Shown: positions 1-64,000, counted from the stretch's first letter. The stretch is DNA of 64,000 nucleotides from Candidatus Bathyarchaeota archaeon (GCA_963780185.1 CAWABA010000010.1:1-64000), one strand, 5' to 3'. Translations and numbers: made by a program. Notes: generated by a model not told the origin, from the letters alone.

Positions 1-1486
1 AATTTACAGCTTAATAGGCTTCACCATATTTGCTCTATTCATAGCCTATATTACGCGAGGCAAACTCTGGAATAAACTTGCGATTCTAGTTATGGGCATA
101 CCGCTTATTTTAGTGTTAAACATTATTCGAGTAACAACCATTCTCGCAATTGGCTATAACTTTGGAGAAGACCTGGCGCTCACTTTATTTCATGACGTCG
201 GTGCTACTGTACTCATGTTCATAGGGGTACTTGTTTTGCTTGGTGTAACTGACAGAGTTTTCAAAAAACCCAAACCAGCTGCTCCGTGCCCATCATGTTA
301 CCGCGTCAAAACGAAACCTGCTGGACCTTTTTGCAACACTTGTGGAAAACTTTTGCAATTTACAAAAATCAGGCTAAACAGAACAGACATAGTTAAAATC
401 ATAAGTATAGCCTTAGTTACAATCCTGATTTTGTCCATTCAAGCACCAGTTTTCGCGTTAACCCAAGGTCCACCCCAAGTTATGATTCTAACGCCCTCTG
501 GTACGCAAATAAACCCGGGAAGTTCGATGCTTCCAACCATCCAGGGATACACCGTAAAATATGCTTATCGAGATACGGCGTTCGAACAAGAATCAGGCGA
601 TAATGCAGCCTTAGTCTATTACTACAGCCCGATTAATGGTACAGGCTCAACCATTTGGGTATCCATGCAAATTGCAAGCAGTGTGACGTCTGAACACAGG
701 TGGGAAACATGCTTGATAAACTTCCCGGTCAGCGCAGGGGAAGCACCGACTGTAAACCAGCTGGACCTCAAAGATATTCAACTCCAAGATAACCCGCCTA
801 TCATGGCACGCTATTTCGCCTTCCAATACACAGGAACCAATCAATCCCAAGTTGTCCTTTACTGGTACGAAACAGCAAGCTTCGACACTAATAGCACTAC
901 ACAGTCAGAAAGCATCATGATTAGTCTCATAATGTATCCTTCCGCAGGCCACAGCGTGGCTTCTTACGAGACTCAGGAACTCCCATTTGCTCAAAGCATC
1001 AACAGCTACTGGGAGCCTATAAAAACCTGGAGCGTGATCTCTCTCGCATTATCCCAAAACGGTTTAGCCCTATCAGTTGCAGCTTCTGTAGTGTTCGGTA
1101 TATTAGTCGTGTACGAAGCTTTCCTGATAAGGAAAGAGAAAAAGTTGCTTCTTAATCTATATGGAAAATTGTCCACGCAAAACAAAAATATCGTTCAAGC
1201 CGTGGCGAATGCTAGAAAACAAGGGGCGTCAACAGTCGATGGCGTACTCGGCGAACTTCAAAAACTACTCGATTCAACAACAGATAAAGCGTTACTGAAC
1301 CAAAAGTTGACGGAAGCCGAGAATGCGGGGCTGGTTGAAAAAGCGATAGCCAACAAAAACGACGAACCTGTTATCAGCTGGAAGAGTCAAGTGCCGTCGC
1401 AAAACTCATTTTTAAGTCGTCTGGGTAGATTCGCAAGTTCAGTAATGCGCATCATCGTTCATCTCCGACGTCCCAAGCTAAAATAG
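1..1486 (+). CDS. Exosortase/archaeosortase family protein (5'-partial) fused to Zn ribbon, EpsI-like domain and C-terminal soluble domain
   Basis: Frame is open from nt 2 (IYSLIGFTIF...). Has N-x-x-R (LNIIRV) and FHD exosortase motifs; the catalytic Cys is expected just upstream of the window. Also CPSC...CNTC and EpsI-like EHRWETC and VLYWY motifs. Confidence 0.85.
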   Translation, partial: IYSLIGFTIFALFIAYITRGKLWNKLAILVMGIPLILVLNIIRVTTILAIGYNFGEDLALTLFHDVGATVLMFIGVLVLLGVTDRVFKKPKPAAPCPSCYRVKTKPAGPFCNTCGKLLQFTKIRLNRTDIVKIISIALVTILILSIQAPVFALTQGPPQVMILTPSGTQINPGSSMLPTIQGYTVKYAYRDTAFEQESGDNAALVYYYSPINGTGSTIWVSMQIASSVTSEHRWETCLINFPVSAGEAPTVNQLDLKDIQLQDNPPIMARYFAFQYTGTNQSQVVLYWYETASFDTNSTTQSESIMISLIMYPSAGHSVASYETQELPFAQSINSYWEPIKTWSVISLALSQNGLALSVAASVVFGILVVYEAFLIRKEKKLLLNLYGKLSTQNKNIVQAVANARKQGASTVDGVLGELQKLLDSTTDKALLNQKLTEAENAGLVEKAIANKNDEPVISWKSQVPSQNSFLSRLGRFASSVMRIIVHLRRPKLK

Positions 1487-1810
1487 ATTTTTTCGGGATA
1501 ACGTGCGTTCGTGGTTACGATTTTGCGAGCAGCTACTTCTTTGTCCGATGAGAATCATTAGCTGTCGTCGAAATATTGTTGTTAGCAAATGTTTTGTTCA
1601 GATCGAATTAAGTATGGGCCCGTTTTCTTGTTCGCTGAATCCTTTCTTTTTCTAAAATTGGCGAAAAGACGGTGGTTTTCAAGAACGATGGTTTTCGCAA
1701 AAATCGGTTTCAGATGGATTCAGCGTGGAGTGGACAACCGCTAATCTTAAATATTGGAAGCTCACGGAGACGTATCCTTAGATTCAAGGAAGAGAGGAAG
1801 GGAGTATAGT

Positions 1811-2869
1811 ATGAAAAAACGTGTAGTATTAGCTATGCTGCTTGTTACACTTTTTCTCGGCATGATTGGCTCAAGCATTTACGCTCAAGCACTTCAGGTT
1901 CAGATAGGTGTTCCAAGTAGCTCAAACGATTTAGGAATCAACTCCAGTAGCGGATTAACCAGCGCATACTGGGTTGGGCAGTTCCCAGTAACCATAAACT
2001 ACGGAACCTCACAGGCAACAACTGGCGAAGTCTATTGCATGAACGCAAACGGACAAGTATACGTAGGTGGTACCTACAACGCAGCCATGACGCCTGTTCC
2101 CAACACGTCTACTTGGCAACAAATCGGCTATATCCTAAGTTGGAACGCACCAACAACCAACGTTCAAGCAGCAGTCGACCAAGTGGCAATCTGGATGCTC
2201 CTAAATCAACAGCCATCGTCCTACGACTTCACCCTGGACTCATCAATAACGACCGCGGCCCAAAACATAGTTAACACGGTAACAGCCAACGGCGGCGTAA
2301 ACGTTGCTCTCGCAGGTGACCATCTGCAATGGATCAGCCCATTCGTCGGAGTAGAAGGCAGCGCCAACACCACATCCGCAAACCCAGGTGTACCCGTGAC
2401 TTTCACACTGAAACTCACCGATTCACAAGGCAACCCTGTGCCCAACGCACAAATCGATTTTGCAGCAACTATCACATCTCCAGGTGTAACCACAGCTACG
2501 CCGTTATCAGCACCATACATAAGCAGCTCCTCAGCATTCACGGATAGCAGCGGAATAGCGCAAGTTACTGTAACCGCACCGGCTGGAACAACAGCAGACT
2601 CGAAAATTGCCGTTACAGCTTCGACGCAGAGTACTTGGCCAGTAGAATACTTGGATCTTACCGACCAGACCGGTCAGGGAAACACGCAAGACCTAATCGG
2701 AATCGGCCAAACACTGCTCATGACAACATCATTCAACGTCAACATATCCGGAAGCATATTCGTTATGCCTGAATCAGCATACGGAGCACTCAGCGCAGTA
2801 GTAGCATTCGCAGCAGCCTTCCTAATGTACTACAAACTTAAACCGCAAGCAAAGCAACCAAAACTCTAA
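1811..2869 (+). CDS. Secreted surface protein with putative thioester (TED/TQXA-like) and Ig-like domains, PES-CTERM sorting signal
   Basis: Signal peptide MKKRVVLAMLL; single Cys in EVYCMN; DQVAIW; Ig-like TDSQGNPVPNAQIDF; TQDLIG; VMPES + TM + basic tail. Confidence 0.75.
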   Translation: MKKRVVLAMLLVTLFLGMIGSSIYAQALQVQIGVPSSSNDLGINSSSGLTSAYWVGQFPVTINYGTSQATTGEVYCMNANGQVYVGGTYNAAMTPVPNTSTWQQIGYILSWNAPTTNVQAAVDQVAIWMLLNQQPSSYDFTLDSSITTAAQNIVNTVTANGGVNVALAGDHLQWISPFVGVEGSANTTSANPGVPVTFTLKLTDSQGNPVPNAQIDFAATITSPGVTTATPLSAPYISSSSAFTDSSGIAQVTVTAPAGTTADSKIAVTASTQSTWPVEYLDLTDQTGQGNTQDLIGIGQTLLMTTSFNVNISGSIFVMPESAYGALSAVVAFAAAFLMYYKLKPQAKQPKL

Positions 2870-2879
2870 ATGGTCCAAG

Positions 2880-2916
2880 TGCGCCGTGCTGTCGGCGCAT
2901 TTTTTTAACTTTTTTT
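2880..2916 (+). terminator. Hairpin plus T-tract terminator
   Basis: TGCGCCG-tgctgt-CGGCGCA followed by two T7 runs just after the stop at 2869. Confidence 0.6.
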
Positions 2917-3100
2917 AAAAAGCTAAATCTAGTCGGTGAAAATCGCCGAGCTATCTTATAGATTCTCTTTTTGCCATGTTTTATTTTGCTATAGACGTAA
3001 GTCTATCGCAGTCTCGTTTTCTGGTAAGGAAGCGCTTGGACGTAAGAAGGGCTTTATTGATTGACCACCTTTCCTTGGCATTCGGGGAGAGAGAATTCGA

Positions 3101-3409
3101 ATGCTGTTCACAGGAACTGGGAAGGGTGAACTCTATTCAACACACACGGTTAATCGAAAGGTCTTATTCACAGTTTTGCTGTTGCTTTTAATTGCGATTT
3201 CTATTGTATTTGTAGCTTACTTGACTGTGCCAAGTCACCACCCATCGACCCCTCCATCGGTTGCTGCCTCGCCTACCGCCTCACCACCTGGTACACAAAT
3301 GTTCGTAGCGCCGGAATATGGTTGGGACGCATTGCTTGCTCTTCTAGCAAGTTTCGCGTCACTAGCAGTGTTCAAAACGCAGAATAGAAGAAAAAAAGTT
3401 GCTGATTAA
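3101..3409 (+). CDS. Small PEY-CTERM membrane protein
   Basis: N-terminal TM, Pro/Ser/Thr linker, VAPEYGW + TM + RRKK. Confidence 0.7.
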   Translation: MLFTGTGKGELYSTHTVNRKVLFTVLLLLLIAISIVFVAYLTVPSHHPSTPPSVAASPTASPPGTQMFVAPEYGWDALLALLASFASLAVFKTQNRRKKVAD

Positions 3410-3444
3410 CAAATAAGCAAAAGATTGACTGGTTAGAGCGAATT

Positions 3445-3912
3445 TTAGCCGGTTCCTGATATAGTTATGATGTTGGTGAAGGTTGTGAAGCCTGTTACCT
3501 TGGCGGACACGGTCAGCGTGATTGTTGCACCTACTGATTTCCCTGCTGCGAGTTGGGTTCCCTGGCAATTCCAACTTACGGTTACGTAGGTGCCTGCTGT
3601 TGCGGGGATCCAGCTACTTGAAGCCAAGCTCAGAGTCATTGTTCCTGTGCCCACGTTCTTGACGTAGACCGTTTTAGTTGTGGATCCTCCGGCCTTCAGT
3701 GTCCCCCAGTTTATTGCTGCCAAGTTAATCGTGCAGGCGCTGTTGGAGAAGACCCCGACGTTTGGAGTATTAGTCTTGATATTTCCAGATGAAGGAAGGC
3801 TTTTCGCGGCATTTACAGCTGAGAACGCTGTAATGGATGTCCCGATGATTAGGGTGATTGCCACCGTTAATAAGGCTGCAAATGCCAGTTTTGTTGCTTT
3901 ACTGGTTCCCAT
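3445..3912 (-). CDS. Secreted TasA/CalY-like filament subunit (paralogue 1)
   Basis: Signal peptide, SSGNIKT strand, INWGTLKAGGSTTKTVYVKNVG, no C-terminal anchor; paralogous to 4406-4870 and 7282-7731. Confidence 0.6.
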   Translation of the reverse strand: MGTSKATKLAFAALLTVAITLIIGTSITAFSAVNAAKSLPSSGNIKTNTPNVGVFSNSACTINLAAINWGTLKAGGSTTKTVYVKNVGTGTMTLSLASSSWIPATAGTYVTVSWNCQGTQLAAGKSVGATITLTVSAKVTGFTTFTNIITISGTG

Positions 3913-4012
3913 CTGATTCTTCCTCCATTTGTGCTTTTTTCCAACAAAAATCACGGAAAAAAATCATTTGATTGCTCTCAGAATGTTCTGTTCACGCTAA
4001 GGGCAGGCCTTC

Positions 4013-4129
4013 GAAATCCCTTCCTGACGGGAGCGGAAAAAGAAAAAGTTTCTTCTCAGACACTTCTCTAAAAAACGAACTTTGCCCTAACGAGAAGATA
4101 CTGTTCAATCTATTTAAGAGACTATGGAT
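4013..4129 (-). promoter_or_regulatory. Conserved upstream module (TATA plus leader motif), copy 1
   Basis: Blocks AAATCCCTTCCTGACGGRAGCGGAAAA and TGCCCTAACGAG...TATTTAA...CTATGGAT recur at 4942-5065. Confidence 0.6.
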
Positions 4130-4405
4130 AACTTATCCTTGATTTTCCCTGTTTCATTCATTTCTTAAAAAATACTTGCCGACACATTGGATTGCACAAA
4201 AACGATGCCAATCGGATTCTTGGGGGGCGTTGTCTTGCTATATTTGTAGTCTATTATTGCTTGCGTTGTTCAAGACCAAAAAGAAAAAACTTGGGAGGTA
4301 ACGGGCAAACCAAGGCTTGTTGCAATTACCTTTTTTGGGTCAGGCGACAAACTTGTTTTCACTTTAAGATGTGTTCCCTGGAATTAACTTTGAAGAACTT
4401 AAGTT

Positions 4406-4870
4406 TTAGCCTGTGCCTGATATGGCGATTGAGTTGCTAAAGGTTGTGAAACCCGTTACTTGGGAAGAAATCGTCAGTGTGATTATTGCCGCCACTGACT
4501 GTCCGGCTGCGAGTTGGGTTCCCTGTTGGTTCCAACTTATGGTGAGATAGGTGCTTGCTGAGGTTGGGCTCCAATTGCTTACGGTCAAGCTTAGGGTCAT
4601 TGTGCCTGTGCCTACGTTCTTGACGTAGACAGTTTGAGTTATGGTTCCTCCTGCTTCTACGGATCCCCAGTTTATTGCGGTCATGTTTATGGTGCATGCG
4701 CTGTCTGAGAAGACGCCTAGGTTGGGTGAGGTTGTGATCGTTCCAGAAGAGGCAACGCTCTTGCTGCTGGTTACAGCCGACAATGTCGGCACAAGTGTGG
4801 TAACGGTTAGGGCGAGCGCGACTGCAATTAAGGCGACAATTGCCAGTTTTGCCGCCCTACTGATTTGCAT
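4406..4870 (-). CDS. Secreted TasA/CalY-like filament subunit (paralogue 2)
   Basis: Signal peptide, SSGTITT, INWGSVEAGG...VYVKNVG, ends ISGTG. Confidence 0.6.
   Translation of the reverse strand: MQISRAAKLAIVALIAVALALTVTTLVPTLSAVTSSKSVASSGTITTSPNLGVFSDSACTINMTAINWGSVEAGGTITQTVYVKNVGTGTMTLSLTVSNWSPTSASTYLTISWNQQGTQLAAGQSVAAIITLTISSQVTGFTTFSNSIAISGTG
4643..4752. repeat. 110-bp perfect inverted repeat, left arm (pairs with 7385-7494)
   Basis: Reverse complement is identical to 7385-7494 by base-by-base comparison; flanking bases mismatch. Confidence 0.95.
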
Positions 4871-4941
4871 GAAACTTTCACCTCCTTCAGCTTTTATCGG
4901 GCATAATAAACGAGATAATCAAAAGAAACATACAGAGCTCC

Positions 4942-5065
4942 AAAATCCCTTCCTGACGGAAGCGGAAAAGAAAAAAAAGACTCTATTTAGCTGATTTATC
5001 AAAAGACGATGTAATCTATGCCCTAACGAGTAGGTACTCTTGACTCTATTTAAACGGCTATGGAT
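4942..5065 (-). promoter_or_regulatory. Conserved upstream module (TATA plus leader motif), copy 2
   Basis: Same two blocks as 4013-4129; TTTAAATA on the minus strand at about 5047-5054. Confidence 0.6.
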
Positions 5066-5305
5066 GAGTTCTATGGATGAATTATCTCTATCTGATGTTT
5101 TTTGCATTATCCTTTTTTGAGATACTGATTGTTATCCAATCGTTTTAGCCGCTAGCCAATTGTTTGTTCGTGCGTATTATTAGTTTTTCAAATTAAGCCT
5201 TTCCCTGCCTACGAATGAACTCGACTTTGTAGTAGAAAAAAGTTCAACTTTTTCTATAAAGATTTAAATCAATAGAAAGTGATAACTAGGTTGCTAGAAC
5301 GGTGA

Positions 5306-6286
5306 ATGGAGAATCAAGAGTTCATGTTTGCGCAAACGGTCAACCGTAGGTTTAATTTTTCATCAAAATTGCGCATAAGAATAATCATAAGTCTTGCAAT
5401 CCTGGTTCTAGCATTAGCCATAGTTTTTACTGATTCTTTCCTGTCACGCCCTATTAGCAATGAATCCACGCTGCCGATCAGTCACACGACATCCTTGTTT
5501 CCGTCTAACCGCTCGGTGCATGTAAACGATAATGGCACGACAGGCATCATAGTTGACATTAGCGGTGACACGCTGTCGAACAGCTCGTACTTTACGGTTA
5601 CCACCACGAACAGTGGCCTTCAATCTCCCCAGAATGCGAGTCCGTTGACAGTTGGTAACCTGATTGTTGTAGGCTACTTTGACGTAAAAGTAACAACAAA
5701 CATGACTTTAACCCCGCAAATACAAGTAAAAATCACCATAACAAACTCCAACTTCAACCAAAACAGCGCAATATACTATTGGTACTCAACGGCACGAAAC
5801 TGGATTTCCGCAGCTACAGGCTTTCAATCGCCCCACACCATAATCGGTACCATCGAAGCAATTTACTTAACAGGAACCCCGATAGGCATCGGCAACGGCA
5901 ACACATCTACGCCTACTCCCACGGCATCGTCTTCCCCAGAAACCACACCCACCCCTTCCCCATCTCCCACACCGGGTCAACCCGCCTCTGACATAGTTAC
6001 ACCCTCGCCTTTCCCCACCCCAACTGCCACGCCTTCTCCCACACCTACACCGTCTCCTTCCCCAACCGTCTCCCCATCGCCTTCTCCAACAATGACGCCG
6101 ACCCCAACGCCAACTAATTCACCCTCTGATTCATCTTTGCCTTCTCAAACGCCTTCAGCCTCGCCTATCGCTCCTCCACTCGTTACACCCGAATATGGCT
6201 GGGGCGGATTGCTGGCGTTACTTGCATGTTTCGGCGCCCTCGCACTGTTCAAAACAAGAAATGATGCCAAAACAAAAGAACCTTGA
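5306..6286 (+). CDS. Surface protein with long Pro/Thr/Ser linker and PEY-CTERM sorting signal
   Basis: N-terminal TM, beta-rich domain (YFDVKV, IYYWY), (TP/SP)n linker, VTPEYGWGG + TM + basic tail. Confidence 0.8.
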   Translation: MENQEFMFAQTVNRRFNFSSKLRIRIIISLAILVLALAIVFTDSFLSRPISNESTLPISHTTSLFPSNRSVHVNDNGTTGIIVDISGDTLSNSSYFTVTTTNSGLQSPQNASPLTVGNLIVVGYFDVKVTTNMTLTPQIQVKITITNSNFNQNSAIYYWYSTARNWISAATGFQSPHTIIGTIEAIYLTGTPIGIGNGNTSTPTPTASSSPETTPTPSPSPTPGQPASDIVTPSPFPTPTATPSPTPTPSPSPTVSPSPSPTMTPTPTPTNSPSDSSLPSQTPSASPIAPPLVTPEYGWGGLLALLACFGALALFKTRNDAKTKEP

Positions 6287-6515
6287 ATTAGTGACGCCCG
6301 AAAAGCCGTGAATTGCTACAGTAACACGTTCTTTTTTGTTTCCTCACCTGCAGGCAGCGCTCCGCAAGTTGTGAATCGTTGAATGCCGAAGTGGAGTAGA
6401 CATTGAGGACCAGAATGATCCATTTGTCATTTTAATAGAAAAACAAAATCCAGTTTTAGAGGGCAAAAATTTTCGTTTTCAATAAAATTAAACAACACTG
6501 CTTTTTAGCGCGTTA

Positions 6516-6971
6516 TTAAGTTGCGTGAAGCCAACCGCGTCCGCCTTTTTTAGGTTGGTGGATTTGTTTTTTGTCGGCACAGGGTGCACTATGCTCTTTT
6601 TTCTTGGGGTTGCTGCTGGAGATTTTTGTTTTTACGAACTTGTTCCAACCTCCGGTTTGTGCGTCTGGCTGTATGAAGCGGTCAGGATTCGCAACAAGGT
6701 GTTTTTCAAGGATTTCCTTGAAAGTTACTGTCTTAAAGTCTCGGTTTGCGTGGATGATTGTGCCTTGCTCTACGCTCAGGTCGGTGTAATCTTTAAGCGA
6801 GACATCTTCTGCTCGTATCTTGTCGTTGAAGCGTTCACTCCATAAGAGTTTCCATTGGATTTTGAGCGACTCAACAAGCTCCTTTTGTGCTTTGATCTTA
6901 GCCTCGTAACCTTCCGCGCAAGCTTCGGGTAATGGGTTATTGTTTACCTGCAACTTAACTCCCTTTTCCAT
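6516..6971 (-). CDS. Hypothetical soluble protein
   Basis: 151-aa ORF with ATG start and charged composition; no motif recognised. Confidence 0.65.
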   Translation of the reverse strand: MEKGVKLQVNNNPLPEACAEGYEAKIKAQKELVESLKIQWKLLWSERFNDKIRAEDVSLKDYTDLSVEQGTIIHANRDFKTVTFKEILEKHLVANPDRFIQPDAQTGGWNKFVKTKISSSNPKKKEHSAPCADKKQIHQPKKGGRGWLHAT

Positions 6972-7281
6972 GTCGCCATTCCACCCGAATTATATAACTC
7001 TTATTCTAGAAAAAGACATATACTTTTCTATAGTCAGACTTTTCGGTTTCAAACTGAATCATCATCAATCATGTCAGTGACTTGAGAATGTAGGTGATTT
7101 GTGTGTCTTGACTTTGTGGTTTTCCTTAAATTGAGGCGGGAGGCAATCTTTTGTTGTTTTTGAAACTTTTTTTGTTGTTGTTGCATTTCTGATGTACAGT
7201 TGGGGGTGTGTATTATTATTAAGTAATATTTATTAAGTCTTAATACACCGCTTTTAAATAAGTAGGAAGGTCAAAACTAAA

Positions 7282-7731
7282 ATGCAACTCTCCAAACCAT
7301 TGATAATGATAATCGCCTTAGTGGTTGTGGCAACAACACTAACAGCCTACACATTAGCAACCCTAAACGTAAACAAAAACCTATCCTCTTCTGGAACGAT
7401 CACAACCTCACCCAACCTAGGCGTCTTCTCAGACAGCGCATGCACCATAAACATGACCGCAATAAACTGGGGATCCGTAGAAGCAGGAGGAACCGCCAAC
7501 CAAGTTTTCTATGTTCAAAACACGGGAACCGGAACCTTGACTCTAAGCTTAACCACAAGCAACTGGAGTCCATTGGGAGCGGGCACCTATCTCACCATGA
7601 GCTGGAACCAACAAGGAACCCAACTTCCAGCCGGGCAATCGGTCGCCGCAACAATCACACTGACTGTGTCCTCTTCCATAACGGGAATTTCGAGTTTCAG
7701 CAACTCAATCGCCATAACGGGATCCGGCTAA
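7282..7731 (+). CDS. Secreted TasA/CalY-like filament subunit (paralogue 3)
   Basis: Signal peptide, SSSGTITT, INWGSVEAGG, FYVQNTG, ends ITGSG. Confidence 0.6.
   Translation: MQLSKPLIMIIALVVVATTLTAYTLATLNVNKNLSSSGTITTSPNLGVFSDSACTINMTAINWGSVEAGGTANQVFYVQNTGTGTLTLSLTTSNWSPLGAGTYLTMSWNQQGTQLPAGQSVAATITLTVSSSITGISSFSNSIAITGSG
7385..7494. repeat. 110-bp perfect inverted repeat, right arm (pairs with 4643-4752)
   Basis: Exact reverse complement of 4643-4752. Confidence 0.95.
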
Positions 7732-7939
7732 GTCAATCGGCAGTCTTTTTCTAAAAAGGTTTATGAATTGTTGATGTGCCCTGAGGCAAGAAAGGTATTT
7801 TTCACTTCTTGGTTCAGACATTCAAATCCAACATTTTAAGATATCTTCCAAAACGATTACGGTTAAACATTTTTTTGTTCGGTTCTAAGAGTACCTGAAG
7901 TTTTTCCCGACATCGCCGAGATGATCATCGGGATTCTTT

Positions 7940-8215
7940 TTAGGGTTTCAAAAATTTTTTCGAAGACGCCTTTTTGTTTGACGATTCGATAAATCTTCCG
8001 ATTTCGATTCCGCCGTATACACCGAGCAGCACGTCCCCTCCTATGAACAAGAATAGCGTTGGTACATCCTTGGACTCCAAAATTGTGTATCCGTTACTGG
8101 TCAACCCTGAAGTGTAGCTGTAAGTGTACAGAACCAAAGCAAATGCGAAGATTACACATATAAGCCCAAGGAGAAAACTTGGCAACCTCGGTTTTCCAGC
8201 AGCCGCTACAACCAT
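7940..8215 (-). CDS. Small two-TM membrane protein
   Basis: Two hydrophobic segments, basic tail, GAGGAGG-type SD upstream. Confidence 0.65.
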   Translation of the reverse strand: MVVAAAGKPRLPSFLLGLICVIFAFALVLYTYSYTSGLTSNGYTILESKDVPTLFLFIGGDVLLGVYGGIEIGRFIESSNKKASSKKFLKP

Positions 8216-8349
8216 CCCTCTGTCCTCCTCCTCTTACTTTGTTATGCTTACCATTTAAGTTCTTTCATTTAAAAAGCAACAAATCTGGCGTCAGCCGCTG
8301 AAAAGCTTTCTTGAATCGGAAAGGAAGAACTTTTGACTATAGATCAGGT

Positions 8350-8970
8350 TCATTGGATTTCTAAGATGAAGTCTATTGTTGAGCCAACTGCCGCGTTCGG
8401 GTTTGCGTAGCCAACAATTTCAATGTAGTTTGTCGTGTTTGCTGCCATGGTGTAGGCGTTGATTAGGCTGATTGTTCCGCCAGATGTGTCGGTTAAGGTG
8501 GCGGAGCCTATGGGCAAGCCGTTTTGGGGGTTGTCTGTCTGCGTGGCATAGTAGTAGACAGTTAGGCTTCCCAGGTTTGACGCGCCTGTTATACCAGATA
8601 TTGTTATGCTATTGATACTGTAGTTGGTTTTCCCGGTGTTAGTTATCTGTAGTAAGTTGGTGTAGTAGGTTGCAGGTTGAGGTGTGCATGCTGTTGAGGG
8701 GAAAAGGCTGAATGTTATTGTTGCGGAATCCTCTGTTGGGGTGATGGCCACCGTTGCGGCGGGGTAAGTTGTTGGGTCGGTGGTGCTGTCTGGGCCTGCA
8801 ACGAGGCATATGTCGCGCGTTTTTAAAGCGGCGTTGTTTTGTGTTGAGTGTATGATGAATGAGGCGCTGGCTGTGCCGATGAGCATTGCTGAGGCAATTA
8901 AAAGGAGAGGTAGACATTTAATTAAGGTGTTTTTGGCGGCTGTTTTTGGTCGATGTATGAGTTTTTTCAT
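8350..8970 (-). CDS. Secreted beta-rich protein (family 2, paralogue of 10856-11461)
   Basis: Signal peptide; LKTRDICLVAGPDS, PQPATYYTNLLQITN, TNYIEIVGYA. Confidence 0.8.
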   Translation of the reverse strand: MKKLIHRPKTAAKNTLIKCLPLLLIASAMLIGTASASFIIHSTQNNAALKTRDICLVAGPDSTTDPTTYPAATVAITPTEDSATITFSLFPSTACTPQPATYYTNLLQITNTGKTNYSINSITISGITGASNLGSLTVYYYATQTDNPQNGLPIGSATLTDTSGGTISLINAYTMAANTTNYIEIVGYANPNAAVGSTIDFILEIQ

Positions 8971-9139
8971 TATCTACTCGGCTGCTTGTCATTTGAGCTA
9001 TCTTCAGTGTTCGTTGAAGAATTTATTAATTATGAAGTCTCAATATTTAATCAAAAATTGGAGCATTAATCAAAACTAATTAAGGAAAAGTGAATATTTT
9101 CTTTTTTCTAACGCGACGCCAAAAAAGCCTCTCGGATGT

Positions 9140-10766
9140 CTAATTTAACAAAAGGTTCATTGCGTCGTTGAAAAATGGTCCAGCGGCAGGCGTGGCTTTA
9201 ATCAGCACTATTATGTTTGAGTTGCCGAATGCGTTGGCGGTTGCGTACAGTCTTACGTAAAGTGTCGAACCGGCTGGTAAGGTTAGGGTTGGACCTGAAG
9301 ACTGCGTTAAAGCGCCGTTAGTCACAATTATCTCTTGCGTGCTAGGTGAATATGCCGAGAGAGTCATGTTCAGAATGCGAGTAATGGCGGAAGAACTGTA
9401 AGTTGAGAGGCTAACTGAATAGGGTGAAGATGCAGAATTCGTCAGGGTTAGAATGTAATCGTAGTCGGCTGGCGTCTGAAAATTCGTTGTTTGTCCAGGT
9501 CCCCAGTAGATCGTGAAGGTTATCCCGCTTCCAGTCGGATTTGTAATGTTCGCAATGAGTCGACCACCCGTGGGAACGCTGATTTGTGAACCAGTGAAAG
9601 CTGTTTTGACTTCAGATTTTGATGTTCCAATTGTTCCTGTAGTTCCGCTTGCAGCAGAAGCTACAATATTATTTGATGAATCTGACGCAGAGAAGGTAAC
9701 GCTAAGAACGCCTGCGGAGGTTGCGGAAGCCCAAAAATCCGTCATCCATGAACCAGAATAAACTGAGGTGACAGTTGGAACGGCTGGGGAGCAGAGAAAT
9801 GCTGAAGAGCCGGGTGCTATTGCAAATGAACCGGTTAAAGTCTGGACAAAAAAGTCCGTGTTCTGAACGATGGAAGTTTGCGCTTGCTGAACTGCGTCGC
9901 CGATCATGGCCCAGTCCGCAGTTTTGGATGTCGAGAAACTTACTGAAAGAGCGGTTTGTTTTGTTGTTGCCACCGCGTATTCGGCTGCTTCATTAATCGG
10001 GTCGATGCTGACTTGGCTGCCTATGTTAATGAAGCCTGCGCCGTATGTTATGGTTTCACTTCCCGTTACCCTCGCCGCTAAGGCTCCAATAATAAAATCG
10101 TTTGAATTCAAAGTTGATAAAGTCACAGACATAGATGTGCCGCTTCCAGTGCCGGAAATTGGCGCGGACAAGTTGGGGTCAAACGGGTTTGGTGTTTTAG
10201 CGCCGGCGATCCCGAAGACTTTTACTGCGCACTTTACACTGGACGTAAGTGAAACTGTTACAGTTCCTGAAAAGACGGTTGTTGAGATGGCGTACCATGT
10301 TTCAATTCTTGTAGTGTCAGAGGTTGCCGTGCCTCTCTGAATCCAGAAAAGGCTCGCGCCTGTGTTGGTGATTGAAGAAACGCTGATTGTGCTGCTGTCG
10401 ATGGCGGCTGTTAAGTAGATTACGTCTTTTGGCTTGCTTGTTGTCTAGTGTGCCTGTGGTTACGGAGGCAGCGTTGGCGCTGCCGCTTGTTTCTCCATCT
10501 ATTGCCAGGGCGTAAGAACTTGGTGCGCTTGCGTTCTCATAGAACTTGTAACCTGAAGTCGCAACGACACTTCCATAGTCGTTGGTAGTTGAAAGAGACA
10601 TGCTTCCTTTAGTTCCAATGTCGAGTGTAACTTGGGGTGTCTTTACGGTAGACACCGAACTGCCAAAATATTGTGTTTGTTTGAGTGCTGAAACTTGGCA
10701 AAAAGAGATTAATAGAAAAAAAGCAAGAAGCAAAGGCACAGCTTTGTGGATGTATTTAATCTTCAT
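9140..10766 (-). CDS. Large secreted family-2 protein with inserted beta-sandwich domains (one frameshift near 10445)
   Basis: ORFs 10317-10796 and 9140-10171 join if one G near 10445 is removed (GTL-TTSKPKDVIYLTAAID...RIETWYA...FDPNLSAP); VKTPQVTL at the N-terminus and DYDYILTLTN near the C-terminus. Confidence 0.7.
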
Positions 10767-10855
10767 ACTGCTTAGACGGGTTTGCCGTTTTCCCAAAGCC
10801 TTTTACTTTCTCCTTTGCTGCTTTAATTCGGTTTAACTTTGTGACTTTACAATGG

Positions 10856-11461
10856 TTAAGACCATTGTATGGCTGCGGTAAAGCTTATCGTTGAACCTGC
10901 TGCTGCGCCTGGGGCTGCGTATCCAACAATCTCAATGTAGTTTGTAGTGCTTGCTGCCAGAGCATGGGGACTGCTTAGTAGATTAATTGTGCCTGCTGAA
11001 GAGCTGCTTAAGGTTACAGAACCAATAGGTGAACCGCTCTGCGGGGAATCTGTTTGCGCTGCGTAATAATAGATCACTATGCTTCCAAGGTTTGATGCGC
11101 CTGATATGCCTGAAATCGTGATGGCGCTTATTGAGTGGCTGGTTGTGCCGGCATTTGTTACTTGCAGTAGATCAGTGTAGTATGTTGCGGGTTGAGGCGA
11201 GTTCGTTGCGGAAGGGAACAAACTGAACGCCACTGCTGCGGAATCATATGTTGAAGCAACTGTTACGGTTGCGGCTGGGAAAGCTGTGGGACTTGCGGTG
11301 CTGTCTGATCCAGCGACTAGTCTAACATCTGGGGTTTTTACTGTTGCGTTGTAGTTTGCCGAGAAGGTTGTGAATACTGCTGCGCTGACCAAGCCGACGA
11401 AGATTGCGACCACGATAATTGGAAGCAGTTTTCTAGCTTTACCTCTGAGAATATTATTCAA
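10856..11461 (-). CDS. Secreted beta-rich protein (family 2, putative major subunit)
   Basis: TTG start with GGAGG SD; signal peptide; VKTPDVRLVAGSDS; PQPATYYTDLLQVTN; no anchor. Confidence 0.8.
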   Translation of the reverse strand: MNNILRGKARKLLPIIVVAIFVGLVSAAVFTTFSANYNATVKTPDVRLVAGSDSTASPTAFPAATVTVASTYDSAAVAFSLFPSATNSPQPATYYTDLLQVTNAGTTSHSISAITISGISGASNLGSIVIYYYAAQTDSPQSGSPIGSVTLSSSSAGTINLLSSPHALAASTTNYIEIVGYAAPGAAAGSTISFTAAIQWS

Positions 11462-11848
11462 GCCCTTTCCTCCTTCGGAAAACCGTTCATGAACGGCAAT
11501 ATAAAGAATATGCTTTTTGTCGTAATATTACGAAAAAAGTTGAAAAAGGCCGCTTTTCAGGTTTTGTTCCTGTTATTTTATTCAAATTTAGGTGCGTTAT
11601 TTTAGTAAGTAACCGCTGCTGTTCAACCGATCAAAACTGAGTTTTGTTTTATTTTCTGAGCTTGTTGGGTGAAACTTGTCTGGCTTGTGGAAACTTGAGA
11701 CCCGCCGCGGCGGAGTGAAAATACCTGAAAGCTAAAACATTAGGGAAAGTTTTCTATGTTTTCGCGCCAAATTTTCTAAGGGATTTTATATACCGGTAAC
11801 TTGATAGAGTAAAGCAAACGTTAGGAATACGCTCATGAGGACAATAGG

Positions 11849-12841
11849 ATGAAATCTAACAGAATCGTCATCGTACTATCAGTTCTCATTGTTTTTGCCT
11901 TGATCTTCAATTTATGTTATGTCCAGGCACAAACTGAAACCAAGTTCGGTAACGTTTACAGCGACGATTCTTGGAATAGTTCAGGAGGAGTGGTTGTCGC
12001 CTCTCAATTCACAATTTCACAGAGTATCACGATAACTTGGATGAGCGCATTGATAGGCGACCTCGCGCCGCCTTCTTTTGTTAGGTTAGGCATCTTTAGC
12101 GATAGCAACAATCTACCATCTGCATGCTTGGCATCAACCCGCGAATTCCCAACCAGCAGCACGGACGCTGTTTGGTGTACATTTCCTCTTTTAAACTCAA
12201 TAACACTTCAAGCAGGAACCTATTGGCTAGCTGAAATTGACTCTGGCGCGGGTGTAGAAAAGACCTATTTTAATGAGGGTCCGGGAAGCTTTAATTCAGT
12301 ATTTGCTTTTTCAGACAGTTTCATGGGTCAATTGGATGTTGGAAGCACCTTCCCAACATCAGTGACAAGTCTTGATGGAACTCTAGCGATAATTGCAAGT
12401 TCCGGTCAATCTTCCAACTCAGAAATTCCTACGCCGCCAACTTACGCGGAGAGTGCTCAATGCTGGGCCTCAGCTAGCGATTCAAACCCGTATCCAACGC
12501 AAACAAGCTTTGCTGTAGGTTCCCCAGTTTACATTTATTGGACTCCGAGCAACCCGAGTACGGGAGTTGTCGATATTAGCGTCTACTACCCAAGCGGGAC
12601 ATCTCCCGGACACGACACTCTATGCTCATTTAATGATCAGGCTCCTGGAAACGCTCCTGTCAGTTTTGTTCCTGATAGACCGGGTACTTGGGTCGTCACT
12701 TGCAACGGCTATTCAACCGACATATTTGTTTTGCCGCTGACCGTTTTTGCGCTTCCTGAATATGCCTTGGGCGCTCTGTTGTCGTTGATAGCTTGTTTTG
12801 CTGCGTTAGGCGTATTTGTAAACAAAAGGTTTCGATCTTAG
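11849..12841 (+). CDS. Secreted surface protein with PEY-CTERM signal
   Basis: Signal peptide; beta-sandwich-like VRLGIFSD...LQAGTYWLA; ALPEY + TM + KRFRS. Confidence 0.8.
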   Translation: MKSNRIVIVLSVLIVFALIFNLCYVQAQTETKFGNVYSDDSWNSSGGVVVASQFTISQSITITWMSALIGDLAPPSFVRLGIFSDSNNLPSACLASTREFPTSSTDAVWCTFPLLNSITLQAGTYWLAEIDSGAGVEKTYFNEGPGSFNSVFAFSDSFMGQLDVGSTFPTSVTSLDGTLAIIASSGQSSNSEIPTPPTYAESAQCWASASDSNPYPTQTSFAVGSPVYIYWTPSNPSTGVVDISVYYPSGTSPGHDTLCSFNDQAPGNAPVSFVPDRPGTWVVTCNGYSTDIFVLPLTVFALPEYALGALLSLIACFAALGVFVNKRFRS

Positions 12842-12978
12842 GCGGTTTTGATTCCTAAAACGGATTTTGCAACTCTGAGCCTAAGTTTTTCTAACAAGAT
12901 TATTAAAGAAAACTTGGTTAGGAAATTAAAAAACTAAAAAAAAATTAAAAAAGAGTAGAAAGCCGTGTTTCTATGGCT

Positions 12979-13998
12979 TTACACGTTTATTGACCGTTTA
13001 GACTTCGCGTAGATCAGGAAAGCTGCTGCGAATGCAACTAAGGCGGCGAGTGCTCCGTATGCTGATTCAGGCATAACGAATATGGATCCTGTTATGTAGA
13101 CGTTGAAGGTCGCTGTTAGGCCGAGAGCTGGGCCTACTCCGAGCAAGTTTTGTGTTGTGGGCGTTGCGGTTGTGAGGTCTAAGTATTCTACTGGCCAAAC
13201 ACTTTGGGTTGAGGCTGTGACTGCGATTTTTGAGCCGTACGCTGCGTTTGAGGGGACGGTAACGGTGACTTGTGCTATTCCGTTAGTGTCTGTGAAGGCT
13301 GTTGCCGGGACAAAGTATGAACTTGATAATGGAGTCGAGGTAGTTGATGATGGTGGAGTTACGGTTGCGCTGAAGTCAATTTTAACGTTGGCTTTTGCGT
13401 TGCCTGAGGAATCTGTGAGTTTCGCTTGGAAGACTACTGTGTTGCCTGGAAATGCTGAGGTGGAGACGGTTGTGCCTGTGCTTGGTGAAATCCATGTTAG
13501 TTGGTCGCCTTTGAGCGCTACGTTCATGCCGCCGTTTGCTTTCGCCTCGTTTACCAAGGTGGCTGCAGGGCCTGTGATTGAGGAGTCTAAGCTGAAGTCA
13601 GTGTACGGTGGGTTTTGTCCGAGGAGCATCCAGATTGCGACCTGGTCGATTGCTGCTTCGCTGTTGGTTGTCGGTGAGTTCCAGCTTAGGATATAGCTGA
13701 TTTGTTGCCATTTTGGTTCGTTTGGGACTTGTACTTCGCTGTATGGGTACGATGTGCCTTCGTAAACGGTGCCGCCTGAAGTCATACAGTAAGCTTCACC
13801 TGTTGCGGATTGAGAGGTTCCGGGGTTGATTGTAACTGGAAATTCTCCAACCCAGTAGCTGCCAGAAGTGATGCCTAAGTCATTTGGATTGCTTGGAACA
13901 CCTATCTGGACAGTGCCTGCTTGTGCATAAACTGCTGCACTCATTGCTGCAAACATTAATCCCGCGAGGAATACGGTTAATATGATTTCTTTTTTCAT
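12979..13998 (-). CDS. Paralogue of 1811-2869: putative thioester-domain surface protein, PES-CTERM
   Basis: Single Cys in EAYCMT; DQVAIWMLL; TTQNLLG; VMPESAYGAL + TM + KSKR. Confidence 0.75.
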   Translation of the reverse strand: MKKEIILTVFLAGLMFAAMSAAVYAQAGTVQIGVPSNPNDLGITSGSYWVGEFPVTINPGTSQSATGEAYCMTSGGTVYEGTSYPYSEVQVPNEPKWQQISYILSWNSPTTNSEAAIDQVAIWMLLGQNPPYTDFSLDSSITGPAATLVNEAKANGGMNVALKGDQLTWISPSTGTTVSTSAFPGNTVVFQAKLTDSSGNAKANVKIDFSATVTPPSSTTSTPLSSSYFVPATAFTDTNGIAQVTVTVPSNAAYGSKIAVTASTQSVWPVEYLDLTTATPTTQNLLGVGPALGLTATFNVYITGSIFVMPESAYGALAALVAFAAAFLIYAKSKRSINV

Positions 13999-14409
13999 CT
14001 ATTTTCTCTTCCAACTTTTTTATACTTGGCAGTGACGCAGGCTTAATATAAGCAAAATTCTGAAATGGTAATGCATCAAAAATCGATATAAATCTACAGA
14101 CTAAAACAAAGCATACTCTTTGAAATAAAAATCGATAAATCGGGTTCAACTCTGTTTTTTGGCTCAGAAATTTAAAAGCAAGTTACCGCTATGTTGTCGT
14201 TACTTTTTTATGCGATGCAGTCTTGAAAAAGTTGTCGAGGAGAACGAGAAAAGACAGGGTTAACTTAAAGGCAAGTGTAAAAATTCGGGAAGAGAGAGGG
14301 GAGAATCAGTTCGCCTGCCTTTAAGCTAACCTTTCTTAACCCTATGAATACGGCTTGAAGGATAAATAATGATGTGACTGTTCTCCTGCTACCACAAGTT
14401 CGCATTTTG

Positions 14410-14982
14410 TTATGGATTGCTTTGCAGCCAGATTGGTTTTCCATCCCGGACTTCTCTTTTCTGCGGTTCAGGACACGACAAATCTAAAGCCGCGAAAACG
14501 CTCTCTTCCGTCTCCCCAGCCAACGCAACCTCCTCTTTCATCAGCCCTTCACTGTACTTTAGCCTGTATCCCTTTGACAGGGCGTAGCCTGCCAGCCACA
14601 TGTTATGGTCAGCTGAACCCGTTCGTATTAGTTCCTGTATGCCGAAAGTTTGCGGGGTTGCCCTGTAAAAGTCGATTTGAAAAACGCCTCCTTCAACGGG
14701 GTAGTTAAGTTTTATCAGCTTCGGACCTGAGCAGAGGACTTTGGGTTTTCTAAAGGTCTGGATAATCTTTTCCCAATCGGCGTCTGCTGCAACGGCGACA
14801 AAGTCGCAGTCTCCAATCTGCTGCTTCTTCCGCCTTAAGCTTCCGACAATTTCTATTCTATCGCACAGAGGCCTGATGATTTCTTTGATTTGCAAGGCAA
14901 CCTCCTCTGCTTTGGCGTATTCAAGCGAGGTCAAGACTGCAGGCTCCTCCTCGCATGAACCGAACAGTTTAGTCTGCTTCAT
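14410..14982 (-). CDS. Minimal DNA polymerase X family protein (palm plus thumb only)
   Basis: GSLRR...GDCD, IDFY, TGSADHN and EESVFAALDL...P..RE PolX motifs. Confidence 0.85.
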   Translation of the reverse strand: MKQTKLFGSCEEEPAVLTSLEYAKAEEVALQIKEIIRPLCDRIEIVGSLRRKKQQIGDCDFVAVAADADWEKIIQTFRKPKVLCSGPKLIKLNYPVEGGVFQIDFYRATPQTFGIQELIRTGSADHNMWLAGYALSKGYRLKYSEGLMKEEVALAGETEESVFAALDLSCPEPQKREVRDGKPIWLQSNP

Positions 14983-15233
14983 TTGCCCACTCCATGACGT
15001 AACTATTCTACTGAAATGCATAATCTCAGCCTTTAAAAATGAAGCGAAGAAACTGACCTGCATCAGAGTGGAGGGCTGATTGAAAATGAACTTGGCGCGG
15101 AAATCCTCCTGTTGAATGTTCCCTTTTAGCAGTCGAGAAAGCCCTTTGGATAACGTTGTTTGCAGGTAGAAAGATTTAATTATTGATGGTTTCTGTTGGT
15201 TTCATGATTATTATAGGAGGATTGAAAAAAGAA

Positions 15234-15524
15234 ATGCCTACTTGCCCACATTGCGGCGCCACGGTTCCTGAAGGAGCTGTTTACTGTGGCAACTGCGGAG
15301 CTACATTAAACTCCCCAGCGACTTCTAGCTCTTCCACCCAATCGCAAACTTCCCAGACATCTACCGACTGGTCAAACATGCCAAAGAACCCCACCGAGGA
15401 CATGGAAGCACGATACGAAAAAGCGATGAAACGCGCCGGAACGCTTGGAAAGGTTGCAGTGCTTCTTGGAGGAATCATTCTCATATTCATAATGATTTCC
15501 TTCTTGCTTAATTTGTTTGGGTAA
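15234..15524 (+). CDS. Zinc-ribbon domain membrane protein
   Basis: CPHCG...YCGNCG at the N-terminus, C-terminal TM, GGAGG SD. Confidence 0.8.
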   Translation: MPTCPHCGATVPEGAVYCGNCGATLNSPATSSSSTQSQTSQTSTDWSNMPKNPTEDMEARYEKAMKRAGTLGKVAVLLGGIILIFIMISFLLNLFG

Positions 15525-15568
15525 ACTGCAAAGAAGGCTCTGAAAATCCCTTTAAGAGGTGGTAAAGA

Positions 15569-15676
15569 ATGGAAAGCAATCTTGAACAAAAAGTCAGAGG
15601 AATAGAACGATTAAATAGACTCCTTACTGCCGTCGTTATCATCGAAGCAATCACTATAGCAGTGATTATCCTATAG
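15569..15676 (+). CDS. Putative 35-aa single-TM microprotein
   Basis: GAGGTGG SD then MESNLEQKVRGIERLNRLLTAVVIIEAITIAVIIL*. Confidence 0.5.
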   Translation: MESNLEQKVRGIERLNRLLTAVVIIEAITIAVIIL

Positions 15677-15799
15677 TTACGTACACGCACTGGCATCACG
15701 GCGATTGAAAACATTCAAAACAAAGTTTCCTCTGCGATTGCTCCACATCAATTTATGAAAAGATAGGACTGTTAATAACTAAAAGTTTTTGGCTTTTCT

Positions 15800-16159
15800 C
15801 TACCCGAGGTATTCGCACCAGCTTTTTGGGCTTTCCCAAATCCTGACTTTTTCCAGTTTGGGTTTCTGAGGCAAGATTTTTTTCAGTTGGGTGAAATAGT
15901 ATTTTGCGATGTTTTCGGATGTTGGGTTACTGAGTTCGTTTATTTCGTTGAGGTATGTGTGGTCCAGCTTGTCGGTTACTGTTTGTAGGGCTGCTTTTAG
16001 GACGGCGAAGTCGATGACCATTCCGTTTGCTTCGGTGTTTTCGCCCAAAACGAAAAGCTCAACTGTCCAAGTGTGTCCGTGAAGGTTTTCGCATTTGCCG
16101 TTGCTGTCCACTACCTTGTGCGCCGCGGCGAATGTTGTTTCAACCCTGAGCCTAAACAT
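15800..16159 (-). CDS. queD: 6-carboxytetrahydropterin synthase / PTPS family (COG0720)
   Basis: FAAAH, CENLHGH, IDF, LDHTYLNE, NPTSENIA, WES motifs. Confidence 0.92.
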   Translation of the reverse strand: MFRLRVETTFAAAHKVVDSNGKCENLHGHTWTVELFVLGENTEANGMVIDFAVLKAALQTVTDKLDHTYLNEINELSNPTSENIAKYYFTQLKKILPQKPKLEKVRIWESPKSWCEYLG

Positions 16160-16173
16160 AGATTCATCTTCCG

Positions 16174-16953
16174 TTAAAGAGTCCCGCTCCACTCTGAACA
16201 CACATTGTGGTCATGGATGGATTCGAAACTTACACATTTAACCGTGCAAAACCGCTTAGGATACTTTTCCTTAAGCAACCGCACGCATTGCCTCGTCACG
16301 TCCTCAACGAACTTGGCGTTCTTATGCATGTTTTCAACCACCTTCTTCTCTTCAGGTCTTTTAAGCAGCGAAAACGTCGGCGAACTGAAGCTTTGACTGC
16401 AAATTTTGAGGACGTCAAGCAAATCCGTGTTTTCCGTCACATCAATCTCCACGCTCAAAGTTCCCCTTTGGTTATGAGTTAACCCGTTACACATTTCCTT
16501 GGAGCACGGGCAAGCTAAGGCGCCGTTAACTGTGATGCCAGCGGTTTTTTTGCCCGTTTTGGTGGAGTACCGTGCAAACATTTGAGCAATCGAGTTTTCT
16601 TTTTTGCCGCTTGGTCTTATCCTGTTAAATGGGAGTTCGCCGAAAACTTCTGTTTGGCAGTGGAAGCCATGTTTCTTGAACGCGGCTTTAGCAATCAGCA
16701 CTGCCAAATTTTCTATTGATGCGGCTTCTCGGGGCGTTTCTTCAACGGTTTCGATGAATCTGCTCATGTGGACCCCGCGTAGATGAGACGGCAAAGTGAT
16801 GTAGCTGTTTATGGTGACAATGATGTTGAAGGTTCCCTCTGGTCTTTTCAACAAAACTAGCGTCCGAAGGCCTTCTACACCGACCTTTTCAAGTTCAATC
16901 TCGTTTTCTGGTTTTTGGTTTTGAACGTCAACGACCAAATTCTTGATCCCCAT
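16174..16953 (-). CDS. folE2: GTP cyclohydrolase FolE2/MptA family (COG1469)
   Basis: RGVHMSRF, ACPCS, HNQRG, LLKRPEEK, KFVEDV, ESIHDHN. Confidence 0.92.
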   Translation of the reverse strand: MGIKNLVVDVQNQKPENEIELEKVGVEGLRTLVLLKRPEGTFNIIVTINSYITLPSHLRGVHMSRFIETVEETPREAASIENLAVLIAKAAFKKHGFHCQTEVFGELPFNRIRPSGKKENSIAQMFARYSTKTGKKTAGITVNGALACPCSKEMCNGLTHNQRGTLSVEIDVTENTDLLDVLKICSQSFSSPTFSLLKRPEEKKVVENMHKNAKFVEDVTRQCVRLLKEKYPKRFCTVKCVSFESIHDHNVCSEWSGTL

Positions 16954-17138
16954 TCAATTTCCCTAACCAGCATTCCGCCCCGAAATGCCTTGGTTAAACA
17001 GATTTAACTGTGGAGAGAGAAACCTCGTAGCTTATTATACTTATTTAGATGGAAGTCAACTTTAGATGTTTTTTATTAGTGGGAAAGAACCGAACAATTC
17101 ATCCACCGTTAACATACAGTCTTGGAACTTTTGAGGAA

Positions 17139-17390
17139 TTATGGTTTTGTACGTTTCTTTTCTATTATTGTGCGTATTTCATTTTCAGCGTCGGCTACGG
17201 AATATTTGAGAGAAACATTTCTCTTTCTTAATTCATCCAAAAAAACCCAAAGTGACACACCCGCAACCTCTGACGATTTCTCAAGGGAAGTTTTCCCTTT
17301 CACATAGCTGTTAACAGCAAACTCCAACTTTACTTCAGCATGCCCTCTGTTTGAAATACTCATAAACGCCCTCCATTTTACCCCTTCCAT
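17139..17390 (-). pseudogene. UPF0175-family (antitoxin-like) protein or remnant
   Basis: KLEFAVNSYVKGKTSLEKSSEVAGVSLWVFLDELRKRNV resembles UPF0175; the 5' region is atypical. Confidence 0.55.
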
Positions 17391-17747
17391 GGTCTCATAT
17401 CTAACCGAATCAGCTATTGATACACCTTTCGAGAGCCTTTCTCATTGAGCGGTTCTGTAGGTCTTCGGCTATTTTGGCTTCTGCGGAAATTCGTCTAGTG
17501 TGTTATTTGGGTTCGTATAATCGCGGTTTGGCTAGTTCTTCGAGCAGTTTCTTTGTCGCTTTATGCTCTTCGGATACCAACTTACCGCAATTTCATTTGA
17601 TCCCCTTAAGCCTTAGACGGCAAAACCCCTTCCGAAGCATGCAAGATAACCATAGAAGGAAAAAACAAAGTGGCTTACTCTGATTCAGAATGCGAAAAGT
17701 CAGAAAAACGCCAAAGACGTTAAAAGCTAACTCCCTTAATATCGTAC

Positions 17748-19103
17748 ATGGATACTAACGTAATTTACTGTGGCGATAACGCGGAAATAATGCGCCACTA
17801 CCTTTTAGATAACAGCGTTGATTTAATCTACGCAGACCCACCGTTTTTCTCGAACAAACCCTATGAGGTACTTTGGGGGGACGGTTATGAACTAAGGGCT
17901 TTTGAGGACCGGTGGAAGGGTGGAATAAATAACTATCTTGCTTGGATGGAACCTAAGCTGAGAGAATGCCATAGAGTTTTGAAGCCAAACGGTTCAATGT
18001 ATTTACATTGTGATTGGCACGCTGGGCACCACCTTAAAGTTTTGATGGATAAAATATTTGGGGAAAATGCGCTAGTAAATGAAATTACTTGGAAAAGAAC
18101 TTCAGCTCACACAGGGGAAGGAAAGGTACGCGGATTTGGAGCGGTACATGACATTATTCTTTTCTATGGTAAAAGCCCAAACTATATTTTTAATCCAATA
18201 TACGTGCCTTTAAATGAAGAGTACGTTAAGAAGTTTTATAGATTCACAGACGAAAAAGGCAGACGGTATAGACTTAGCGATTTAACTGGTGCGGGCATAC
18301 GACATGGTGAAACGGGGAAACCTTGGCGCGGAATTGACCCTAACAAAGCGGGTTGGCATTGGGCATCTCCAATTTCTAAACTTGATGAACTTGAGAAAGA
18401 AGGCAGAATATATTTCCCCAAAAAAATAGGTGGCGTACCAAGTTACAAAAGATACTTGGATGAAATAAAAGGGCAACTTTTGCAAGACATTTGGGATGAC
18501 ATTTTACCTATTCAATCACAATCCAACGAAAGACTTGGATACCCAACCCAAAAACCTGAAGCCCTCTTAGAGAGAGTAATTAGCGCTTCATCAAATCCCA
18601 CTGACATTGTGCTTGACCCCTTCTGTGGCTGCGGAACAACCATTGCGGTGGCTAACAAACTTGGTTGGCGATTTATCGGTATCGATGTTTCACCAACAGC
18701 ATGTAAGTTAATGGGTAAGCGACTGAGGAAACAGCATGCTAAGTATGAAATTATCGGTTTACCCCGAACAGTTGCTGAATTAAGAGCCTTAGAACCTTTT
18801 GAGTTTCAAAATTGGGTTTTCGAGAAACTACATGGCAGAGTTAACCCGAGAAAAACAGGCGATATGGGAATTGATGGTTGGATAGAACTTGATTGCCCTG
18901 TTCAAGTTAAGCAATCCGAGGATGTTGGTCGAAATGTTGTTGACAATTTTGAGACTGCTATTAGACGGATGAATAAAAACCGAGGGGTAATTGTTGCATT
19001 AAGTTTTGGGAAAGGCGCTTATGAAGAAGTTGCAAGGGTAAAAAACGATGAAAAGGTAGAAATCAGACTAAAAACAATTGAAGAAATTTTAAAGGAAACA
19101 TAA
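17748..19103 (+). CDS. N4/N6 DNA methyltransferase (beta class) fused to C-terminal Mrr-like endonuclease domain
   Basis: DPPF motif IV before DPFCGCGTT motif I; YPTQKPE; C-terminal EFQNW...DMGIDG...VQVKQ. Confidence 0.9.
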   Translation: MDTNVIYCGDNAEIMRHYLLDNSVDLIYADPPFFSNKPYEVLWGDGYELRAFEDRWKGGINNYLAWMEPKLRECHRVLKPNGSMYLHCDWHAGHHLKVLMDKIFGENALVNEITWKRTSAHTGEGKVRGFGAVHDIILFYGKSPNYIFNPIYVPLNEEYVKKFYRFTDEKGRRYRLSDLTGAGIRHGETGKPWRGIDPNKAGWHWASPISKLDELEKEGRIYFPKKIGGVPSYKRYLDEIKGQLLQDIWDDILPIQSQSNERLGYPTQKPEALLERVISASSNPTDIVLDPFCGCGTTIAVANKLGWRFIGIDVSPTACKLMGKRLRKQHAKYEIIGLPRTVAELRALEPFEFQNWVFEKLHGRVNPRKTGDMGIDGWIELDCPVQVKQSEDVGRNVVDNFETAIRRMNKNRGVIVALSFGKGAYEEVARVKNDEKVEIRLKTIEEILKET

Positions 19104-19274
19104 GCAAAGACTGTTTAGCCCGAACACCCCCACTTCTCTATCAAAATAAGTGAACCCGAACGCTCCATCACCCGAATCTTAACACGTAGAATTATCGCCT
19201 ATGGAGTTAACAGAACCCGTTTTGCCAATGTTTATTAGTTTCATTTTGCCTAGTCGTCGCTTCGAAAAATTAGG

Positions 19275-20234
19275 GTGAATCACTTGCAGAAAGTAACTAT
19301 AACGGCTCCAGCGCACCTGCATGCAGGCAACTTCGATTTAACAGGCGACCTAGGAAGACTCTACGGGACCGTCGGTTTCGCTATTGAGCTTCCGCTTGAA
19401 GTTGAGGTTGCAAAAGCGAAAGGCATCCACGCTGAAGACAAGTCAGCACTCAAGTTTGCCAAGCGTTTCGTCGAAAAATTCAGCTTGGAAGGCGCCGAAG
19501 TAAAAATCAACAAGGAAATCCCGCGTTTTGTCGGCGTCGGATTCCACACAACCCTCGCCCTCTCCATCGGCATCGGCTTGTCAAAACTCTACGACTTAGA
19601 CCTGACGGTGGAGGATGTCTCTTTAATCATGGGCAGAGGAACCATCACCGCGATGGGCGTTTACGCCTTCAAAGCCGGTGGCTTCATCGTGGAAGGAGGC
19701 TTCAAAGTTGACAGCCGAACAAAAATGGTGCCCCCGCTCATATTCCACGGCGCCGTTCCCAAAAACTGGTATTTTGTAGTTGCCATCCCCAACGAGTCAA
19801 GGCAGAAAATCGCGGAGATGAGAGAGAACGAAGATGAAATATTGGGCAACCTCAAAGTGATGCCTAAAGAGCTGTCCGATGAGCTTTCCAGACTCGTTTT
19901 AGTCAAGCTTATGCCTGCCTTCGTCGAAAAAGACCTCCAATCCTTCGGCGAAGCATTAACCGCGTTTAACTCGAAGCTTGGCAAATTCTGGAGAAGCTAC
20001 CAGGAAAGCACCTACTGCAACCAAGTTGTTGAAGAAGGCATAAAAATCATGCTCCGCCACAGCACCCTGGCTTGCCAAACCTCTTGGGGTCCAACCCATT
20101 ACTCCATCGTCAAAGGCAAACGCGCCGCAGAAAACTTAGCGTTGGAGCTAGAGCAGTTTATGGATAAGAACGGCGGCGGAGAAATCTACGTTACCCAAGC
20201 AAGCAATCATGGAGCGGTTGTTCTGAAGGCTTAA
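19275..20234 (+). CDS. Beta-ribofuranosylaminobenzene 5'-phosphate (RFAP) synthase family, divergent copy
   Basis: PAHLHAG..DL.G.LGRLYG, GGFIVEGG, QTSWGPT (GHMP fold). Confidence 0.85.
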   Translation: MNHLQKVTITAPAHLHAGNFDLTGDLGRLYGTVGFAIELPLEVEVAKAKGIHAEDKSALKFAKRFVEKFSLEGAEVKINKEIPRFVGVGFHTTLALSIGIGLSKLYDLDLTVEDVSLIMGRGTITAMGVYAFKAGGFIVEGGFKVDSRTKMVPPLIFHGAVPKNWYFVVAIPNESRQKIAEMRENEDEILGNLKVMPKELSDELSRLVLVKLMPAFVEKDLQSFGEALTAFNSKLGKFWRSYQESTYCNQVVEEGIKIMLRHSTLACQTSWGPTHYSIVKGKRAAENLALELEQFMDKNGGGEIYVTQASNHGAVVLKA

Positions 20235-20236
20235 GC

Positions 20237-21406
20237 ATGGTTAAGGCTGTCGGGATAGACTCGGGAACAAAAACGATGGATATCTACGGCTTCGACGACC
20301 AAGACGGCAGCGTGCTGGTTGATTTTGCGCTGTCCCGAGAAGAAGTCACCAAGAACCCCAGCCTCGTAATCGATAAACTCAAAGAAATCCAGAAAAACCA
20401 CGGCAGAATCGACGCGGTTGCGGGACCTGCGGGTTATGGTTTGCCGCTTCAACGCGCCAAAGACGCAAGCCTCGAAGACATCGCCCTGGCAACCTTCATA
20501 ACCCCGGCTGACGTCGAACGCAAACTCAAAATCGTCGGCCTCAGACAACTCATGCAGCTCATGAAAAACACCCCAGAATTGAACATCTGGTTCACTCCCT
20601 CGGTGATTCAGCTGCCGACAGTTCCCGAATACAGAAAAGCCAACCGAGTCGACATGGGCACCAACGACAAGGTTCCAAGCGCCATTTTAGCCGTGAAAGA
20701 CCAAGCAGAGCGCCTAAAAATCAGCTACAACCAAACCAACCTAATCGTCGTGGAAATAGGCTATGCGTACACGTCGGCTATGGCGGTGAAAAATGGTCAA
20801 ATAGTTGACGCTATGGCTGGAACAGCGGGGTTTCCTTCTTTCCTCGGCATGGGGTTCCTCGACGGCGAACTCACCTACGGCTTAGCCAACACCGTGAAAA
20901 ATTTTTCGAAGCTTACCCTGTTCGCGGGCGGAGCAGCGGCGGTCGCCGGATTCGACACATCCAAACCACTTGAAGAATTCATTGAAGACGCAAAAACAAG
21001 CGGAAAAATCAAGGCTGGCTTAGATTTGATGCTTGAATCCGTAGTTAAAGACGTCGCATCCCTTTTGCCCTCCGTCAAACCCACGGAAATAGTTCTTAGC
21101 GGAAGATTTTCAAAGATTCCCCAGTTTTACGCGTTGGCGGAAAAGCGGCTTAGGGGTTTCTTTGGCGAAATCGGGTCAAAAATCGATGTGGTCAAGCTTG
21201 AAGGCAACGCAAAAATCGCCAAAGGCGCCGCTGAAGGAGCAGCGATACTCGCAAACGGCATAGCCCACGGAAAATATGAGCCGATCGTTGACGTCATGAG
21301 GCTTAGGGAAAGCAAAGGCGGAATATTCGACCACCTTTACTTGGATGAGAAAACCAAGAAGGCGCTTGAAGTCTTCAAAAAATACTTAGTGCGTTTTCCC
21401 GTTTAA
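20237..21406 (+). CDS. DUF1464 family protein (ASKHA/butyrate-kinase-like)
   Basis: GIDSGTKTMD, GPAGYGLP, RKANRVDMGTNDK, AAEGAAILANG. Confidence 0.8.
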   Translation: MVKAVGIDSGTKTMDIYGFDDQDGSVLVDFALSREEVTKNPSLVIDKLKEIQKNHGRIDAVAGPAGYGLPLQRAKDASLEDIALATFITPADVERKLKIVGLRQLMQLMKNTPELNIWFTPSVIQLPTVPEYRKANRVDMGTNDKVPSAILAVKDQAERLKISYNQTNLIVVEIGYAYTSAMAVKNGQIVDAMAGTAGFPSFLGMGFLDGELTYGLANTVKNFSKLTLFAGGAAAVAGFDTSKPLEEFIEDAKTSGKIKAGLDLMLESVVKDVASLLPSVKPTEIVLSGRFSKIPQFYALAEKRLRGFFGEIGSKIDVVKLEGNAKIAKGAAEGAAILANGIAHGKYEPIVDVMRLRESKGGIFDHLYLDEKTKKALEVFKKYLVRFPV

Positions 21407-22174
21407 GCTAGTTTCTTTAGGTCTTGGGGCTTGATGTTTCGGAAGCCTCTGATTTCTTCGCCGCCCCCCGTCACGTTGAAAAGCTCGATGTTTTTCTGCT
21501 GTCTGCTGCGCCAGCCACTCCAGCAACTCTCGGCTAATCCTGAGCTTCTCCCGTTTCACCGCAAGCGATTTCACCTGCAGCTTAGAATATTTGCCGACGA
21601 CCGACCCGAAATCCATCCCCGCCAACACAATCGTTTTGGCGCCCATGGCTGCTGCAAGAAAGACCGCTCGGTCCCCGTCGGTGAAACCCAAAAAATTGTA
21701 GACGTTGGGGCGCGGCTCAACCTGTGTGCTTCCGACCGCCGAAGAGAATTCGGGGACAAACCGTTTTAGCTGCTCGATGTTGTCGCCGTGGGCATGGATA
21801 ACTATGATTGCGTCTTGCCGCTGAGCCGACACGATGTCGCTTACTATGCCGTCCAAGTCGGTTACAATCACGTCTGGAACAGCTTTCGCCTGCAATAGCG
21901 CAGTTGTCGCGCCATCAGCCACCACAGTCACAAAATCAGGCAGCACGCCTTCACACATGACCTGTTTGAGGTTTTCCTCCAGAGATGGTCCCGCGCCGAA
22001 CACCAGAACCTTACGATTTGAAATGCAATCCCTCAGCTTAGATGGGTCAGTGGCTTTTCCAGCTAGCAGTTTGCTCAGTAGGTCAGCGGCAGACTGGTCT
22101 TCTGCTTGGCTGTAGTCGAACGTCTCAACAATTCTGCGGTACCACGGCCACCAATCCTTCAAACCAAGCTCCAC
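21403..22174 (-). CDS. mptE: 6-hydroxymethyl-7,8-dihydropterin pyrophosphokinase (frameshift near 21500)
   Basis: GAGPSL, ADGA, VTDLDG, HAHGDN, GFTDGDRA, GMDFG; the alternative frame gives the typical C-terminus ELFNVTGGG...KKLA*. Confidence 0.88.
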
Positions 22175-22193
22175 GTTTATCCCCCTGCATTGA

Positions 22194-23165
22194 CTACGAA
22201 GTTGTTTTGACATACGCCCCTTTATTGTTGGCGCCCACCCAAAACACTTGCCCGCCCGTTTTTTTCTCCAAAAACCCCCGCAGCCCCAACGCAAGTTTTT
22301 CCGCTGCACTTTTGCCTTCGACAAGCCCGTAAACTGTTGGTCCCCAAGAACTTTGTCCCACTCCAAACGCCCCGTTCTCCAACATGTATTTGATGCTTTC
22401 GCCCGAGGGGGAACTGGAGAACCTGCCGCCTTGAGCTGGCGCGAAGCAGTTGCCAACCAAGTTTTGAATCTGGGTCAATGCGGCGCCGAAGGTTGCTATG
22501 TCTTTCTCTTTCAGCGCGGGCAGAAGAGACATCAAAATCAAGCGGCTTATGCGTCCCGCCTGCGCCGCGGACATAGGCGGCAAACTCCCAAACGCATGCG
22601 CCTCCGCCTCGCCCGACAACCCGCCCTTAACCTGCGGAATAGCCACGGCGAAGAACCAGTCGTCGGGGAAATTGGATTGAAATATCGCTGGCGGAAGGCT
22701 GTTCCAAGTTGGGTTCGGCTTGTTTTTTTGGCTTTTGACTCCGCCCTCGACCACAAACCCGCCACGCTCAAAAAGTGCCGTTCCGACACCTGAGACTCCG
22801 CCTCTTCCCAAGGCTTTGGAAAGCTCCCCCGCTGAAGCCTTTATGCCAAATAGTTTCGCGAGGGCAGTGGCGGTGGCTAAGGCAAGCTGGGTTCCTGAGC
22901 CTAACCCGACGTGCTGAGGAATAGTCTGCTTAACTTTTACGGCTACTTCGGGTAAATCGTATTTTTTGAGGAAAAGCTCAACCCACGGCTTCACAAGCTC
23001 GCTTTTTTCCCCTTCAACGGCGAACCGTTCTGATTTTTCAGCTTCAACAACCACATACGGCTGGGTTATGGCAACCCCCATGCCGCCGAAGAGCCGCCCC
23101 AAATCGCCTCCTAAATCGATAAGTCCCAAATGAAGCCTAGCCGAAGCCCTAACGCAAACCTTCAT
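22194..23165 (-). CDS. mptG: RFAP synthase (canonical copy)
   Basis: ARLHLGLIDL, PQHVGLGSGTQL, GRGGVSGVG, GGFVVEGG, GQSSWGPT. Confidence 0.88.
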   Translation of the reverse strand: MKVCVRASARLHLGLIDLGGDLGRLFGGMGVAITQPYVVVEAEKSERFAVEGEKSELVKPWVELFLKKYDLPEVAVKVKQTIPQHVGLGSGTQLALATATALAKLFGIKASAGELSKALGRGGVSGVGTALFERGGFVVEGGVKSQKNKPNPTWNSLPPAIFQSNFPDDWFFAVAIPQVKGGLSGEAEAHAFGSLPPMSAAQAGRISRLILMSLLPALKEKDIATFGAALTQIQNLVGNCFAPAQGGRFSSSPSGESIKYMLENGAFGVGQSSWGPTVYGLVEGKSAAEKLALGLRGFLEKKTGGQVFWVGANNKGAYVKTTS

Positions 23166-23419
23166 CCATTCACGCCTAACTACCCTAAACTCCACAATCA
23201 CCTAATATGTAAATTGGACGGTTTCTTAAAATGCTCAGTTAAAAAAACCAACAAGTTGGTTAATCTTCCATCATCAACATCACAATTCACCTAATGGTCA
23301 ACAGGCACCAACATTTCTGCCTCCAAGTTTTACACCCAAATTCAGGACTGACTCAAGCCTAACTGCGCGGGTTCTAAATTCAGCGAAAAGAAACTTTCGA
23401 AACGATAAATGGCGACGCC

Positions 23420-23536
23420 TCAGATGCTGTGTTCCCATATTTTGCCGTCATGAACCTCTTGTCGATGAAGCCACAGTTCACGCGGGTTGGAGCAGACCTG
23501 TTTGCATACGGGGCACTTGAATCCTTGATTCTGCAT
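23420..23536 (-). CDS. Putative 38-aa C2H2 zinc-finger microprotein
   Basis: FKCPVCKQVCSNPRELWLHRQEVH matches the C2H2 pattern. Confidence 0.55.
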   Translation of the reverse strand: MQNQGFKCPVCKQVCSNPRELWLHRQEVHDGKIWEHSI

Positions 23537-23716
23537 TGTCAAAACCTTATCCGAAACTATCCATTGAGCAGGTATATTAAACAATGTGACTGTATCGGTA
23601 CAGCAGCAAACGAGCAAGCGCTACTGAATTGTATGCGACCTGTTAGCGCAAGGTTTAACCAACGAAAAAGATAGACAGTAAGTAAATTGAGTTGAAAGAG
23701 GAGACGGGTAAGGAAG

Positions 23717-25900
23717 ATGCACATAAAAATTTTAAGCAAAAACGGTGCGCGGCGCGCGGTTCTTTCGTCGTTATTTATAGGAATCTTCCTGATTTCTGCT
23801 TTAAGTTCGATACAAGTCACCCGCGCTGCATATCCACCGATACCAGTCGGCAATGCGCCTTTTGGAGTTGCTTTTGCGTCATCTAACAACGACATATACG
23901 TTGCCAACGAGGGCGATGCTAATATCTCCGTGATAAGCACGTCAACCAACACGGTTGTTAGCACGATAGCAGTCGGCAGTTTCCCTTTTGGCGTTGCTTT
24001 TGCATCATCTAACAACGACATATACGTGACAAACTATGGCTCTCACTCGGTTTCCGTGATAAATGCGTCAACTAACACGGTTGTCAGCACGATAGCAGTC
24101 GGCATTAACCCTGCTGGAGTTGCTTTTGCATCATCTAACGGCGACATATACGTGGTCAACTATTTCGCTGGTACGGTTTCCGTGATAAGCACCTCAAACA
24201 ATACGGTTGTCGGATTGCCGATACCAGTCGGCAGTTACCCTTGGGGAGTTGCTTTTGCGCCATCTAACGGTGACATATACGTGACAAACTCGGTTGATGG
24301 TACAGTCTCCGTGATAAGCACATCAACCAACACGGTTGTTGGGTCACCGATACTAGTCGGCAATGGTCCTTTAGGAGTTGCTTTTTCGCCATCTAACAAC
24401 GACATATATGTGGCCAACAGTGGCGATGGTACGGTCTCCGTGATAGATACGTCAAGTAACACAGTTGTCGGGTCGCCGATAACAGTCGGCACTTGGCCTT
24501 ATGGAGCTGCTTTCGCGTCATCTAACGGCGACATGTACGTGACAAACCACTATGATGGTACGGTCTCCGTGATAAACACCTCAACTAACACGGTTGTAGG
24601 GTCGCCGCTAACAGTCGGCAAAGCACCTTGGGAAGTTGCTTTCGCGCCATCTAACAACGGCATATACGTAGCCAACGAGGGCTCTAATACGGTCTCCTTT
24701 ATTCCCTTGCTTGGTGTTTCTGTCTCGCCTAGTTCTGCTACGTTGGATGTTGGCCAACCTCAACTGTTTACCGCTACTGCTAGTGGCGGTTCTGGTTCTT
24801 ACTCGTCTTCTACGGGGTATCAGTGGTATGTGGGTGGGGTATCTCAGAGTGGTCAGACTGCCTCAACTTTCAGTTATTCTCCTGGTTCTGCGGGTTCTTA
24901 CTCGATCACTGCGACGGTCACTGACAGTTCAAGCACAACTTCACCTCAGTGTACTGCCGCAACAGTTACGGTACATGCTTCGCCAACCGTGAGTATCGCG
25001 CCTGCTGGCCCATTTACTATGGATGTTGGACAAGGTCAAGCTTTCACCGCTACTCCTAATGGCGGTTCAGGTTCTCTGACTTATCAGTGGTATTTGGACA
25101 GCTCTGCGGTTGGCACCAACAGCGCAGGCTACTCTTATACTGCCGCGGCGGGTTCGCATTCGGTTACTTGTACGGTAACAGATAGCGCTTCTACTCCGGT
25201 TACTTCTCCCGTTTCCAATGCTGTCTCAATTACGGTGAATTCTGCTTTGGCTGCAACGGTTATTTCTGTAGATAAGGCTGCGGTTGATCAGGGTCAGACG
25301 GCTCACTTTTCTATTTCCACGGCTGCTTCGGGTGGCACAACACCCTTTACTTATTTGTGGCTTCAGAAGGCTCCAGCTGGCTCATTTGTTTCTACGGGCG
25401 TAACTAGTCAGGCTTTCAGTTTTGCGCCTGATGTTTCTGCGGCTGTGGGAACTTGGAGTTTTGAGCTTCAAGTGACTGACAGCGCAGGTACCCCAGTTGT
25501 GGTTACATCCAATGTTATCGCTATTACTGTGGCTGCTTCCCCTACCGTTTCTATTGCTCCTGTTGGTCCGCTTGCTTTGACTGTTGGTCAGGTTCAAGCG
25601 TTCACTGCAACGCCAAGCGGAGGGTCAGGTACACTGAGTTATCAGTGGTACTTGGACGGTGTAGCTGTTGGCTCTAACAGTGCAAGCTACTCTTATACTG
25701 CTGCGGGGACTTCGCATACAGTTACTTGCCAGGTGACCGATAGCGCATCCACGCCAGTAACTTCTCCTGCTTCCAACGTGGTTTCTGTCACGGTGTCATC
25801 TGCCATTCCAGAGTCTCCCGAGCTATTGCTGGGAATTGCGTTGGTTTTCTCAACAATCATAGCCTTGTCTGGGTTATCATCGAAAAGAAGAAAATCATAA
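23717..25900 (+). CDS. YVTN beta-propeller plus PKD/Ig-like surface protein with PES-CTERM signal
   Basis: Seven ~43-aa repeats (IYVTN...VSVI...VG..P.GVAF), four Ig-like modules (YQWY), AIPES + TM + KRRK. Confidence 0.9.
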   Translation: MHIKILSKNGARRAVLSSLFIGIFLISALSSIQVTRAAYPPIPVGNAPFGVAFASSNNDIYVANEGDANISVISTSTNTVVSTIAVGSFPFGVAFASSNNDIYVTNYGSHSVSVINASTNTVVSTIAVGINPAGVAFASSNGDIYVVNYFAGTVSVISTSNNTVVGLPIPVGSYPWGVAFAPSNGDIYVTNSVDGTVSVISTSTNTVVGSPILVGNGPLGVAFSPSNNDIYVANSGDGTVSVIDTSSNTVVGSPITVGTWPYGAAFASSNGDMYVTNHYDGTVSVINTSTNTVVGSPLTVGKAPWEVAFAPSNNGIYVANEGSNTVSFIPLLGVSVSPSSATLDVGQPQLFTATASGGSGSYSSSTGYQWYVGGVSQSGQTASTFSYSPGSAGSYSITATVTDSSSTTSPQCTAATVTVHASPTVSIAPAGPFTMDVGQGQAFTATPNGGSGSLTYQWYLDSSAVGTNSAGYSYTAAAGSHSVTCTVTDSASTPVTSPVSNAVSITVNSALAATVISVDKAAVDQGQTAHFSISTAASGGTTPFTYLWLQKAPAGSFVSTGVTSQAFSFAPDVSAAVGTWSFELQVTDSAGTPVVVTSNVIAITVAASPTVSIAPVGPLALTVGQVQAFTATPSGGSGTLSYQWYLDGVAVGSNSASYSYTAAGTSHTVTCQVTDSASTPVTSPASNVVSVTVSSAIPESPELLLGIALVFSTIIALSGLSSKRRKS

Positions 25901-25985
25901 AAGCGAAACCTGAAATTTTTTTTGCTTTTTCTGCGCACCTGTAAGGGTGTTTCTTGGTTTCTCTTAGGAAACTATTGATGCCTCT

Positions 25986-26162
25986 TTACTTTGTAGACGT
26001 GATTGCCCCTATTTCCAGGGTGCATGTGTCCTTGTCTCCAGTCTTTTTCCTTGTCTTGCATTCTTTGTAGACGACGCAGCTTTCGCAGCAGGGCGTGTTG
26101 CTTTTGGTTTGGCAATCTAAGATTATTGTTTGATCCATGATGTCCATGTTTTTTCCTCTCAT
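25986..26162 (-). CDS. Putative 58-aa Cys-rich microprotein
   Basis: MRGKNMDIMDQTIILDCQTKSNTPCCESCVVYKECKTRKKTGDKDTCTLEIGAITSTK*; AT-rich TATA-like region upstream. Confidence 0.45.
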   Translation of the reverse strand: MRGKNMDIMDQTIILDCQTKSNTPCCESCVVYKECKTRKKTGDKDTCTLEIGAITSTK

Positions 26163-26322
26163 GGCGGGTTATGGCTTTAAAGCTGCTTTTAAAACTATTC
26201 ACAATATTATATATGCATATACCATATGAAGGCGGTCTTCTATATATAAAGTATTGCCGCCAGCCCATCCCGCAAGAAAAAGTTAACAGAGAAAAACCGC
26301 TCTTAAAAAAGTTGAATGAGTT

Positions 26323-26565
26323 TTAAGATTCAGCCAAAACACCGATTAGTTTCATTTTTTCAATGGCTTCTTCACCATGAGGCGCAATTTCCAACGCCAT
26401 CGTCAGATCTTGACCAGCCTCATGCCCCAAGTGGTCCCCGTCCGTCCATTGACTGGAACTGGTTACGTCGTAAACCTTGCCTTTATATGCAAAGTAAGCT
26501 GGGTTGCCGTTCTTACCGTTAAATTTGCTAAGCTCATCCATGGTGAACTGTTGTAGTTTTTCCAA
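26323..26565 (-). CDS. Cytochrome b5-like heme/steroid-binding domain protein
   Basis: FTMDELSKFNGKNG..AYFAYKGKVYDV...H.GH.AGQDLT...APHG. Confidence 0.88.
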   Translation of the reverse strand: MEKLQQFTMDELSKFNGKNGNPAYFAYKGKVYDVTSSSQWTDGDHLGHEAGQDLTMALEIAPHGEEAIEKMKLIGVLAES

Positions 26566-26712
26566 AAATCTTAACGCTCCTTCAACACTTTTTGTACTCA
26601 AAAAGGTTAAAGAGTAAACGTGTTTTGACGGTATAACGGTTGCGGTCAAATACTAGCAAATGCACAAAACTATCATCCGGGGCTGCAGGTGTGAAAGTTT
26701 ATTGCTTACCCT

Positions 26713-27681
26713 TTACCGAAGTGTTTCCGCCGCTTTTTGTGCCCATTTCGCATCTTTCCAGATCGCTCTACCCACCGCAACCAAATCAACTTTCCCCTCT
26801 CGAACCAACATATCAGCAAATTTAGCCGAACGGATCCCACCCACGCCGACGACGGGAACCTTAACCGCCTTCTTAATCTGAGTTGCCTGCGGAATAAAGT
26901 AGCCGACGATTCGCCGAAGCTGCTTGGGTTCACTTCCACACATGCCCCCAGACACATCAATCACATCAACCCCAGCCTGCTCCAGCTGAAGGGCAAACGC
27001 GACGGAGTCTTCAATTTGGGTTCCTTGAGGAGCTAAATCATCCGATCCCAGCCTGTAGAGCAGCAACTTGTCGCCGACGCGTTCACGAACCCTCTTCACA
27101 ACTTTTAGCGGAAAACGCATTCTGTTCTCCAATGAGCCGCCGAACTCGTCTGTTCGCGTGTTCATCAGGGGCGAGAAGAACTGGTTAAGCAGATACCCGT
27201 GGGCGCCATGGAGCTCGACACCGTCAAAACCCGCTTTAACAGCGCGTTCCACCGCCAAGGCAAACTCCTCGGCTATAGCATCCATCTCGCTAACTTCTAA
27301 GCCTCTGGTTTTGCCTCGCGTAGATGGACCCGCTGGTTGAGCGCCGATGATTTTCTTGTTTGCGACGCCTCCTGCATGGGTTATCTGGATGACGGCTGGG
27401 GCGCCGACGTAGTGGATGGATGTGGCAAGTTTTTCCAAGCCACCAATAAGTGAGTCATCGTAGATTCCCAGCTGCTTTGGCCCGATCTTCCCGAACCGTG
27501 AAATGTAGGAGTGCTCGACAATCGGCATCCCGACAGCAGCCGAACGCCTTACATAGAAACTAATCACCCTGTTCGTCACTTCACCCTCAAAGGAAGCCCG
27601 ACCTGACTGCATCGGAGCCATGACAATGCGATTACGCAAAGTCACGTTTTTTAGGGGTAAGGGATCAAGAAGACCAGACAA
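26713..27681 (-). CDS. NADH:flavin oxidoreductase (Old Yellow Enzyme family)
   Basis: LRNRIVMAPM, QITHAG, AGFDGVELHGAHGYLLNQFFSP..N.RTDEFGGSLENR. Confidence 0.95.
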   Translation of the reverse strand: MSGLLDPLPLKNVTLRNRIVMAPMQSGRASFEGEVTNRVISFYVRRSAAVGMPIVEHSYISRFGKIGPKQLGIYDDSLIGGLEKLATSIHYVGAPAVIQITHAGGVANKKIIGAQPAGPSTRGKTRGLEVSEMDAIAEEFALAVERAVKAGFDGVELHGAHGYLLNQFFSPLMNTRTDEFGGSLENRMRFPLKVVKRVRERVGDKLLLYRLGSDDLAPQGTQIEDSVAFALQLEQAGVDVIDVSGGMCGSEPKQLRRIVGYFIPQATQIKKAVKVPVVGVGGIRSAKFADMLVREGKVDLVAVGRAIWKDAKWAQKAAETLR

Positions 27682-28035
27682 GCGCTCACCAATGCGATAA
27701 TGCCTTGTTTAGCAATATAAGAACCTAGTCTGATAGCGAAGTTAAATCACGAGCTTTTTAATAATGTTTGTCTGATACCTCGATAACTAATAACAAACAT
27801 TTCATAAATCTTCCTGAAATCAAATAAAACTTGCCTCCACTCATCTTCGGGTTTAGTTACCGTTTTTTCTTCCTTAGCGGAATGCTATAATACTGCAATA
27901 GCTGGTTTAGCAATTTTTGTATGTTAAAAAATTTTGCAATGGATGCTTTGGGTATATCATGAGATAATTGTTCGTAGCAGTTGCCTGCGATTTGTTCAGA
28001 ATAAATCGGTAAGTCTTTCGCTTTGAATTATCAGG

Positions 28036-29304
28036 TTAACCTATTATGTTGAAGACCAATGGTGCCGGCGGTTGATTTTCTTGGGAGTACCAAGGGGAAC
28101 GATGACTGCAGATGTAGCGTTCATTGATTTTTTTGCCTTGACCTTGCAAGAAATAGGTCCAAAGGGCGGGATACGTTCTTTTAACTACATCTTCAGATAG
28201 GTCGCAAGAAAGTAATAAGAGTCGCTGCTCTACAAGATGGGTTCCCTTTTTGGTTGGTTTCAATTTTGTTTATGTTAAGATTTCTAGGAGGCGCCAGCAA
28301 GGGTTTGAGAAATTGCTTTGGAATCTCGAGTTTTTCGGCTTTTTCTTGAGATAACACAAAAAAATCGTTCGCGCCTGTAGCAATGCCGCGCTTGATTACG
28401 AAGAAATCCCCCAGATTTTTGCCGCTGTTTTCGGTTATATCATGGTAAATATTTGGGGAATCCTGACCATTTATTCAGCACCTGCTAACGTTACAGAGAG
28501 AAATTTGCTTCGAAATAGCGGGTTTTAGCAGAGTACCGCCATAACTAAACTCAACGGCATAGTTGGTTGGGGGAAGACTTCGTTTTTAAACCAAACGACA
28601 GCGGAGGAAACAAGAGCATCATTGAACTGGACCTCTGATGGATTAAACCTATGGATATGCAATAAAGTTACTTTGTTAAGGAGATATTGCTTAACTTGCT
28701 TGCCGTAATTTACATCCATAAACTCACTCGGAATTAACCATCCTGCCAAGCCTTGTTTTGACATCCAGTTATGTGAAAGCATCGAGAAAATAGCAGTACA
28801 ATCCTGAGTAACCGCTAGGCCGAATACCAACAGTTTTGGCAACTAGGTCTGCGAGTGGCCACTTTTCCTCAGTCGCCATAGCTTGATGGCGAACGTAGGG
28901 CGGATTGCAAATAATAAGATTAAACTTTTCGCCCTCTGTTTTTGGTATTGACCCACGAGTAAAATCAGCAAGATGAAGATCAAGAGTGGGAACGTGGTTC
29001 CAAAGATTCATCGCCGCAGGACAAGATATGTTTCATCGATTTCCACCCCGACTGCTTCCTTTATTTGGTTGCTGGAAAAGACATTCATAAGAGCTGAGTA
29101 GAAAGCGCCAGTTCCGAAGGCAGGGTCAAGAAAATAGATTTCTTGTTTGTCTAAAATATTGGCTGCATATTGTATAATTTCTTTCGCTAGGGGCATCGGG
29201 GTAGCGAATTGACCCATCTTTCTTCTTGTTTCACGCAATTTTTGAGAATCGATATTTTTTTGGCTCTCTAAGCGTGAAAGCTCAATTAGATCGTTTGAAA
29301 CCAT
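28036..29304 (-). pseudogene. Fragmented N6-adenine DNA methyltransferase (gamma class, Eco57I/XamI-associated type)
   Basis: GQFATP, LDPAFGTG, NPPYVRH, LIPSEFMDVNYG, KRGIATGANDFF and RSPWYSQE are spread over several frames, and the C-terminus is truncated. Confidence 0.85.
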
Positions 29305-29306
29305 TG

Positions 29307-30017
29307 TCAGAGTCCGAACTCCGTTAAATCATCTATACGATGTTCCCAAACCCAGTCCATACCCTCTGAAGCTTCATAGCCTAAGTATCCAGGGTTAAAG
29401 TAACCGCATAAGAACAAAATGTAACGCAAGTTTTTTCCATAGGTGGCTTGCAACTGGCTTATTTTGATTCCCTCTTCTTTTTGGCGCTTGTTCGGATTGG
29501 TGAAATCTCCTGCAGATTTTGCTTCGATTAGCAGGGGTAGACTTCCAGATTTAGCTGTTTTTGGCATTACGGCAATATCGACCGGAATATTGATCTTTTT
29601 TGACCCAGAGGATAACTTTACATGAATGATTAAATGGAAAGTGAAGGTCCCAGGCTCAATTTTATCAAACATAGTTGCGTTTGATTCTACGAAGCGATAC
29701 TGTCGGTATTCTAGCCACTTCTTTATGGAATCAAGTTGCCTTTTTTCCTGCGCATTTCGAATTATTGGATCCGACTGAGATCGACAGAGACGATCAGCTA
29801 CAACAGTGGCTGCCCGGAAAGCTTCTTTTTCATCAGGTATGGTTTTTGTTTCAAGCCAAGGAAAAATATCTTTGTCAGACAGTCTCATGATCAGGTTGCT
29901 TATTTTTTCAAGCTCATTCTCGAGATTTATTCCCTTCATCTTGGGAGAGATTCTCTTATGGCTTATTCCACATAGAAAGTGCGAGTAGCGCCTGTATGTT
30001 GATCTATGTTGTTTCAT
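29307..30017 (-). pseudogene. XamI-family type II restriction endonuclease, N-terminally truncated
   Basis: DIFPWL, VVADRLC, IIRNAQEKRQL, IPVD...LIEAKSAGDFTNPNKRQKEE, GYLGYEASEG.DWVWEHRI. Confidence 0.75.
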
Positions 30018-30058
30018 ATTTGGGGCGTATTAGAAGCATCTAGTAGACCGGGAGGTAG

Positions 30059-30162
30059 ACGTTGCACGCAAACACAGTTGATGCCCGCAAGAATTGTTTG
30101 TTTTTTTGTCTATTTGGCTCATCTAGATGTCCCTATTTGGATCCTCTAGAAAACCGTAGGGG
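30059..30162. repeat. Dispersed non-coding repeat, copy 1 (18-bp box plus two 23-bp tandem units)
   Basis: ACGTTGCACGCAAACACA and TGTCTATTTGGCTCWTCTAGATG units are shared with 55361-55460. Confidence 0.85.
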
Positions 30163-30301
30163 TAGCGGGGACGAAAAAAGAAAACGCCCTGTGGTGGTCT
30201 CTATATTTGTGGCAGAAGACCATCACAAAAGCGCAGAGAAATTAGTGTCTGTAGAGGGAATGGATAAGGTTTTGATTCGTCCCTCTGCAAAACAGTGCGC
30301 T

Positions 30302-31822
30302 TTAGGTGTGTTCTTTGTATTTGTTGAGTAGCTCGGTTCGCTGGTCGATGAGTTGTTGAAGGCTATTTTTGATTTTCTCTGTAACTTCTGCCATTGTTGT
30401 AACTTCTGTCACTACGGTGTTTGAATTCTTTCCTACGATTTCAACTTCGGCCAGTATTTCTTTAGCTGCGTTCTCAACTTTAGCTGCGTCGTCAACAACG
30501 CCAAAAGCCAGTTTTGCCATTTCCTTAGCTTCGCCGACAACGTTCTCAGTTACCTTGGCCACTTCTTCTGCAGTGCCTGAAACCTCTTTGGCTAATGCAG
30601 CCATTTCCTGTGAAGCGGCTGTTTGCTCCTCAATTGCTGAAGAGGATTCTTCTGATGCAGAAGAGCTTTCCTCAGCGATGCTGGCTACTTCTTCAATTGT
30701 TTTGACAACTGTGCCTATTGCCTCGAGTCCTCGATCAACACCCTTTGCGAGGTTGTTTACTTTGCCTGTCATTTCACCCATTATCTGAGCGATTCCTTCG
30801 GATTCATTGATTGCCCCTGAAACTACTCGTGCGCCTTCAGCTGCACCCGCCTGTGACTGTTGGGTAATGTTGCTTGTTTGGACGCCTGCTTCTTTGATGC
30901 CTTTTACCAGGTTAATTGCTGATCCTGCTGCGATTTTTGATTGACCTGCTAAGCCTTTCACGGCATCGGCGACTACTGCAAAGCCTCTGCCTGCTTCGCC
31001 AGCCCTAGCTGCTTCGATAGCGGCGTTTAATGCAAGCATGTTTGTTTGGCCCGCAATGTCTGATACGGAGTTAGCCATTTGTCCGACTTGCTCAACAGAA
31101 TTAACCATTGAAGTGACGGCTTCTGAAACTCGTGTAATGTTGTTTTTGATGTTCTCTATCGCTACTAGTCCTTTCTGGCCTTTATCGTTAGCTTCTTTTG
31201 ACTTCTTTAAAGCGTTCTCTGTTACTGCTGAAGCTTCTTTAGCAATAGTCCCTGCGTCGTCCATTACTTTCTTTAATGCTTCTGTGCTTCTGGCTGCGCT
31301 TTGCGATAATTCGGCTAGTTTTTGCGCGCCTGACGCTACTTGTTGAGAAGCAGTGCTGACTTGTTGCATGCCGACTGCCATTTGGTTTGAAACGTTTGCC
31401 GCCTGCCTACCCATCTCAGCTACTTTCGACGTTTCTCTTGTTGCGCCTTCTGCACCTACAGCCACTTTGTTTGCGACTTCTTCAACGTTCTTGGCGCTTG
31501 CACTTACCTTAACAACTATCGCTGTTGTGCCGATTGCCAACTCACCGACTTTACCGGCTGACTGCATTGCTTGGAATGCGAGATCTGCAGCTTTCGCCGC
31601 GTTTTGAATTGTCTCATCCGCCTGTACATTGATTTCTTGGGCGCCTTTTATGGCATCTTCAAGAATATCAACAATTTCTTTTCGAAGAGCTTTGTTCTCT
31701 TCTTGTAAGCATTCGTTTTCTTTTTCAAGTTTTTCTAATTGTTTTTCTAATTCGGGATTACTTTTTTCTCGGGTTTCGCCAGTCATTCTTAATACTTCCG
31801 TCTGTTTCCCTTTCTTTTGCAC
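30302..31822 (-). CDS. Soluble methyl-accepting chemotaxis protein
   Basis: [33 protein letters not shown] hairpin; no TM segments. Confidence 0.95.
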
Positions 31823-31879
31823 CTTTGTTTATAATTAGATTATGACCGTTGTATATTGATTCTAAATCAAGACGGAAAA

Positions 31880-32893
31880 TTAGTTGCAGGCTTTCATAAT
31901 TTCTTTTGGAATTAGCTCCAACGCGGCAACCACATCAACGCATCCGGTTTGAAAAGCAGCGTTAGGCATGCCATAGATGACGCTTGTTTTTTCGTCTTGA
32001 GCTATTGTTATTCCGCCTTTTTCTTTAATCGCTTTAATCCCTTTGGCGCCGTCTGCACCCATGCCGGTTAAGACGACCCCCACGTTCTTCTTTTCATTTA
32101 CCTGTGCCGTTGAAATCATAGTTACGTCAGCGGAAGGGCGGACAAAGTTAACTGGGGGATCCTTAGTCAATCTTATTTTTTTCTCTTTAGTCACAATCAT
32201 ATGGAAACCTCCCGGGGCAAGGAGAGCAAGACCTTCTTGAATTGTATCGCCGTTTTCTGCTTCCTTTACTCTGAATTTGCATTTGCCGTTCAGGTCTTCA
32301 GCGAAAAGTTTTGTTACCCCTGTGGGCATGTGCTGCACAATCAAGATACCTGGTACTTCCTTTGGAAGTATCTTTAGAACATTGGCAATTGCAGGCGGGC
32401 CGCCTGTGGAAGCCGCTATCGTTATTATCTTTTCACTGGATTTAATTGAAGAACTCAAGTTTTCATGAATTCTCTTATCTGTTTGTATGATGTTAGCGCG
32501 GGCCGCCGTTTTGATTTTCGAGATTAATTCGTCCTTTACTATTTGCATGTTGAGTGATATTGAACCTGATGGTTTAGCCACATAGTCAACCGCGCCATAT
32601 TCCAATGCCTTCAACGAGGTTTGGGCTTCTGTTGGCGTCAAAGCGCTGATCATTACAATTGGCAAAGGACTCGTTTGCATAATTCTTTGAACTGCAGTTA
32701 AACCATCCATCCGGGGCATTTCAATATCCATTGTAACAACATCAGGACGCAAACTAGCGATCTTCGAAAGTGCTTCTTCGCCGTCTCTTGCTGTCCCAAC
32801 AACTGATATTTCTTGATCTGAATGCAGTATATCCTGAAGAATCTTCTGCATAAACAAGGAATCGTCAACGACAAGTAGCTTGATTTGACCCAT
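31880..32893 (-). CDS. cheB: Chemotaxis methylesterase CheB
   Basis: REC domain (VVDDS, MDIEMP) plus ASTGGP, VQHMP, TGMGADG. Confidence 0.97.
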   Translation of the reverse strand: MGQIKLLVVDDSLFMQKILQDILHSDQEISVVGTARDGEEALSKIASLRPDVVTMDIEMPRMDGLTAVQRIMQTSPLPIVMISALTPTEAQTSLKALEYGAVDYVAKPSGSISLNMQIVKDELISKIKTAARANIIQTDKRIHENLSSSIKSSEKIITIAASTGGPPAIANVLKILPKEVPGILIVQHMPTGVTKLFAEDLNGKCKFRVKEAENGDTIQEGLALLAPGGFHMIVTKEKKIRLTKDPPVNFVRPSADVTMISTAQVNEKKNVGVVLTGMGADGAKGIKAIKEKGGITIAQDEKTSVIYGMPNAAFQTGCVDVVAALELIPKEIMKACN

Positions 32894-32944
32894 AAAGACC
32901 ACAAATAGAAACAAGATGGACGAAGCGAATTGGAACTCCTGGAT

Positions 32945-33460
32945 TTACGGTTTCGGTTGGTTTTCCACGTGGATTTGGAAGCCTCTGGATTCTTCTTTCA
33001 AGTTTCCAGAGTTTTTTGATGCTACCTTTACGAAGTCTATGAGGATAATCAGTTCTTTGTCGTGTTTGGCTACGCCCAGTACTGCTTCGGATTTATCAAC
33101 AATCAAGCTTTCGGGGTTCGATTCTATGTCCTTTTTTGAAAGGGTCAGGACTTCCATAACTGAATCGACCATTACGCCAACGGGGTGTTTATCTTGTACA
33201 ATAATCATGATGTTTGTGTTTTCATCTTTTTTGTCGCCTAATCCGAAACGTTTCCGCAAGTCTATAACGGGGATTACTTCACCGCGAAGGTTTGTTATGC
33301 CCTTGACGTAATCAGGCGCATACGGGACAGGAGTTACTCCTTCAAAGTTTTTTACTTCCCGAACCTGATTAACATTAACGCCATACAAGACGTTGTCTAG
33401 CGTAAATGTCAGCATCTGTATTTCTTCAATTTGGCTTAATTGTTCGTTCATATTTGCCAT
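32945..33460 (-). CDS. cheW: Chemotaxis protein CheW
   Basis: TPVPYAPDYVKGITNLRGEVIPVIDLRKRF, GVMVDSV. Confidence 0.97.
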   Translation of the reverse strand: MANMNEQLSQIEEIQMLTFTLDNVLYGVNVNQVREVKNFEGVTPVPYAPDYVKGITNLRGEVIPVIDLRKRFGLGDKKDENTNIMIIVQDKHPVGVMVDSVMEVLTLSKKDIESNPESLIVDKSEAVLGVAKHDKELIILIDFVKVASKNSGNLKEESRGFQIHVENQPKP

Positions 33461-33584
33461 CCATTCTTCACCTAGGCTTTTGAATTTAGTTAATGGCTAT
33501 TCTGAAGTGTTATAAGTCGATTATGAAAAGCAAGTACATATTTGAAATTCTTATCTTAAATCGGGGAAAAATACCTATTAAAAA

Positions 33585-33929
33585 TTAGACTATGTAGCTT
33601 GCATTTCCAACGTACGGAAGCTGGTTTCTCAGCCAGTCCTCGCTCATGAGACACCATTTTGAGTCGGTTCCCTCTATTTGTAACACCATGATTAAGTCCA
33701 GCTTATCCAACTTCGCGTATTCTAGGAGTACATCATAGGTGCTTTGGTTTATTTCAATGTCTAAATCCTGAGATCCATTATCTGCCGCTCGTTTAGCATG
33801 GAAAACATCTCTGATTTTGTCAGCCCCTTCTTGAATTTGCACGTTGACACCGTTGACATAATATATTTTGTCGTTGTAGCTGAGGATGACGTTTCGTGCG
33901 TTCCCCGCTTTCACTTCGGTATGCTCCAA
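33585..33929 (-). CDS. Hypothetical protein inside the che cluster
   Basis: 114-aa ORF co-oriented with the che genes; no motif recognised. Confidence 0.6.
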   Translation of the reverse strand: MEHTEVKAGNARNVILSYNDKIYYVNGVNVQIQEGADKIRDVFHAKRAADNGSQDLDIEINQSTYDVLLEYAKLDKLDLIMVLQIEGTDSKWCLMSEDWLRNQLPYVGNASYIV

Positions 33930-34110
33930 TTCTCAAATCTCCCATAAACTACTGATTCGAGAGAACAATAAATGTGTCTTCCAAAGTCGGAACATTATGA
34001 ATTTCGATTGATACGAATTAATTTGTTGAAAATTACTAACGATACAGGCTTTCTTGGGAAAGCTACGAGAGTATCCATCGAGTAAAAGAGCAGCAAAAAT
34101 CGAGCAGGTA

Positions 34111-36165
34111 CTATGCTTCTACACTTACTCGTTTCTTAAGCACTTTATTTACTAATTGACCCACATCCAAAACCAAAACAACTTGGCCATCACCAAGGAT
34201 TGTTGCTCCGCTTATACCGCTGAGTCCAGCGAAGGTTTCAGTTAACGATTTAACCAATATATCTTGTTGCCGCAGGACTGAATCGACTACTAGACCCATT
34301 TTGGTGTTTTCGTCTCCAAGGTAGGTTATAAGGAGCTCAAGTTCCTCTTCGTTTGAGTCTGGAAGGCTTAAAAGTTGGTGCAGATGAACCATTGGAATTA
34401 CGCGGTCCCTCACAATTATAGCGTTAGTTTTTCCCAGCGACTTGACATCGTTTCTTTTGACTCGAACGATTTCTGAAACTTGGTTTGTGGGTATGGCGAA
34501 CGTCTGTGTTGTATCTGTAACTAGAATTGCCTGAATAATTGCCAATGTTATCGGAAGTTTGATTACGGTTTTTGTTCCAGTTCCGATTTGGCTATCAACG
34601 TGAACGGTGCCGCCTAACGCGGAGATCTTTGTTTTAACGACGTCCATGCCAACGCCTCTTCCACTTGTCTCAGTAACCACTTTTGCGGTTGAGAAACCAG
34701 GGAGGAAAATAAGGTTGATTATTTGTTCTTCACTCATTTTTTCCAGTTCCGCTTGGCTTGCAAATCCCTTTTTGATAGCTGATTCTCTTATTTTCTTAGG
34801 GTCAATTCCGGCTCCATCATCTCGCACGTTGATTATCACGTGGTTGCCATTTCTCTGAGCTGAAAGCTTGATTGTCCCTGTTTCATTCTTGCCTGATTTT
34901 TTTCTGTCTTCAGGCGTTTCTATGCCATGGTCAACGCTGTTTCTGAGTAAGTGAATTAGAGGTTCTCCAATTTCATCAAGGACTGTTCGGTCAACTTCTA
35001 TGTCTCTTCCTTCCATGACCAAATCGATTTTCTTGCCTTCTTTCATCGATAAATCTCGGATAAGCCTTGGGAAGCGGTCGAAGATTTGGCTTATTGGAAC
35101 CATGCGTACTTGCATAACAAGGTCCTGCAAATCTGCTGTCAAGCGGTCGATGTTCTCAGTTATGCGTTTCAATGAGTCGTTTCGGCTGTCTGCCGTTACT
35201 TGGAGAAGAGCGATTTTGTTGATTACTAGCTCGCCTGCCCAGTTCATCAGTTTGTCCAATTGGTCAAACTTTACGCGTACGGTCTGTGTTGCTTGTTGGT
35301 CAGGGAGGACTTTTGTGATTTTTTTGTCTTCGATCGTTATCACGTAGTTGTTTTGAGGCTGCAGTTCATTTGGAATCTCTTTGCTGGACGAAACAGGACC
35401 GTTAAGGGACGAAATGCTGACGTTCTCTACTTCAAGAACATCCTTGGCGCATTTCTCGATAGTTTTTTCGTCGAATTTGCTGGTTAACACCAGTTTGAAG
35501 CCTTGGCTGAGGTTTTGTTCGTCAATTTCTTGATTGGCTGGAATGGTCTTGACTATTTTGGCAACATCAAGAATTTTGTCTAGGACCATGCCCGCTCGGA
35601 CGGTTTTGAAGTTACAATCATTGCTAAATTTAAGATTGATAACAAAACATTGTTCTCCAGCCAATTCTGCCTGCTGCAAAATACATTTTTCGTTCTCATT
35701 AAATTCAAAGTCACCATTCTTACGTTCTAACGACTTGGCAGTTTTCTTTTTGGCTGGCTTTGCATTTTTCGGTTCAGAATTTGCCAATTGCAGTTTATTT
35801 TTGAATGACTCAACCTTGATTTCTCCTTCGATTTTGTTCTGAATGTTTTCCAGTCGTTGCGATAAAGCGTCTACGCATTCCAGAATTGCGCTGGTTAGAT
35901 TGCTGGATAGTTGTTTGCCTTTTCGCATGTCGTCGAATACGTCTTCCATGCTATGGGTAAGTTCTTGAAAATCCTTGAAGCCCATCATGCCGGATGAACC
36001 CTTCAGCGTGTGGGCAGACCTGAAAAGCATGTTGATAACCTCTTGGTTTTCAGGTTCTTTTTCCAAAATCAACATAGACTTAGTTATTGAATCAATATGT
36101 TCCTTGGCCTCTTCTATGAATAACTGCCGATATTGATCATTGTCTAACGACAATCCACATTTCAC
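34111..36165 (-). CDS. cheA: Chemotaxis histidine kinase CheA
   Basis: FRSAHTLKG (Hpt), P2, HLLRNSVDHGIE, DDGAGID, SGRGVGMDVV, C-terminal CheW domain. Confidence 0.98.
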   Translation of the reverse strand: MKCGLSLDNDQYRQLFIEEAKEHIDSITKSMLILEKEPENQEVINMLFRSAHTLKGSSGMMGFKDFQELTHSMEDVFDDMRKGKQLSSNLTSAILECVDALSQRLENIQNKIEGEIKVESFKNKLQLANSEPKNAKPAKKKTAKSLERKNGDFEFNENEKCILQQAELAGEQCFVINLKFSNDCNFKTVRAGMVLDKILDVAKIVKTIPANQEIDEQNLSQGFKLVLTSKFDEKTIEKCAKDVLEVENVSISSLNGPVSSSKEIPNELQPQNNYVITIEDKKITKVLPDQQATQTVRVKFDQLDKLMNWAGELVINKIALLQVTADSRNDSLKRITENIDRLTADLQDLVMQVRMVPISQIFDRFPRLIRDLSMKEGKKIDLVMEGRDIEVDRTVLDEIGEPLIHLLRNSVDHGIETPEDRKKSGKNETGTIKLSAQRNGNHVIINVRDDGAGIDPKKIRESAIKKGFASQAELEKMSEEQIINLIFLPGFSTAKVVTETSGRGVGMDVVKTKISALGGTVHVDSQIGTGTKTVIKLPITLAIIQAILVTDTTQTFAIPTNQVSEIVRVKRNDVKSLGKTNAIIVRDRVIPMVHLHQLLSLPDSNEEELELLITYLGDENTKMGLVVDSVLRQQDILVKSLTETFAGLSGISGATILGDGQVVLVLDVGQLVNKVLKKRVSVEA

Positions 36166-36267
36166 CTTTATTGACTAGCCATATCCTTACCCGGCCATGT
36201 AGATGCAACAATCTGCTGCGACAGAGGTAATTTGTTATGGTGTGTCTCTCCCAAGACGCTCATAGCC

Positions 36268-37161
36268 TCAATTTGCCAATTTTAAGGGCTCATTTGCTTT
36301 CAGAGGTTTTCGGTAAACTCTGGTCAATTGATCCACGGGCAAGAATTTTGTTGCGGGTTCACCGCTTAATATTTCTGATTTTCCAGTGATGAAGTATCCT
36401 CCGCTTTTCAACGCTCTGTAGAAGTTCATGTGAATTTGTTGTTGGCTTTCCTTTGAGAAATATATCATTACGTTTCTGCACAGAATAAGATCCAGATTCT
36501 GATGTAACGGGGGAGTCATCAAATCAAATTCATGAAAGTGAATAATTTGCTTGACAAAATCCTTTATCTTATAAATTTCCCCTTCTTTACTGAAAAACTC
36601 GTCAAGTAAACCCGAGTCTAGACTGTTCAGTTGCCTCGAGATATACTCAGCCTTTGCCGCGTGAGATAACGCGTCTTTGTCAATATCCGAAGCATAGATG
36701 ATTACGGGATGATTGACTAATGATTCTTTAAGTGATTTACGTACCAAAATCGCTAAGGAGTACGGTTCTTCCCCCGAAGCGCAGCCTGCACTCCAAATTC
36801 TTGTGGGATTTGATGACTGAAAAATTTTCGGCAGCAACACCTTTTCAAGGTAATTGTAAACGTCGGTGTCCCTAAAGAACATCGTAAAGTTAATCGTCAA
36901 ATCATTAAGCAAGCTTTTGAATTCGTCAGGATTTTTCTTTAAGTAAACAAGGTACTTGCCATAGGTGAGGGCGCCTGTTGCTCTTAATCTGATTGTGAAG
37001 CGTCTCTTTAGAAATTCTTCTCGGTAACCAGAACAGTTTACACCAGCGTTATCAAGCAGCATTTTTTTTAATTTTTGAAAAGCTATTTTCTCCAAGAAGT
37101 CTGGGACCGAATCTGTTTTAACAGGCTGTTCTGTCAAAGTTTTCTTTACCTCAGTCAACAT
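36268..37161 (-). CDS. cheR: Chemotaxis methyltransferase CheR
   Basis: LTINFTMFFRD, IWSAGCASGEEPYS, DLILCRNVMIYF. Confidence 0.97.
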   Translation of the reverse strand: MLTEVKKTLTEQPVKTDSVPDFLEKIAFQKLKKMLLDNAGVNCSGYREEFLKRRFTIRLRATGALTYGKYLVYLKKNPDEFKSLLNDLTINFTMFFRDTDVYNYLEKVLLPKIFQSSNPTRIWSAGCASGEEPYSLAILVRKSLKESLVNHPVIIYASDIDKDALSHAAKAEYISRQLNSLDSGLLDEFFSKEGEIYKIKDFVKQIIHFHEFDLMTPPLHQNLDLILCRNVMIYFSKESQQQIHMNFYRALKSGGYFITGKSEILSGEPATKFLPVDQLTRVYRKPLKANEPLKLAN

Positions 37162-37170
37162 CTCTAACTA

Positions 37171-37848
37171 TCACGGGTTACTCAAATCAAGTTGGGTTTT
37201 TGATTTTTGAGCAAGTAGGTCCTTTAGTTCTTGGCTTGGGAAAATCATCAACATAGACCGAGCATCCTCGCCTGGACGTTTGAAGCGTGTTTCAAAAATC
37301 AAAGCGTTCTCAGAAAACATCGATTGTTTAATGAGGAAACTGTCGACGATGGCGTCAAAAGAATCTATCGTACTTTGAGGAGTCGATGGCAGAAGGGGTA
37401 AACCGACAAAGTCCGAGATTGCAGTTAAGAATGAACCGATCAAAATGTTAGCAAGTTCATGGATGGCTGATGTCTCCATGGCGGGATCAACTTCTTCGAT
37501 TGACGCTGCTGACGTCATCATTTTCACGATCTTTTTTGCTTCCGTCAGTTCGAACATCAATAAAATATCGCATCCATGCGTTTCCGATAGCTGCAGATAA
37601 ATGCCTATGGCTGGCATGTCATGCAAGTTATAGAATTTGGGAACTAAATGAGCTTTCATAGTGTTAGTTGTTGGTACATCTATCGCGATTGGCTGTTGAA
37701 GTACGTCCGATAGAGCCGTGGCTGCATGCCCTGCTCCTATGCTTCCAAGCTCCAAGAGAATGCTTAAATCAATATCTTGATCGCCAGGAAGCTTGAGTGC
37801 TTTTTGCACATTTGATTCAGTTTTTTCGATGTTCATTTGGTTTCTCAT
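37171..37848 (-). CDS. cheC: CheC family phosphatase
   Basis: ELGSIGAGHAATALS and SAIHELANIL..SFLTAIS. Confidence 0.93.
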   Translation of the reverse strand: MRNQMNIEKTESNVQKALKLPGDQDIDLSILLELGSIGAGHAATALSDVLQQPIAIDVPTTNTMKAHLVPKFYNLHDMPAIGIYLQLSETHGCDILLMFELTEAKKIVKMMTSAASIEEVDPAMETSAIHELANILIGSFLTAISDFVGLPLLPSTPQSTIDSFDAIVDSFLIKQSMFSENALIFETRFKRPGEDARSMLMIFPSQELKDLLAQKSKTQLDLSNP

Positions 37849-38333
37849 AGTTCTTTGACTTCTCCATTATGATGTCGTACAACTGTTTTACCTGAGGCAA
37901 CATTGAACGATATTCTTCGCCCCATGAAACCCCCTACGTCCTCAGCCGCCAACCTTATCCTGTGCTCGGCTAACGCAGTCTTGACTGCCCTAATATTTTT
38001 GCCGCCTATGTCTAAATGGTTGGGGCCTAAATTCGCGAACATGTTAGCGCCTCCAGCGATTTTAGCTGAAAGACGGGTTTGCTTTCCGTTAATTGCGTAT
38101 ATCGCGTTTATGAGGGCTGGGACTGCGGTGTTGGCAAACTTTGATGGAAGAGGTTCTTGTGCGCCATGTGCAGAGGTTGGAAGCATCACGTGAGCTAACC
38201 CCCCACATTTATGTACTGGATCATGCAGGCAGATTGCTACGCATGACCCAACACTTGTCAATAGCTCAACTGGTTTGCTTTCAACCTTCATATCTGCCAT
38301 GTCCACTCGAACCTCTTCCACCGTTGAATCCAT
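37845..38333 (-). CDS. cheD: Chemoreceptor glutamine deamidase CheD
   Basis: VGSCVAI, GGLAHVMLP, AKIAGGANMF, IGGKN, AEDVGG..GR. Confidence 0.95.
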   Translation of the reverse strand: MDSTVEEVRVDMADMKVESKPVELLTSVGSCVAICLHDPVHKCGGLAHVMLPTSAHGAQEPLPSKFANTAVPALINAIYAINGKQTRLSAKIAGGANMFANLGPNHLDIGGKNIRAVKTALAEHRIRLAAEDVGGFMGRRISFNVASGKTVVRHHNGEVKEL

Positions 38334-38472
38334 GTCAGCGGTTATCACAGGGCATGTTTCTAGCCCCAACTGTTGGTAGGCCAATACCAGGCTGCTTCCT
38401 CTTCCATGCGGCATGTTGAACCATGCTCTTCTACGCGTTTGCGTCGGGAGAAGAGAAAGCACACAGTACGCC

Positions 38473-38841
38473 TCAACAGTACTTCGAAAGTGCTTCAATT
38501 ACCTTCTGAGACTGGAAGGGCTTAATAACGAAATCTTTCGCACCTGACTTTATTGCTTCAGCAATCAACGACTGTTGACCCATAGAACTGCACATAATAA
38601 CCTTCGCCGACGGATCAGCTGCAACAATCTGCTTGAGCGCCTCAATACCATCTTTCGCTTTAGGCCCAGGAGGCATAATTATGTCCATAAGCACCAAATC
38701 CGGCTTCGACTGCTGAAACTGGCTAATAGCATCATCTCCATTTGCCGCTTCAGCAATAACCTCATGACCCGCCTGCAAGACTATTTTCTTAAGCACCGCT
38801 CTCATAAACGAAGCGTCATCAACTATCATTATAGTACCCGT
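38473..38841 (-). CDS. cheY: Response regulator CheY (start codon uncertain)
   Basis: IVDDASFMR, PDLVLMDIIMP, MCSSMGQQ, GAKDFVIKPF. Confidence 0.95.
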   Translation of the reverse strand, partial: TGTIMIVDDASFMRAVLKKIVLQAGHEVIAEAANGDDAISQFQQSKPDLVLMDIIMPPGPKAKDGIEALKQIVAADPSAKVIMCSSMGQQSLIAEAIKSGAKDFVIKPFQSQKVIEALSKYC

Positions 38842-39256
38842 TTTGTTCGCCCCTATCTTAAGATTTACGAAACTAAATAAAAGCGTTATGTAGTAGCACA
38901 CCATACCAATATACAATATTACGAAGCAATAAACAGAAACAAAAGGCGGACCATTTTTAAGATTCTGCAGAATACGCGAACATAGACGAAAAAGTTATCT
39001 TGAATTGACTCAGAAAGATTTTCAGCGGACCTTTGAATTCCTAGATTTATCAGCCGTCTGAGATGCTTGTCCTTTCGGTTTGTATAAACGGAAAAAAAAT
39101 AATGTTAGTGTCTGAAAAGGTAAAAAAAGGGTTGATGTATTTGATATGCTTTTCCCGAAAGATTCTCTGTTTGGACTTGGAATCCTTTGGTGTCGTCTTT
39201 CTGAAGCGAAGTAGCCCATGCGTAATCAATAAACCCCAAAGCGCGAAGGCTTCACA

Positions 39257-40282
39257 CTACTGTTGCTTGTTGAAGACAGCCTCGATGATTCTTCTAACAT
39301 CCGCCTGAACCTCCACGTTGTCGCTGGTTAACCCGATTATGGTTTCTTCAGCCGCCGTAACCGCGGTCATGCCATCGAAAACCAGCATCCCCCAATTAAT
39401 CAAGTCACCCAAAGAAGGCCCGTAGGGCAAATCACCAGACTTGTATTGCCTGCGAAGCTCCGCGCCTGCTTGGATGATTTTGTAAGCCGTGTCCTGGTCG
39501 ATTTTGGTTCTTTTCTTTAGCATGTCGACTTCGTGGGGTGAGATGGTTTCGCCTACGCTGAGGAAATCGAAGTTTATCCACACAGCCATGCGGCGTCTCA
39601 TGGCGGCGTTCAGGGGTTTGGTGCCTGAGAACTCGGCGGTGGCAGGGTTCATGCTGATGATCATGTAGCCGTATTTGTGGCGTTCGATGACTTCGCTGTC
39701 TTTCTCGTTCAAAACAAGGTGACCACGAGTATCCAAAACAGGATTCAACCGAGTCGCCACATCCTGCTTCATCATGTTAGCCTCATCCAAATACATAATC
39801 CCACCCTTACGCAACCACTGAGTCAACAAACCATCAACCCAATTCTCCTTACCCAAACCAATAAACCAACCAATCAAATCAAAAGAAGACGTAGACAAAC
39901 CACAATTAACCTCCCAAATCGGCAAACCAGTCAACTCAGCAACCAAATAGACAATGTGGGTCTTGCCTGTGCCTGACGGCCCAATTAAGCTGCACTGCTT
40001 GAAATAATACATCGCCCGCACAATACGTTCAACATAATGCTGCCCATGATCAAGATACTCGGGCGTGCCTTTAGGAATCATGTCATCCAAATGAGCAAAA
40101 CTAAAGTTCGGATGAAGATCATACTTCTGGATGGCGTACTTCTCGTAAAGAGGAGACTTAGACATCGGACGCTCCTTATCCAAAGAAACCGTAACTTTGA
40201 ACTTGTCCTCCTTATGCGAAGAAACCTCCTGAACCCTACTAACGTCACCCTTTTCTTTTAGCCCCTGATGCCCATAACTCAT
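39257..40282 (-). CDS. MoxR-type AAA+ ATPase (CbbQ/NirQ/NorQ/GvpN-like)
   Basis: GPSGTGKT Walker A, MYLDEAN Walker B, SMNP, PLNAAMRRR. Confidence 0.9.
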   Translation of the reverse strand: MSYGHQGLKEKGDVSRVQEVSSHKEDKFKVTVSLDKERPMSKSPLYEKYAIQKYDLHPNFSFAHLDDMIPKGTPEYLDHGQHYVERIVRAMYYFKQCSLIGPSGTGKTHIVYLVAELTGLPIWEVNCGLSTSSFDLIGWFIGLGKENWVDGLLTQWLRKGGIMYLDEANMMKQDVATRLNPVLDTRGHLVLNEKDSEVIERHKYGYMIISMNPATAEFSGTKPLNAAMRRRMAVWINFDFLSVGETISPHEVDMLKKRTKIDQDTAYKIIQAGAELRRQYKSGDLPYGPSLGDLINWGMLVFDGMTAVTAAEETIIGLTSDNVEVQADVRRIIEAVFNKQQ

Positions 40283-40697
40283 AAATGATCTTCTACCACT
40301 CGCTTTTTAAAAACGGATAAATAAATATTGTGTATTGTGAATTGGTAGTCGATATACTCTAAACTGCAAAAACTTCGAAACAAAAAGAGCCAATGGTAAA
40401 AAGAACATGAAACATAGATTTCAACGGCCACTTGGGGCTGTTTGCTCTGCGCCCATCACACATTCGAAGCTTACACAGATCCTAAGGGTGGGGGCGGCTC
40501 AGTGGTCGGGGAAGGAGCGAAGTTGAAGCCAGGTCTTTGAGCTGTAAAAAAGTGTTGAGTCAACTGGCAGTTGCCTTTGAATCCAGTGCTAAAATGTGGG
40601 GGGACAGCGAATTGATAAACTTCAACGTCTCTGCTATGGTTCACGTGAGCTTCCTCCATCCAAAAGAATTCAAAGACGGGCGTGGTTAGCTTTTAGT

Positions 40698-43600
40698 TTA
40701 TTTTTTTTTTTGTCTTTTGAAGAATATGATTGTTATGGCTGCGGCTGTTGCGAGGAAAATTGGGGCGGTGGCGATTGGTGGAAACTCTGGCGCGGCAGGT
40801 GTTGGTGATTCGGTAAGTGTTCCTTTTGGCGTTTGGTCGTCGACGATTTGGTTTGGTGTAGATGTTGGCGTTGCGGGGGCTTGAAGCTGGGACATAATTT
40901 GTATCGTGTGGTTGGTCAAAATGTTGTTGAAGCTGTAATCGTTGGTGTAGGTGTTGAGGGACTTTTGGTTTCCATCTACAACAAGTGTTGTCAGCATGTA
41001 GTTGTTTTTTGCCAAGTAGCTAACTGCCTGTGAGCTGTTGTAAACAACAAAGTTTACTCCGGCAGGATAAATTAGGCTGTGAGCATCTGAAATTGCGTTG
41101 ATTGTGTAGGATGTGACGTCTAAAGTTGAGGTCGCTGTTTTGCCAGAGAACTCGGCGGTGACTGTCCACTGTCCGCCGTATTCGGCTGTATAAGTTGAGT
41201 TGTTCCAAGAACCGCTGGCGGATGCTGGTGTACTCCACGATGCGTCGACTAAGCCTAGGGTGTTGTTTTGAGAATCGTAAGCTGTTGCGTTGTAGGTGAT
41301 TGAGTAGAATCCCTTGATTGATGCTGTTGACGGAGCGATTATGAGATAGTCGATTGCTCCTGGGTTGACCCTTAACAACGTACTGTCTGTTCTGCCTGAA
41401 TAAGTTGCTGTGATGTTCCATGTGCCGACGTGCTGGCTGTTGTAGAGGTTGCCTAACCATGAACCTCCCGCCTCAGGCTCGGCAGCCCATGAAGCGGTAA
41501 CTGTCCCTAAGCTGTTGTTCAGGCTGTCAAAGGCTGTTGCCGTTCCAGTGATTGTTGATCCAGCCGTCGCTGTTGTTGGGCTAATTGTGCAATTGAAGTG
41601 GTCGAAAATGCCCGGGTTAACGGTTAAGGATGATGTGGCATTCTTACCAGAACACGTGCATGTGGCAACCCATTGGCCAGCGTATTGAGAAAGGTAAGTT
41701 CCCGTCGATTGGACCCAGCTGCCGCCAGCCGCGGAACTTATGCTCCAAGAAGCAGACTCGTTGAATGATCCTAAGGTGTTGCCGTAGGCGTCATAGGTTG
41801 CGAAAGCATATTTCTGTTGTGCACCGGCGGTTATTGTTGCTGAACTGGGCGAGATTGTTAAGTGGTCGAAGCCTGCGGTATTTGTGCTCATTATTACTGA
41901 TGCTGAAACTCCCGTGGCAGAGTCTACCGTTGAGATTGTGTTCGGGCCTGCGGTTTTTAGAATGAATCCTGAAAAGTTATGTTGCCCGTTGTCATCGGCT
42001 GCGAACCTGTATTGGTCGGTTGAAGAGTAAGGTAAGAGTGCTTGGCTGTCGCTTGAAGTGAAGTAGACTGAGCCATTGTATGCTGTGTCAATATTGTCGT
42101 TTGAGTCGCAGGCGGTTACAATCACGGAATCAAAACTTGTTCCAGCAGTGGTTGATTTTGGCGAACTAATTATGAAATGATCAAGAGTGTTTGGGTAAAC
42201 CGTGATTTCTGCGCTTTCAACAGTGTATGTTCCGTCTGAAACCGTTATCGTTTGGGTTCCGCTTGTAAAAAATTCAAATGCGTTTGTGAAGACGCGCGTT
42301 CCATTATAGTAGGTTGTGAATGCAAAGGGGTTGCTGTATGTAAAGGGCAATGTGGCGTATTGATCGGATGAGCCAAAAGAAATTGAAGCGTTATATCCTG
42401 TCATTACGTTGCCATAGGAATCATAGGCAGTCACGGTTATAGGTCCCAGTATGGTGCCAGCAACTGCGGAGCTGGGTGCAGATATTGAAAGATGCCCAGT
42501 TACTCCTGGGTCAGAGTATGTTTCGAGGAGTCCGACGCCATATCCATACCAGATGCTGTATTGAATATCGCTTGTGAAAGTAAATAAATAGTATTTTCCG
42601 TTTATGTCAACGGGGATCGTCCAAGGGTTATAACTCGTGGAGTTATCCCAGAAAGAAAAAGACCCAAGCGGAATTCCGGTTGTCGCGTTATAGTACATGC
42701 CGTTAGACGTGCTTAGGTATGGCGTGTTTCCCATGAAAAAGAATCCGCATCCTTCTCGTCCAGAGCATGAAATGTTTAGGTAAACATTTGTCCATGAATT
42801 CAAATCAGAAGATTCTGTTAAATGGGGGTAAACTGAACTCCAGCCTGCATTGCCGTTTGTGTCAATGAAATATAGGTACCATTCTGAACCGATTTTATAC
42901 ACGACTGGATCGTATGTGGAGTTGTTTGTAACTGTTGAAAGTGTTACTTGCGAGCTGTCTTGTATTATTTGTACGTTTTGCGGAGTTAATGGGTTAAACG
43001 GTAATATTGCTTGGTAAAGCATGAGTTTGCTGTCTAGGTCGTTGCTTCCCCAGGTGACGAAGAAGTCGTGCCATGTTTTTGTGTCTTGGTCGAAAAATAT
43101 GTTTCCTGCGCCATCGCAGAATATCCCTTCTTTTCCAGTTCCTTTATCGGTTCTGTTGTAGTAAAGCATCGAGATAATGTATAGTTGATTGCTTGTAAGG
43201 TTCCATGAGACTACGCCTTGAACGGTTTCTCTTATTCCGTTCCCGCCGAGGTCTACAGTGTAGTAAAGGCAATTTTGGAAGAGAACGGGTTGCCCAGTGG
43301 CGTAAGTTATTGGGCGTTCATCTCTGTATGTTAAGCCGTTGGAGTAGAAAGCTGTGAAGCTTGTGATTGTTAGGGACGTCATCGAAGAGACAAAGCCGCT
43401 TCTCCACGCATACTGCGTCACTGCAAATCTCATGTCCCAAAATATGTTGTGTTCAAGGTTATCGTCGCACACTTGGTTCCAATTTTTCCCGTCAGTTGTA
43501 TAGTAACCCACGGCGTTTTTTCCTTGAAGAACAAGCGCCATTGTAAATGGACAGCTAACGGCGGAAATGGTGGACATAACCGTCCAAGCCGAACCGGAAA

Positions 43601-44063
43601 CGTTTTGAATTAAAGACCACGTGTACGTACCAGGGTTGTATTCCAAGGCAACGTAGTTTGATGGGTCTTTGTAAATGTGGATGCCGAATTGCCCAGTTCC
43701 TAAATACGATGTTACCGTTGTTTTTGCACAGAGGTTGCAGACTTCAAAGGGCGCTGACTTTGAGGCCATTATGAATGCTGAGCCATTCACTGTTGCCGAC
43801 CCAGTTGAGATTGAGAGTGTGCCGTTGCCCAATATTGAATAGTTTGATTCTGAGTTAGTTTGAAATTTATCTGTGTAAACTGGGAACCCGTTTCCAAGGT
43901 TAGGTAGGAAACTTGCAATCTTCGAAAAATTCATATCTGAGGGATTATTAGCCGGGGACGCCGCAGTAACATTCTCGATTTTAAGTAATCCGTAAAAAAC
44001 ACTGGGAAACAATACGGACAAAGCAATAATCGTCAATATTCTTTTCTTTTTTGACCCATTCAA
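40698..44063 (-). CDS. Large surface protein: lectin/glycosidase-like N-terminal region, Ig-like repeats, PEF-CTERM
   Basis: Signal peptide; YDPVVY..W.LYF propeller-like motifs; repeated (A/T)YD.YGN Ig modules; APEFPP + TM + KRQKKK. Confidence 0.8.
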   Translation of the reverse strand: MNGSKKKRILTIIALSVLFPSVFYGLLKIENVTAASPANNPSDMNFSKIASFLPNLGNGFPVYTDKFQTNSESNYSILGNGTLSISTGSATVNGSAFIMASKSAPFEVCNLCAKTTVTSYLGTGQFGIHIYKDPSNYVALEYNPGTYTWSLIQNVSGSAWTVMSTISAVSCPFTMALVLQGKNAVGYYTTDGKNWNQVCDDNLEHNIFWDMRFAVTQYAWRSGFVSSMTSLTITSFTAFYSNGLTYRDERPITYATGQPVLFQNCLYYTVDLGGNGIRETVQGVVSWNLTSNQLYIISMLYYNRTDKGTGKEGIFCDGAGNIFFDQDTKTWHDFFVTWGSNDLDSKLMLYQAILPFNPLTPQNVQIIQDSSQVTLSTVTNNSTYDPVVYKIGSEWYLYFIDTNGNAGWSSVYPHLTESSDLNSWTNVYLNISCSGREGCGFFFMGNTPYLSTSNGMYYNATTGIPLGSFSFWDNSTSYNPWTIPVDINGKYYLFTFTSDIQYSIWYGYGVGLLETYSDPGVTGHLSISAPSSAVAGTILGPITVTAYDSYGNVMTGYNASISFGSSDQYATLPFTYSNPFAFTTYYNGTRVFTNAFEFFTSGTQTITVSDGTYTVESAEITVYPNTLDHFIISSPKSTTAGTSFDSVIVTACDSNDNIDTAYNGSVYFTSSDSQALLPYSSTDQYRFAADDNGQHNFSGFILKTAGPNTISTVDSATGVSASVIMSTNTAGFDHLTISPSSATITAGAQQKYAFATYDAYGNTLGSFNESASWSISSAAGGSWVQSTGTYLSQYAGQWVATCTCSGKNATSSLTVNPGIFDHFNCTISPTTATAGSTITGTATAFDSLNNSLGTVTASWAAEPEAGGSWLGNLYNSQHVGTWNITATYSGRTDSTLLRVNPGAIDYLIIAPSTASIKGFYSITYNATAYDSQNNTLGLVDASWSTPASASGSWNNSTYTAEYGGQWTVTAEFSGKTATSTLDVTSYTINAISDAHSLIYPAGVNFVVYNSSQAVSYLAKNNYMLTTLVVDGNQKSLNTYTNDYSFNNILTNHTIQIMSQLQAPATPTSTPNQIVDDQTPKGTLTESPTPAAPEFPPIATAPIFLATAAAITIIFFKRQKKK

Positions 44064-44274
44064 ACCAGCAGTCCCTTGAATACATAAATGCCGAATAGTT
44101 GTTTAAAAGCCTAGACCTTATTTGCACCTATCCGTTTGTGCGCCTACAAAATCACGGTAGCTATTGTTGCAAACCTTAAAACGGCGTTGCGCAGGGTGAA
44201 CAAAACCCAAGTTGAATAGCATATAAATATTAGGCTGAAGCGACACCATCTAATCCTTATCCGATGTTGGTTCT

Positions 44275-44688
44275 ATGGATTGCAGACTGCAAGTTTTCAA
44301 GCTTGACTCGCCCGATGGCAACTTAGCAAAGACCTATCGCTTTGCCGTAGTGGATTTCAGCAGGTCTAAGAGTTACCCCGCGAATTTCGTCTGCATGTTA
44401 CCAGCCAAAGTTGACCAGGGAAAGGGAAAAATCGCAAACGTGTTCGGGACCCTTTTTGGAGACAGAAGCTTAGAATTGGCTGTAGGCTTGTTGAATGACG
44501 CTCTCAAAAGCGAGAGCGACGCTGAAGTTAAAACGGAGATTGAAAGAAGACTCAAGCTCCTTGACCCTAAGCAAGCTGGCTTAGTTGAATGTAGTTTGTG
44601 CAAAAAAACTTTCAGACCCCCCAAAATGAGAAAGTACAAACAACATTACTGCCGCGAATGCTTCCGAAAACGATTTGCCGTGCGATAA
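44275..44688 (+). CDS. Hypothetical protein with C-terminal CxxC...CxxC zinc ribbon
   Basis: CSLCKKTF...YCRECF. Confidence 0.75.
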   Translation: MDCRLQVFKLDSPDGNLAKTYRFAVVDFSRSKSYPANFVCMLPAKVDQGKGKIANVFGTLFGDRSLELAVGLLNDALKSESDAEVKTEIERRLKLLDPKQAGLVECSLCKKTFRPPKMRKYKQHYCRECFRKRFAVR

Positions 44689-44753
44689 TCATTTCAAACA
44701 GCGTGAAATTGCCTCGGCATTTATTTAAGTGACAGGTTGTTGCTGATTTATTC

Positions 44754-44999
44754 ATGAAAATCGTGAAAGGCTGGAAACGTATAAGCAATAAAGGCGGATT
44801 TGTTAACGAGGTAACTGGGCAAACCCTGATTATTGCAAAGCAAGAGTTCGGGGCGCATTATCACGTGCTTCTTTTTAGCCAAGAGCGAACCGATGATAAA
44901 CAAGGCAACAAGATTTCTCCCGAGTATTCAAGCGAAGATAAGGCTGAAGTTTTTGCAATGAACTGGATGAAGAAAAATCCGAATGGAATAAATTCGTAA
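44754..44999 (+). CDS. Hypothetical protein
   Basis: 81-aa ORF preceded by a TTTATTTAA TATA-like box. Confidence 0.7.
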   Translation: MKIVKGWKRISNKGGFVNEVTGQTLIIAKQEFGAHYHVLLFSQERTDDKQGNKISPEYSSEDKAEVFAMNWMKKNPNGINS

Positions 45000-45076
45000 A
45001 AGAATAGGTTTTTTCAGTTGCGCCAAAGCTTTTTGCTTTGGTTCGTTCAAAAGTCCACTGAAAAAATCCGGAGGGT

Positions 45077-45208
45077 TTAAGCTTCTTTCTTCTTGATGGT
45101 GTCAACGTAGTTTTTCTTGCCGGTCTTCTTTCTATAGGTGCAATTGAGTCGAACTGATGATTTACATCTACGACAGTTTTTAACTAGGCCTGCTCTTAAG
45201 ATACACAT
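45077..45208 (-). CDS. Putative 43-aa basic Cys-containing microprotein
   Basis: GAGGT SD; MCILRAGLVKNCRRCKSSVRLNCTYRKKTGKKNYVDTIKKKEA*. Confidence 0.45.
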   Translation of the reverse strand: MCILRAGLVKNCRRCKSSVRLNCTYRKKTGKKNYVDTIKKKEA

Positions 45209-45582
45209 ACTATTTTACCTCTCTAATTTTTGGGTTTTTCAAGAAAAGAATCAATTATTCAATTAGTGCCAATCCAACAGGATAAGAGAAACTCTTCAGC
45301 ATATTGGAAAGGTTTCTCTTCCTAATAAAGATTGGAAAAAAAACCTTGATTTTGCCAAAGAAAAACGCAGATTTCTCTTTTTTTCCAAAAGAATCAAAAA
45401 ATAATTTCTTTCAAAGTTTTAAGCCAGAAAACGCAGTTTTCAGGTGAATAACCTAATATAGGCGCGGGTGCCTTTTAATAAGATATTAGAATTCTTTAGA
45501 GGAAGAGTCAAACCTAACCGACTGCTTTTTCTCCAGATTATTCTGATTATAATGGCTAGAAGCCATATTTGGGTATGTAAAA

Positions 45583-45888
45583 ATGGGTAAAAGAAAAATT
45601 ACAAATGAAGGCAACCTTGACAGTATGGTTCTACCTTCCCCGAACGACGTTTTGGGTTTGGCCGTAAAAATGCTCGGTGCTGACAGAATCATGGTGAAAT
45701 GTCAGGACGGAAACGAACGGTTATGCAGGATCAGGGGTAAGCTGAAAAGACGTGTATGGATAAGGGAAGGCGACATTGTTTTGGTTTCTCCCTGGGACTT
45801 TCAGCGTGAAACTCGCGGGGACATTTTCTGGCGATACAGGAAAAACCAGTCCGATTGGCTTAGAAACCACAACTATCTGACGCTGTAG
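45583..45888 (+). CDS. eif1a: Translation initiation factor aIF-1A
   Basis: LGADRIMVKCQDGNERLCRIRGKLKRRVWIREGDIVLVSPWDFQ..RGDIFWRY. Confidence 0.96.
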   Translation: MGKRKITNEGNLDSMVLPSPNDVLGLAVKMLGADRIMVKCQDGNERLCRIRGKLKRRVWIREGDIVLVSPWDFQRETRGDIFWRYRKNQSDWLRNHNYLTL

Positions 45889-45906
45889 AGGGGCTGCAAG
45901 ATTATT

Positions 45907-46071
45907 TTGAAATGTACCGAATGTGGAAACACATTCCAAAGAGAACGGCTGATTGATTGCGAAGTGGTTAGCTGCCCCGTTTGCGAGGCTAATTACAAAG
46001 CGGTAGTTAAAGATGGAAAAGTGCACTTGGTAGACTTGGTCTTTGAAGAACAAGACCTTGGCGAATTATAA
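45907..46071 (+). CDS. LysW-like zinc-ribbon microprotein (54 aa)
   Basis: TTG start; CTECG...EVVSCPVCEA...FEEQDLGEL*. Confidence 0.65.
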   Translation: MKCTECGNTFQRERLIDCEVVSCPVCEANYKAVVKDGKVHLVDLVFEEQDLGEL

Positions 46072-46092
46072 AGTAAAGTGAGGTGAATGTGA

Positions 46093-46629
46093 ATGGGTAT
46101 GGAAAACAAAACTAACTTCATAATTGCCGTAAACGGCTATAAACTCGTAAAGAAAGAGAAAAACGCGGATTTTACTGATGTTACAGTTACAGATAATTTG
46201 AATAAAAAGGTGCTTTTACGGGAAATCGAGCCGTTGAGCAACGAATGTGTCGTCATCAACGATGTTAAGAACATGGCCGAGTTAATCAAACGTGACAGCT
46301 ACGACTCAGCTTTCTTGATAAGCAAAAAGTTTACTGAAAACGCCGTCAACGAAATGGTAAAACAGAATATTCAGCATGTTTCAGATGATTATATGCCTCC
46401 TTTTGAAATTGAAAAGCTGTACCAAGCAATAGTTGATTACGCAAACAATCAATGTCTAAAGAAATGCGGAAAGCTTTCGTTAATTGTGTCTGATTGTACA
46501 GAAAAGAAGACCGCTGACATCTGCAGAATAAGATCGCTTGCCAACAACGCGAAATGCCACTTTGAACAGCAACTGGTCGGTTTACTAAAAAACGACCTCA
46601 AGATGGCTTTAGCTATCACAAAATCATAA
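46093..46629 (+). CDS. Hypothetical protein, possibly a degenerate restriction-endonuclease-like fold with Cys cluster
   Basis: GAGGTGA SD; Mrr-like AFLISKKFTENA segment; Cys-rich C-terminus. Confidence 0.65.
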   Translation: MGMENKTNFIIAVNGYKLVKKEKNADFTDVTVTDNLNKKVLLREIEPLSNECVVINDVKNMAELIKRDSYDSAFLISKKFTENAVNEMVKQNIQHVSDDYMPPFEIEKLYQAIVDYANNQCLKKCGKLSLIVSDCTEKKTADICRIRSLANNAKCHFEQQLVGLLKNDLKMALAITKS

Positions 46630-46763
46630 TTTTTTCGATTTGTTCCCTATCTATCTATTTTTTGGCGTAACCTTATGAAAAGGTTTAAGTCGGTAAGGAA
46701 ACACTATGGTCACGTTAATTAAAACGCTATTTTTCATAGCAAAAATTAACAGGACAAACAAGT

Positions 46764-46988
46764 ATGTCTGAACGCGAACGCTCCTCAACTGAAATAAAAT
46801 GCAGCGACTGTGGTAAAACCGCCGTTGTTCCCTTTAAACCGACAGCAGGCAAACCAGTTTATTGCCGAGAATGCTTAGGCAAGCATAGAACTCCCCGAAC
46901 GGAAATGGGCGGCAAAAACGAAACTAGGCCTCCAGCCCCTGAAAATGAAAAACAGGCTTGGTCTAGACGACGAGAAAGTTGGAAATAG
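46764..46988 (+). CDS. CxxC-x17-CxxC domain protein
   Basis: CSDCGKTAVVPFKPTAGKPVYCREC. Confidence 0.92.
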   Translation: MSERERSSTEIKCSDCGKTAVVPFKPTAGKPVYCRECLGKHRTPRTEMGGKNETRPPAPENEKQAWSRRRESWK

Positions 46989-46993
46989 AGTTT

Positions 46994-47275
46994 TTATCCT
47001 ATTAATTGAACCAGTGTTCCTATGGCTTGGCCTGGGACTGGTGGTACAAACTTTACTCTAACGATTCCGTTTCTTCCATGGGTTCCAACGATTTTTCCAT
47101 TATGAGTTTTCTTACCATTTATCCAAATTACTTTTTGCCCGATGAGTCTTCCAGCAGTAGAAATAGAACTTATGCTGTTAAATTCAATTAAGCATTCTTT
47201 TGGTTGTTGAGCCCTTATTCCAATCCGATAATTAGTTATTCTACCAATAATCTTCTGAGACAAAATATTCACCAA
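46994..47275 (-). CDS. rpl35ae: 50S ribosomal protein L35Ae
   Basis: GRITNYRIG..Q...CLI...GKIVGTHGRNGIVRVKF...PGQAIG. Confidence 0.9.
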   Translation of the reverse strand: MVNILSQKIIGRITNYRIGIRAQQPKECLIEFNSISSISTAGRLIGQKVIWINGKKTHNGKIVGTHGRNGIVRVKFVPPVPGQAIGTLVQLIG

Positions 47276-47450
47276 TTACCTCTTTGTAGGGAACACATGC
47301 ATTTAAAGATGCTCAATTTGAAGAGGAAAAGGAATGGCGGCGCAGTAAACAAGAAAATGGCAAGGTGACGAAAAGGATGTTGTCTTCAGTAGCCTTGCGG
47401 AGTCTGAACAAGGGCATCAAATGACTGATTTATTCGATTGATGCGTTTGC

Positions 47451-47741
47451 TTAAAAATAACTTTTCGGGTCAATGGCTGAGAGGGGGTGGTTAGAAATGA
47501 TAAAGTTTCCAACTTCCAATTGCAAGTTTAGTTCTTTTTCTGCAACAAAATCCGCTAACAGCTTGTATAAGTCAACGCCAAGCGTTTTCCTTTCAACGAA
47601 CAAGACAAAGCCGTCTTCCGCCGTGTCCAGCATCTTAACATCTATGCCACAGCTGGCTTGGATTTCACCCTTAAACTTCATCGCGTTAGATAAATTCAAC
47701 GTTGATTCTTCTAGCCAGACATACACAGTATGTGGCTGCAT
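47451..47741 (-). CDS. Hypothetical protein
   Basis: 96-aa ATG ORF filling the intergenic gap. Confidence 0.55.
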   Translation of the reverse strand: MQPHTVYVWLEESTLNLSNAMKFKGEIQASCGIDVKMLDTAEDGFVLFVERKTLGVDLYKLLADFVAEKELNLQLEVGNFIISNHPLSAIDPKSYF

Positions 47742-47835
47742 TTATGTAGCATAGTAACTAATTGAATCTTTCGTTAGAATTTTTTGCAAACTAGCCAATA
47801 TACTGTTATATAGCATAATTAACAGTAGTACTGAT

Positions 47836-48624
47836 ATGTCAGAACATAAACTTGAATGGCCCGAATCCGGCGACCTCGTTATCGCAACTATTGAAAGCGT
47901 CATGGATTACGGAGCCTACGCTAATCTGGATGAATACTCAAAAAGGGGTTTTCTTCATATTTCTGAAATCTCCAGCGCCAGGGTAAGAAACGTTCGTGAC
48001 TATGTTCGTGAAAAACAGAAAATGGTGCTTAAAGTTGTCCATGTGAACCTTGAGAAAGGCCACATCGACTTATCCCTGAGACGTGTTACAAAACGCGAAA
48101 GAATCGAGAAAGTAAAAGCTTGGAAAAAGGAACGCAAAGGCGAAGTGCTTTTGAAAGCAGTCGCTGAAAAAGTAGGCATGCCGGTTGAGGAAGTCTACGA
48201 AAAAGCAGGCACAATTCTGGAAGAAAGATTCGGCTTGTATGAAGGCTTTGAAGAAGTGCTTAAAGAAGGCGTAGAAGCCTTAACTAAACTTGGGATACCT
48301 GAAGACATCGCTAAAGCTTTTGCTCAGGTTGCTGAAGAACGTATTCATATAAAGTTGGTGAAGGTTAGAGGCGTTTTGGAAGTCCGCTGCATGAAACGAA
48401 ACGGCGTCGGATGCATCCGAGACGCATTCACAAGTGCAAAGAAAGCAATTAAAGCTAAAGACGCTAAAATCGAGTTTTCCGTTATTGCTGCTCCCAAATA
48501 CAGCGTGGAGGTTTCAGCGGATAATTGGAAACGTGCTGAAGATTTGCTTGATGAAGTGAGCCAAGGCGTGGTAACAAACATCACTGAAGCAGGCGGGCAC
48601 GGCTCCTTTAAACGAGAAAAATAA
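47836..48624 (+). CDS. eif2a: Translation initiation factor aIF-2 alpha subunit
   Basis: PESGDLV, YGAYANLDEY, FLHISEISS S1 domain, KGHIDLSLRRV, AAPKY. Confidence 0.96.
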   Translation: MSEHKLEWPESGDLVIATIESVMDYGAYANLDEYSKRGFLHISEISSARVRNVRDYVREKQKMVLKVVHVNLEKGHIDLSLRRVTKRERIEKVKAWKKERKGEVLLKAVAEKVGMPVEEVYEKAGTILEERFGLYEGFEEVLKEGVEALTKLGIPEDIAKAFAQVAEERIHIKLVKVRGVLEVRCMKRNGVGCIRDAFTSAKKAIKAKDAKIEFSVIAAPKYSVEVSADNWKRAEDLLDEVSQGVVTNITEAGGHGSFKREK

Positions 48625-48628
48625 TGGT

Positions 48629-48973
48629 GTGAACATGAGAGAGACCAGCGATAAGATAGTATGGGGAAAAGTTGACAAAATCGGCAAGGGCACCCGAGCA
48701 AACTATGATCCTGACAAGAAAACAATTACTTTCTGCTTCAACAGGAATCTGGAAACATCAAGCGAGCAACTGAGAAAACTTCGGGAAACCCTGATGAAAG
48801 AACTCAAAGAGTTGGGTTACGCCAGCCGCATGAAATACAACGGCGAAGTTGTTGTTGAAAACGTTGAGCAAGAAAATGTGGCTCTTGTAACAGAAAACCA
48901 CAAACTCGTAATCCGCATCAACAACAAGCAATCAGCCGAGAAACCAAGCGACGCTTCAGAAAAGCCAGCTTAG
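48629..48973 (+). CDS. Hypothetical protein
   Basis: Directly follows aIF-2alpha; followed by a T-rich tract. Confidence 0.7.
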   Translation: MNMRETSDKIVWGKVDKIGKGTRANYDPDKKTITFCFNRNLETSSEQLRKLRETLMKELKELGYASRMKYNGEVVVENVEQENVALVTENHKLVIRINNKQSAEKPSDASEKPA

Positions 48974-49334
48974 TTTTTCAATTAAATTGTTTTCTTTCGT
49001 CTTCAGTTTTTCATTTTAAGTTTTAGCTCTTGGGGCTTAATGCGCTTTTATTGAAAAATCTTTTAAGCGTGACCACAATATAGCATGCTGATACTATGCC
49101 ATCTCTAAAAAAGAAGAATGCTAACAAAAAAGCAAAGCATGAAGCTAAAACGGGCAAGTAAGGTTTTCAACCCAATTTGCTCTTTTCCTTGAGTGCAAAA
49201 AAAGGAACCCTCAATACAGCGGTGCTCCTCTCACTGTTCTTACTAACTGGAGCTGCCGTTTCTTTTTCTTTAAAGATTAGAAAAAACTCTGGGGAAAATG
49301 CGCCATTTCCCGCGAAGAACGTCAGTTGTGTTAT

Positions 49335-49781
49335 TTATTTGGACAAGCCAAGCTGCTTCATGAACCCGACAACATCGTAGAACAGTCGTTCTTCCACTAT
49401 TTCGCCGTTTTTCCAGGTGGCGACTGTGCAAAATTCAAGCTTCGCTGTCTTCCCGGTCGGCTGGATAACTTTTCCTTCTGCACTTTTCATCGGTCCTTTC
49501 ATTGTTACTGTCCAATCGGCTACGGTGCATGTGTGGTTTTCGTCTCCGAAAGCTATCTTGTATGGGTTGTTGACTAATCGGTTGTCGAAGGTTTTGAAGA
49601 ATTCGGTTGCTTCGACGTCGTGGTTGTGTCGTCCTCTTGTGGGTTCAGGTTGAGCGGGCCAGTACACGGCGACGTCTTCTCTGTGGCGCTTCTTAAATGT
49701 CTCCCAAAGTGGGCTGCCGGGTCCAGCGTTCCAGGCATCATCAAGTGTCTTCATCAATTCAAGATTTTCTTTAGTTCCCAA
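49335..49781 (-). CDS. SnoaL-like/NTF2-fold ester cyclase family protein
   Basis: LDDAWN, H..DV.VYWP, IQPTGK....EFCTVATWKNGEIVEERLFYD. Confidence 0.88.
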   Translation of the reverse strand: MGTKENLELMKTLDDAWNAGPGSPLWETFKKRHREDVAVYWPAQPEPTRGRHNHDVEATEFFKTFDNRLVNNPYKIAFGDENHTCTVADWTVTMKGPMKSAEGKVIQPTGKTAKLEFCTVATWKNGEIVEERLFYDVVGFMKQLGLSK

Positions 49782-49916
49782 AATGCTTAACCTCACCATA
49801 GTTACTCGTTTAATGCTAATAAATTTATTACCTGATTTTTGAACCACGTTAAAACGCCTAAGGAATGAAGGGAAAACTTTAACGCAATCCCGCATCTAAT
49901 GTTAAATTGAACGCTA

Positions 49917-50597
49917 TTGGACCAACGCAAAATTCTATTGTTTTCTATTTTGTTCCTGACTTGTTTCTTACTTGTTGCCTACTTCAGAGCCTCCTTTGAC
50001 ACGCTCAACATGACTATCAACTTGTGGTCAGCCTCAATCAACAAAGGCCCCTTCACCCTAACAGCCCAGATTATCTCAATCGTCTTCGACACAATCGCCC
50101 TAGCAGTCATCACGTTTGTTGTAGCAGTCGTTTTTTTCGTCTTGCACTACGGGAAAAACGGCGTGCTGTTGTTAGCTGCGATGGCTGGGGACGCTTTTCT
50201 TGTAGGTTTATCTAAAATGATAGTGATGTCTCCAAGACCCTTAAACGGGATTATTGCTGCGCCAGGCTACTCTTTTCCAAGCGGGCACGTAACCGGCAGC
50301 GTGGTTTTTTTCGGGGTCTTAACATATTTCGTATGGAAAAATCGTGGCTCAGCGAAAGTTAGGGCTTTGACAAGTGGGCTCTATGTTTCTGTAACTGCAC
50401 TTGTGGGTTTTGACAGAATATACCTAAACGTTCACTGGTTTAGCGACATCGTAGGCTCAGTTTTTCTGGGTGCATTCTGGCTGGCGCTGTGCATCCTAAT
50501 TTTCGAATACTTGGCGGGTAGCAGAAAATTCCTCAGTTTGGTTAAAGCCCAAATAAAAAATGAAATTCGACCTTATCGCAAAGCCGCCAGCGATTAA
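49917..50597 (+). CDS. PAP2 family phosphatase
   Basis: K......RP, SFPSGH, RIYLNVHWFSDI; multiple TMs. Confidence 0.93.
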   Translation: MDQRKILLFSILFLTCFLLVAYFRASFDTLNMTINLWSASINKGPFTLTAQIISIVFDTIALAVITFVVAVVFFVLHYGKNGVLLLAAMAGDAFLVGLSKMIVMSPRPLNGIIAAPGYSFPSGHVTGSVVFFGVLTYFVWKNRGSAKVRALTSGLYVSVTALVGFDRIYLNVHWFSDIVGSVFLGAFWLALCILIFEYLAGSRKFLSLVKAQIKNEIRPYRKAASD

Positions 50598-50692
50598 TGG
50601 GTACCCTTCTCCATTTTTGTCGACTATTTTCCATTAGGCTTTTTCAAATTGTTTTTATTTACGACTGTCCTAGTTACAAGTGGTGTTTTGAA

Positions 50693-50974
50693 ATGGATGA
50701 AGATTTTGAACAAGACGATTTCGACATGATTGACCCATCAGCCAAAAGAGTTCTTGTAGCCCTTTCCCAATTCGAGAAAGGTCTCTTGGTGACGGTGGAC
50801 CTTTTACACAAAAAAACGGGTTTGATGCCTGAAGCCCTAAACGACGCAGTGCGGCACCTGTTAAAGTCCAAGCTCATCGACATACCTGAGCCGGCAAAAA
50901 AACATGGCCCCTATGATTTCAACACCGTCGAAATAACCGACTTCGGAAGGCAAGTGCTAGCGAAATTCGGATAA
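50693..50974 (+). CDS. Small winged-helix-like hypothetical protein
   Basis: LHKKTGLMPEALNDAVRHL....LI...VEITDFGRQVL resembles a wHTH. Confidence 0.65.
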   Translation: MDEDFEQDDFDMIDPSAKRVLVALSQFEKGLLVTVDLLHKKTGLMPEALNDAVRHLLKSKLIDIPEPAKKHGPYDFNTVEITDFGRQVLAKFG

Positions 50975-51128
50975 AACTTTACAACTAAACCCCCATCTTA
51001 ACTAGCAACGATACTTTTTCTTTTTTTAAGAATGACCAAGCCTGATTTGCCAAAGAGCAAAGCGTGGGATGTTAGATTTACACCCGCGTTTAAATCCACT
51101 CAAAAGGTGTGAACCTCTCTTTTCACGG

Positions 51129-51779
51129 CTACAAGCATTTGAGGTAATTGATCAGCGCTTGAAATTCTCCGGTTTTTTTCATCTGGTTTTTTTGAAGCAT
51201 TTCTTCTATGTTGGACTTGATGTAGAGTCCGCCAGACGGATACAGCTGACGGGCAACTAAAGTGAAGACTTTGCAGTTTGCTTTTCCTATCCTTTCTTCT
51301 CTAAATCGCCATTTGTAAGGACTTCTGGGCGGAAGAAGCGTTTCAGAAAAAACGATAACAGCAAAATTCCTCACATTGGTAATTGCTTCAAGCTCGTTGA
51401 ATTTGGCATGCAGCACTTTGTTAGGGTCTTCCCGCTTGCCGTTTTCCAGCATCTTGCCGCCGACAGCGTTGTTTTTAACCTCTATTACCATCTTCACGTT
51501 GTTAGACGGGAATGTGTTTTGGTTTGAGTCAATGCCACTCTTTAAAAGAAGCAGATCATTTTTGATCTTAGACCCTTGAATTGTGACGTCTGGAATCATT
51601 GAAAGGTTAAGGTCCCTTCTCAACAGATGATTGCGCAGGACTATTTCCGTTGCACTTCCAGATTTCTCGCGGGCTGTTTTGTCGGTTTTTTGTTTCTGAA
51701 ATTCTTCACCGACCTCGATTAGCATGGCGTATTCTTCATCGGCAGCTTCTAAGAATGGTTGCTTGGAGTAGTTGGGCAT
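51129..51779 (-). CDS. Putative PD-(D/E)xK nuclease-fold protein
   Basis: SGSATE...NDLLLL...VIEVKN. Confidence 0.6.
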   Translation of the reverse strand: MPNYSKQPFLEAADEEYAMLIEVGEEFQKQKTDKTAREKSGSATEIVLRNHLLRRDLNLSMIPDVTIQGSKIKNDLLLLKSGIDSNQNTFPSNNVKMVIEVKNNAVGGKMLENGKREDPNKVLHAKFNELEAITNVRNFAVIVFSETLLPPRSPYKWRFREERIGKANCKVFTLVARQLYPSGGLYIKSNIEEMLQKNQMKKTGEFQALINYLKCL

Positions 51780-51907
51780 AAGTTAAATGTCTCATCTCTA
51801 ACATAAAAAAACTAATGTGGAATTCGAAAGTGAAAAAGTCCAAAGAAGTTTAATCGAAAAAAAGAATTTGGAATCGTAGTTTTCGTTCGCCAAAAAGGAT
51901 GGGTAGG

Positions 51908-52345
51908 TTACCCGAATTTTATGTATTTTTTGGGCTCCATCATGTTAGCTCTGTTCCAGTGCTGCGCTTGGCATTTTGCTACCTTCACGATGATCAACCC
52001 GGGGCTTTCTGCCGTTATACCCATTTGCTTGAGGAAGGGGCGCGCTTCTATCACTTTACGCTTCATCTCGATATCTTGCACAAACTCCACCTTGCCCGTG
52101 ACCCGCACCATGTCTCCGCTTTTGCTTTTGGGGTCGAAGAAGCAGACTTCTACTTTGGGGTTGACTTTAAGCTGCTTGTAGACATCTTTGTTGGCGTCGA
52201 TGCTGTAGTAGAGGCCGGTTTTGTCGGCGGAGAAAAGTTGCAGCGCACGCACTTTCGGCTGGTCGCCGTCTAAGGTGGCGAAGAAACTGATTGGGTTGTC
52301 GGTTACAAACTTGAGAATTTCGTTCAATTCCGTAATAGTCGCCAA
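51908..52345 (-). CDS. Pyridoxamine 5'-phosphate oxidase-like FMN-binding protein
   Basis: FFATLDGDQPKVR, KDVYKQLKVNPKVEVCF, VRVTGKVEF. Confidence 0.9.
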   Translation of the reverse strand: MATITELNEILKFVTDNPISFFATLDGDQPKVRALQLFSADKTGLYYSIDANKDVYKQLKVNPKVEVCFFDPKSKSGDMVRVTGKVEFVQDIEMKRKVIEARPFLKQMGITAESPGLIIVKVAKCQAQHWNRANMMEPKKYIKFG

Positions 52346-52457
52346 AAAAGTAATAGTGGCGGTGATTATAGGTTTTTCCTCAGCGAACGAGCTGGCGGTT
52401 TAGCAGTGTAGGCGGCTCGCGGAACTTCATGCTTGAGCGGTAGGGCGAATTTGGAAA

Positions 52458-52501
52458 TGGCGCGGGATGTGGGATTTGAACCGACGTGGCCTTTCAACCA
52501 C
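52458..52501 (-). repeat. Direct repeat of the tRNA-Ser 3' end (att-like site)
   Basis: 41 of 44 nt identical to 53463-53506. Confidence 0.9.
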
Positions 52502-52598
52502 CTGCGGGGCTGTAAAATCGCTTTCGTTGCTAAACGTTACCATTACATACTCAGTAATAATGAAATATTTATATGGTTTGTAATGGTAAAGGGGTGCT

Positions 52599-53450
52599 GT
52601 GCGAACTATAAAAAGAAAAAAAGGCAAAAATGAGTACTTCTATCTGCAACATTCCTTTCGAAAGAATGGAAAAGTGATTACAAAGGAGCTTTACCTTGGA
52701 AAGAAAATTCCTGAAAACATTGACGAAATAAAAACCAAACTCGCTCACGAACCACATGCAGCATTGGCTAAAAAACTCGACAAACTAAGGAAGAATTTTC
52801 AGGAAGAATGGAAAAGAACCCCCTTATCAGCCCAAGAAAAAGAACTGCAAGAGGTAGCCATCGCCTTTACTTATAACACGAACGCAATTGAAGGGTCAAC
52901 CATAACTCTTGAGGAAGCTAGGTTAATACTGGAAGACAAAGTTGCTCCGAACAAGCCGCTCCGAGATATCCGAGAAACAGAATCACACGCAGCCGTTTTT
53001 TTGCAAATGTTGAAAACCAAAGAAAAAATCTCAAACAAACTCGTGTTAAAGTGGCATGAAGAAATCTTTAAAGAAACAAAACCTGACATCGCAGGAGCTT
53101 TTAGAAACTATCAAGTCAGAGTGGGTCCTTATTTGGCGCCAGATTGGCGAAAAGTCGAAAACCTAATGGAACAACTAGTAGCTTTCATAAACGAGTCAAC
53201 TCTCAGTTCCGTCGAGCTTGCCGCCAGAGCTCACTATGTATTTGAGAAGATTCATCCTTTCGGCGACGGCAACGGCAGAATCGGAAGGCTCTTGATGAAT
53301 TACATTTTATGGCGAAACGGTTACCCAATGCTCATAATAGAGTACAGCAAAAGAAAATCCTACTACAAAGCCCTGCAGCGACCCGAAGAAGGCTTCGCAA
53401 GTTATTTTATCAGAAGATACCTAGCTGTGCACAAACAACGCCTAAACTGA
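52599..53450 (+). CDS. fic: Fic family protein (AMPylase motif)
   Basis: YNTNAIEGST, canonical HPFGDGNGRIGR; N-terminal YFYLQHSFRKNGKV...YLG module. Confidence 0.95.
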   Translation: MRTIKRKKGKNEYFYLQHSFRKNGKVITKELYLGKKIPENIDEIKTKLAHEPHAALAKKLDKLRKNFQEEWKRTPLSAQEKELQEVAIAFTYNTNAIEGSTITLEEARLILEDKVAPNKPLRDIRETESHAAVFLQMLKTKEKISNKLVLKWHEEIFKETKPDIAGAFRNYQVRVGPYLAPDWRKVENLMEQLVAFINESTLSSVELAARAHYVFEKIHPFGDGNGRIGRLLMNYILWRNGYPMLIIEYSKRKSYYKALQRPEEGFASYFIRRYLAVHKQRLN

Positions 53451-53845
53451 GAAAGAGTTAGTTGGCGCGGGATGTGGGATTTGAACCCACGCGGCCTTTC
53501 GACCACAGACTTAGCAGGCCTGCCCCCTACCAGGCTAGGGCAATCCCGCACGTTGATATTTTGTTGTTCTAAGCCTGTTCCTAGTCCCTTTAGGTGCTCT
53601 ATGTTTGCTTGAACACCTTGACCAGTTTCAGCCAATCCATTATACTGTATTTCAATTAAACCTTTCTGGGAATTAAGACTAGTGGATTGACCCAATTGCT
53701 CCTTAACATACTTCCTGCTTTGCTTATGATGGAAGAGTTTGCTCTTGCCATACTCAGCCTTTCCTCCATAGTGCCTAACTCTGCAATAGTTGCCTAATCG
53801 TTGAAGATAACCTTCTTGCTTACAAACTTCACAGATTATTCGCAT
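53402..53845 (-). CDS. Small CxxC protein whose frame runs through tRNA-Ser; possible N-fragment of a tRNA-split integrase
   Basis: AGAGGGGG SD and TTTATA upstream; MRIICEVCKQEGYLQ..GNY.RVRHY; no stop before the tRNA. Confidence 0.5.
   Translation of the reverse strand: MRIICEVCKQEGYLQRLGNYCRVRHYGGKAEYGKSKLFHHKQSRKYVKEQLGQSTSLNSQKGLIEIQYNGLAETGQGVQANIEHLKGLGTGLEQQNINVRDCPSLVGGRPAKSVVERPRGFKSHIPRQLTLSQFRRCLCTARYLLIK
53463..53549 (-). tRNA. tRNA-Ser(GCT)
   Basis: GCGGGAT/ATCCCGC acceptor stem, CAGGC-CTGCTAA-GTCTG anticodon arm, long variable arm, GTTCAAATC T-loop, G discriminator, encoded CCA. Confidence 0.96.
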
Positions 53846-53946
53846 TCTACCCCCTCTTGGAATTTGGGAACCCCGAGTGGTCAACTCTGAATATAAAGAC
53901 CATTAAAACATAATTTTGGGACGTCAGTTGTTACTAGTTTTCTCAG

Positions 53947-54213
53947 TCATTTCTCAAGTTTCATGCCGCACTTATTGCAGAAATCATCATTATATCTGTT
54001 TTCTGCCCCACATCTAGCACAGCTAATTTTGTTTTTCTTAAAATAATAATTTATCATTGAAGGACAAACAGGTATTAACACACTAAATATAAGGGCGTAG
54101 AAAAAATACTGACCAGAGCTAATTGCGTGATTGTAATTTAACAAAAGCAACACAATATATGCTAATGATAAAGCTCCTACAATAATTATTCTTACTCTTG
54201 TTTTCTTGCCCAT
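53947..54213 (-). CDS. Two-TM protein with C-terminal zinc ribbon
   Basis: CARCGAEN.....FCNKCG; low GC. Confidence 0.75.
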   Translation of the reverse strand: MGKKTRVRIIIVGALSLAYIVLLLLNYNHAISSGQYFFYALIFSVLIPVCPSMINYYFKKNKISCARCGAENRYNDDFCNKCGMKLEK

Positions 54214-54439
54214 ATGCTCACTATTGATGACTTTTAGATTTAAGACTTATCAAAAGCGTCACGTATGCTTTGTTTTGCCTGTTGTAGAATACGTTTTTCA
54301 TATGCCAAATTTAAGTGCCTTTAAGAACTAATTTTGGAGCGTACAGTCAAAGGAGTAACTCAGTCAAGAAAGCTTGACTTGATTTAGTTAAGAAATCTTG
54401 ACGAATAGTCTTTTATCTCAACTGAATGCATGAGTCATT

Positions 54440-55231
54440 ATGGGCTGTTTAAGAAAAGGTATGGCTTTAGTTCTAATTCTAATCATGGTTGTCTCAGCCT
54501 TAGGTCTAATGATGGTTAAACCTGCAAACGCTCAAAGATTTGAACAAGATACATCTTTTCCTACGCCGTCCATTCCACAGTTTACCGTCAGGATTGTAAA
54601 CAACTCATACTACACACAACCAATAACTACCATCACAACTGACCCCTTTACAGGACAATCAACGACTACAACAACGCCAAGCCGGTTTGTAGAGGATGAA
54701 TTTATAGAATTAGCAATTAAGAACCAATCAGTCACTTTTCAACGTGGCGGTATCGACCTTTACTTTGACGTCCGCACGAAAGGTCATTTCTCAAAGGATT
54801 GGAATTACATTAGTACTCTTGACGGTAATATTATTGAAAACTACTCATCACGGTATACTATTGTTACAGCATATTTTGACCATGATTTTCCTGCTGTTGG
54901 ACAAATAGACTTTCAGGTAAGAGCAATAATTGGAGACATCTATGTTGAAGATCCCAATACTCTTTCCCAATATGAGATTGTCATGGGACAAAACGGTGGC
55001 TGGACTGATATACAAACAATCAGTATACCCGATGGTTCAGTTTCTATTACGCCATTCACCAATCCATCTCCTGCTCCTACTCAAACACCAACGTCTATTC
55101 AAACGCCAACTCCAACGCCTATCACAACTCCCACCGTTCCGGAGTTTCCAACAATCGTAATTCTGCTTTTGCTTCTTTCCGTGTTCTCTATTACTGTGGT
55201 ACTCAGGCTTAAAAAGCGGAGAATAAGCTGA
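54440..55231 (+). CDS. Secreted surface protein with PEF-CTERM signal
   Basis: Signal peptide, PTPSIPQFTV...IDFQVRA, TP linker, VPEFPT + TM + KKRR. Confidence 0.85.
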   Translation: MGCLRKGMALVLILIMVVSALGLMMVKPANAQRFEQDTSFPTPSIPQFTVRIVNNSYYTQPITTITTDPFTGQSTTTTTPSRFVEDEFIELAIKNQSVTFQRGGIDLYFDVRTKGHFSKDWNYISTLDGNIIENYSSRYTIVTAYFDHDFPAVGQIDFQVRAIIGDIYVEDPNTLSQYEIVMGQNGGWTDIQTISIPDGSVSITPFTNPSPAPTQTPTSIQTPTPTPITTPTVPEFPTIVILLLLLSVFSITVVLRLKKRRIS

Positions 55232-55360
55232 GAATACAATCTAAAATATGCTTTATTTCTGCCTAGCGACCCAGACAGGTTCCTTAAATCTACTCTATAA
55301 ACAAAGCAGTATGCCCAGAAGTATAGTCCTCATTTCCAGCTGGCTGAAAGGGTACTGTTC

Positions 55361-55460
55361 ACGTTGCACGCAAACACAAACGGGTGCGAGGAACGCCGTT
55401 TTTTGTGTCTATTTGGCTCTTCTAGATGTGTCTATTTGGGTCATCTGGTAAACCGAGGGG
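55361..55460. repeat. Dispersed non-coding repeat, copy 2
   Basis: Same orientation and layout as 30059-30162. Confidence 0.85.
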
Positions 55461-55502
55461 CGGGTGTGTGAGAGAGGCAGGGATTGATTCAGGAGGGGTA
55501 CC

Positions 55503-55592
55503 CCATTTTTACATTTAAAAACCGAGGTAAAAATGGCTTCAAGGACAGGGGGGAGGGGGTCTAGTATTTACATTAAAATTCCAATGTAAATA
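55503..55592. repeat. Two related palindromic sites (TTTACATT-N8-AATGTAAA type)
   Basis: CCATTTTTAC...GTAAAAATGG (55503-55536) and TATTTACATT-aaaattcc-AATGTAAATA (55565-55592). Confidence 0.75.
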
Positions 55593-55745
55593 TGGGTTCC
55601 AAAAGCCAACACAAAAAGTAAACAAGGCAATCATCGCACGTTTAACTTGCCTTTTGGAGGGAATTTGGATCAAAATATTTAACTCCGCGTTACATGAGCA
55701 TTGGCAACACTCATGCGGTATCTTTGTGTAGAAGCGGCGGTTAAG

Positions 55746-57270
55746 ATGAAAAAACGTTTGGCAGCGGTTCTGGCAATAGCTATAATTGTCGTTGTTGTAG
55801 TGTCATCGTTCGCTGCCGTAGAACTTTATGATTTCTCAGCTCCCGTGGCAAGCAAGAAGCCTTTTTACGTCGGCGTCACCTACTGCGGTAACTCAACACT
55901 CGAAGCAGAGCAGCTTATTGACAGGGTAAAAAACTATACTAACTTGTTTGTTTTGCAGTCTGGTCCATTGATGAGCGACCTTAACGCTACCGAGCAAATA
56001 TGCGACTACGCGGTTAACTCAGGATTAAACATCATAATTTACTTTGGCACTAGTGGTTCACCATTCACTTTGGATTCGCTGCTCAAAATTGCTCAGACCC
56101 GTTGGGGCAACCATTTCCTGGGGCTATATTACCAAGACGAACCAGGCGGAAAAATGCTCGATACGGAACTAGACCTCTACATGAATAACGGTTCTGTTAG
56201 TAAGAATACTGACGGGTCGGTTTCAATTGGTGAATCGAACGATAGCCAGTCGCCGTCTTGGTACACCGACATTACTTTCTCACCTTCAGGAAAAATTACA
56301 GTTTTCAAATCAACAACCCTTGACGTTCCCAGCAATCAAACCGTTATGACCACAAATGGTAGCGACCACAACCATAACCGTTCCTTTTACGGTGGAAAAC
56401 TCAATGACTGTTTACTACCTGAATGGAACCATTTCTTATTCATCAAACATTGGCGATGTTAACACTCCGCAGATAATTTACCGACCAGACGACACTGCAC
56501 AATACGAAAACGGCACCCTGGTAACTGGCAAAGGCAATATTTCACAGTTTGAACCGTACCAAAAACTTTGGGATTCAAGGCCTCTTCAAACTTACGCTGA
56601 AGCCGCAGACCTTTTCACAGGCAACGAACAGCACGTCTTGGGTACGCTCGGCAACCAATCATCGATTAAACTTTTCACTTCCGACTATGCCCTTTACTGG
56701 TACGACTACCAAGGAGGCTACGACGTTGTGCTATCCGAGCTTGGATGGAATCAATCAACCACACAAAACATCGCTTTGGTCAGAGGCGCCGCTGACATGC
56801 AGAACAAGAGTTGGGGCACAGTAATAGATTGGGCAAGCCTGACAGCGCCTTACCTGCAAAGCAGCAGCCAAATGTACAATCAAATGTGCCAATCCTACCG
56901 AAGCGGAGCCACATACGTTGTCGTCTTCAACTACTCTCCCAGCGGCAACGGCACAGGGCTTTTGCAAGATAACGATTTTGCGGCTTTGCAGAAGTTCTGG
57001 AAAAACGTGGTTGAGAACCCCAAAGAAACCAACAACTTCACCGCACAGGACGCCTTAGTTTTGCCTCAAAACTACGGTGGCGGCATGCGAAACCAAAACG
57101 ACACAGTATGGGGCATATGGCAAGCCGACAGCACCTCGCAGCAAATTTGGGCTAACCTGCAGACAAACCTATCAAAACACGGCTCAAAACTCGACGTTAT
57201 CTACGATAACCCAGCCTACCCGACGGCAGGACGGTACCAACATGTTTACTATTGGAACCAAACCGCCTGA
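55746..57270 (+). CDS. Membrane-anchored extracellular hypothetical protein (frameshift near 56364)
   Basis: ORFs 55701-56462 and 56356-57270 join with one base removed; YVGVTY, YYQDEPGG, FTSDYALYWYDY. Confidence 0.7.
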
Positions 57271-57415
57271 ACCTGCACCGTTAGCCGCTTTTTTGAGGGC
57301 AAAAACCGTTTTTGGCTTCTAGTTCAGGTTTTCTAAACAGAAGAAATTTAAGGAACGAGCAAAGAAGAATTACCTGAGCGTAATCTAAGTCATATTGAAT
57401 TTTGAGGCGCTGAGT

Positions 57416-57847
57416 ATGGTTGAGAAACTATCAAAATCTGACGTTGCATTCATCCAGCAGCTTCCAGTCGGAAGGCTTGCAACCGTAACCAAAGAATGCG
57501 AACCTGTGGTGAGGCCGATTTGGGCTGTTTTCGACAGCGTATTCATCTACTTTGCATCTGACCCAGACATGCCCAAGCTTGAGCATATAGAGGAGAACCC
57601 TGAGGTTTCGTTGGTTTTCGACGACTACGACAGGGAAAATTGGGCTGCAGTCAAAGGAATCCGTGTTCAAGGCGAAGCAGAAATCATGTGGGAAGGCGAA
57701 GAATACCGCTACGCGCATTCCCTTCTTGAAGAGAAATATCCAGAGTACCGAACCACTGACGGCGGCTGGAAAGAAGGCGACGTACCCATAATCAAGATTA
57801 CGCCCACAAGCTACAGCAAATGGGCTGCGGGGCAATTGAAAAAATAG
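57416..57847 (+). CDS. PPOX-class (pyridoxamine 5'-phosphate oxidase-like) oxidoreductase
   Basis: VGRLATV....P.VRPIW, KLEHIEENPEVSLVFDDY, VQGEA, LEEKYPEY. Confidence 0.9.
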   Translation: MVEKLSKSDVAFIQQLPVGRLATVTKECEPVVRPIWAVFDSVFIYFASDPDMPKLEHIEENPEVSLVFDDYDRENWAAVKGIRVQGEAEIMWEGEEYRYAHSLLEEKYPEYRTTDGGWKEGDVPIIKITPTSYSKWAAGQLKK

Positions 57848-58613
57848 CTATTTTCGCCCCTTGATTATGCCTATCCTGCCGACCATAAAAGGCAGCTTCA
57901 AAGCAGCTGGGATAAATGGTGCGTTTCTTGGTTTCTACAAACTCAACTTCGGCTACGCCCCAGCTTTTTATCGTCGCAACCAACTCGTCAACGTTGCCGT
58001 AGACGGGTTTGAGTAAAAACAGGTCTTGGAAAGCGAATTTTCCGTCCTTCTTAACTACACGTAACGCTTCACGAATCACTTCGCGTTTGTCCTTTGCATC
58101 GGCGACTTCGTGGAAACACAAGTTGCTGACTGCAGCATCAAAATACCCATCGTCGAAAGGCAACTTTGACGCGCTCGCCTTCTGGAAACTCACTCGTTCG
58201 GCTACACCCGCCGCTTTCGCGTTCGCTTCACAGGTGCCCTTTGAGTATTCCCATCGTTCACCCCAAAAGTCAATTCCAGTTACCTGCGCTTCGGCAAACT
58301 TCTTGGCAAGCTTTATCGTTAATGCGCCGTTTCCGCAGCCTATGTCAACAGCTTTTCCTTCGCCGCTCCAGTCCAGGTTCGTAATTGCTGTTTCCCAGAT
58401 TTTATCTTGAACGTTCCCGCCCCGAGGCGAAAACAAATAGCGCGCATAAGCAAAATACACTGCAACAGCAAAGAACACGAGCGCGGGGATAAGTGCGACC
58501 CAAAACAGAAATGCCACCGCCAAAAGCGCCAAGCCTAAAACGCCAAAGATGTAGATTAAACGGGTTGAAACCCAATTTCCAAAATCAGGCGCACTTTTTA
58601 CTTCTTTAGCCAT
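57848..58613 (-). CDS. Class I SAM-dependent methyltransferase (frameshift near 57930)
   Basis: VDIGCGNG, LPFDDGYFDAAVSN, EALRVVKKDG; the alternative frame ends PFIPAALKLPFMVGRIGIIKGRK*. Confidence 0.9.
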
Positions 58614-58714
58614 CTCAATTCACCAGCGGCTTTACTTTGCATTGGAATGCTATTTAAAACTTCAGCAAGAGAGGGCAAGCAATTTTTTTAAGTCAAGGCG
58701 AGTTAACGGTTGCT

Positions 58715-59506
58715 ATGCAGAATATTGATCCTCTCTTTATTCTTCAACCCGTAATCGTAATCATAATCTGCACCGCGCTTTTGCTTTATTGGTACCGCAG
58801 GCGACGTTTTCACTGGATGGTGCTTCTGTACTCTCTTGTAGCGTATTCCGTGGCAATCGCGCTCAAGTACGCAGTGCAAATCCCCACCTACAACTCGGTG
58901 AAGAGCTATTTCGGCTCAGCCAGCGTGGGGTTAGGCGTCTACTTCGGTCTTCAAACCGTGTTTTTAGAGGTGGGTTTAGCTTACTTGGTCGCGTGGTGGG
59001 TGATTTCCCGCGGGTTGCTTGACCGTAAAGACGCGGAAGCTTACGGTTCAGGGTTGGCTTTCTGGGAAAACGCAGGCTTACTCGGCATGCTTTCACTCAT
59101 CAACCTCATCACCTACTGGAGCATTCTCTCATCCAACACCCCGCTCGCACAGACACTTTACAACCAGTTAAACGCGAATTCACCTGGGCTTTTTGCTCCT
59201 GCGTCCGAAGCTTTACGGTCAGTTGCGTTAGGCACCCTTGAGAGAATCTCTTCAATCATGATTCATTTCGCATGGGGTTACCTGTGCTTCATGGCAGTCA
59301 CACTGCGGAAGAGGCAGCTGTTTCTGATTGCGTTGCCCATGGGGTTTGTCGATTTCCTGGTTCCTTTTGCCTCAGGCATCGGAATCGTGGTTTTCGAAGC
59401 CATTGTATTCGCGTTGGCGGTCTTGTCTATCTTTGTGGCTTGGTACGCTGTTAAGCATGCAGGCGGAAACTCGGAAAACGACATTCCAGTGTCCCAAGTC
59501 AAATAA
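58715..59506 (+). CDS. YhfC/PrsW-like intramembrane metalloprotease family protein
   Basis: Multi-TM; FLEVG, YGSGLAFWE, LERISS...HFAWG. Confidence 0.75.
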   Translation: MQNIDPLFILQPVIVIIICTALLLYWYRRRRFHWMVLLYSLVAYSVAIALKYAVQIPTYNSVKSYFGSASVGLGVYFGLQTVFLEVGLAYLVAWWVISRGLLDRKDAEAYGSGLAFWENAGLLGMLSLINLITYWSILSSNTPLAQTLYNQLNANSPGLFAPASEALRSVALGTLERISSIMIHFAWGYLCFMAVTLRKRQLFLIALPMGFVDFLVPFASGIGIVVFEAIVFALAVLSIFVAWYAVKHAGGNSENDIPVSQVK

Positions 59507-59559
59507 ATGCATAAAGCTTATCCCTAACTTGCCATTAATAGCAGAAGAGTGGGGTCAGT

Positions 59560-60358
59560 ATGTCGTTAGAATCGGGAAGGCACTTAGGGTTCATCGCCAG
59601 CTTGATAGCGGTCATCGTGCCAGTCATCACGGTTTTTTTGTACGGTTTTCTTATTTTGTCGTTGTTTGGTTTCGTTTCATCTGCTGCAACTGGAGGTAGC
59701 CAAACCTACGGCGGCACCTTTTTCCCTGTTGGAATCCTGTTTGTGCTTATCGCCATTGTGGTTATCGCTATCGTCGGAATTGTCCTGTTTTTCCTTTCGC
59801 TGCACAGGCTAAGCCAGTACTATAATGAGCCAGGCATATTCAAGAATGCATTTTACGGTTTCATAATAAACATAGTTGGAGGAGGTATCGTTGTTGCGGT
59901 TATGTTTGCGGTTTTATTTGCATCTATATTTTCTTCGTTCTCTCACCCCGTGACGAGTCTTTCCCCATTTGGGGCTATCGGGTTGATTTTAGGCGTAGCC
60001 GCAGCGGCTTTTGTAATTGGGATAGTTAGTGCTGTACTCTTCAAGCGTTCCTTCGACAAACTTGGAGAGAAATCAGGAGTCCAAAGCTTCAAAACTGCAG
60101 GCGACTTGTACCTGATCGGCACAGTTTTAACTATCGTTTTTGTCGGCAGCTTAATTGTGTGGATTGCCTGGATTTATTCTGCCTCAGGGTTCTATTCGCT
60201 CAAGCCAACATCAGGGCAGCCATCAGTCATTTCTTATTCCGCGCCGCAGCCTCCCGCGACATTTAACATGGCGGAAAAGCGATATTGTCCAATACTGCGG
60301 AGCACAAATCAGCGCTGACTCACTTTACTGCCCCAACTGCGGAAGACAAATTCGATAA
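59560..60358 (+). CDS. DUF996 family membrane protein with C-terminal zinc ribbon (frameshift near 60292)
   Basis: LSQYYNEPGIFKNAFYG, KSGVQSFKTAG.LY.IG..LTI; shifted tail YCGAQISADSLYCPNCGRQIR. Confidence 0.8.
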
Positions 60359-60450
60359 TGAAAAGTGCAACTTCTCCCTGAATTTGTCGTCGACAACAAA
60401 TTTTATATCTTGGTGCTCGCTCCTTTTCGGAGTAGAAGTTGTGATACCTT

Positions 60451-61431
60451 ATGGCTGTTAAAACAACACCAGTGTATATTGACTTGTTGAACCAAGCGGT
60501 AGAACGCGAATTCCAAGTCGCAGTACAGTATTTCCTGCAGCACGCAAAAATGGAAAAAATCATTAAGAAACAAATCCCCGAAAACATCCTCTTAGACAAA
60601 ACCACTTATGACGCAGTTGGAAAGATTCTTCACGAAATCTCCGTCCAAGAAATGAAGCATGCCGCTTCCATAATGGAAAGAATTTACTATCTTGGCGGCG
60701 AAGCGACCACTAAAGGCGGCAAAGTAGTCATCGGCGACACTATCAGCGAATTCGCCAAGCTCGGCGTAAAGGCGGAGGAAGAAGCCTTGGTCTTGTACCG
60801 TAAAATCATCGATACAGCTGGGCAAATGGGCGACTGGGAAACACGGGAGACGTTTGAAAAAATCTACGGTGAAGAAGAAGAACACCTCTTCAAATTCCAA
60901 GAGTACACTGCCTTCCAGGATGAGAAGGAAGGCCCCGATCAGGTGCCTCTGTCCGAGTGGCGCAAAATATTCACCCCCGACTACATTGAACTGTTGAACA
61001 AGGCGGTTGCAGCTGAAATCTGCGGGATAATCCAGTACACTAACCAGCATGAAAAAGCCGCGTTGCTTGAGCTCAGAATGAAGAAGACTCCGCTAGAAAC
61101 CGTTCAGGGAACAAACTACCAGGGCGTCGTGAGCAAACTCCTCAAAGACGTGTTCATGCAGGAAATGGCCCACCTTGAAAAAATCAGCGAACGAATCTAC
61201 CTAGTCGACGGCGAAGCAGTAACCAAGCCGAATCCTCTCCCTGTCGTCGGCAAAACACCGCTCGAAATCCTGCGGCTAGACCACAAACTTGAAGCAGACA
61301 CCATCGCGCTATATCGGCAAATCATCGCTGAAGCCATGAAACGCGGCGACACGACAACAAGAAGAATCTTTGAAGACATCGTTCTGCAGGAAGAAGACCA
61401 CTACTGGACATTCGACGACTACGTCAGATAA
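60451..61431 (+). CDS. Tandem bacterioferritin-like (two ferritin domains) protein
   Basis: Two LLNxAVxxE...QY..H...EMxH..ERIY...EExH modules. Confidence 0.9.
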   Translation: MAVKTTPVYIDLLNQAVEREFQVAVQYFLQHAKMEKIIKKQIPENILLDKTTYDAVGKILHEISVQEMKHAASIMERIYYLGGEATTKGGKVVIGDTISEFAKLGVKAEEEALVLYRKIIDTAGQMGDWETRETFEKIYGEEEEHLFKFQEYTAFQDEKEGPDQVPLSEWRKIFTPDYIELLNKAVAAEICGIIQYTNQHEKAALLELRMKKTPLETVQGTNYQGVVSKLLKDVFMQEMAHLEKISERIYLVDGEAVTKPNPLPVVGKTPLEILRLDHKLEADTIALYRQIIAEAMKRGDTTTRRIFEDIVLQEEDHYWTFDDYVR

Positions 61432-61627
61432 ACCAACTTTTCTTTCCCTATTTTCTTTTCAGGGACACTTCTCTTTATCTTAATATGCCCTCTATGTTGA
61501 AGCCTGTTTAGAACTTCGTTTTTTTTGGCGCAGGAGCAATTAATTTTAGATTCAAATAGAAAACTGGTTTTTCCGAAACCTTAATTCCCAACCAGCGCCA
61601 CAACTAGACCTGACAGAGGCGAAGTTA

Positions 61628-61765
61628 ATGCAGAAAAAAGATTTGCCTCGTTGTGTAAACTGCGGGAATCTTATCGACGACTGTAAATGCGTGTGCCCGT
61701 ATTGCGGGGAAACTGCAAAGTGCACTTGTTGCATCGGCATCGATAAAGCATCAGGCGGCGGGTAA
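61628..61765 (+). CDS. 45-aa Cys-rich metallothionein-like microprotein
   Basis: MQKKDLPRCVNCGNLIDDCKCVCPYCGETAKCTCCIGIDKASGGG*; GAGGCG SD. Confidence 0.7.
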   Translation: MQKKDLPRCVNCGNLIDDCKCVCPYCGETAKCTCCIGIDKASGGG

Positions 61766-61812
61766 CCGCTCCTTAATATGTACAAAGTTATTCATGGGAA
61801 AGGGAAACAAAA

Positions 61813-63739
61813 ATGGTAACTGAAAGCATAAACTGGATGGCAGGCGGCCCACAAGGCAGCGGCGTCGACTCAGCTGCGACTATACTCGGAAGAGCATGCG
61901 GCTACGGCGGTCTTTGGGTTTTCGGCAGAAGAGAATACCACTCAAACATCAAAACCATGCACAGCTACTTTCACCAGCGAGTCTCGAAAGAGCCAACTTT
62001 AGCTAACATTAGCGACGTGAATTTGCTTGCGGCTTTTGACGCGGAAACCATCGTTAGGCATGTCGGCGAAGTCGTGAGTGAAGGCGGCATAATAGTTGAT
62101 TCACGCGACATAGGCGTCAACGTCTTAACGGGCATACCTACGTTCTCAGAGGAATACAAAAGCCAAATTCGCGCTTTCCAAAAAGAAAACGGTGTAGGCG
62201 AAACCGTAAACGACTTCTTAAACTACGCCAAAGGAAAAAACATTCAGGTCTATCCTGTTCCATACATGGATTTGCTTGCAGAAATCGGCAAAGCCATCAA
62301 AATAGACAAAGTAAGCCAACTTTCAAAAATGATAAACGTCCTCACAATAGGCGTCTCATTTGCCCTGTTGAAATACGACAAAAAACTTGTAGAAGATGCA
62401 ATCAAAGCCACTTTCCACGAAAAAATCGTCGACATGAACCTCACAGCCGTGGATTACGCTTACGATTACGCCGAAAAAAACTTTGACGTAAACCATTTCA
62501 AGTACAAACTGGAAAAAATCGGCGTCAATGAGCCGAGAATTTTCCTGACGGGAAACCAAGCGGTCGCCATGGGCAAGGTGCTGGGTGGCTGCAGGGTACA
62601 AACATACTACCCTATAACGCCCGCGGCTGATGAAAGCGAGTACTTAGAGGCACATGAAATCCTTAAAACAAAAACGGGTCAAGAAGCAATTATTGTAATT
62701 CAAACCGAAGACGAAATTGCAGCTGTAAATTCCGCTTCGGGCGCATGTTTAACAGGCGCAAGAGCAGCGACCAGCACGTCGGGTCCAGGTTTTTCTCTTA
62801 TGGCTGAAGGCATTGGCTGGGCAGGCAACAACGAAGTGCCCGTGGTTATCACGTATTACCAGCGGGGTGGCCCGGCAACTGGGCAGCCAACACGGAACAG
62901 TCAACAAGACCTGCGGTTTGCCATGCATGCGGCTCACGGTGAATTTGCAAGAATCATCCTTGCGTCAGGAGACATACAGGAATGTTTCTACGACGCTGCC
63001 GAAGTATTCAATCTTGCAGAAAAATACCAAGTGCCCGTAATCCATCTGCTAGACAAAGCCATGGCTAACTGCAGCCAAACCTACCCCATCTTCAACTACG
63101 GAAGCGTCAAGGTGGACCGCGGCTTAATCGTCGGCGAAAAAGAGCTGGAAGGCAAAGAGTACAAGCGCTTCAGGTTCACTGAAACAGGTGTTTCCCCGAG
63201 GGCTTTTCTGGGAACAAAAAACGCCATCCAATGGTGCACTGGAGACGAACATAACGAGAGCGGAAACATTAACGAGGAACCCTTCATTCGAGCGCAAATG
63301 ATGGAGAAAAGAATGAAGAAACTTGACCTGATCGACAGAGAAGTGCCGGTGGACTTGAAAGTTAACTTTTTCGGCGACAAGGACTCAGAAAACATCGTGG
63401 TCAGCTGGGGCTCACCTAAAGGAGCCATCATCGAATCGCTAAACCAGCTGAAAGAAGAAGGCTTAAGCTTGGGGTTCATTCAGGTGCGAATGGTTCATCC
63501 GCTTCCCTCTGCTTACCTTAAAGAGATGCTTACGGGTAAAAAACGGGTAATTGACGTGGAAGACAACTACTCTGCTCAGCTCGGCGGGAATAATAACGGA
63601 GTGCACAACCATCAAACCTAACTTTTACGTCCTCAAATACACGGGAAGACCCATGATGACAACCGAAGTGTACAACGCCCTGAAAATGATTTTAACAGAC
63701 AAGGCCCCAGAAAGGCAGGTGCTTATGCTTGGCTCATAA
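61813..63739 (+). CDS. korA: 2-oxoacid:ferredoxin oxidoreductase alpha subunit (gamma-alpha fusion; frameshift near 63588)
   Basis: GGPQGSGV, YYPITPA, EDEIAA, TSTSGPGFSLM, QRGGPATGQPT; shifted tail LKYTGRPM. Confidence 0.92.
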
Positions 63740-64000
63740 ACCTGCAGACTACAAAACCAACGTCTACATGGACTGGTGTCCAGGCTGCGGAGACTTCGGC
63801 ATCACAAGCGCAATTCAGATGGCGCTAGCCGACCTTAACCTTGAACCGCACAAAGTCGTCGTCGTTTCTGGAGTAGGCAACGCCGCCAAAACGCCCCACT
63901 TCATAAAAGTCAACGGCGTCCACACACTCCACGGTAGGCTTCTGCCGTTTGCCATGGGCATCAAAGTTGCCAACCCAGATTTGGAGGTCATCGGCGTCGG
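63729..64000 (+). CDS. korB: 2-oxoacid:ferredoxin oxidoreductase beta subunit (3'-partial)
   Basis: TTG start; DWCPGCGDFG, VSGVG, VHTLHGR.LP.A.G.K.ANP. Confidence 0.92.
   Translation, partial: MAHKPADYKTNVYMDWCPGCGDFGITSAIQMALADLNLEPHKVVVVSGVGNAAKTPHFIKVNGVHTLHGRLLPFAMGIKVANPDLEVIGV

Follow-up and report, generated by a model that had tools for sequence, protein, structure and literature searches.

The window analysed here is a 64,000-nucleotide stretch of DNA from Candidatus Bathyarchaeota (Bathyarchaeia), which starts at base 1 of its contig (C10). The first gene, an archaeosortase/exosortase-family gene with a long C-terminal extension (2..1486, + strand), is therefore incomplete: its 5' end is cut by the contig end and a 3' fragment is left, which matches TIGR04178 at 33.8 bits (cut-off 23) and at 60.6 bits in a six-frame search. 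Beside it lies the gene for P0001 (1811..2869, + strand), a protein of 352 aa, and on the other strand lies the gene for P0002 (12979..13998, - strand; 339 aa). Both ORFs were verified, and the proteins are paralogues with 60% identity across 344 columns (E 9e-120). Each contains exactly one cysteine within a YC motif, as the original prediction had it: C76 within EVYCMN in P0001, and C71 within EAYCMT in P0002. The other shared elements that it listed (DQVAIW, an Ig-like module, a late Gln and a VMPES-TM-basic tail) are likewise present in both sequences.

P0001 is read, from its ORF, its Pfam match, a structure model and fold matches, as a signal peptide, an ectodomain resembling class II thioester domains (TEDs) and a C-terminal sorting tail. 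The predicted Sec signal peptide MKKRVVLAMLLVTLFLGMIGSSIYAQ (1811..1888, + strand) has a basic N-terminus, a hydrophobic core and a YAQ-A site that is conserved among relatives. The ectodomain carries, all on the + strand, YCMN with the proposed thioester Cys76 (2033..2044; codon 2036-2038), DQVAIW at residues 123-128 (2177..2194), an inserted Ig-like beta-sandwich at residues 168-283 (2312..2659) and the TQDLI strand with Gln293 as the proposed thioester Gln (2684..2698; codon 2687-2689). The tail consists of VMPES, a hydrophobic helix and KLKPQAKQPKL (2762..2866, + strand). By its ORF, translation, alignment and Pfam match, P0002 has the same architecture on the - strand: YCMT with Cys71 (13780..13791; codon 13786-13788), DQVAIW at residues 118-123 (13630..13647), TQNLL with Gln283 (13141..13155; codon 13150-13152) and a tail of VMPES, a hydrophobic helix and KSKRSINV (12982..13077).

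Five proteins with a PE-type tail are encoded inside 14 kb, adjoining the TIGR04178-positive gene. The three besides P0001 and P0002 are all on the + strand: a small protein with a VAPEYGWDAL-TM-basic tail of the P0001 type (3101..3409), a protein of 326 aa that has a Pro/Thr/Ser-rich linker and ends in a VTPEYGWGGL-TM-basic tail (5306..6286), and a 330-aa protein with an ALPEYALGAL-TM-basic tail (11849..12841). The motif of these tails, [VLA][MLA]PE[SY]xxGxL, forms a tripartite C-terminal arrangement together with the hydrophobic helix and the basic cluster that follow it. A regular expression run over the genome returns 38 PE-type tails, about 18 of them of PE[YS]xxG type, and the genome holds three TIGR04178 matches above cut-off, one being the gene adjacent to P0001, so enzymes of the cognate family are present. 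Proteins of the PGF-, PEF- and PEP-CTERM types are reportedly substrates of archaeosortases or exosortases. Lipid anchoring of archaeosortase substrates has been described for ArtA (PMC7157517). In P0001 and P0002, VMPES, helix and basic tail may act as a PEP/PEF-CTERM-like tripartite signal; most likely, an enzyme of the archaeosortase family, perhaps that of the neighbouring gene, would cleave the protein and attach a lipid.

A plain C-terminal transmembrane anchor would leave the proteins inserted in the membrane with no archaeosortase processing. Such an anchor would fit the sorting models, since the curated PGF-, PEF- and PEP-CTERM models of NCBIfam and Pfam give no match to the five tails at E <= 10 (short models are easily lost to filters), as well as the truncation of the neighbouring enzyme gene and its distribution: a homologue of the enzyme lies within 10 kb of the P0001/P0002 homologues at none of seven related loci. 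It is opposed by the motif-helix-basic layout, which is that of exosortase and archaeosortase substrates, by the retention of tail residue Pro320 in 56/57 relatives, by the number of PE-type tails and family enzymes in the genome, and by remote relatives in which true PEP-CTERM domains exceed the cut-off of Pfam. A plain anchor is thus rather improbable, though it is the strongest of the alternatives considered here, and for P0001 and P0002 we infer archaeosortase processing and display as plausible. Display by the adjacent exosortase, as originally proposed, would fit the tripartite tail and the family of the neighbour, but the silent sorting models, the three enzymes in the genome and the seven related loci count against it.

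TEDs are defined, in passages of PMC4450167 and PMC6194298, by three sequence motifs: (i) a Cys motif, [YFL]C-hydrophobic-hydrophilic, (ii) a helix motif, TQxx(hydrophobic)W, which takes no part in the bond and none of whose residues is fully conserved, and (iii) a weak strand motif around the bond-forming Gln, (hydrophobic)Q(hydrophilic)(hydrophobic)(hydrophobic). In class II TEDs, a beta-sandwich is inserted ahead of the Gln strand according to the same passages. The archaeal paralogues have YCMN or YCMT on a model strand, DQVAIW on the central helix (with Asp in place of Thr) and TQDLI or TQNLL on a late model strand, in agreement with that definition. A lone Cys is by itself unremarkable, because 74 of the 364 genome ORFs of 300-400 aa have none or one. 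What goes beyond chance is that no position in the whole family is better conserved than this Cys, the Trp in DQVAIW and the late Gln.

Conservation was assessed in two alignments, A5 with 57 relatives of identity down to ~20% and A4 with 74 sequences. Cys76 is invariant in A5 (57/57) and present in 73/74 sequences of A4, the remaining one having a gap; Trp128 is also invariant in A5 (57/57). Gln293 is retained in 56/57, and the exception, P0074, has a Gln one column later. The three columns that follow Gln293 are occupied by D/N, then L/I, then I/L/V. Gln124 is kept in 55/57, and the two sequences with Ala at this position still have both Cys76 and Gln293. Even at such divergence, Cys76 and Gln293 are among the few positions conserved at >=90%, as expected from the original prediction.

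The profile search proposed with that prediction gave a divided result around the Pfam TED (PF08341) gathering cut-off of 22 bits. With hmmscan, P0001 scores 18.9 bits (residues 74-157, profile positions 2-100 of 102) and P0002 15.2 bits (residues 69-152), both under the cut-off, but the P0001 locus reaches 22 bits (E 4.6e-4) in a six-frame search, where it is the sole TED match in the 2.75-Mb genome. Apart from Ig families, TED is the one Pfam family matching both proteins; the top-scoring Pfam matches on P0001 are Big_1 and MG4, and NCBIfam has no match for either paralogue. Ten relatives with the same architecture were scanned: eight match TED at E <= 0.1, and four exceed the cut-off (28.8, 28.5, 27.3 and 23.8 bits). 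A profile search with the N-terminal lobe against 1.84 billion proteins yielded 86 representatives at E <= 1e-3, and 27 of the 74 scanned match TED at E <= 0.01, the best at 9.3e-8. For scale, the class II TED of plasmid pLS20, which has been tested genetically, scores no more than 24.6 bits itself. HMMER searches of PDB sequences with the protein query and two profiles found no TED chain.

The AlphaFold2 model of P0001 (pLDDT 93.6, pTM 0.90) is built of six strands and three helices, together with a sandwich, a strand bearing the Gln and a long return strand. In model numbering, Cys76 is the final residue of strand 43-50, DQVAIW falls within helix 91-104 (the second of the three), helix 118-135 is followed by strands 145-257, and Gln293 stands at the start of strand 268-272 (Gln strand 266-272), ahead of the return strand 279-292. 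The predicted fold is thus a beta-barrel with a three-helix bundle, similar to solved TEDs, an Ig-like sandwich being inserted after helix 3 and ahead of the strands that carry the Gln. The comparison with TED structures suggested at the outset proved favourable: in a Foldseek search of the PDB, ranks 1-4 are class II thioester domains (6fwv, 6fwy; E 1.8e-8 to 4.3e-8, probability 1.0), with 6fx6 at rank 22. The matched TED chain ranges include the published bond residues Cys138/Gln267 and Cys426, and stop ~9 residues past the target Gln and 10-14 residues past Gln267 of the model. Class I alignments cover the proposed thioester Gln as well, because they extend to model residues 277-281. Ig-type fold matches cover model residues 141-296. 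Among the matches listed from a fold search of 48,161 representative chains, the only ones covering the N-terminal lobe are five TEDs. The whole model superposes poorly on class II TEDs (TMq 0.32, with an rmsd of 10.6 A over 235 residues against 6fwv and of 8.2 A over 208 residues against 6fx6); its predicted lobe arrangement is therefore either incorrect or unlike that of the crystal structures.

Sequence profiles, conservation and a confident model with class II domains as its best PDB matches together argue for the class II reading, and P0001 and P0002 are probably secreted, membrane-tethered class II TED proteins. A TED fold could also be kept with no thioester, the Cys serving as a free thiol (in a redox, metal or other role) and the target being bound non-covalently. 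Borderline TED scores and a lobe arrangement unlike that of solved class II structures would suit such a protein; near-complete retention of both Cys76 and Gln293 in so diverged a family does not, and a fold lacking the bond appears unlikely. Still less probable, to the point of being very hard to sustain, is a reading of P0001 and P0002 as ordinary Ig-domain surface proteins whose N-terminal domain is an unrelated one and whose three motifs are coincidental. The best Pfam scores of P0001 and the frequency of low Cys counts in the genome lean that way, against which stand the relatives above the TED cut-off, the class II TEDs that head the PDB matches for the whole model and, in an unbiased search, TEDs as 5/5 of the listed matches that cover the N-terminal lobe. 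Kinship with alpha-2-macroglobulin or complement-type thioester proteins can practically be dismissed: CxEQ is lacking and the only Cys is that of YCMN or YCMT, P0001 has just 352 aa with one Ig domain, the model has no helical macroglobulin-type thioester domain, and Ig domains of intimin and invasin give matches almost as good.

For the class II TED reading of P0001 and P0002, thioester formation and the adhesion target are what we infer by analogy with solved TEDs. Following export through the Sec route, the N-terminal lobe would fold into the beta-barrel and three-helix bundle; the chain would then exit past the third helix, form the Ig-like sandwich and come back as the strand of Gln293 (Gln283 in P0002), completing the barrel beside the strand whose last residue is Cys76 (Cys71). 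The Cys thiol would there attack the side-chain amide of the Gln, with loss of ammonia, to give a buried Cys-Gln thioester, and the Gln and Trp of DQVAIW would hold the Cys backbone. A target nucleophile, typically a Lys amine, could open the thioester and leave an isopeptide bond between the target and the Gln, making the protein a covalent adhesin. The Ig sandwich would be the sole spacer.

The papers cited here treat adhesin-type thioester domains as a Gram-positive trait: similarity searches reported in a passage of a 2015 paper placed them 'exclusively in Gram-positive bacteria' (PMC4450167), and a literature search found no report of an adhesin-type thioester domain from Archaea. Two proteins from PEP-CTERM bacteria, P0080 and P0085, are short and class I-like, and each scores above cut-off in Pfam for TED as well as for PEP-CTERM. 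It is an evenly balanced proposition that a separate lineage of thioester adhesins, tied to exosortase/archaeosortase-type anchors, spans Archaea and PEP-CTERM bacteria, and that the Bathyarchaeia proteins are the first archaeal covalent adhesins, fixing cells to organic particles or partners via an isopeptide bond. In this proposed lineage, the Bathyarchaeia form would combine a class II-like domain with a PE[SY] tail, and the form of PEP-CTERM bacteria would be short and class I-like. The Bathyarchaeia hosts are uncultured peat and sediment archaea. If the bond forms, covalent adhesion chemistry would extend to Archaea and the thioester domain would be seen joined to another kind of surface anchoring; the attachment of uncultured Bathyarchaeia to substrates or partners would also become open to molecular testing, and protein-ligation engineering would gain a compact single-Cys domain of ~290 aa from a non-pathogen.

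The closest known systems are the class II TEDs of TIE proteins (6FWV, 6FWY, 6FX6; Miller et al. 2018, PMC6194298). As described in passages of that paper, these domains arrange their elements in the same order as P0001 and P0002. A strand that terminates in [YF]C is followed by three helices, the second of which bears Qxx(hydrophobic)W; an Ig-like sandwich is inserted after the third, and a Gln strand then returns to the first lobe. The Cys-Gln spacing is 217 residues in P0001, compared with 171 in SaTIE and 204 in EfmTIE86 in the same passages. The differences are an archaeal host, DQ rather than TQ, 9-15% sequence identity and a predicted orientation of the two lobes that cannot be superposed (whole-domain rmsd 8-11 A). 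A search of Pfam and of the tail sequence found neither LPXTG nor isopeptide/ester stalk families in P0001 and P0002; because of the VMPES-TM-basic tail and the stalk-domain result, they are TED proteins and not strict TIE proteins. Class I TEDs (C. perfringens CpTIE 5A0G, S. pyogenes Cpa 2XI9, S. equi FNE 5DCQ), in the passages of Walden et al. 2015 (PMC4450167), differ by the absence of the inserted sandwich and by one extra helix. TIEpLS20, a class II thioester adhesin of the Bacillus subtilis plasmid pLS20 (PMC8092201), resembles P0001 in its single Cys (YCID), its Gln (YQRLM) and its likewise borderline TED score. Its Cys pairs with Cys76 in hhalign, where the match is weak with a single sequence (probability 1.7%, 20 columns) and with a 4-sequence profile (probability 7.6%, E 0.0046, 103 columns, ending before the Gln). 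It differs in its length of 767-778 aa, its CnaB-type stalk domains and its role in conjugation (PMC8092201). With archaeosortase and exosortase substrates, finally, P0001 and P0002 share the Pro-Glu motif, hydrophobic helix and basic cluster at the extreme C-terminus, and a family enzyme is encoded beside P0001; in contrast with PGF-, PEF- and PEP-CTERM, their own motif gave no hit to the curated Pfam or NCBIfam models.

The window encodes two paralogous open reading frames (ORFs), P0001 (352 aa, 1811-2869(+)) and P0002 (339 aa, 12979-13998(-)), which share 60% identity across 344 aligned columns (E 9e-120). Each has a single cysteine, Cys76 in EVYCMN for P0001 and Cys71 in EAYCMT for P0002; both also carry the hexapeptide DQVAIW and a late glutamine, Gln293 in TQDLI and Gln283 in TQNLL, respectively. 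At both C-termini, VMPES leads into a hydrophobic helix and then a stretch rich in Lys/Arg, and the N-termini, on a reading of the sequence, look like predicted Sec signal peptides ending in YAQ-A. The positions of the two ORFs, the single cysteines, DQVAIW, the late glutamines and the tails are as described in the original prediction, which had taken the pair for archaeal thioester adhesins displayed by the adjacent exosortase. The single cysteine, taken alone, is unremarkable: among the host genome's 364 ORFs of 300-400 aa, 74 have one cysteine or none.

In the descriptions of thioester domains (TEDs) in PMC4450167 and PMC6194298, the bond-forming cysteine sits in a [YFL]C-hydrophobic-hydrophilic motif, and its glutamine partner is carried by a late beta-strand with the weak motif (hydrophobic)Q(hydrophilic)(hydrophobic)(hydrophobic). 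The same accounts have the TQxx(hydrophobic)W helix contacting the cysteine through its backbone only and being dispensable, and they rule out the Gln of TQxA(I/V)W as the bond former. In class II TEDs, the third helix is followed by an inserted beta-sandwich of ∼75 residues, and the barrel is completed by a hairpin that brings the glutamine back (PMC4450167, PMC6194298). YCMN, DQVAIW and TQDLI match the three TED motifs, with Asp replacing the Thr of TQ. Because the published definitions place the bond on the cysteine and the late glutamine, the order originally proposed (YC, DQVAIW helix, Ig insert, late Gln) is the correct TED reading. The Cys and Gln of P0001 lie 217 residues apart; for two class II TEDs of known structure the spacing is 171 and 204 (PMC6194298).

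Both proteins match the Pfam TED profile PF08341 but fall below its 22-bit cut-off: P0001 scores 18.9 bits (E 0.0021) over residues 74-157, spanning profile positions 2-100 of 102, and P0002 scores 15.2 bits. A six-frame search of the 2.75-Mb host genome with this profile returns the P0001 gene as its sole match (22 bits, E 4.6e-4). A borderline score is normal for class II TEDs, since the class II TED of pLS20 reaches only 24.6 bits and a protein that NCBI calls 'thioester domain-containing' 21.5 bits. A C68S mutant of the pLS20 domain is reported as non-functional (PMC8092201). Further along P0001, residues 184-273 match Big_1 and MG4. An NCBIfam scan gives no family for either protein, and HMMER searches of PDB sequences with P0001 and with the relatives' profiles A1 and A5 find no TED chain; A5, from a 57-sequence alignment, retrieves Ig domains only (intimin, invasin, complement). 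The hhalign match of P0001 to the pLS20 TED is too weak to count as evidence: it aligns Cys with Cys, ends before the Gln and has a probability of 1.7% with a single sequence and 7.6% with a four-sequence profile. The pLS20 profile is small, with only three homologues found in the length range allowed.

A word-indexed search of 5.8 billion proteins yields 15 relatives, the only named one being a 'hypothetical protein' of Candidatus Bathyarchaeia archaeon. A profile of the N-terminal TED-like lobe (N-lobe), built from nine sequences of the window and related loci, retrieves 86 representatives at E <= 1e-3 from 1.84 billion proteins. When these and the first relatives are scanned against Pfam, short fragments excluded, 27 of the 74 sequences match TED with E values no higher than 0.01, down to 9.3e-8, and 42 match Big_1. 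Eight of the ten relatives with the same length and kind of tail match TED at E <= 0.1, and four of these ten pass the cut-off (P0024, 28.8 bits; P0049, 28.5; P0029, 27.3; P0034, 23.8).

The proposed bond partners are conserved in homologues, as the original prediction required. In the 57-sequence alignment, which reaches down to ∼20% identity with P0001, Cys76 and Trp128 are invariant (57/57), Ala126, Gln293 and Pro320 are kept in 56/57, and Gln124 in 55/57. The lone sequence without Gln in the 293 column, P0074, has a Gln one column further on. The columns around Cys76 read [Y/F/W]-C-[M/I/V/L]-[D/T/N/E/Q] and those around Gln293 read x-Q-[D/N/Q]-[L/I]-[I/L/V]. Two sequences have Ala at column 124 and retain both Cys76 and Gln293, a pattern that fits a late Gln being essential and the helix Gln dispensable. 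In a wider alignment of 74 sequences, 73 have Cys76 and one has a gap there; Gln293 is found in 66, against five gaps and three substitutions.

A first AlphaFold2 model, from 15 sequences, has a pLDDT of 69.5 and a poor N-lobe (residues 15-86 mostly below 50); despite this, its top Foldseek matches are 6fwv and 6fwy. The model used here, built for residues 27-322 from the 57-sequence alignment (model numbering is full-length minus 26), has a pLDDT of 93.6 and a pTM of 0.90. It begins with six strands, the fifth of which (43-50) ends in the Cys, and continues with helices 74-85, 91-104 and 118-135, DQVAIW lying on the second. An all-beta block (145-257) follows the helices, then a short strand starting at the Gln (266-272) and a long return strand (279-292).

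In a Foldseek search of the PDB, the best matches of this model are class II TEDs, the outcome that the original prediction implied: ranks 1-4 are taken by 6fwv (Bacillus anthracis thioester-isopeptide-ester (TIE) protein) and 6fwy (Enterococcus faecium TIE86 TED), with E 1.8e-8 to 4.3e-8 and probability 1.0, and the Staphylococcus aureus domain 6fx6 comes 22nd. A second search, independent of Foldseek and covering 48,161 representative chains, agrees: among the best 50 matches listed, the five that cover the N-lobe are all TEDs (5a0g, score 10.5; FNE 5dcq, 10.2; Cpa 2xi9, 9.8; 6fwv, 9.6; 6fx6, 8.8). The published bond residues Cys138/Gln267 (PMC4450167) and Cys426 fall inside the TED chain ranges aligned by VIA; the bond-forming Gln of Cpa is Gln575. 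The target ranges end ∼9 residues past the target Gln and the model ranges 10-14 residues past model Gln267, which is Gln293 of the full-length protein; these ranges, together with the topology, are consistent with a bond-forming position for Gln293. Superposed over the whole domain, the model and class II TEDs fit each other only loosely (TMq 0.32; rmsd 10.6 Å for 235 residues, 8.2 Å for 208), so the predicted orientation of sandwich and lobe differs from that in the crystals.

An alpha-2-macroglobulin reading of P0001 and P0002 is ruled out, as CxEQ is absent. Profile homology, conservation and fold matches to class II TEDs together bear out the originally proposed identity: the two proteins are very probably thioester domains, and a class II layout is supported. 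Formation of the predicted Cys-Gln thioester bond in them is probable, if less secure than the domain assignment.

The neighbouring gene, at 2-1486(+), belongs to the archaeosortase/exosortase family and is present only as its 3' part, since the contig starts inside it; it scores 33.8 bits against TIGR04178 (cut-off 23) and 60.6 bits in a six-frame search. Its product has a C-terminal extension of ∼400 aa with a four-Cys zinc-ribbon-like motif (CPSC...CNTC) and more hydrophobic segments; a ∼200 aa domain in this extension has no family match in Pfam or NCBIfam. Five proteins encoded within 14 kb have a C-terminal tail of [V/A/L][M/A/T/L]PE[S/Y]xxGxL, then a helix, then basic residues, and none of the five tails is matched by curated C-terminal sorting models of NCBIfam or Pfam. 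The Haloferax archaeosortase ArtA is described as cleaving such tails and attaching lipid (PMC7157517). Processing by an archaeosortase would be the likeliest fate of the PE[S/Y] tails, and display of P0001 and P0002 by this route is plausible, with the balance leaning moderately in its favour. A homologue of the window's archaeosortase-family gene lies within 10 kb of the TED-like homologue in none of seven related loci.

The host genome has 38 PE-type tails by the regular expression used and three TIGR04178 matches; by reading, ∼18 of the 38 are of the PE[S/Y]xxGxL type and the rest of the PEF type with a PT-rich linker. In one tail type, a Pro/Thr-rich linker precedes PEF/PEx and a helix (C1:35493, C4:137589 and C10:55231, for example); in the other, [V/A/L]xPE[Y/S]xxGxL precedes a helix with a conserved Cys-Phe (as in C6:899492 and C12:32782). 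The two tail types and three archaeosortase-family genes, of which the one on contig C11 has an apparent frameshift at its 3' end, suggest separate enzyme-signal pairs.

Among the remote relatives, P0080 (215 aa) is above both the TED and the PEP-CTERM cut-offs (27.5 and 27.0 bits), P0085 reaches or barely exceeds each of them (22.9 bits against 22 and 20.7 against 20.7), and in P0082 the PEP-CTERM is directly preceded by VQDLI. These three lack the sandwich and are therefore class I-like, with an exosortase signal. A further subgroup of ∼375-446 aa (P0054, P0055, P0059, P0062, P0067, P0070, P0072, P0077, P0086, P0088, P0090, P0092 and P0095) has the YC motif, the motif (hydrophobic)Q(hydrophilic)A(hydrophobic)W and a late Gln that falls in the aligned column; its members have several extra cysteines and, instead of a membrane tail, a conserved helical domain that closes the chain with ...AKTICDTINNL. 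The two that were scanned, P0055 and P0059, have no Pfam TED match at E <= 0.1. The relatives at loci L002 and L004 and the proteins P0011, P0012 and P0015 are longer (526-541 aa) and have no PE tail; their TED-like part is followed by Flg_new_2, an InlB B-repeat-like domain, and by a C-terminal segment containing GDLNG(D/E)GKV(D/N)FSDL, which by eye resembles a dockerin- or EF-hand-like calcium loop.

The N-lobe is found at E <= 1e-5 in eight of 301 sampled genomes of the class, all in the window's own family, where seven of 48 genomes carry it, the window's genome aside; the TED-like gene is therefore patchy and lineage-restricted. The seven related loci come from species-representative genomes; six carry the title Bathyarchaeia or Bathyarchaeota archaeon and one Limnocylindrales bacterium. 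The latter, L002 (DATHCJ010000055.1, Candidatus Limnocylindrales bacterium, Chloroflexota), encodes a near-identical match to P0011 that shares 48% identity with the window's protein. Every other named relative of the window's protein is from Bathyarchaeia, and the placement of L002 could be due to mis-binning or transfer. The window itself encodes archaeal-type functions: the beta-RFAP synthase family, GTP cyclohydrolase MptA and a CheA. Its chemotaxis cluster at 30302-38498(-) comprises a methyl-accepting protein, CheA and CheR, and CheA is matched best by the haloarchaeal CheA model (548 bits, below the cut-off of 950).

Only one of the seven loci, L007, shares neighbours with the window: the ORF at 6516-6971 and paralogues of ∼150-170 aa, three copies of which adjoin the TED-like homologue there. 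The window's three copies (3445-3954(-), 4406-4870(-) and 7282-7731(+)) each combine a hydrophobic segment at the N-terminus with weak Ig-like matches (choice-of-anchor D, 22.9 bits; DUF7507; Cep192/CARDB-like), all below cut-offs; the same surface island may use them as pilin-like or fibre subunits. Two paralogues of ∼200 aa with signal-anchor-like N-termini (8350-8970(-) and 10856-11461(-)) flank a Ser/Thr-rich protein of 343 aa (9140-10171(-)); the 8350-8970 and 9140-10171 products, the two scanned, have no credible Pfam or NCBIfam family.

Full-text literature searches found no report of an adhesin-type TED in Archaea; automatic database annotation of the relatives above the Pfam TED cut-off may exist. 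A 2025 survey of archaeal surface proteins found isopeptide domains and not thioester domains (PMC12617251). The nearest report is of alpha-2-macroglobulin-type CxEQ proteins predicted in Halobacteria and Methanomicrobia (PMC8416519), whose fold differs from that of the P0001 and P0002 TED. The TED domain and its chemistry are already known; new here are the domain of life, the type of anchor and the minimal architecture without a stalk.
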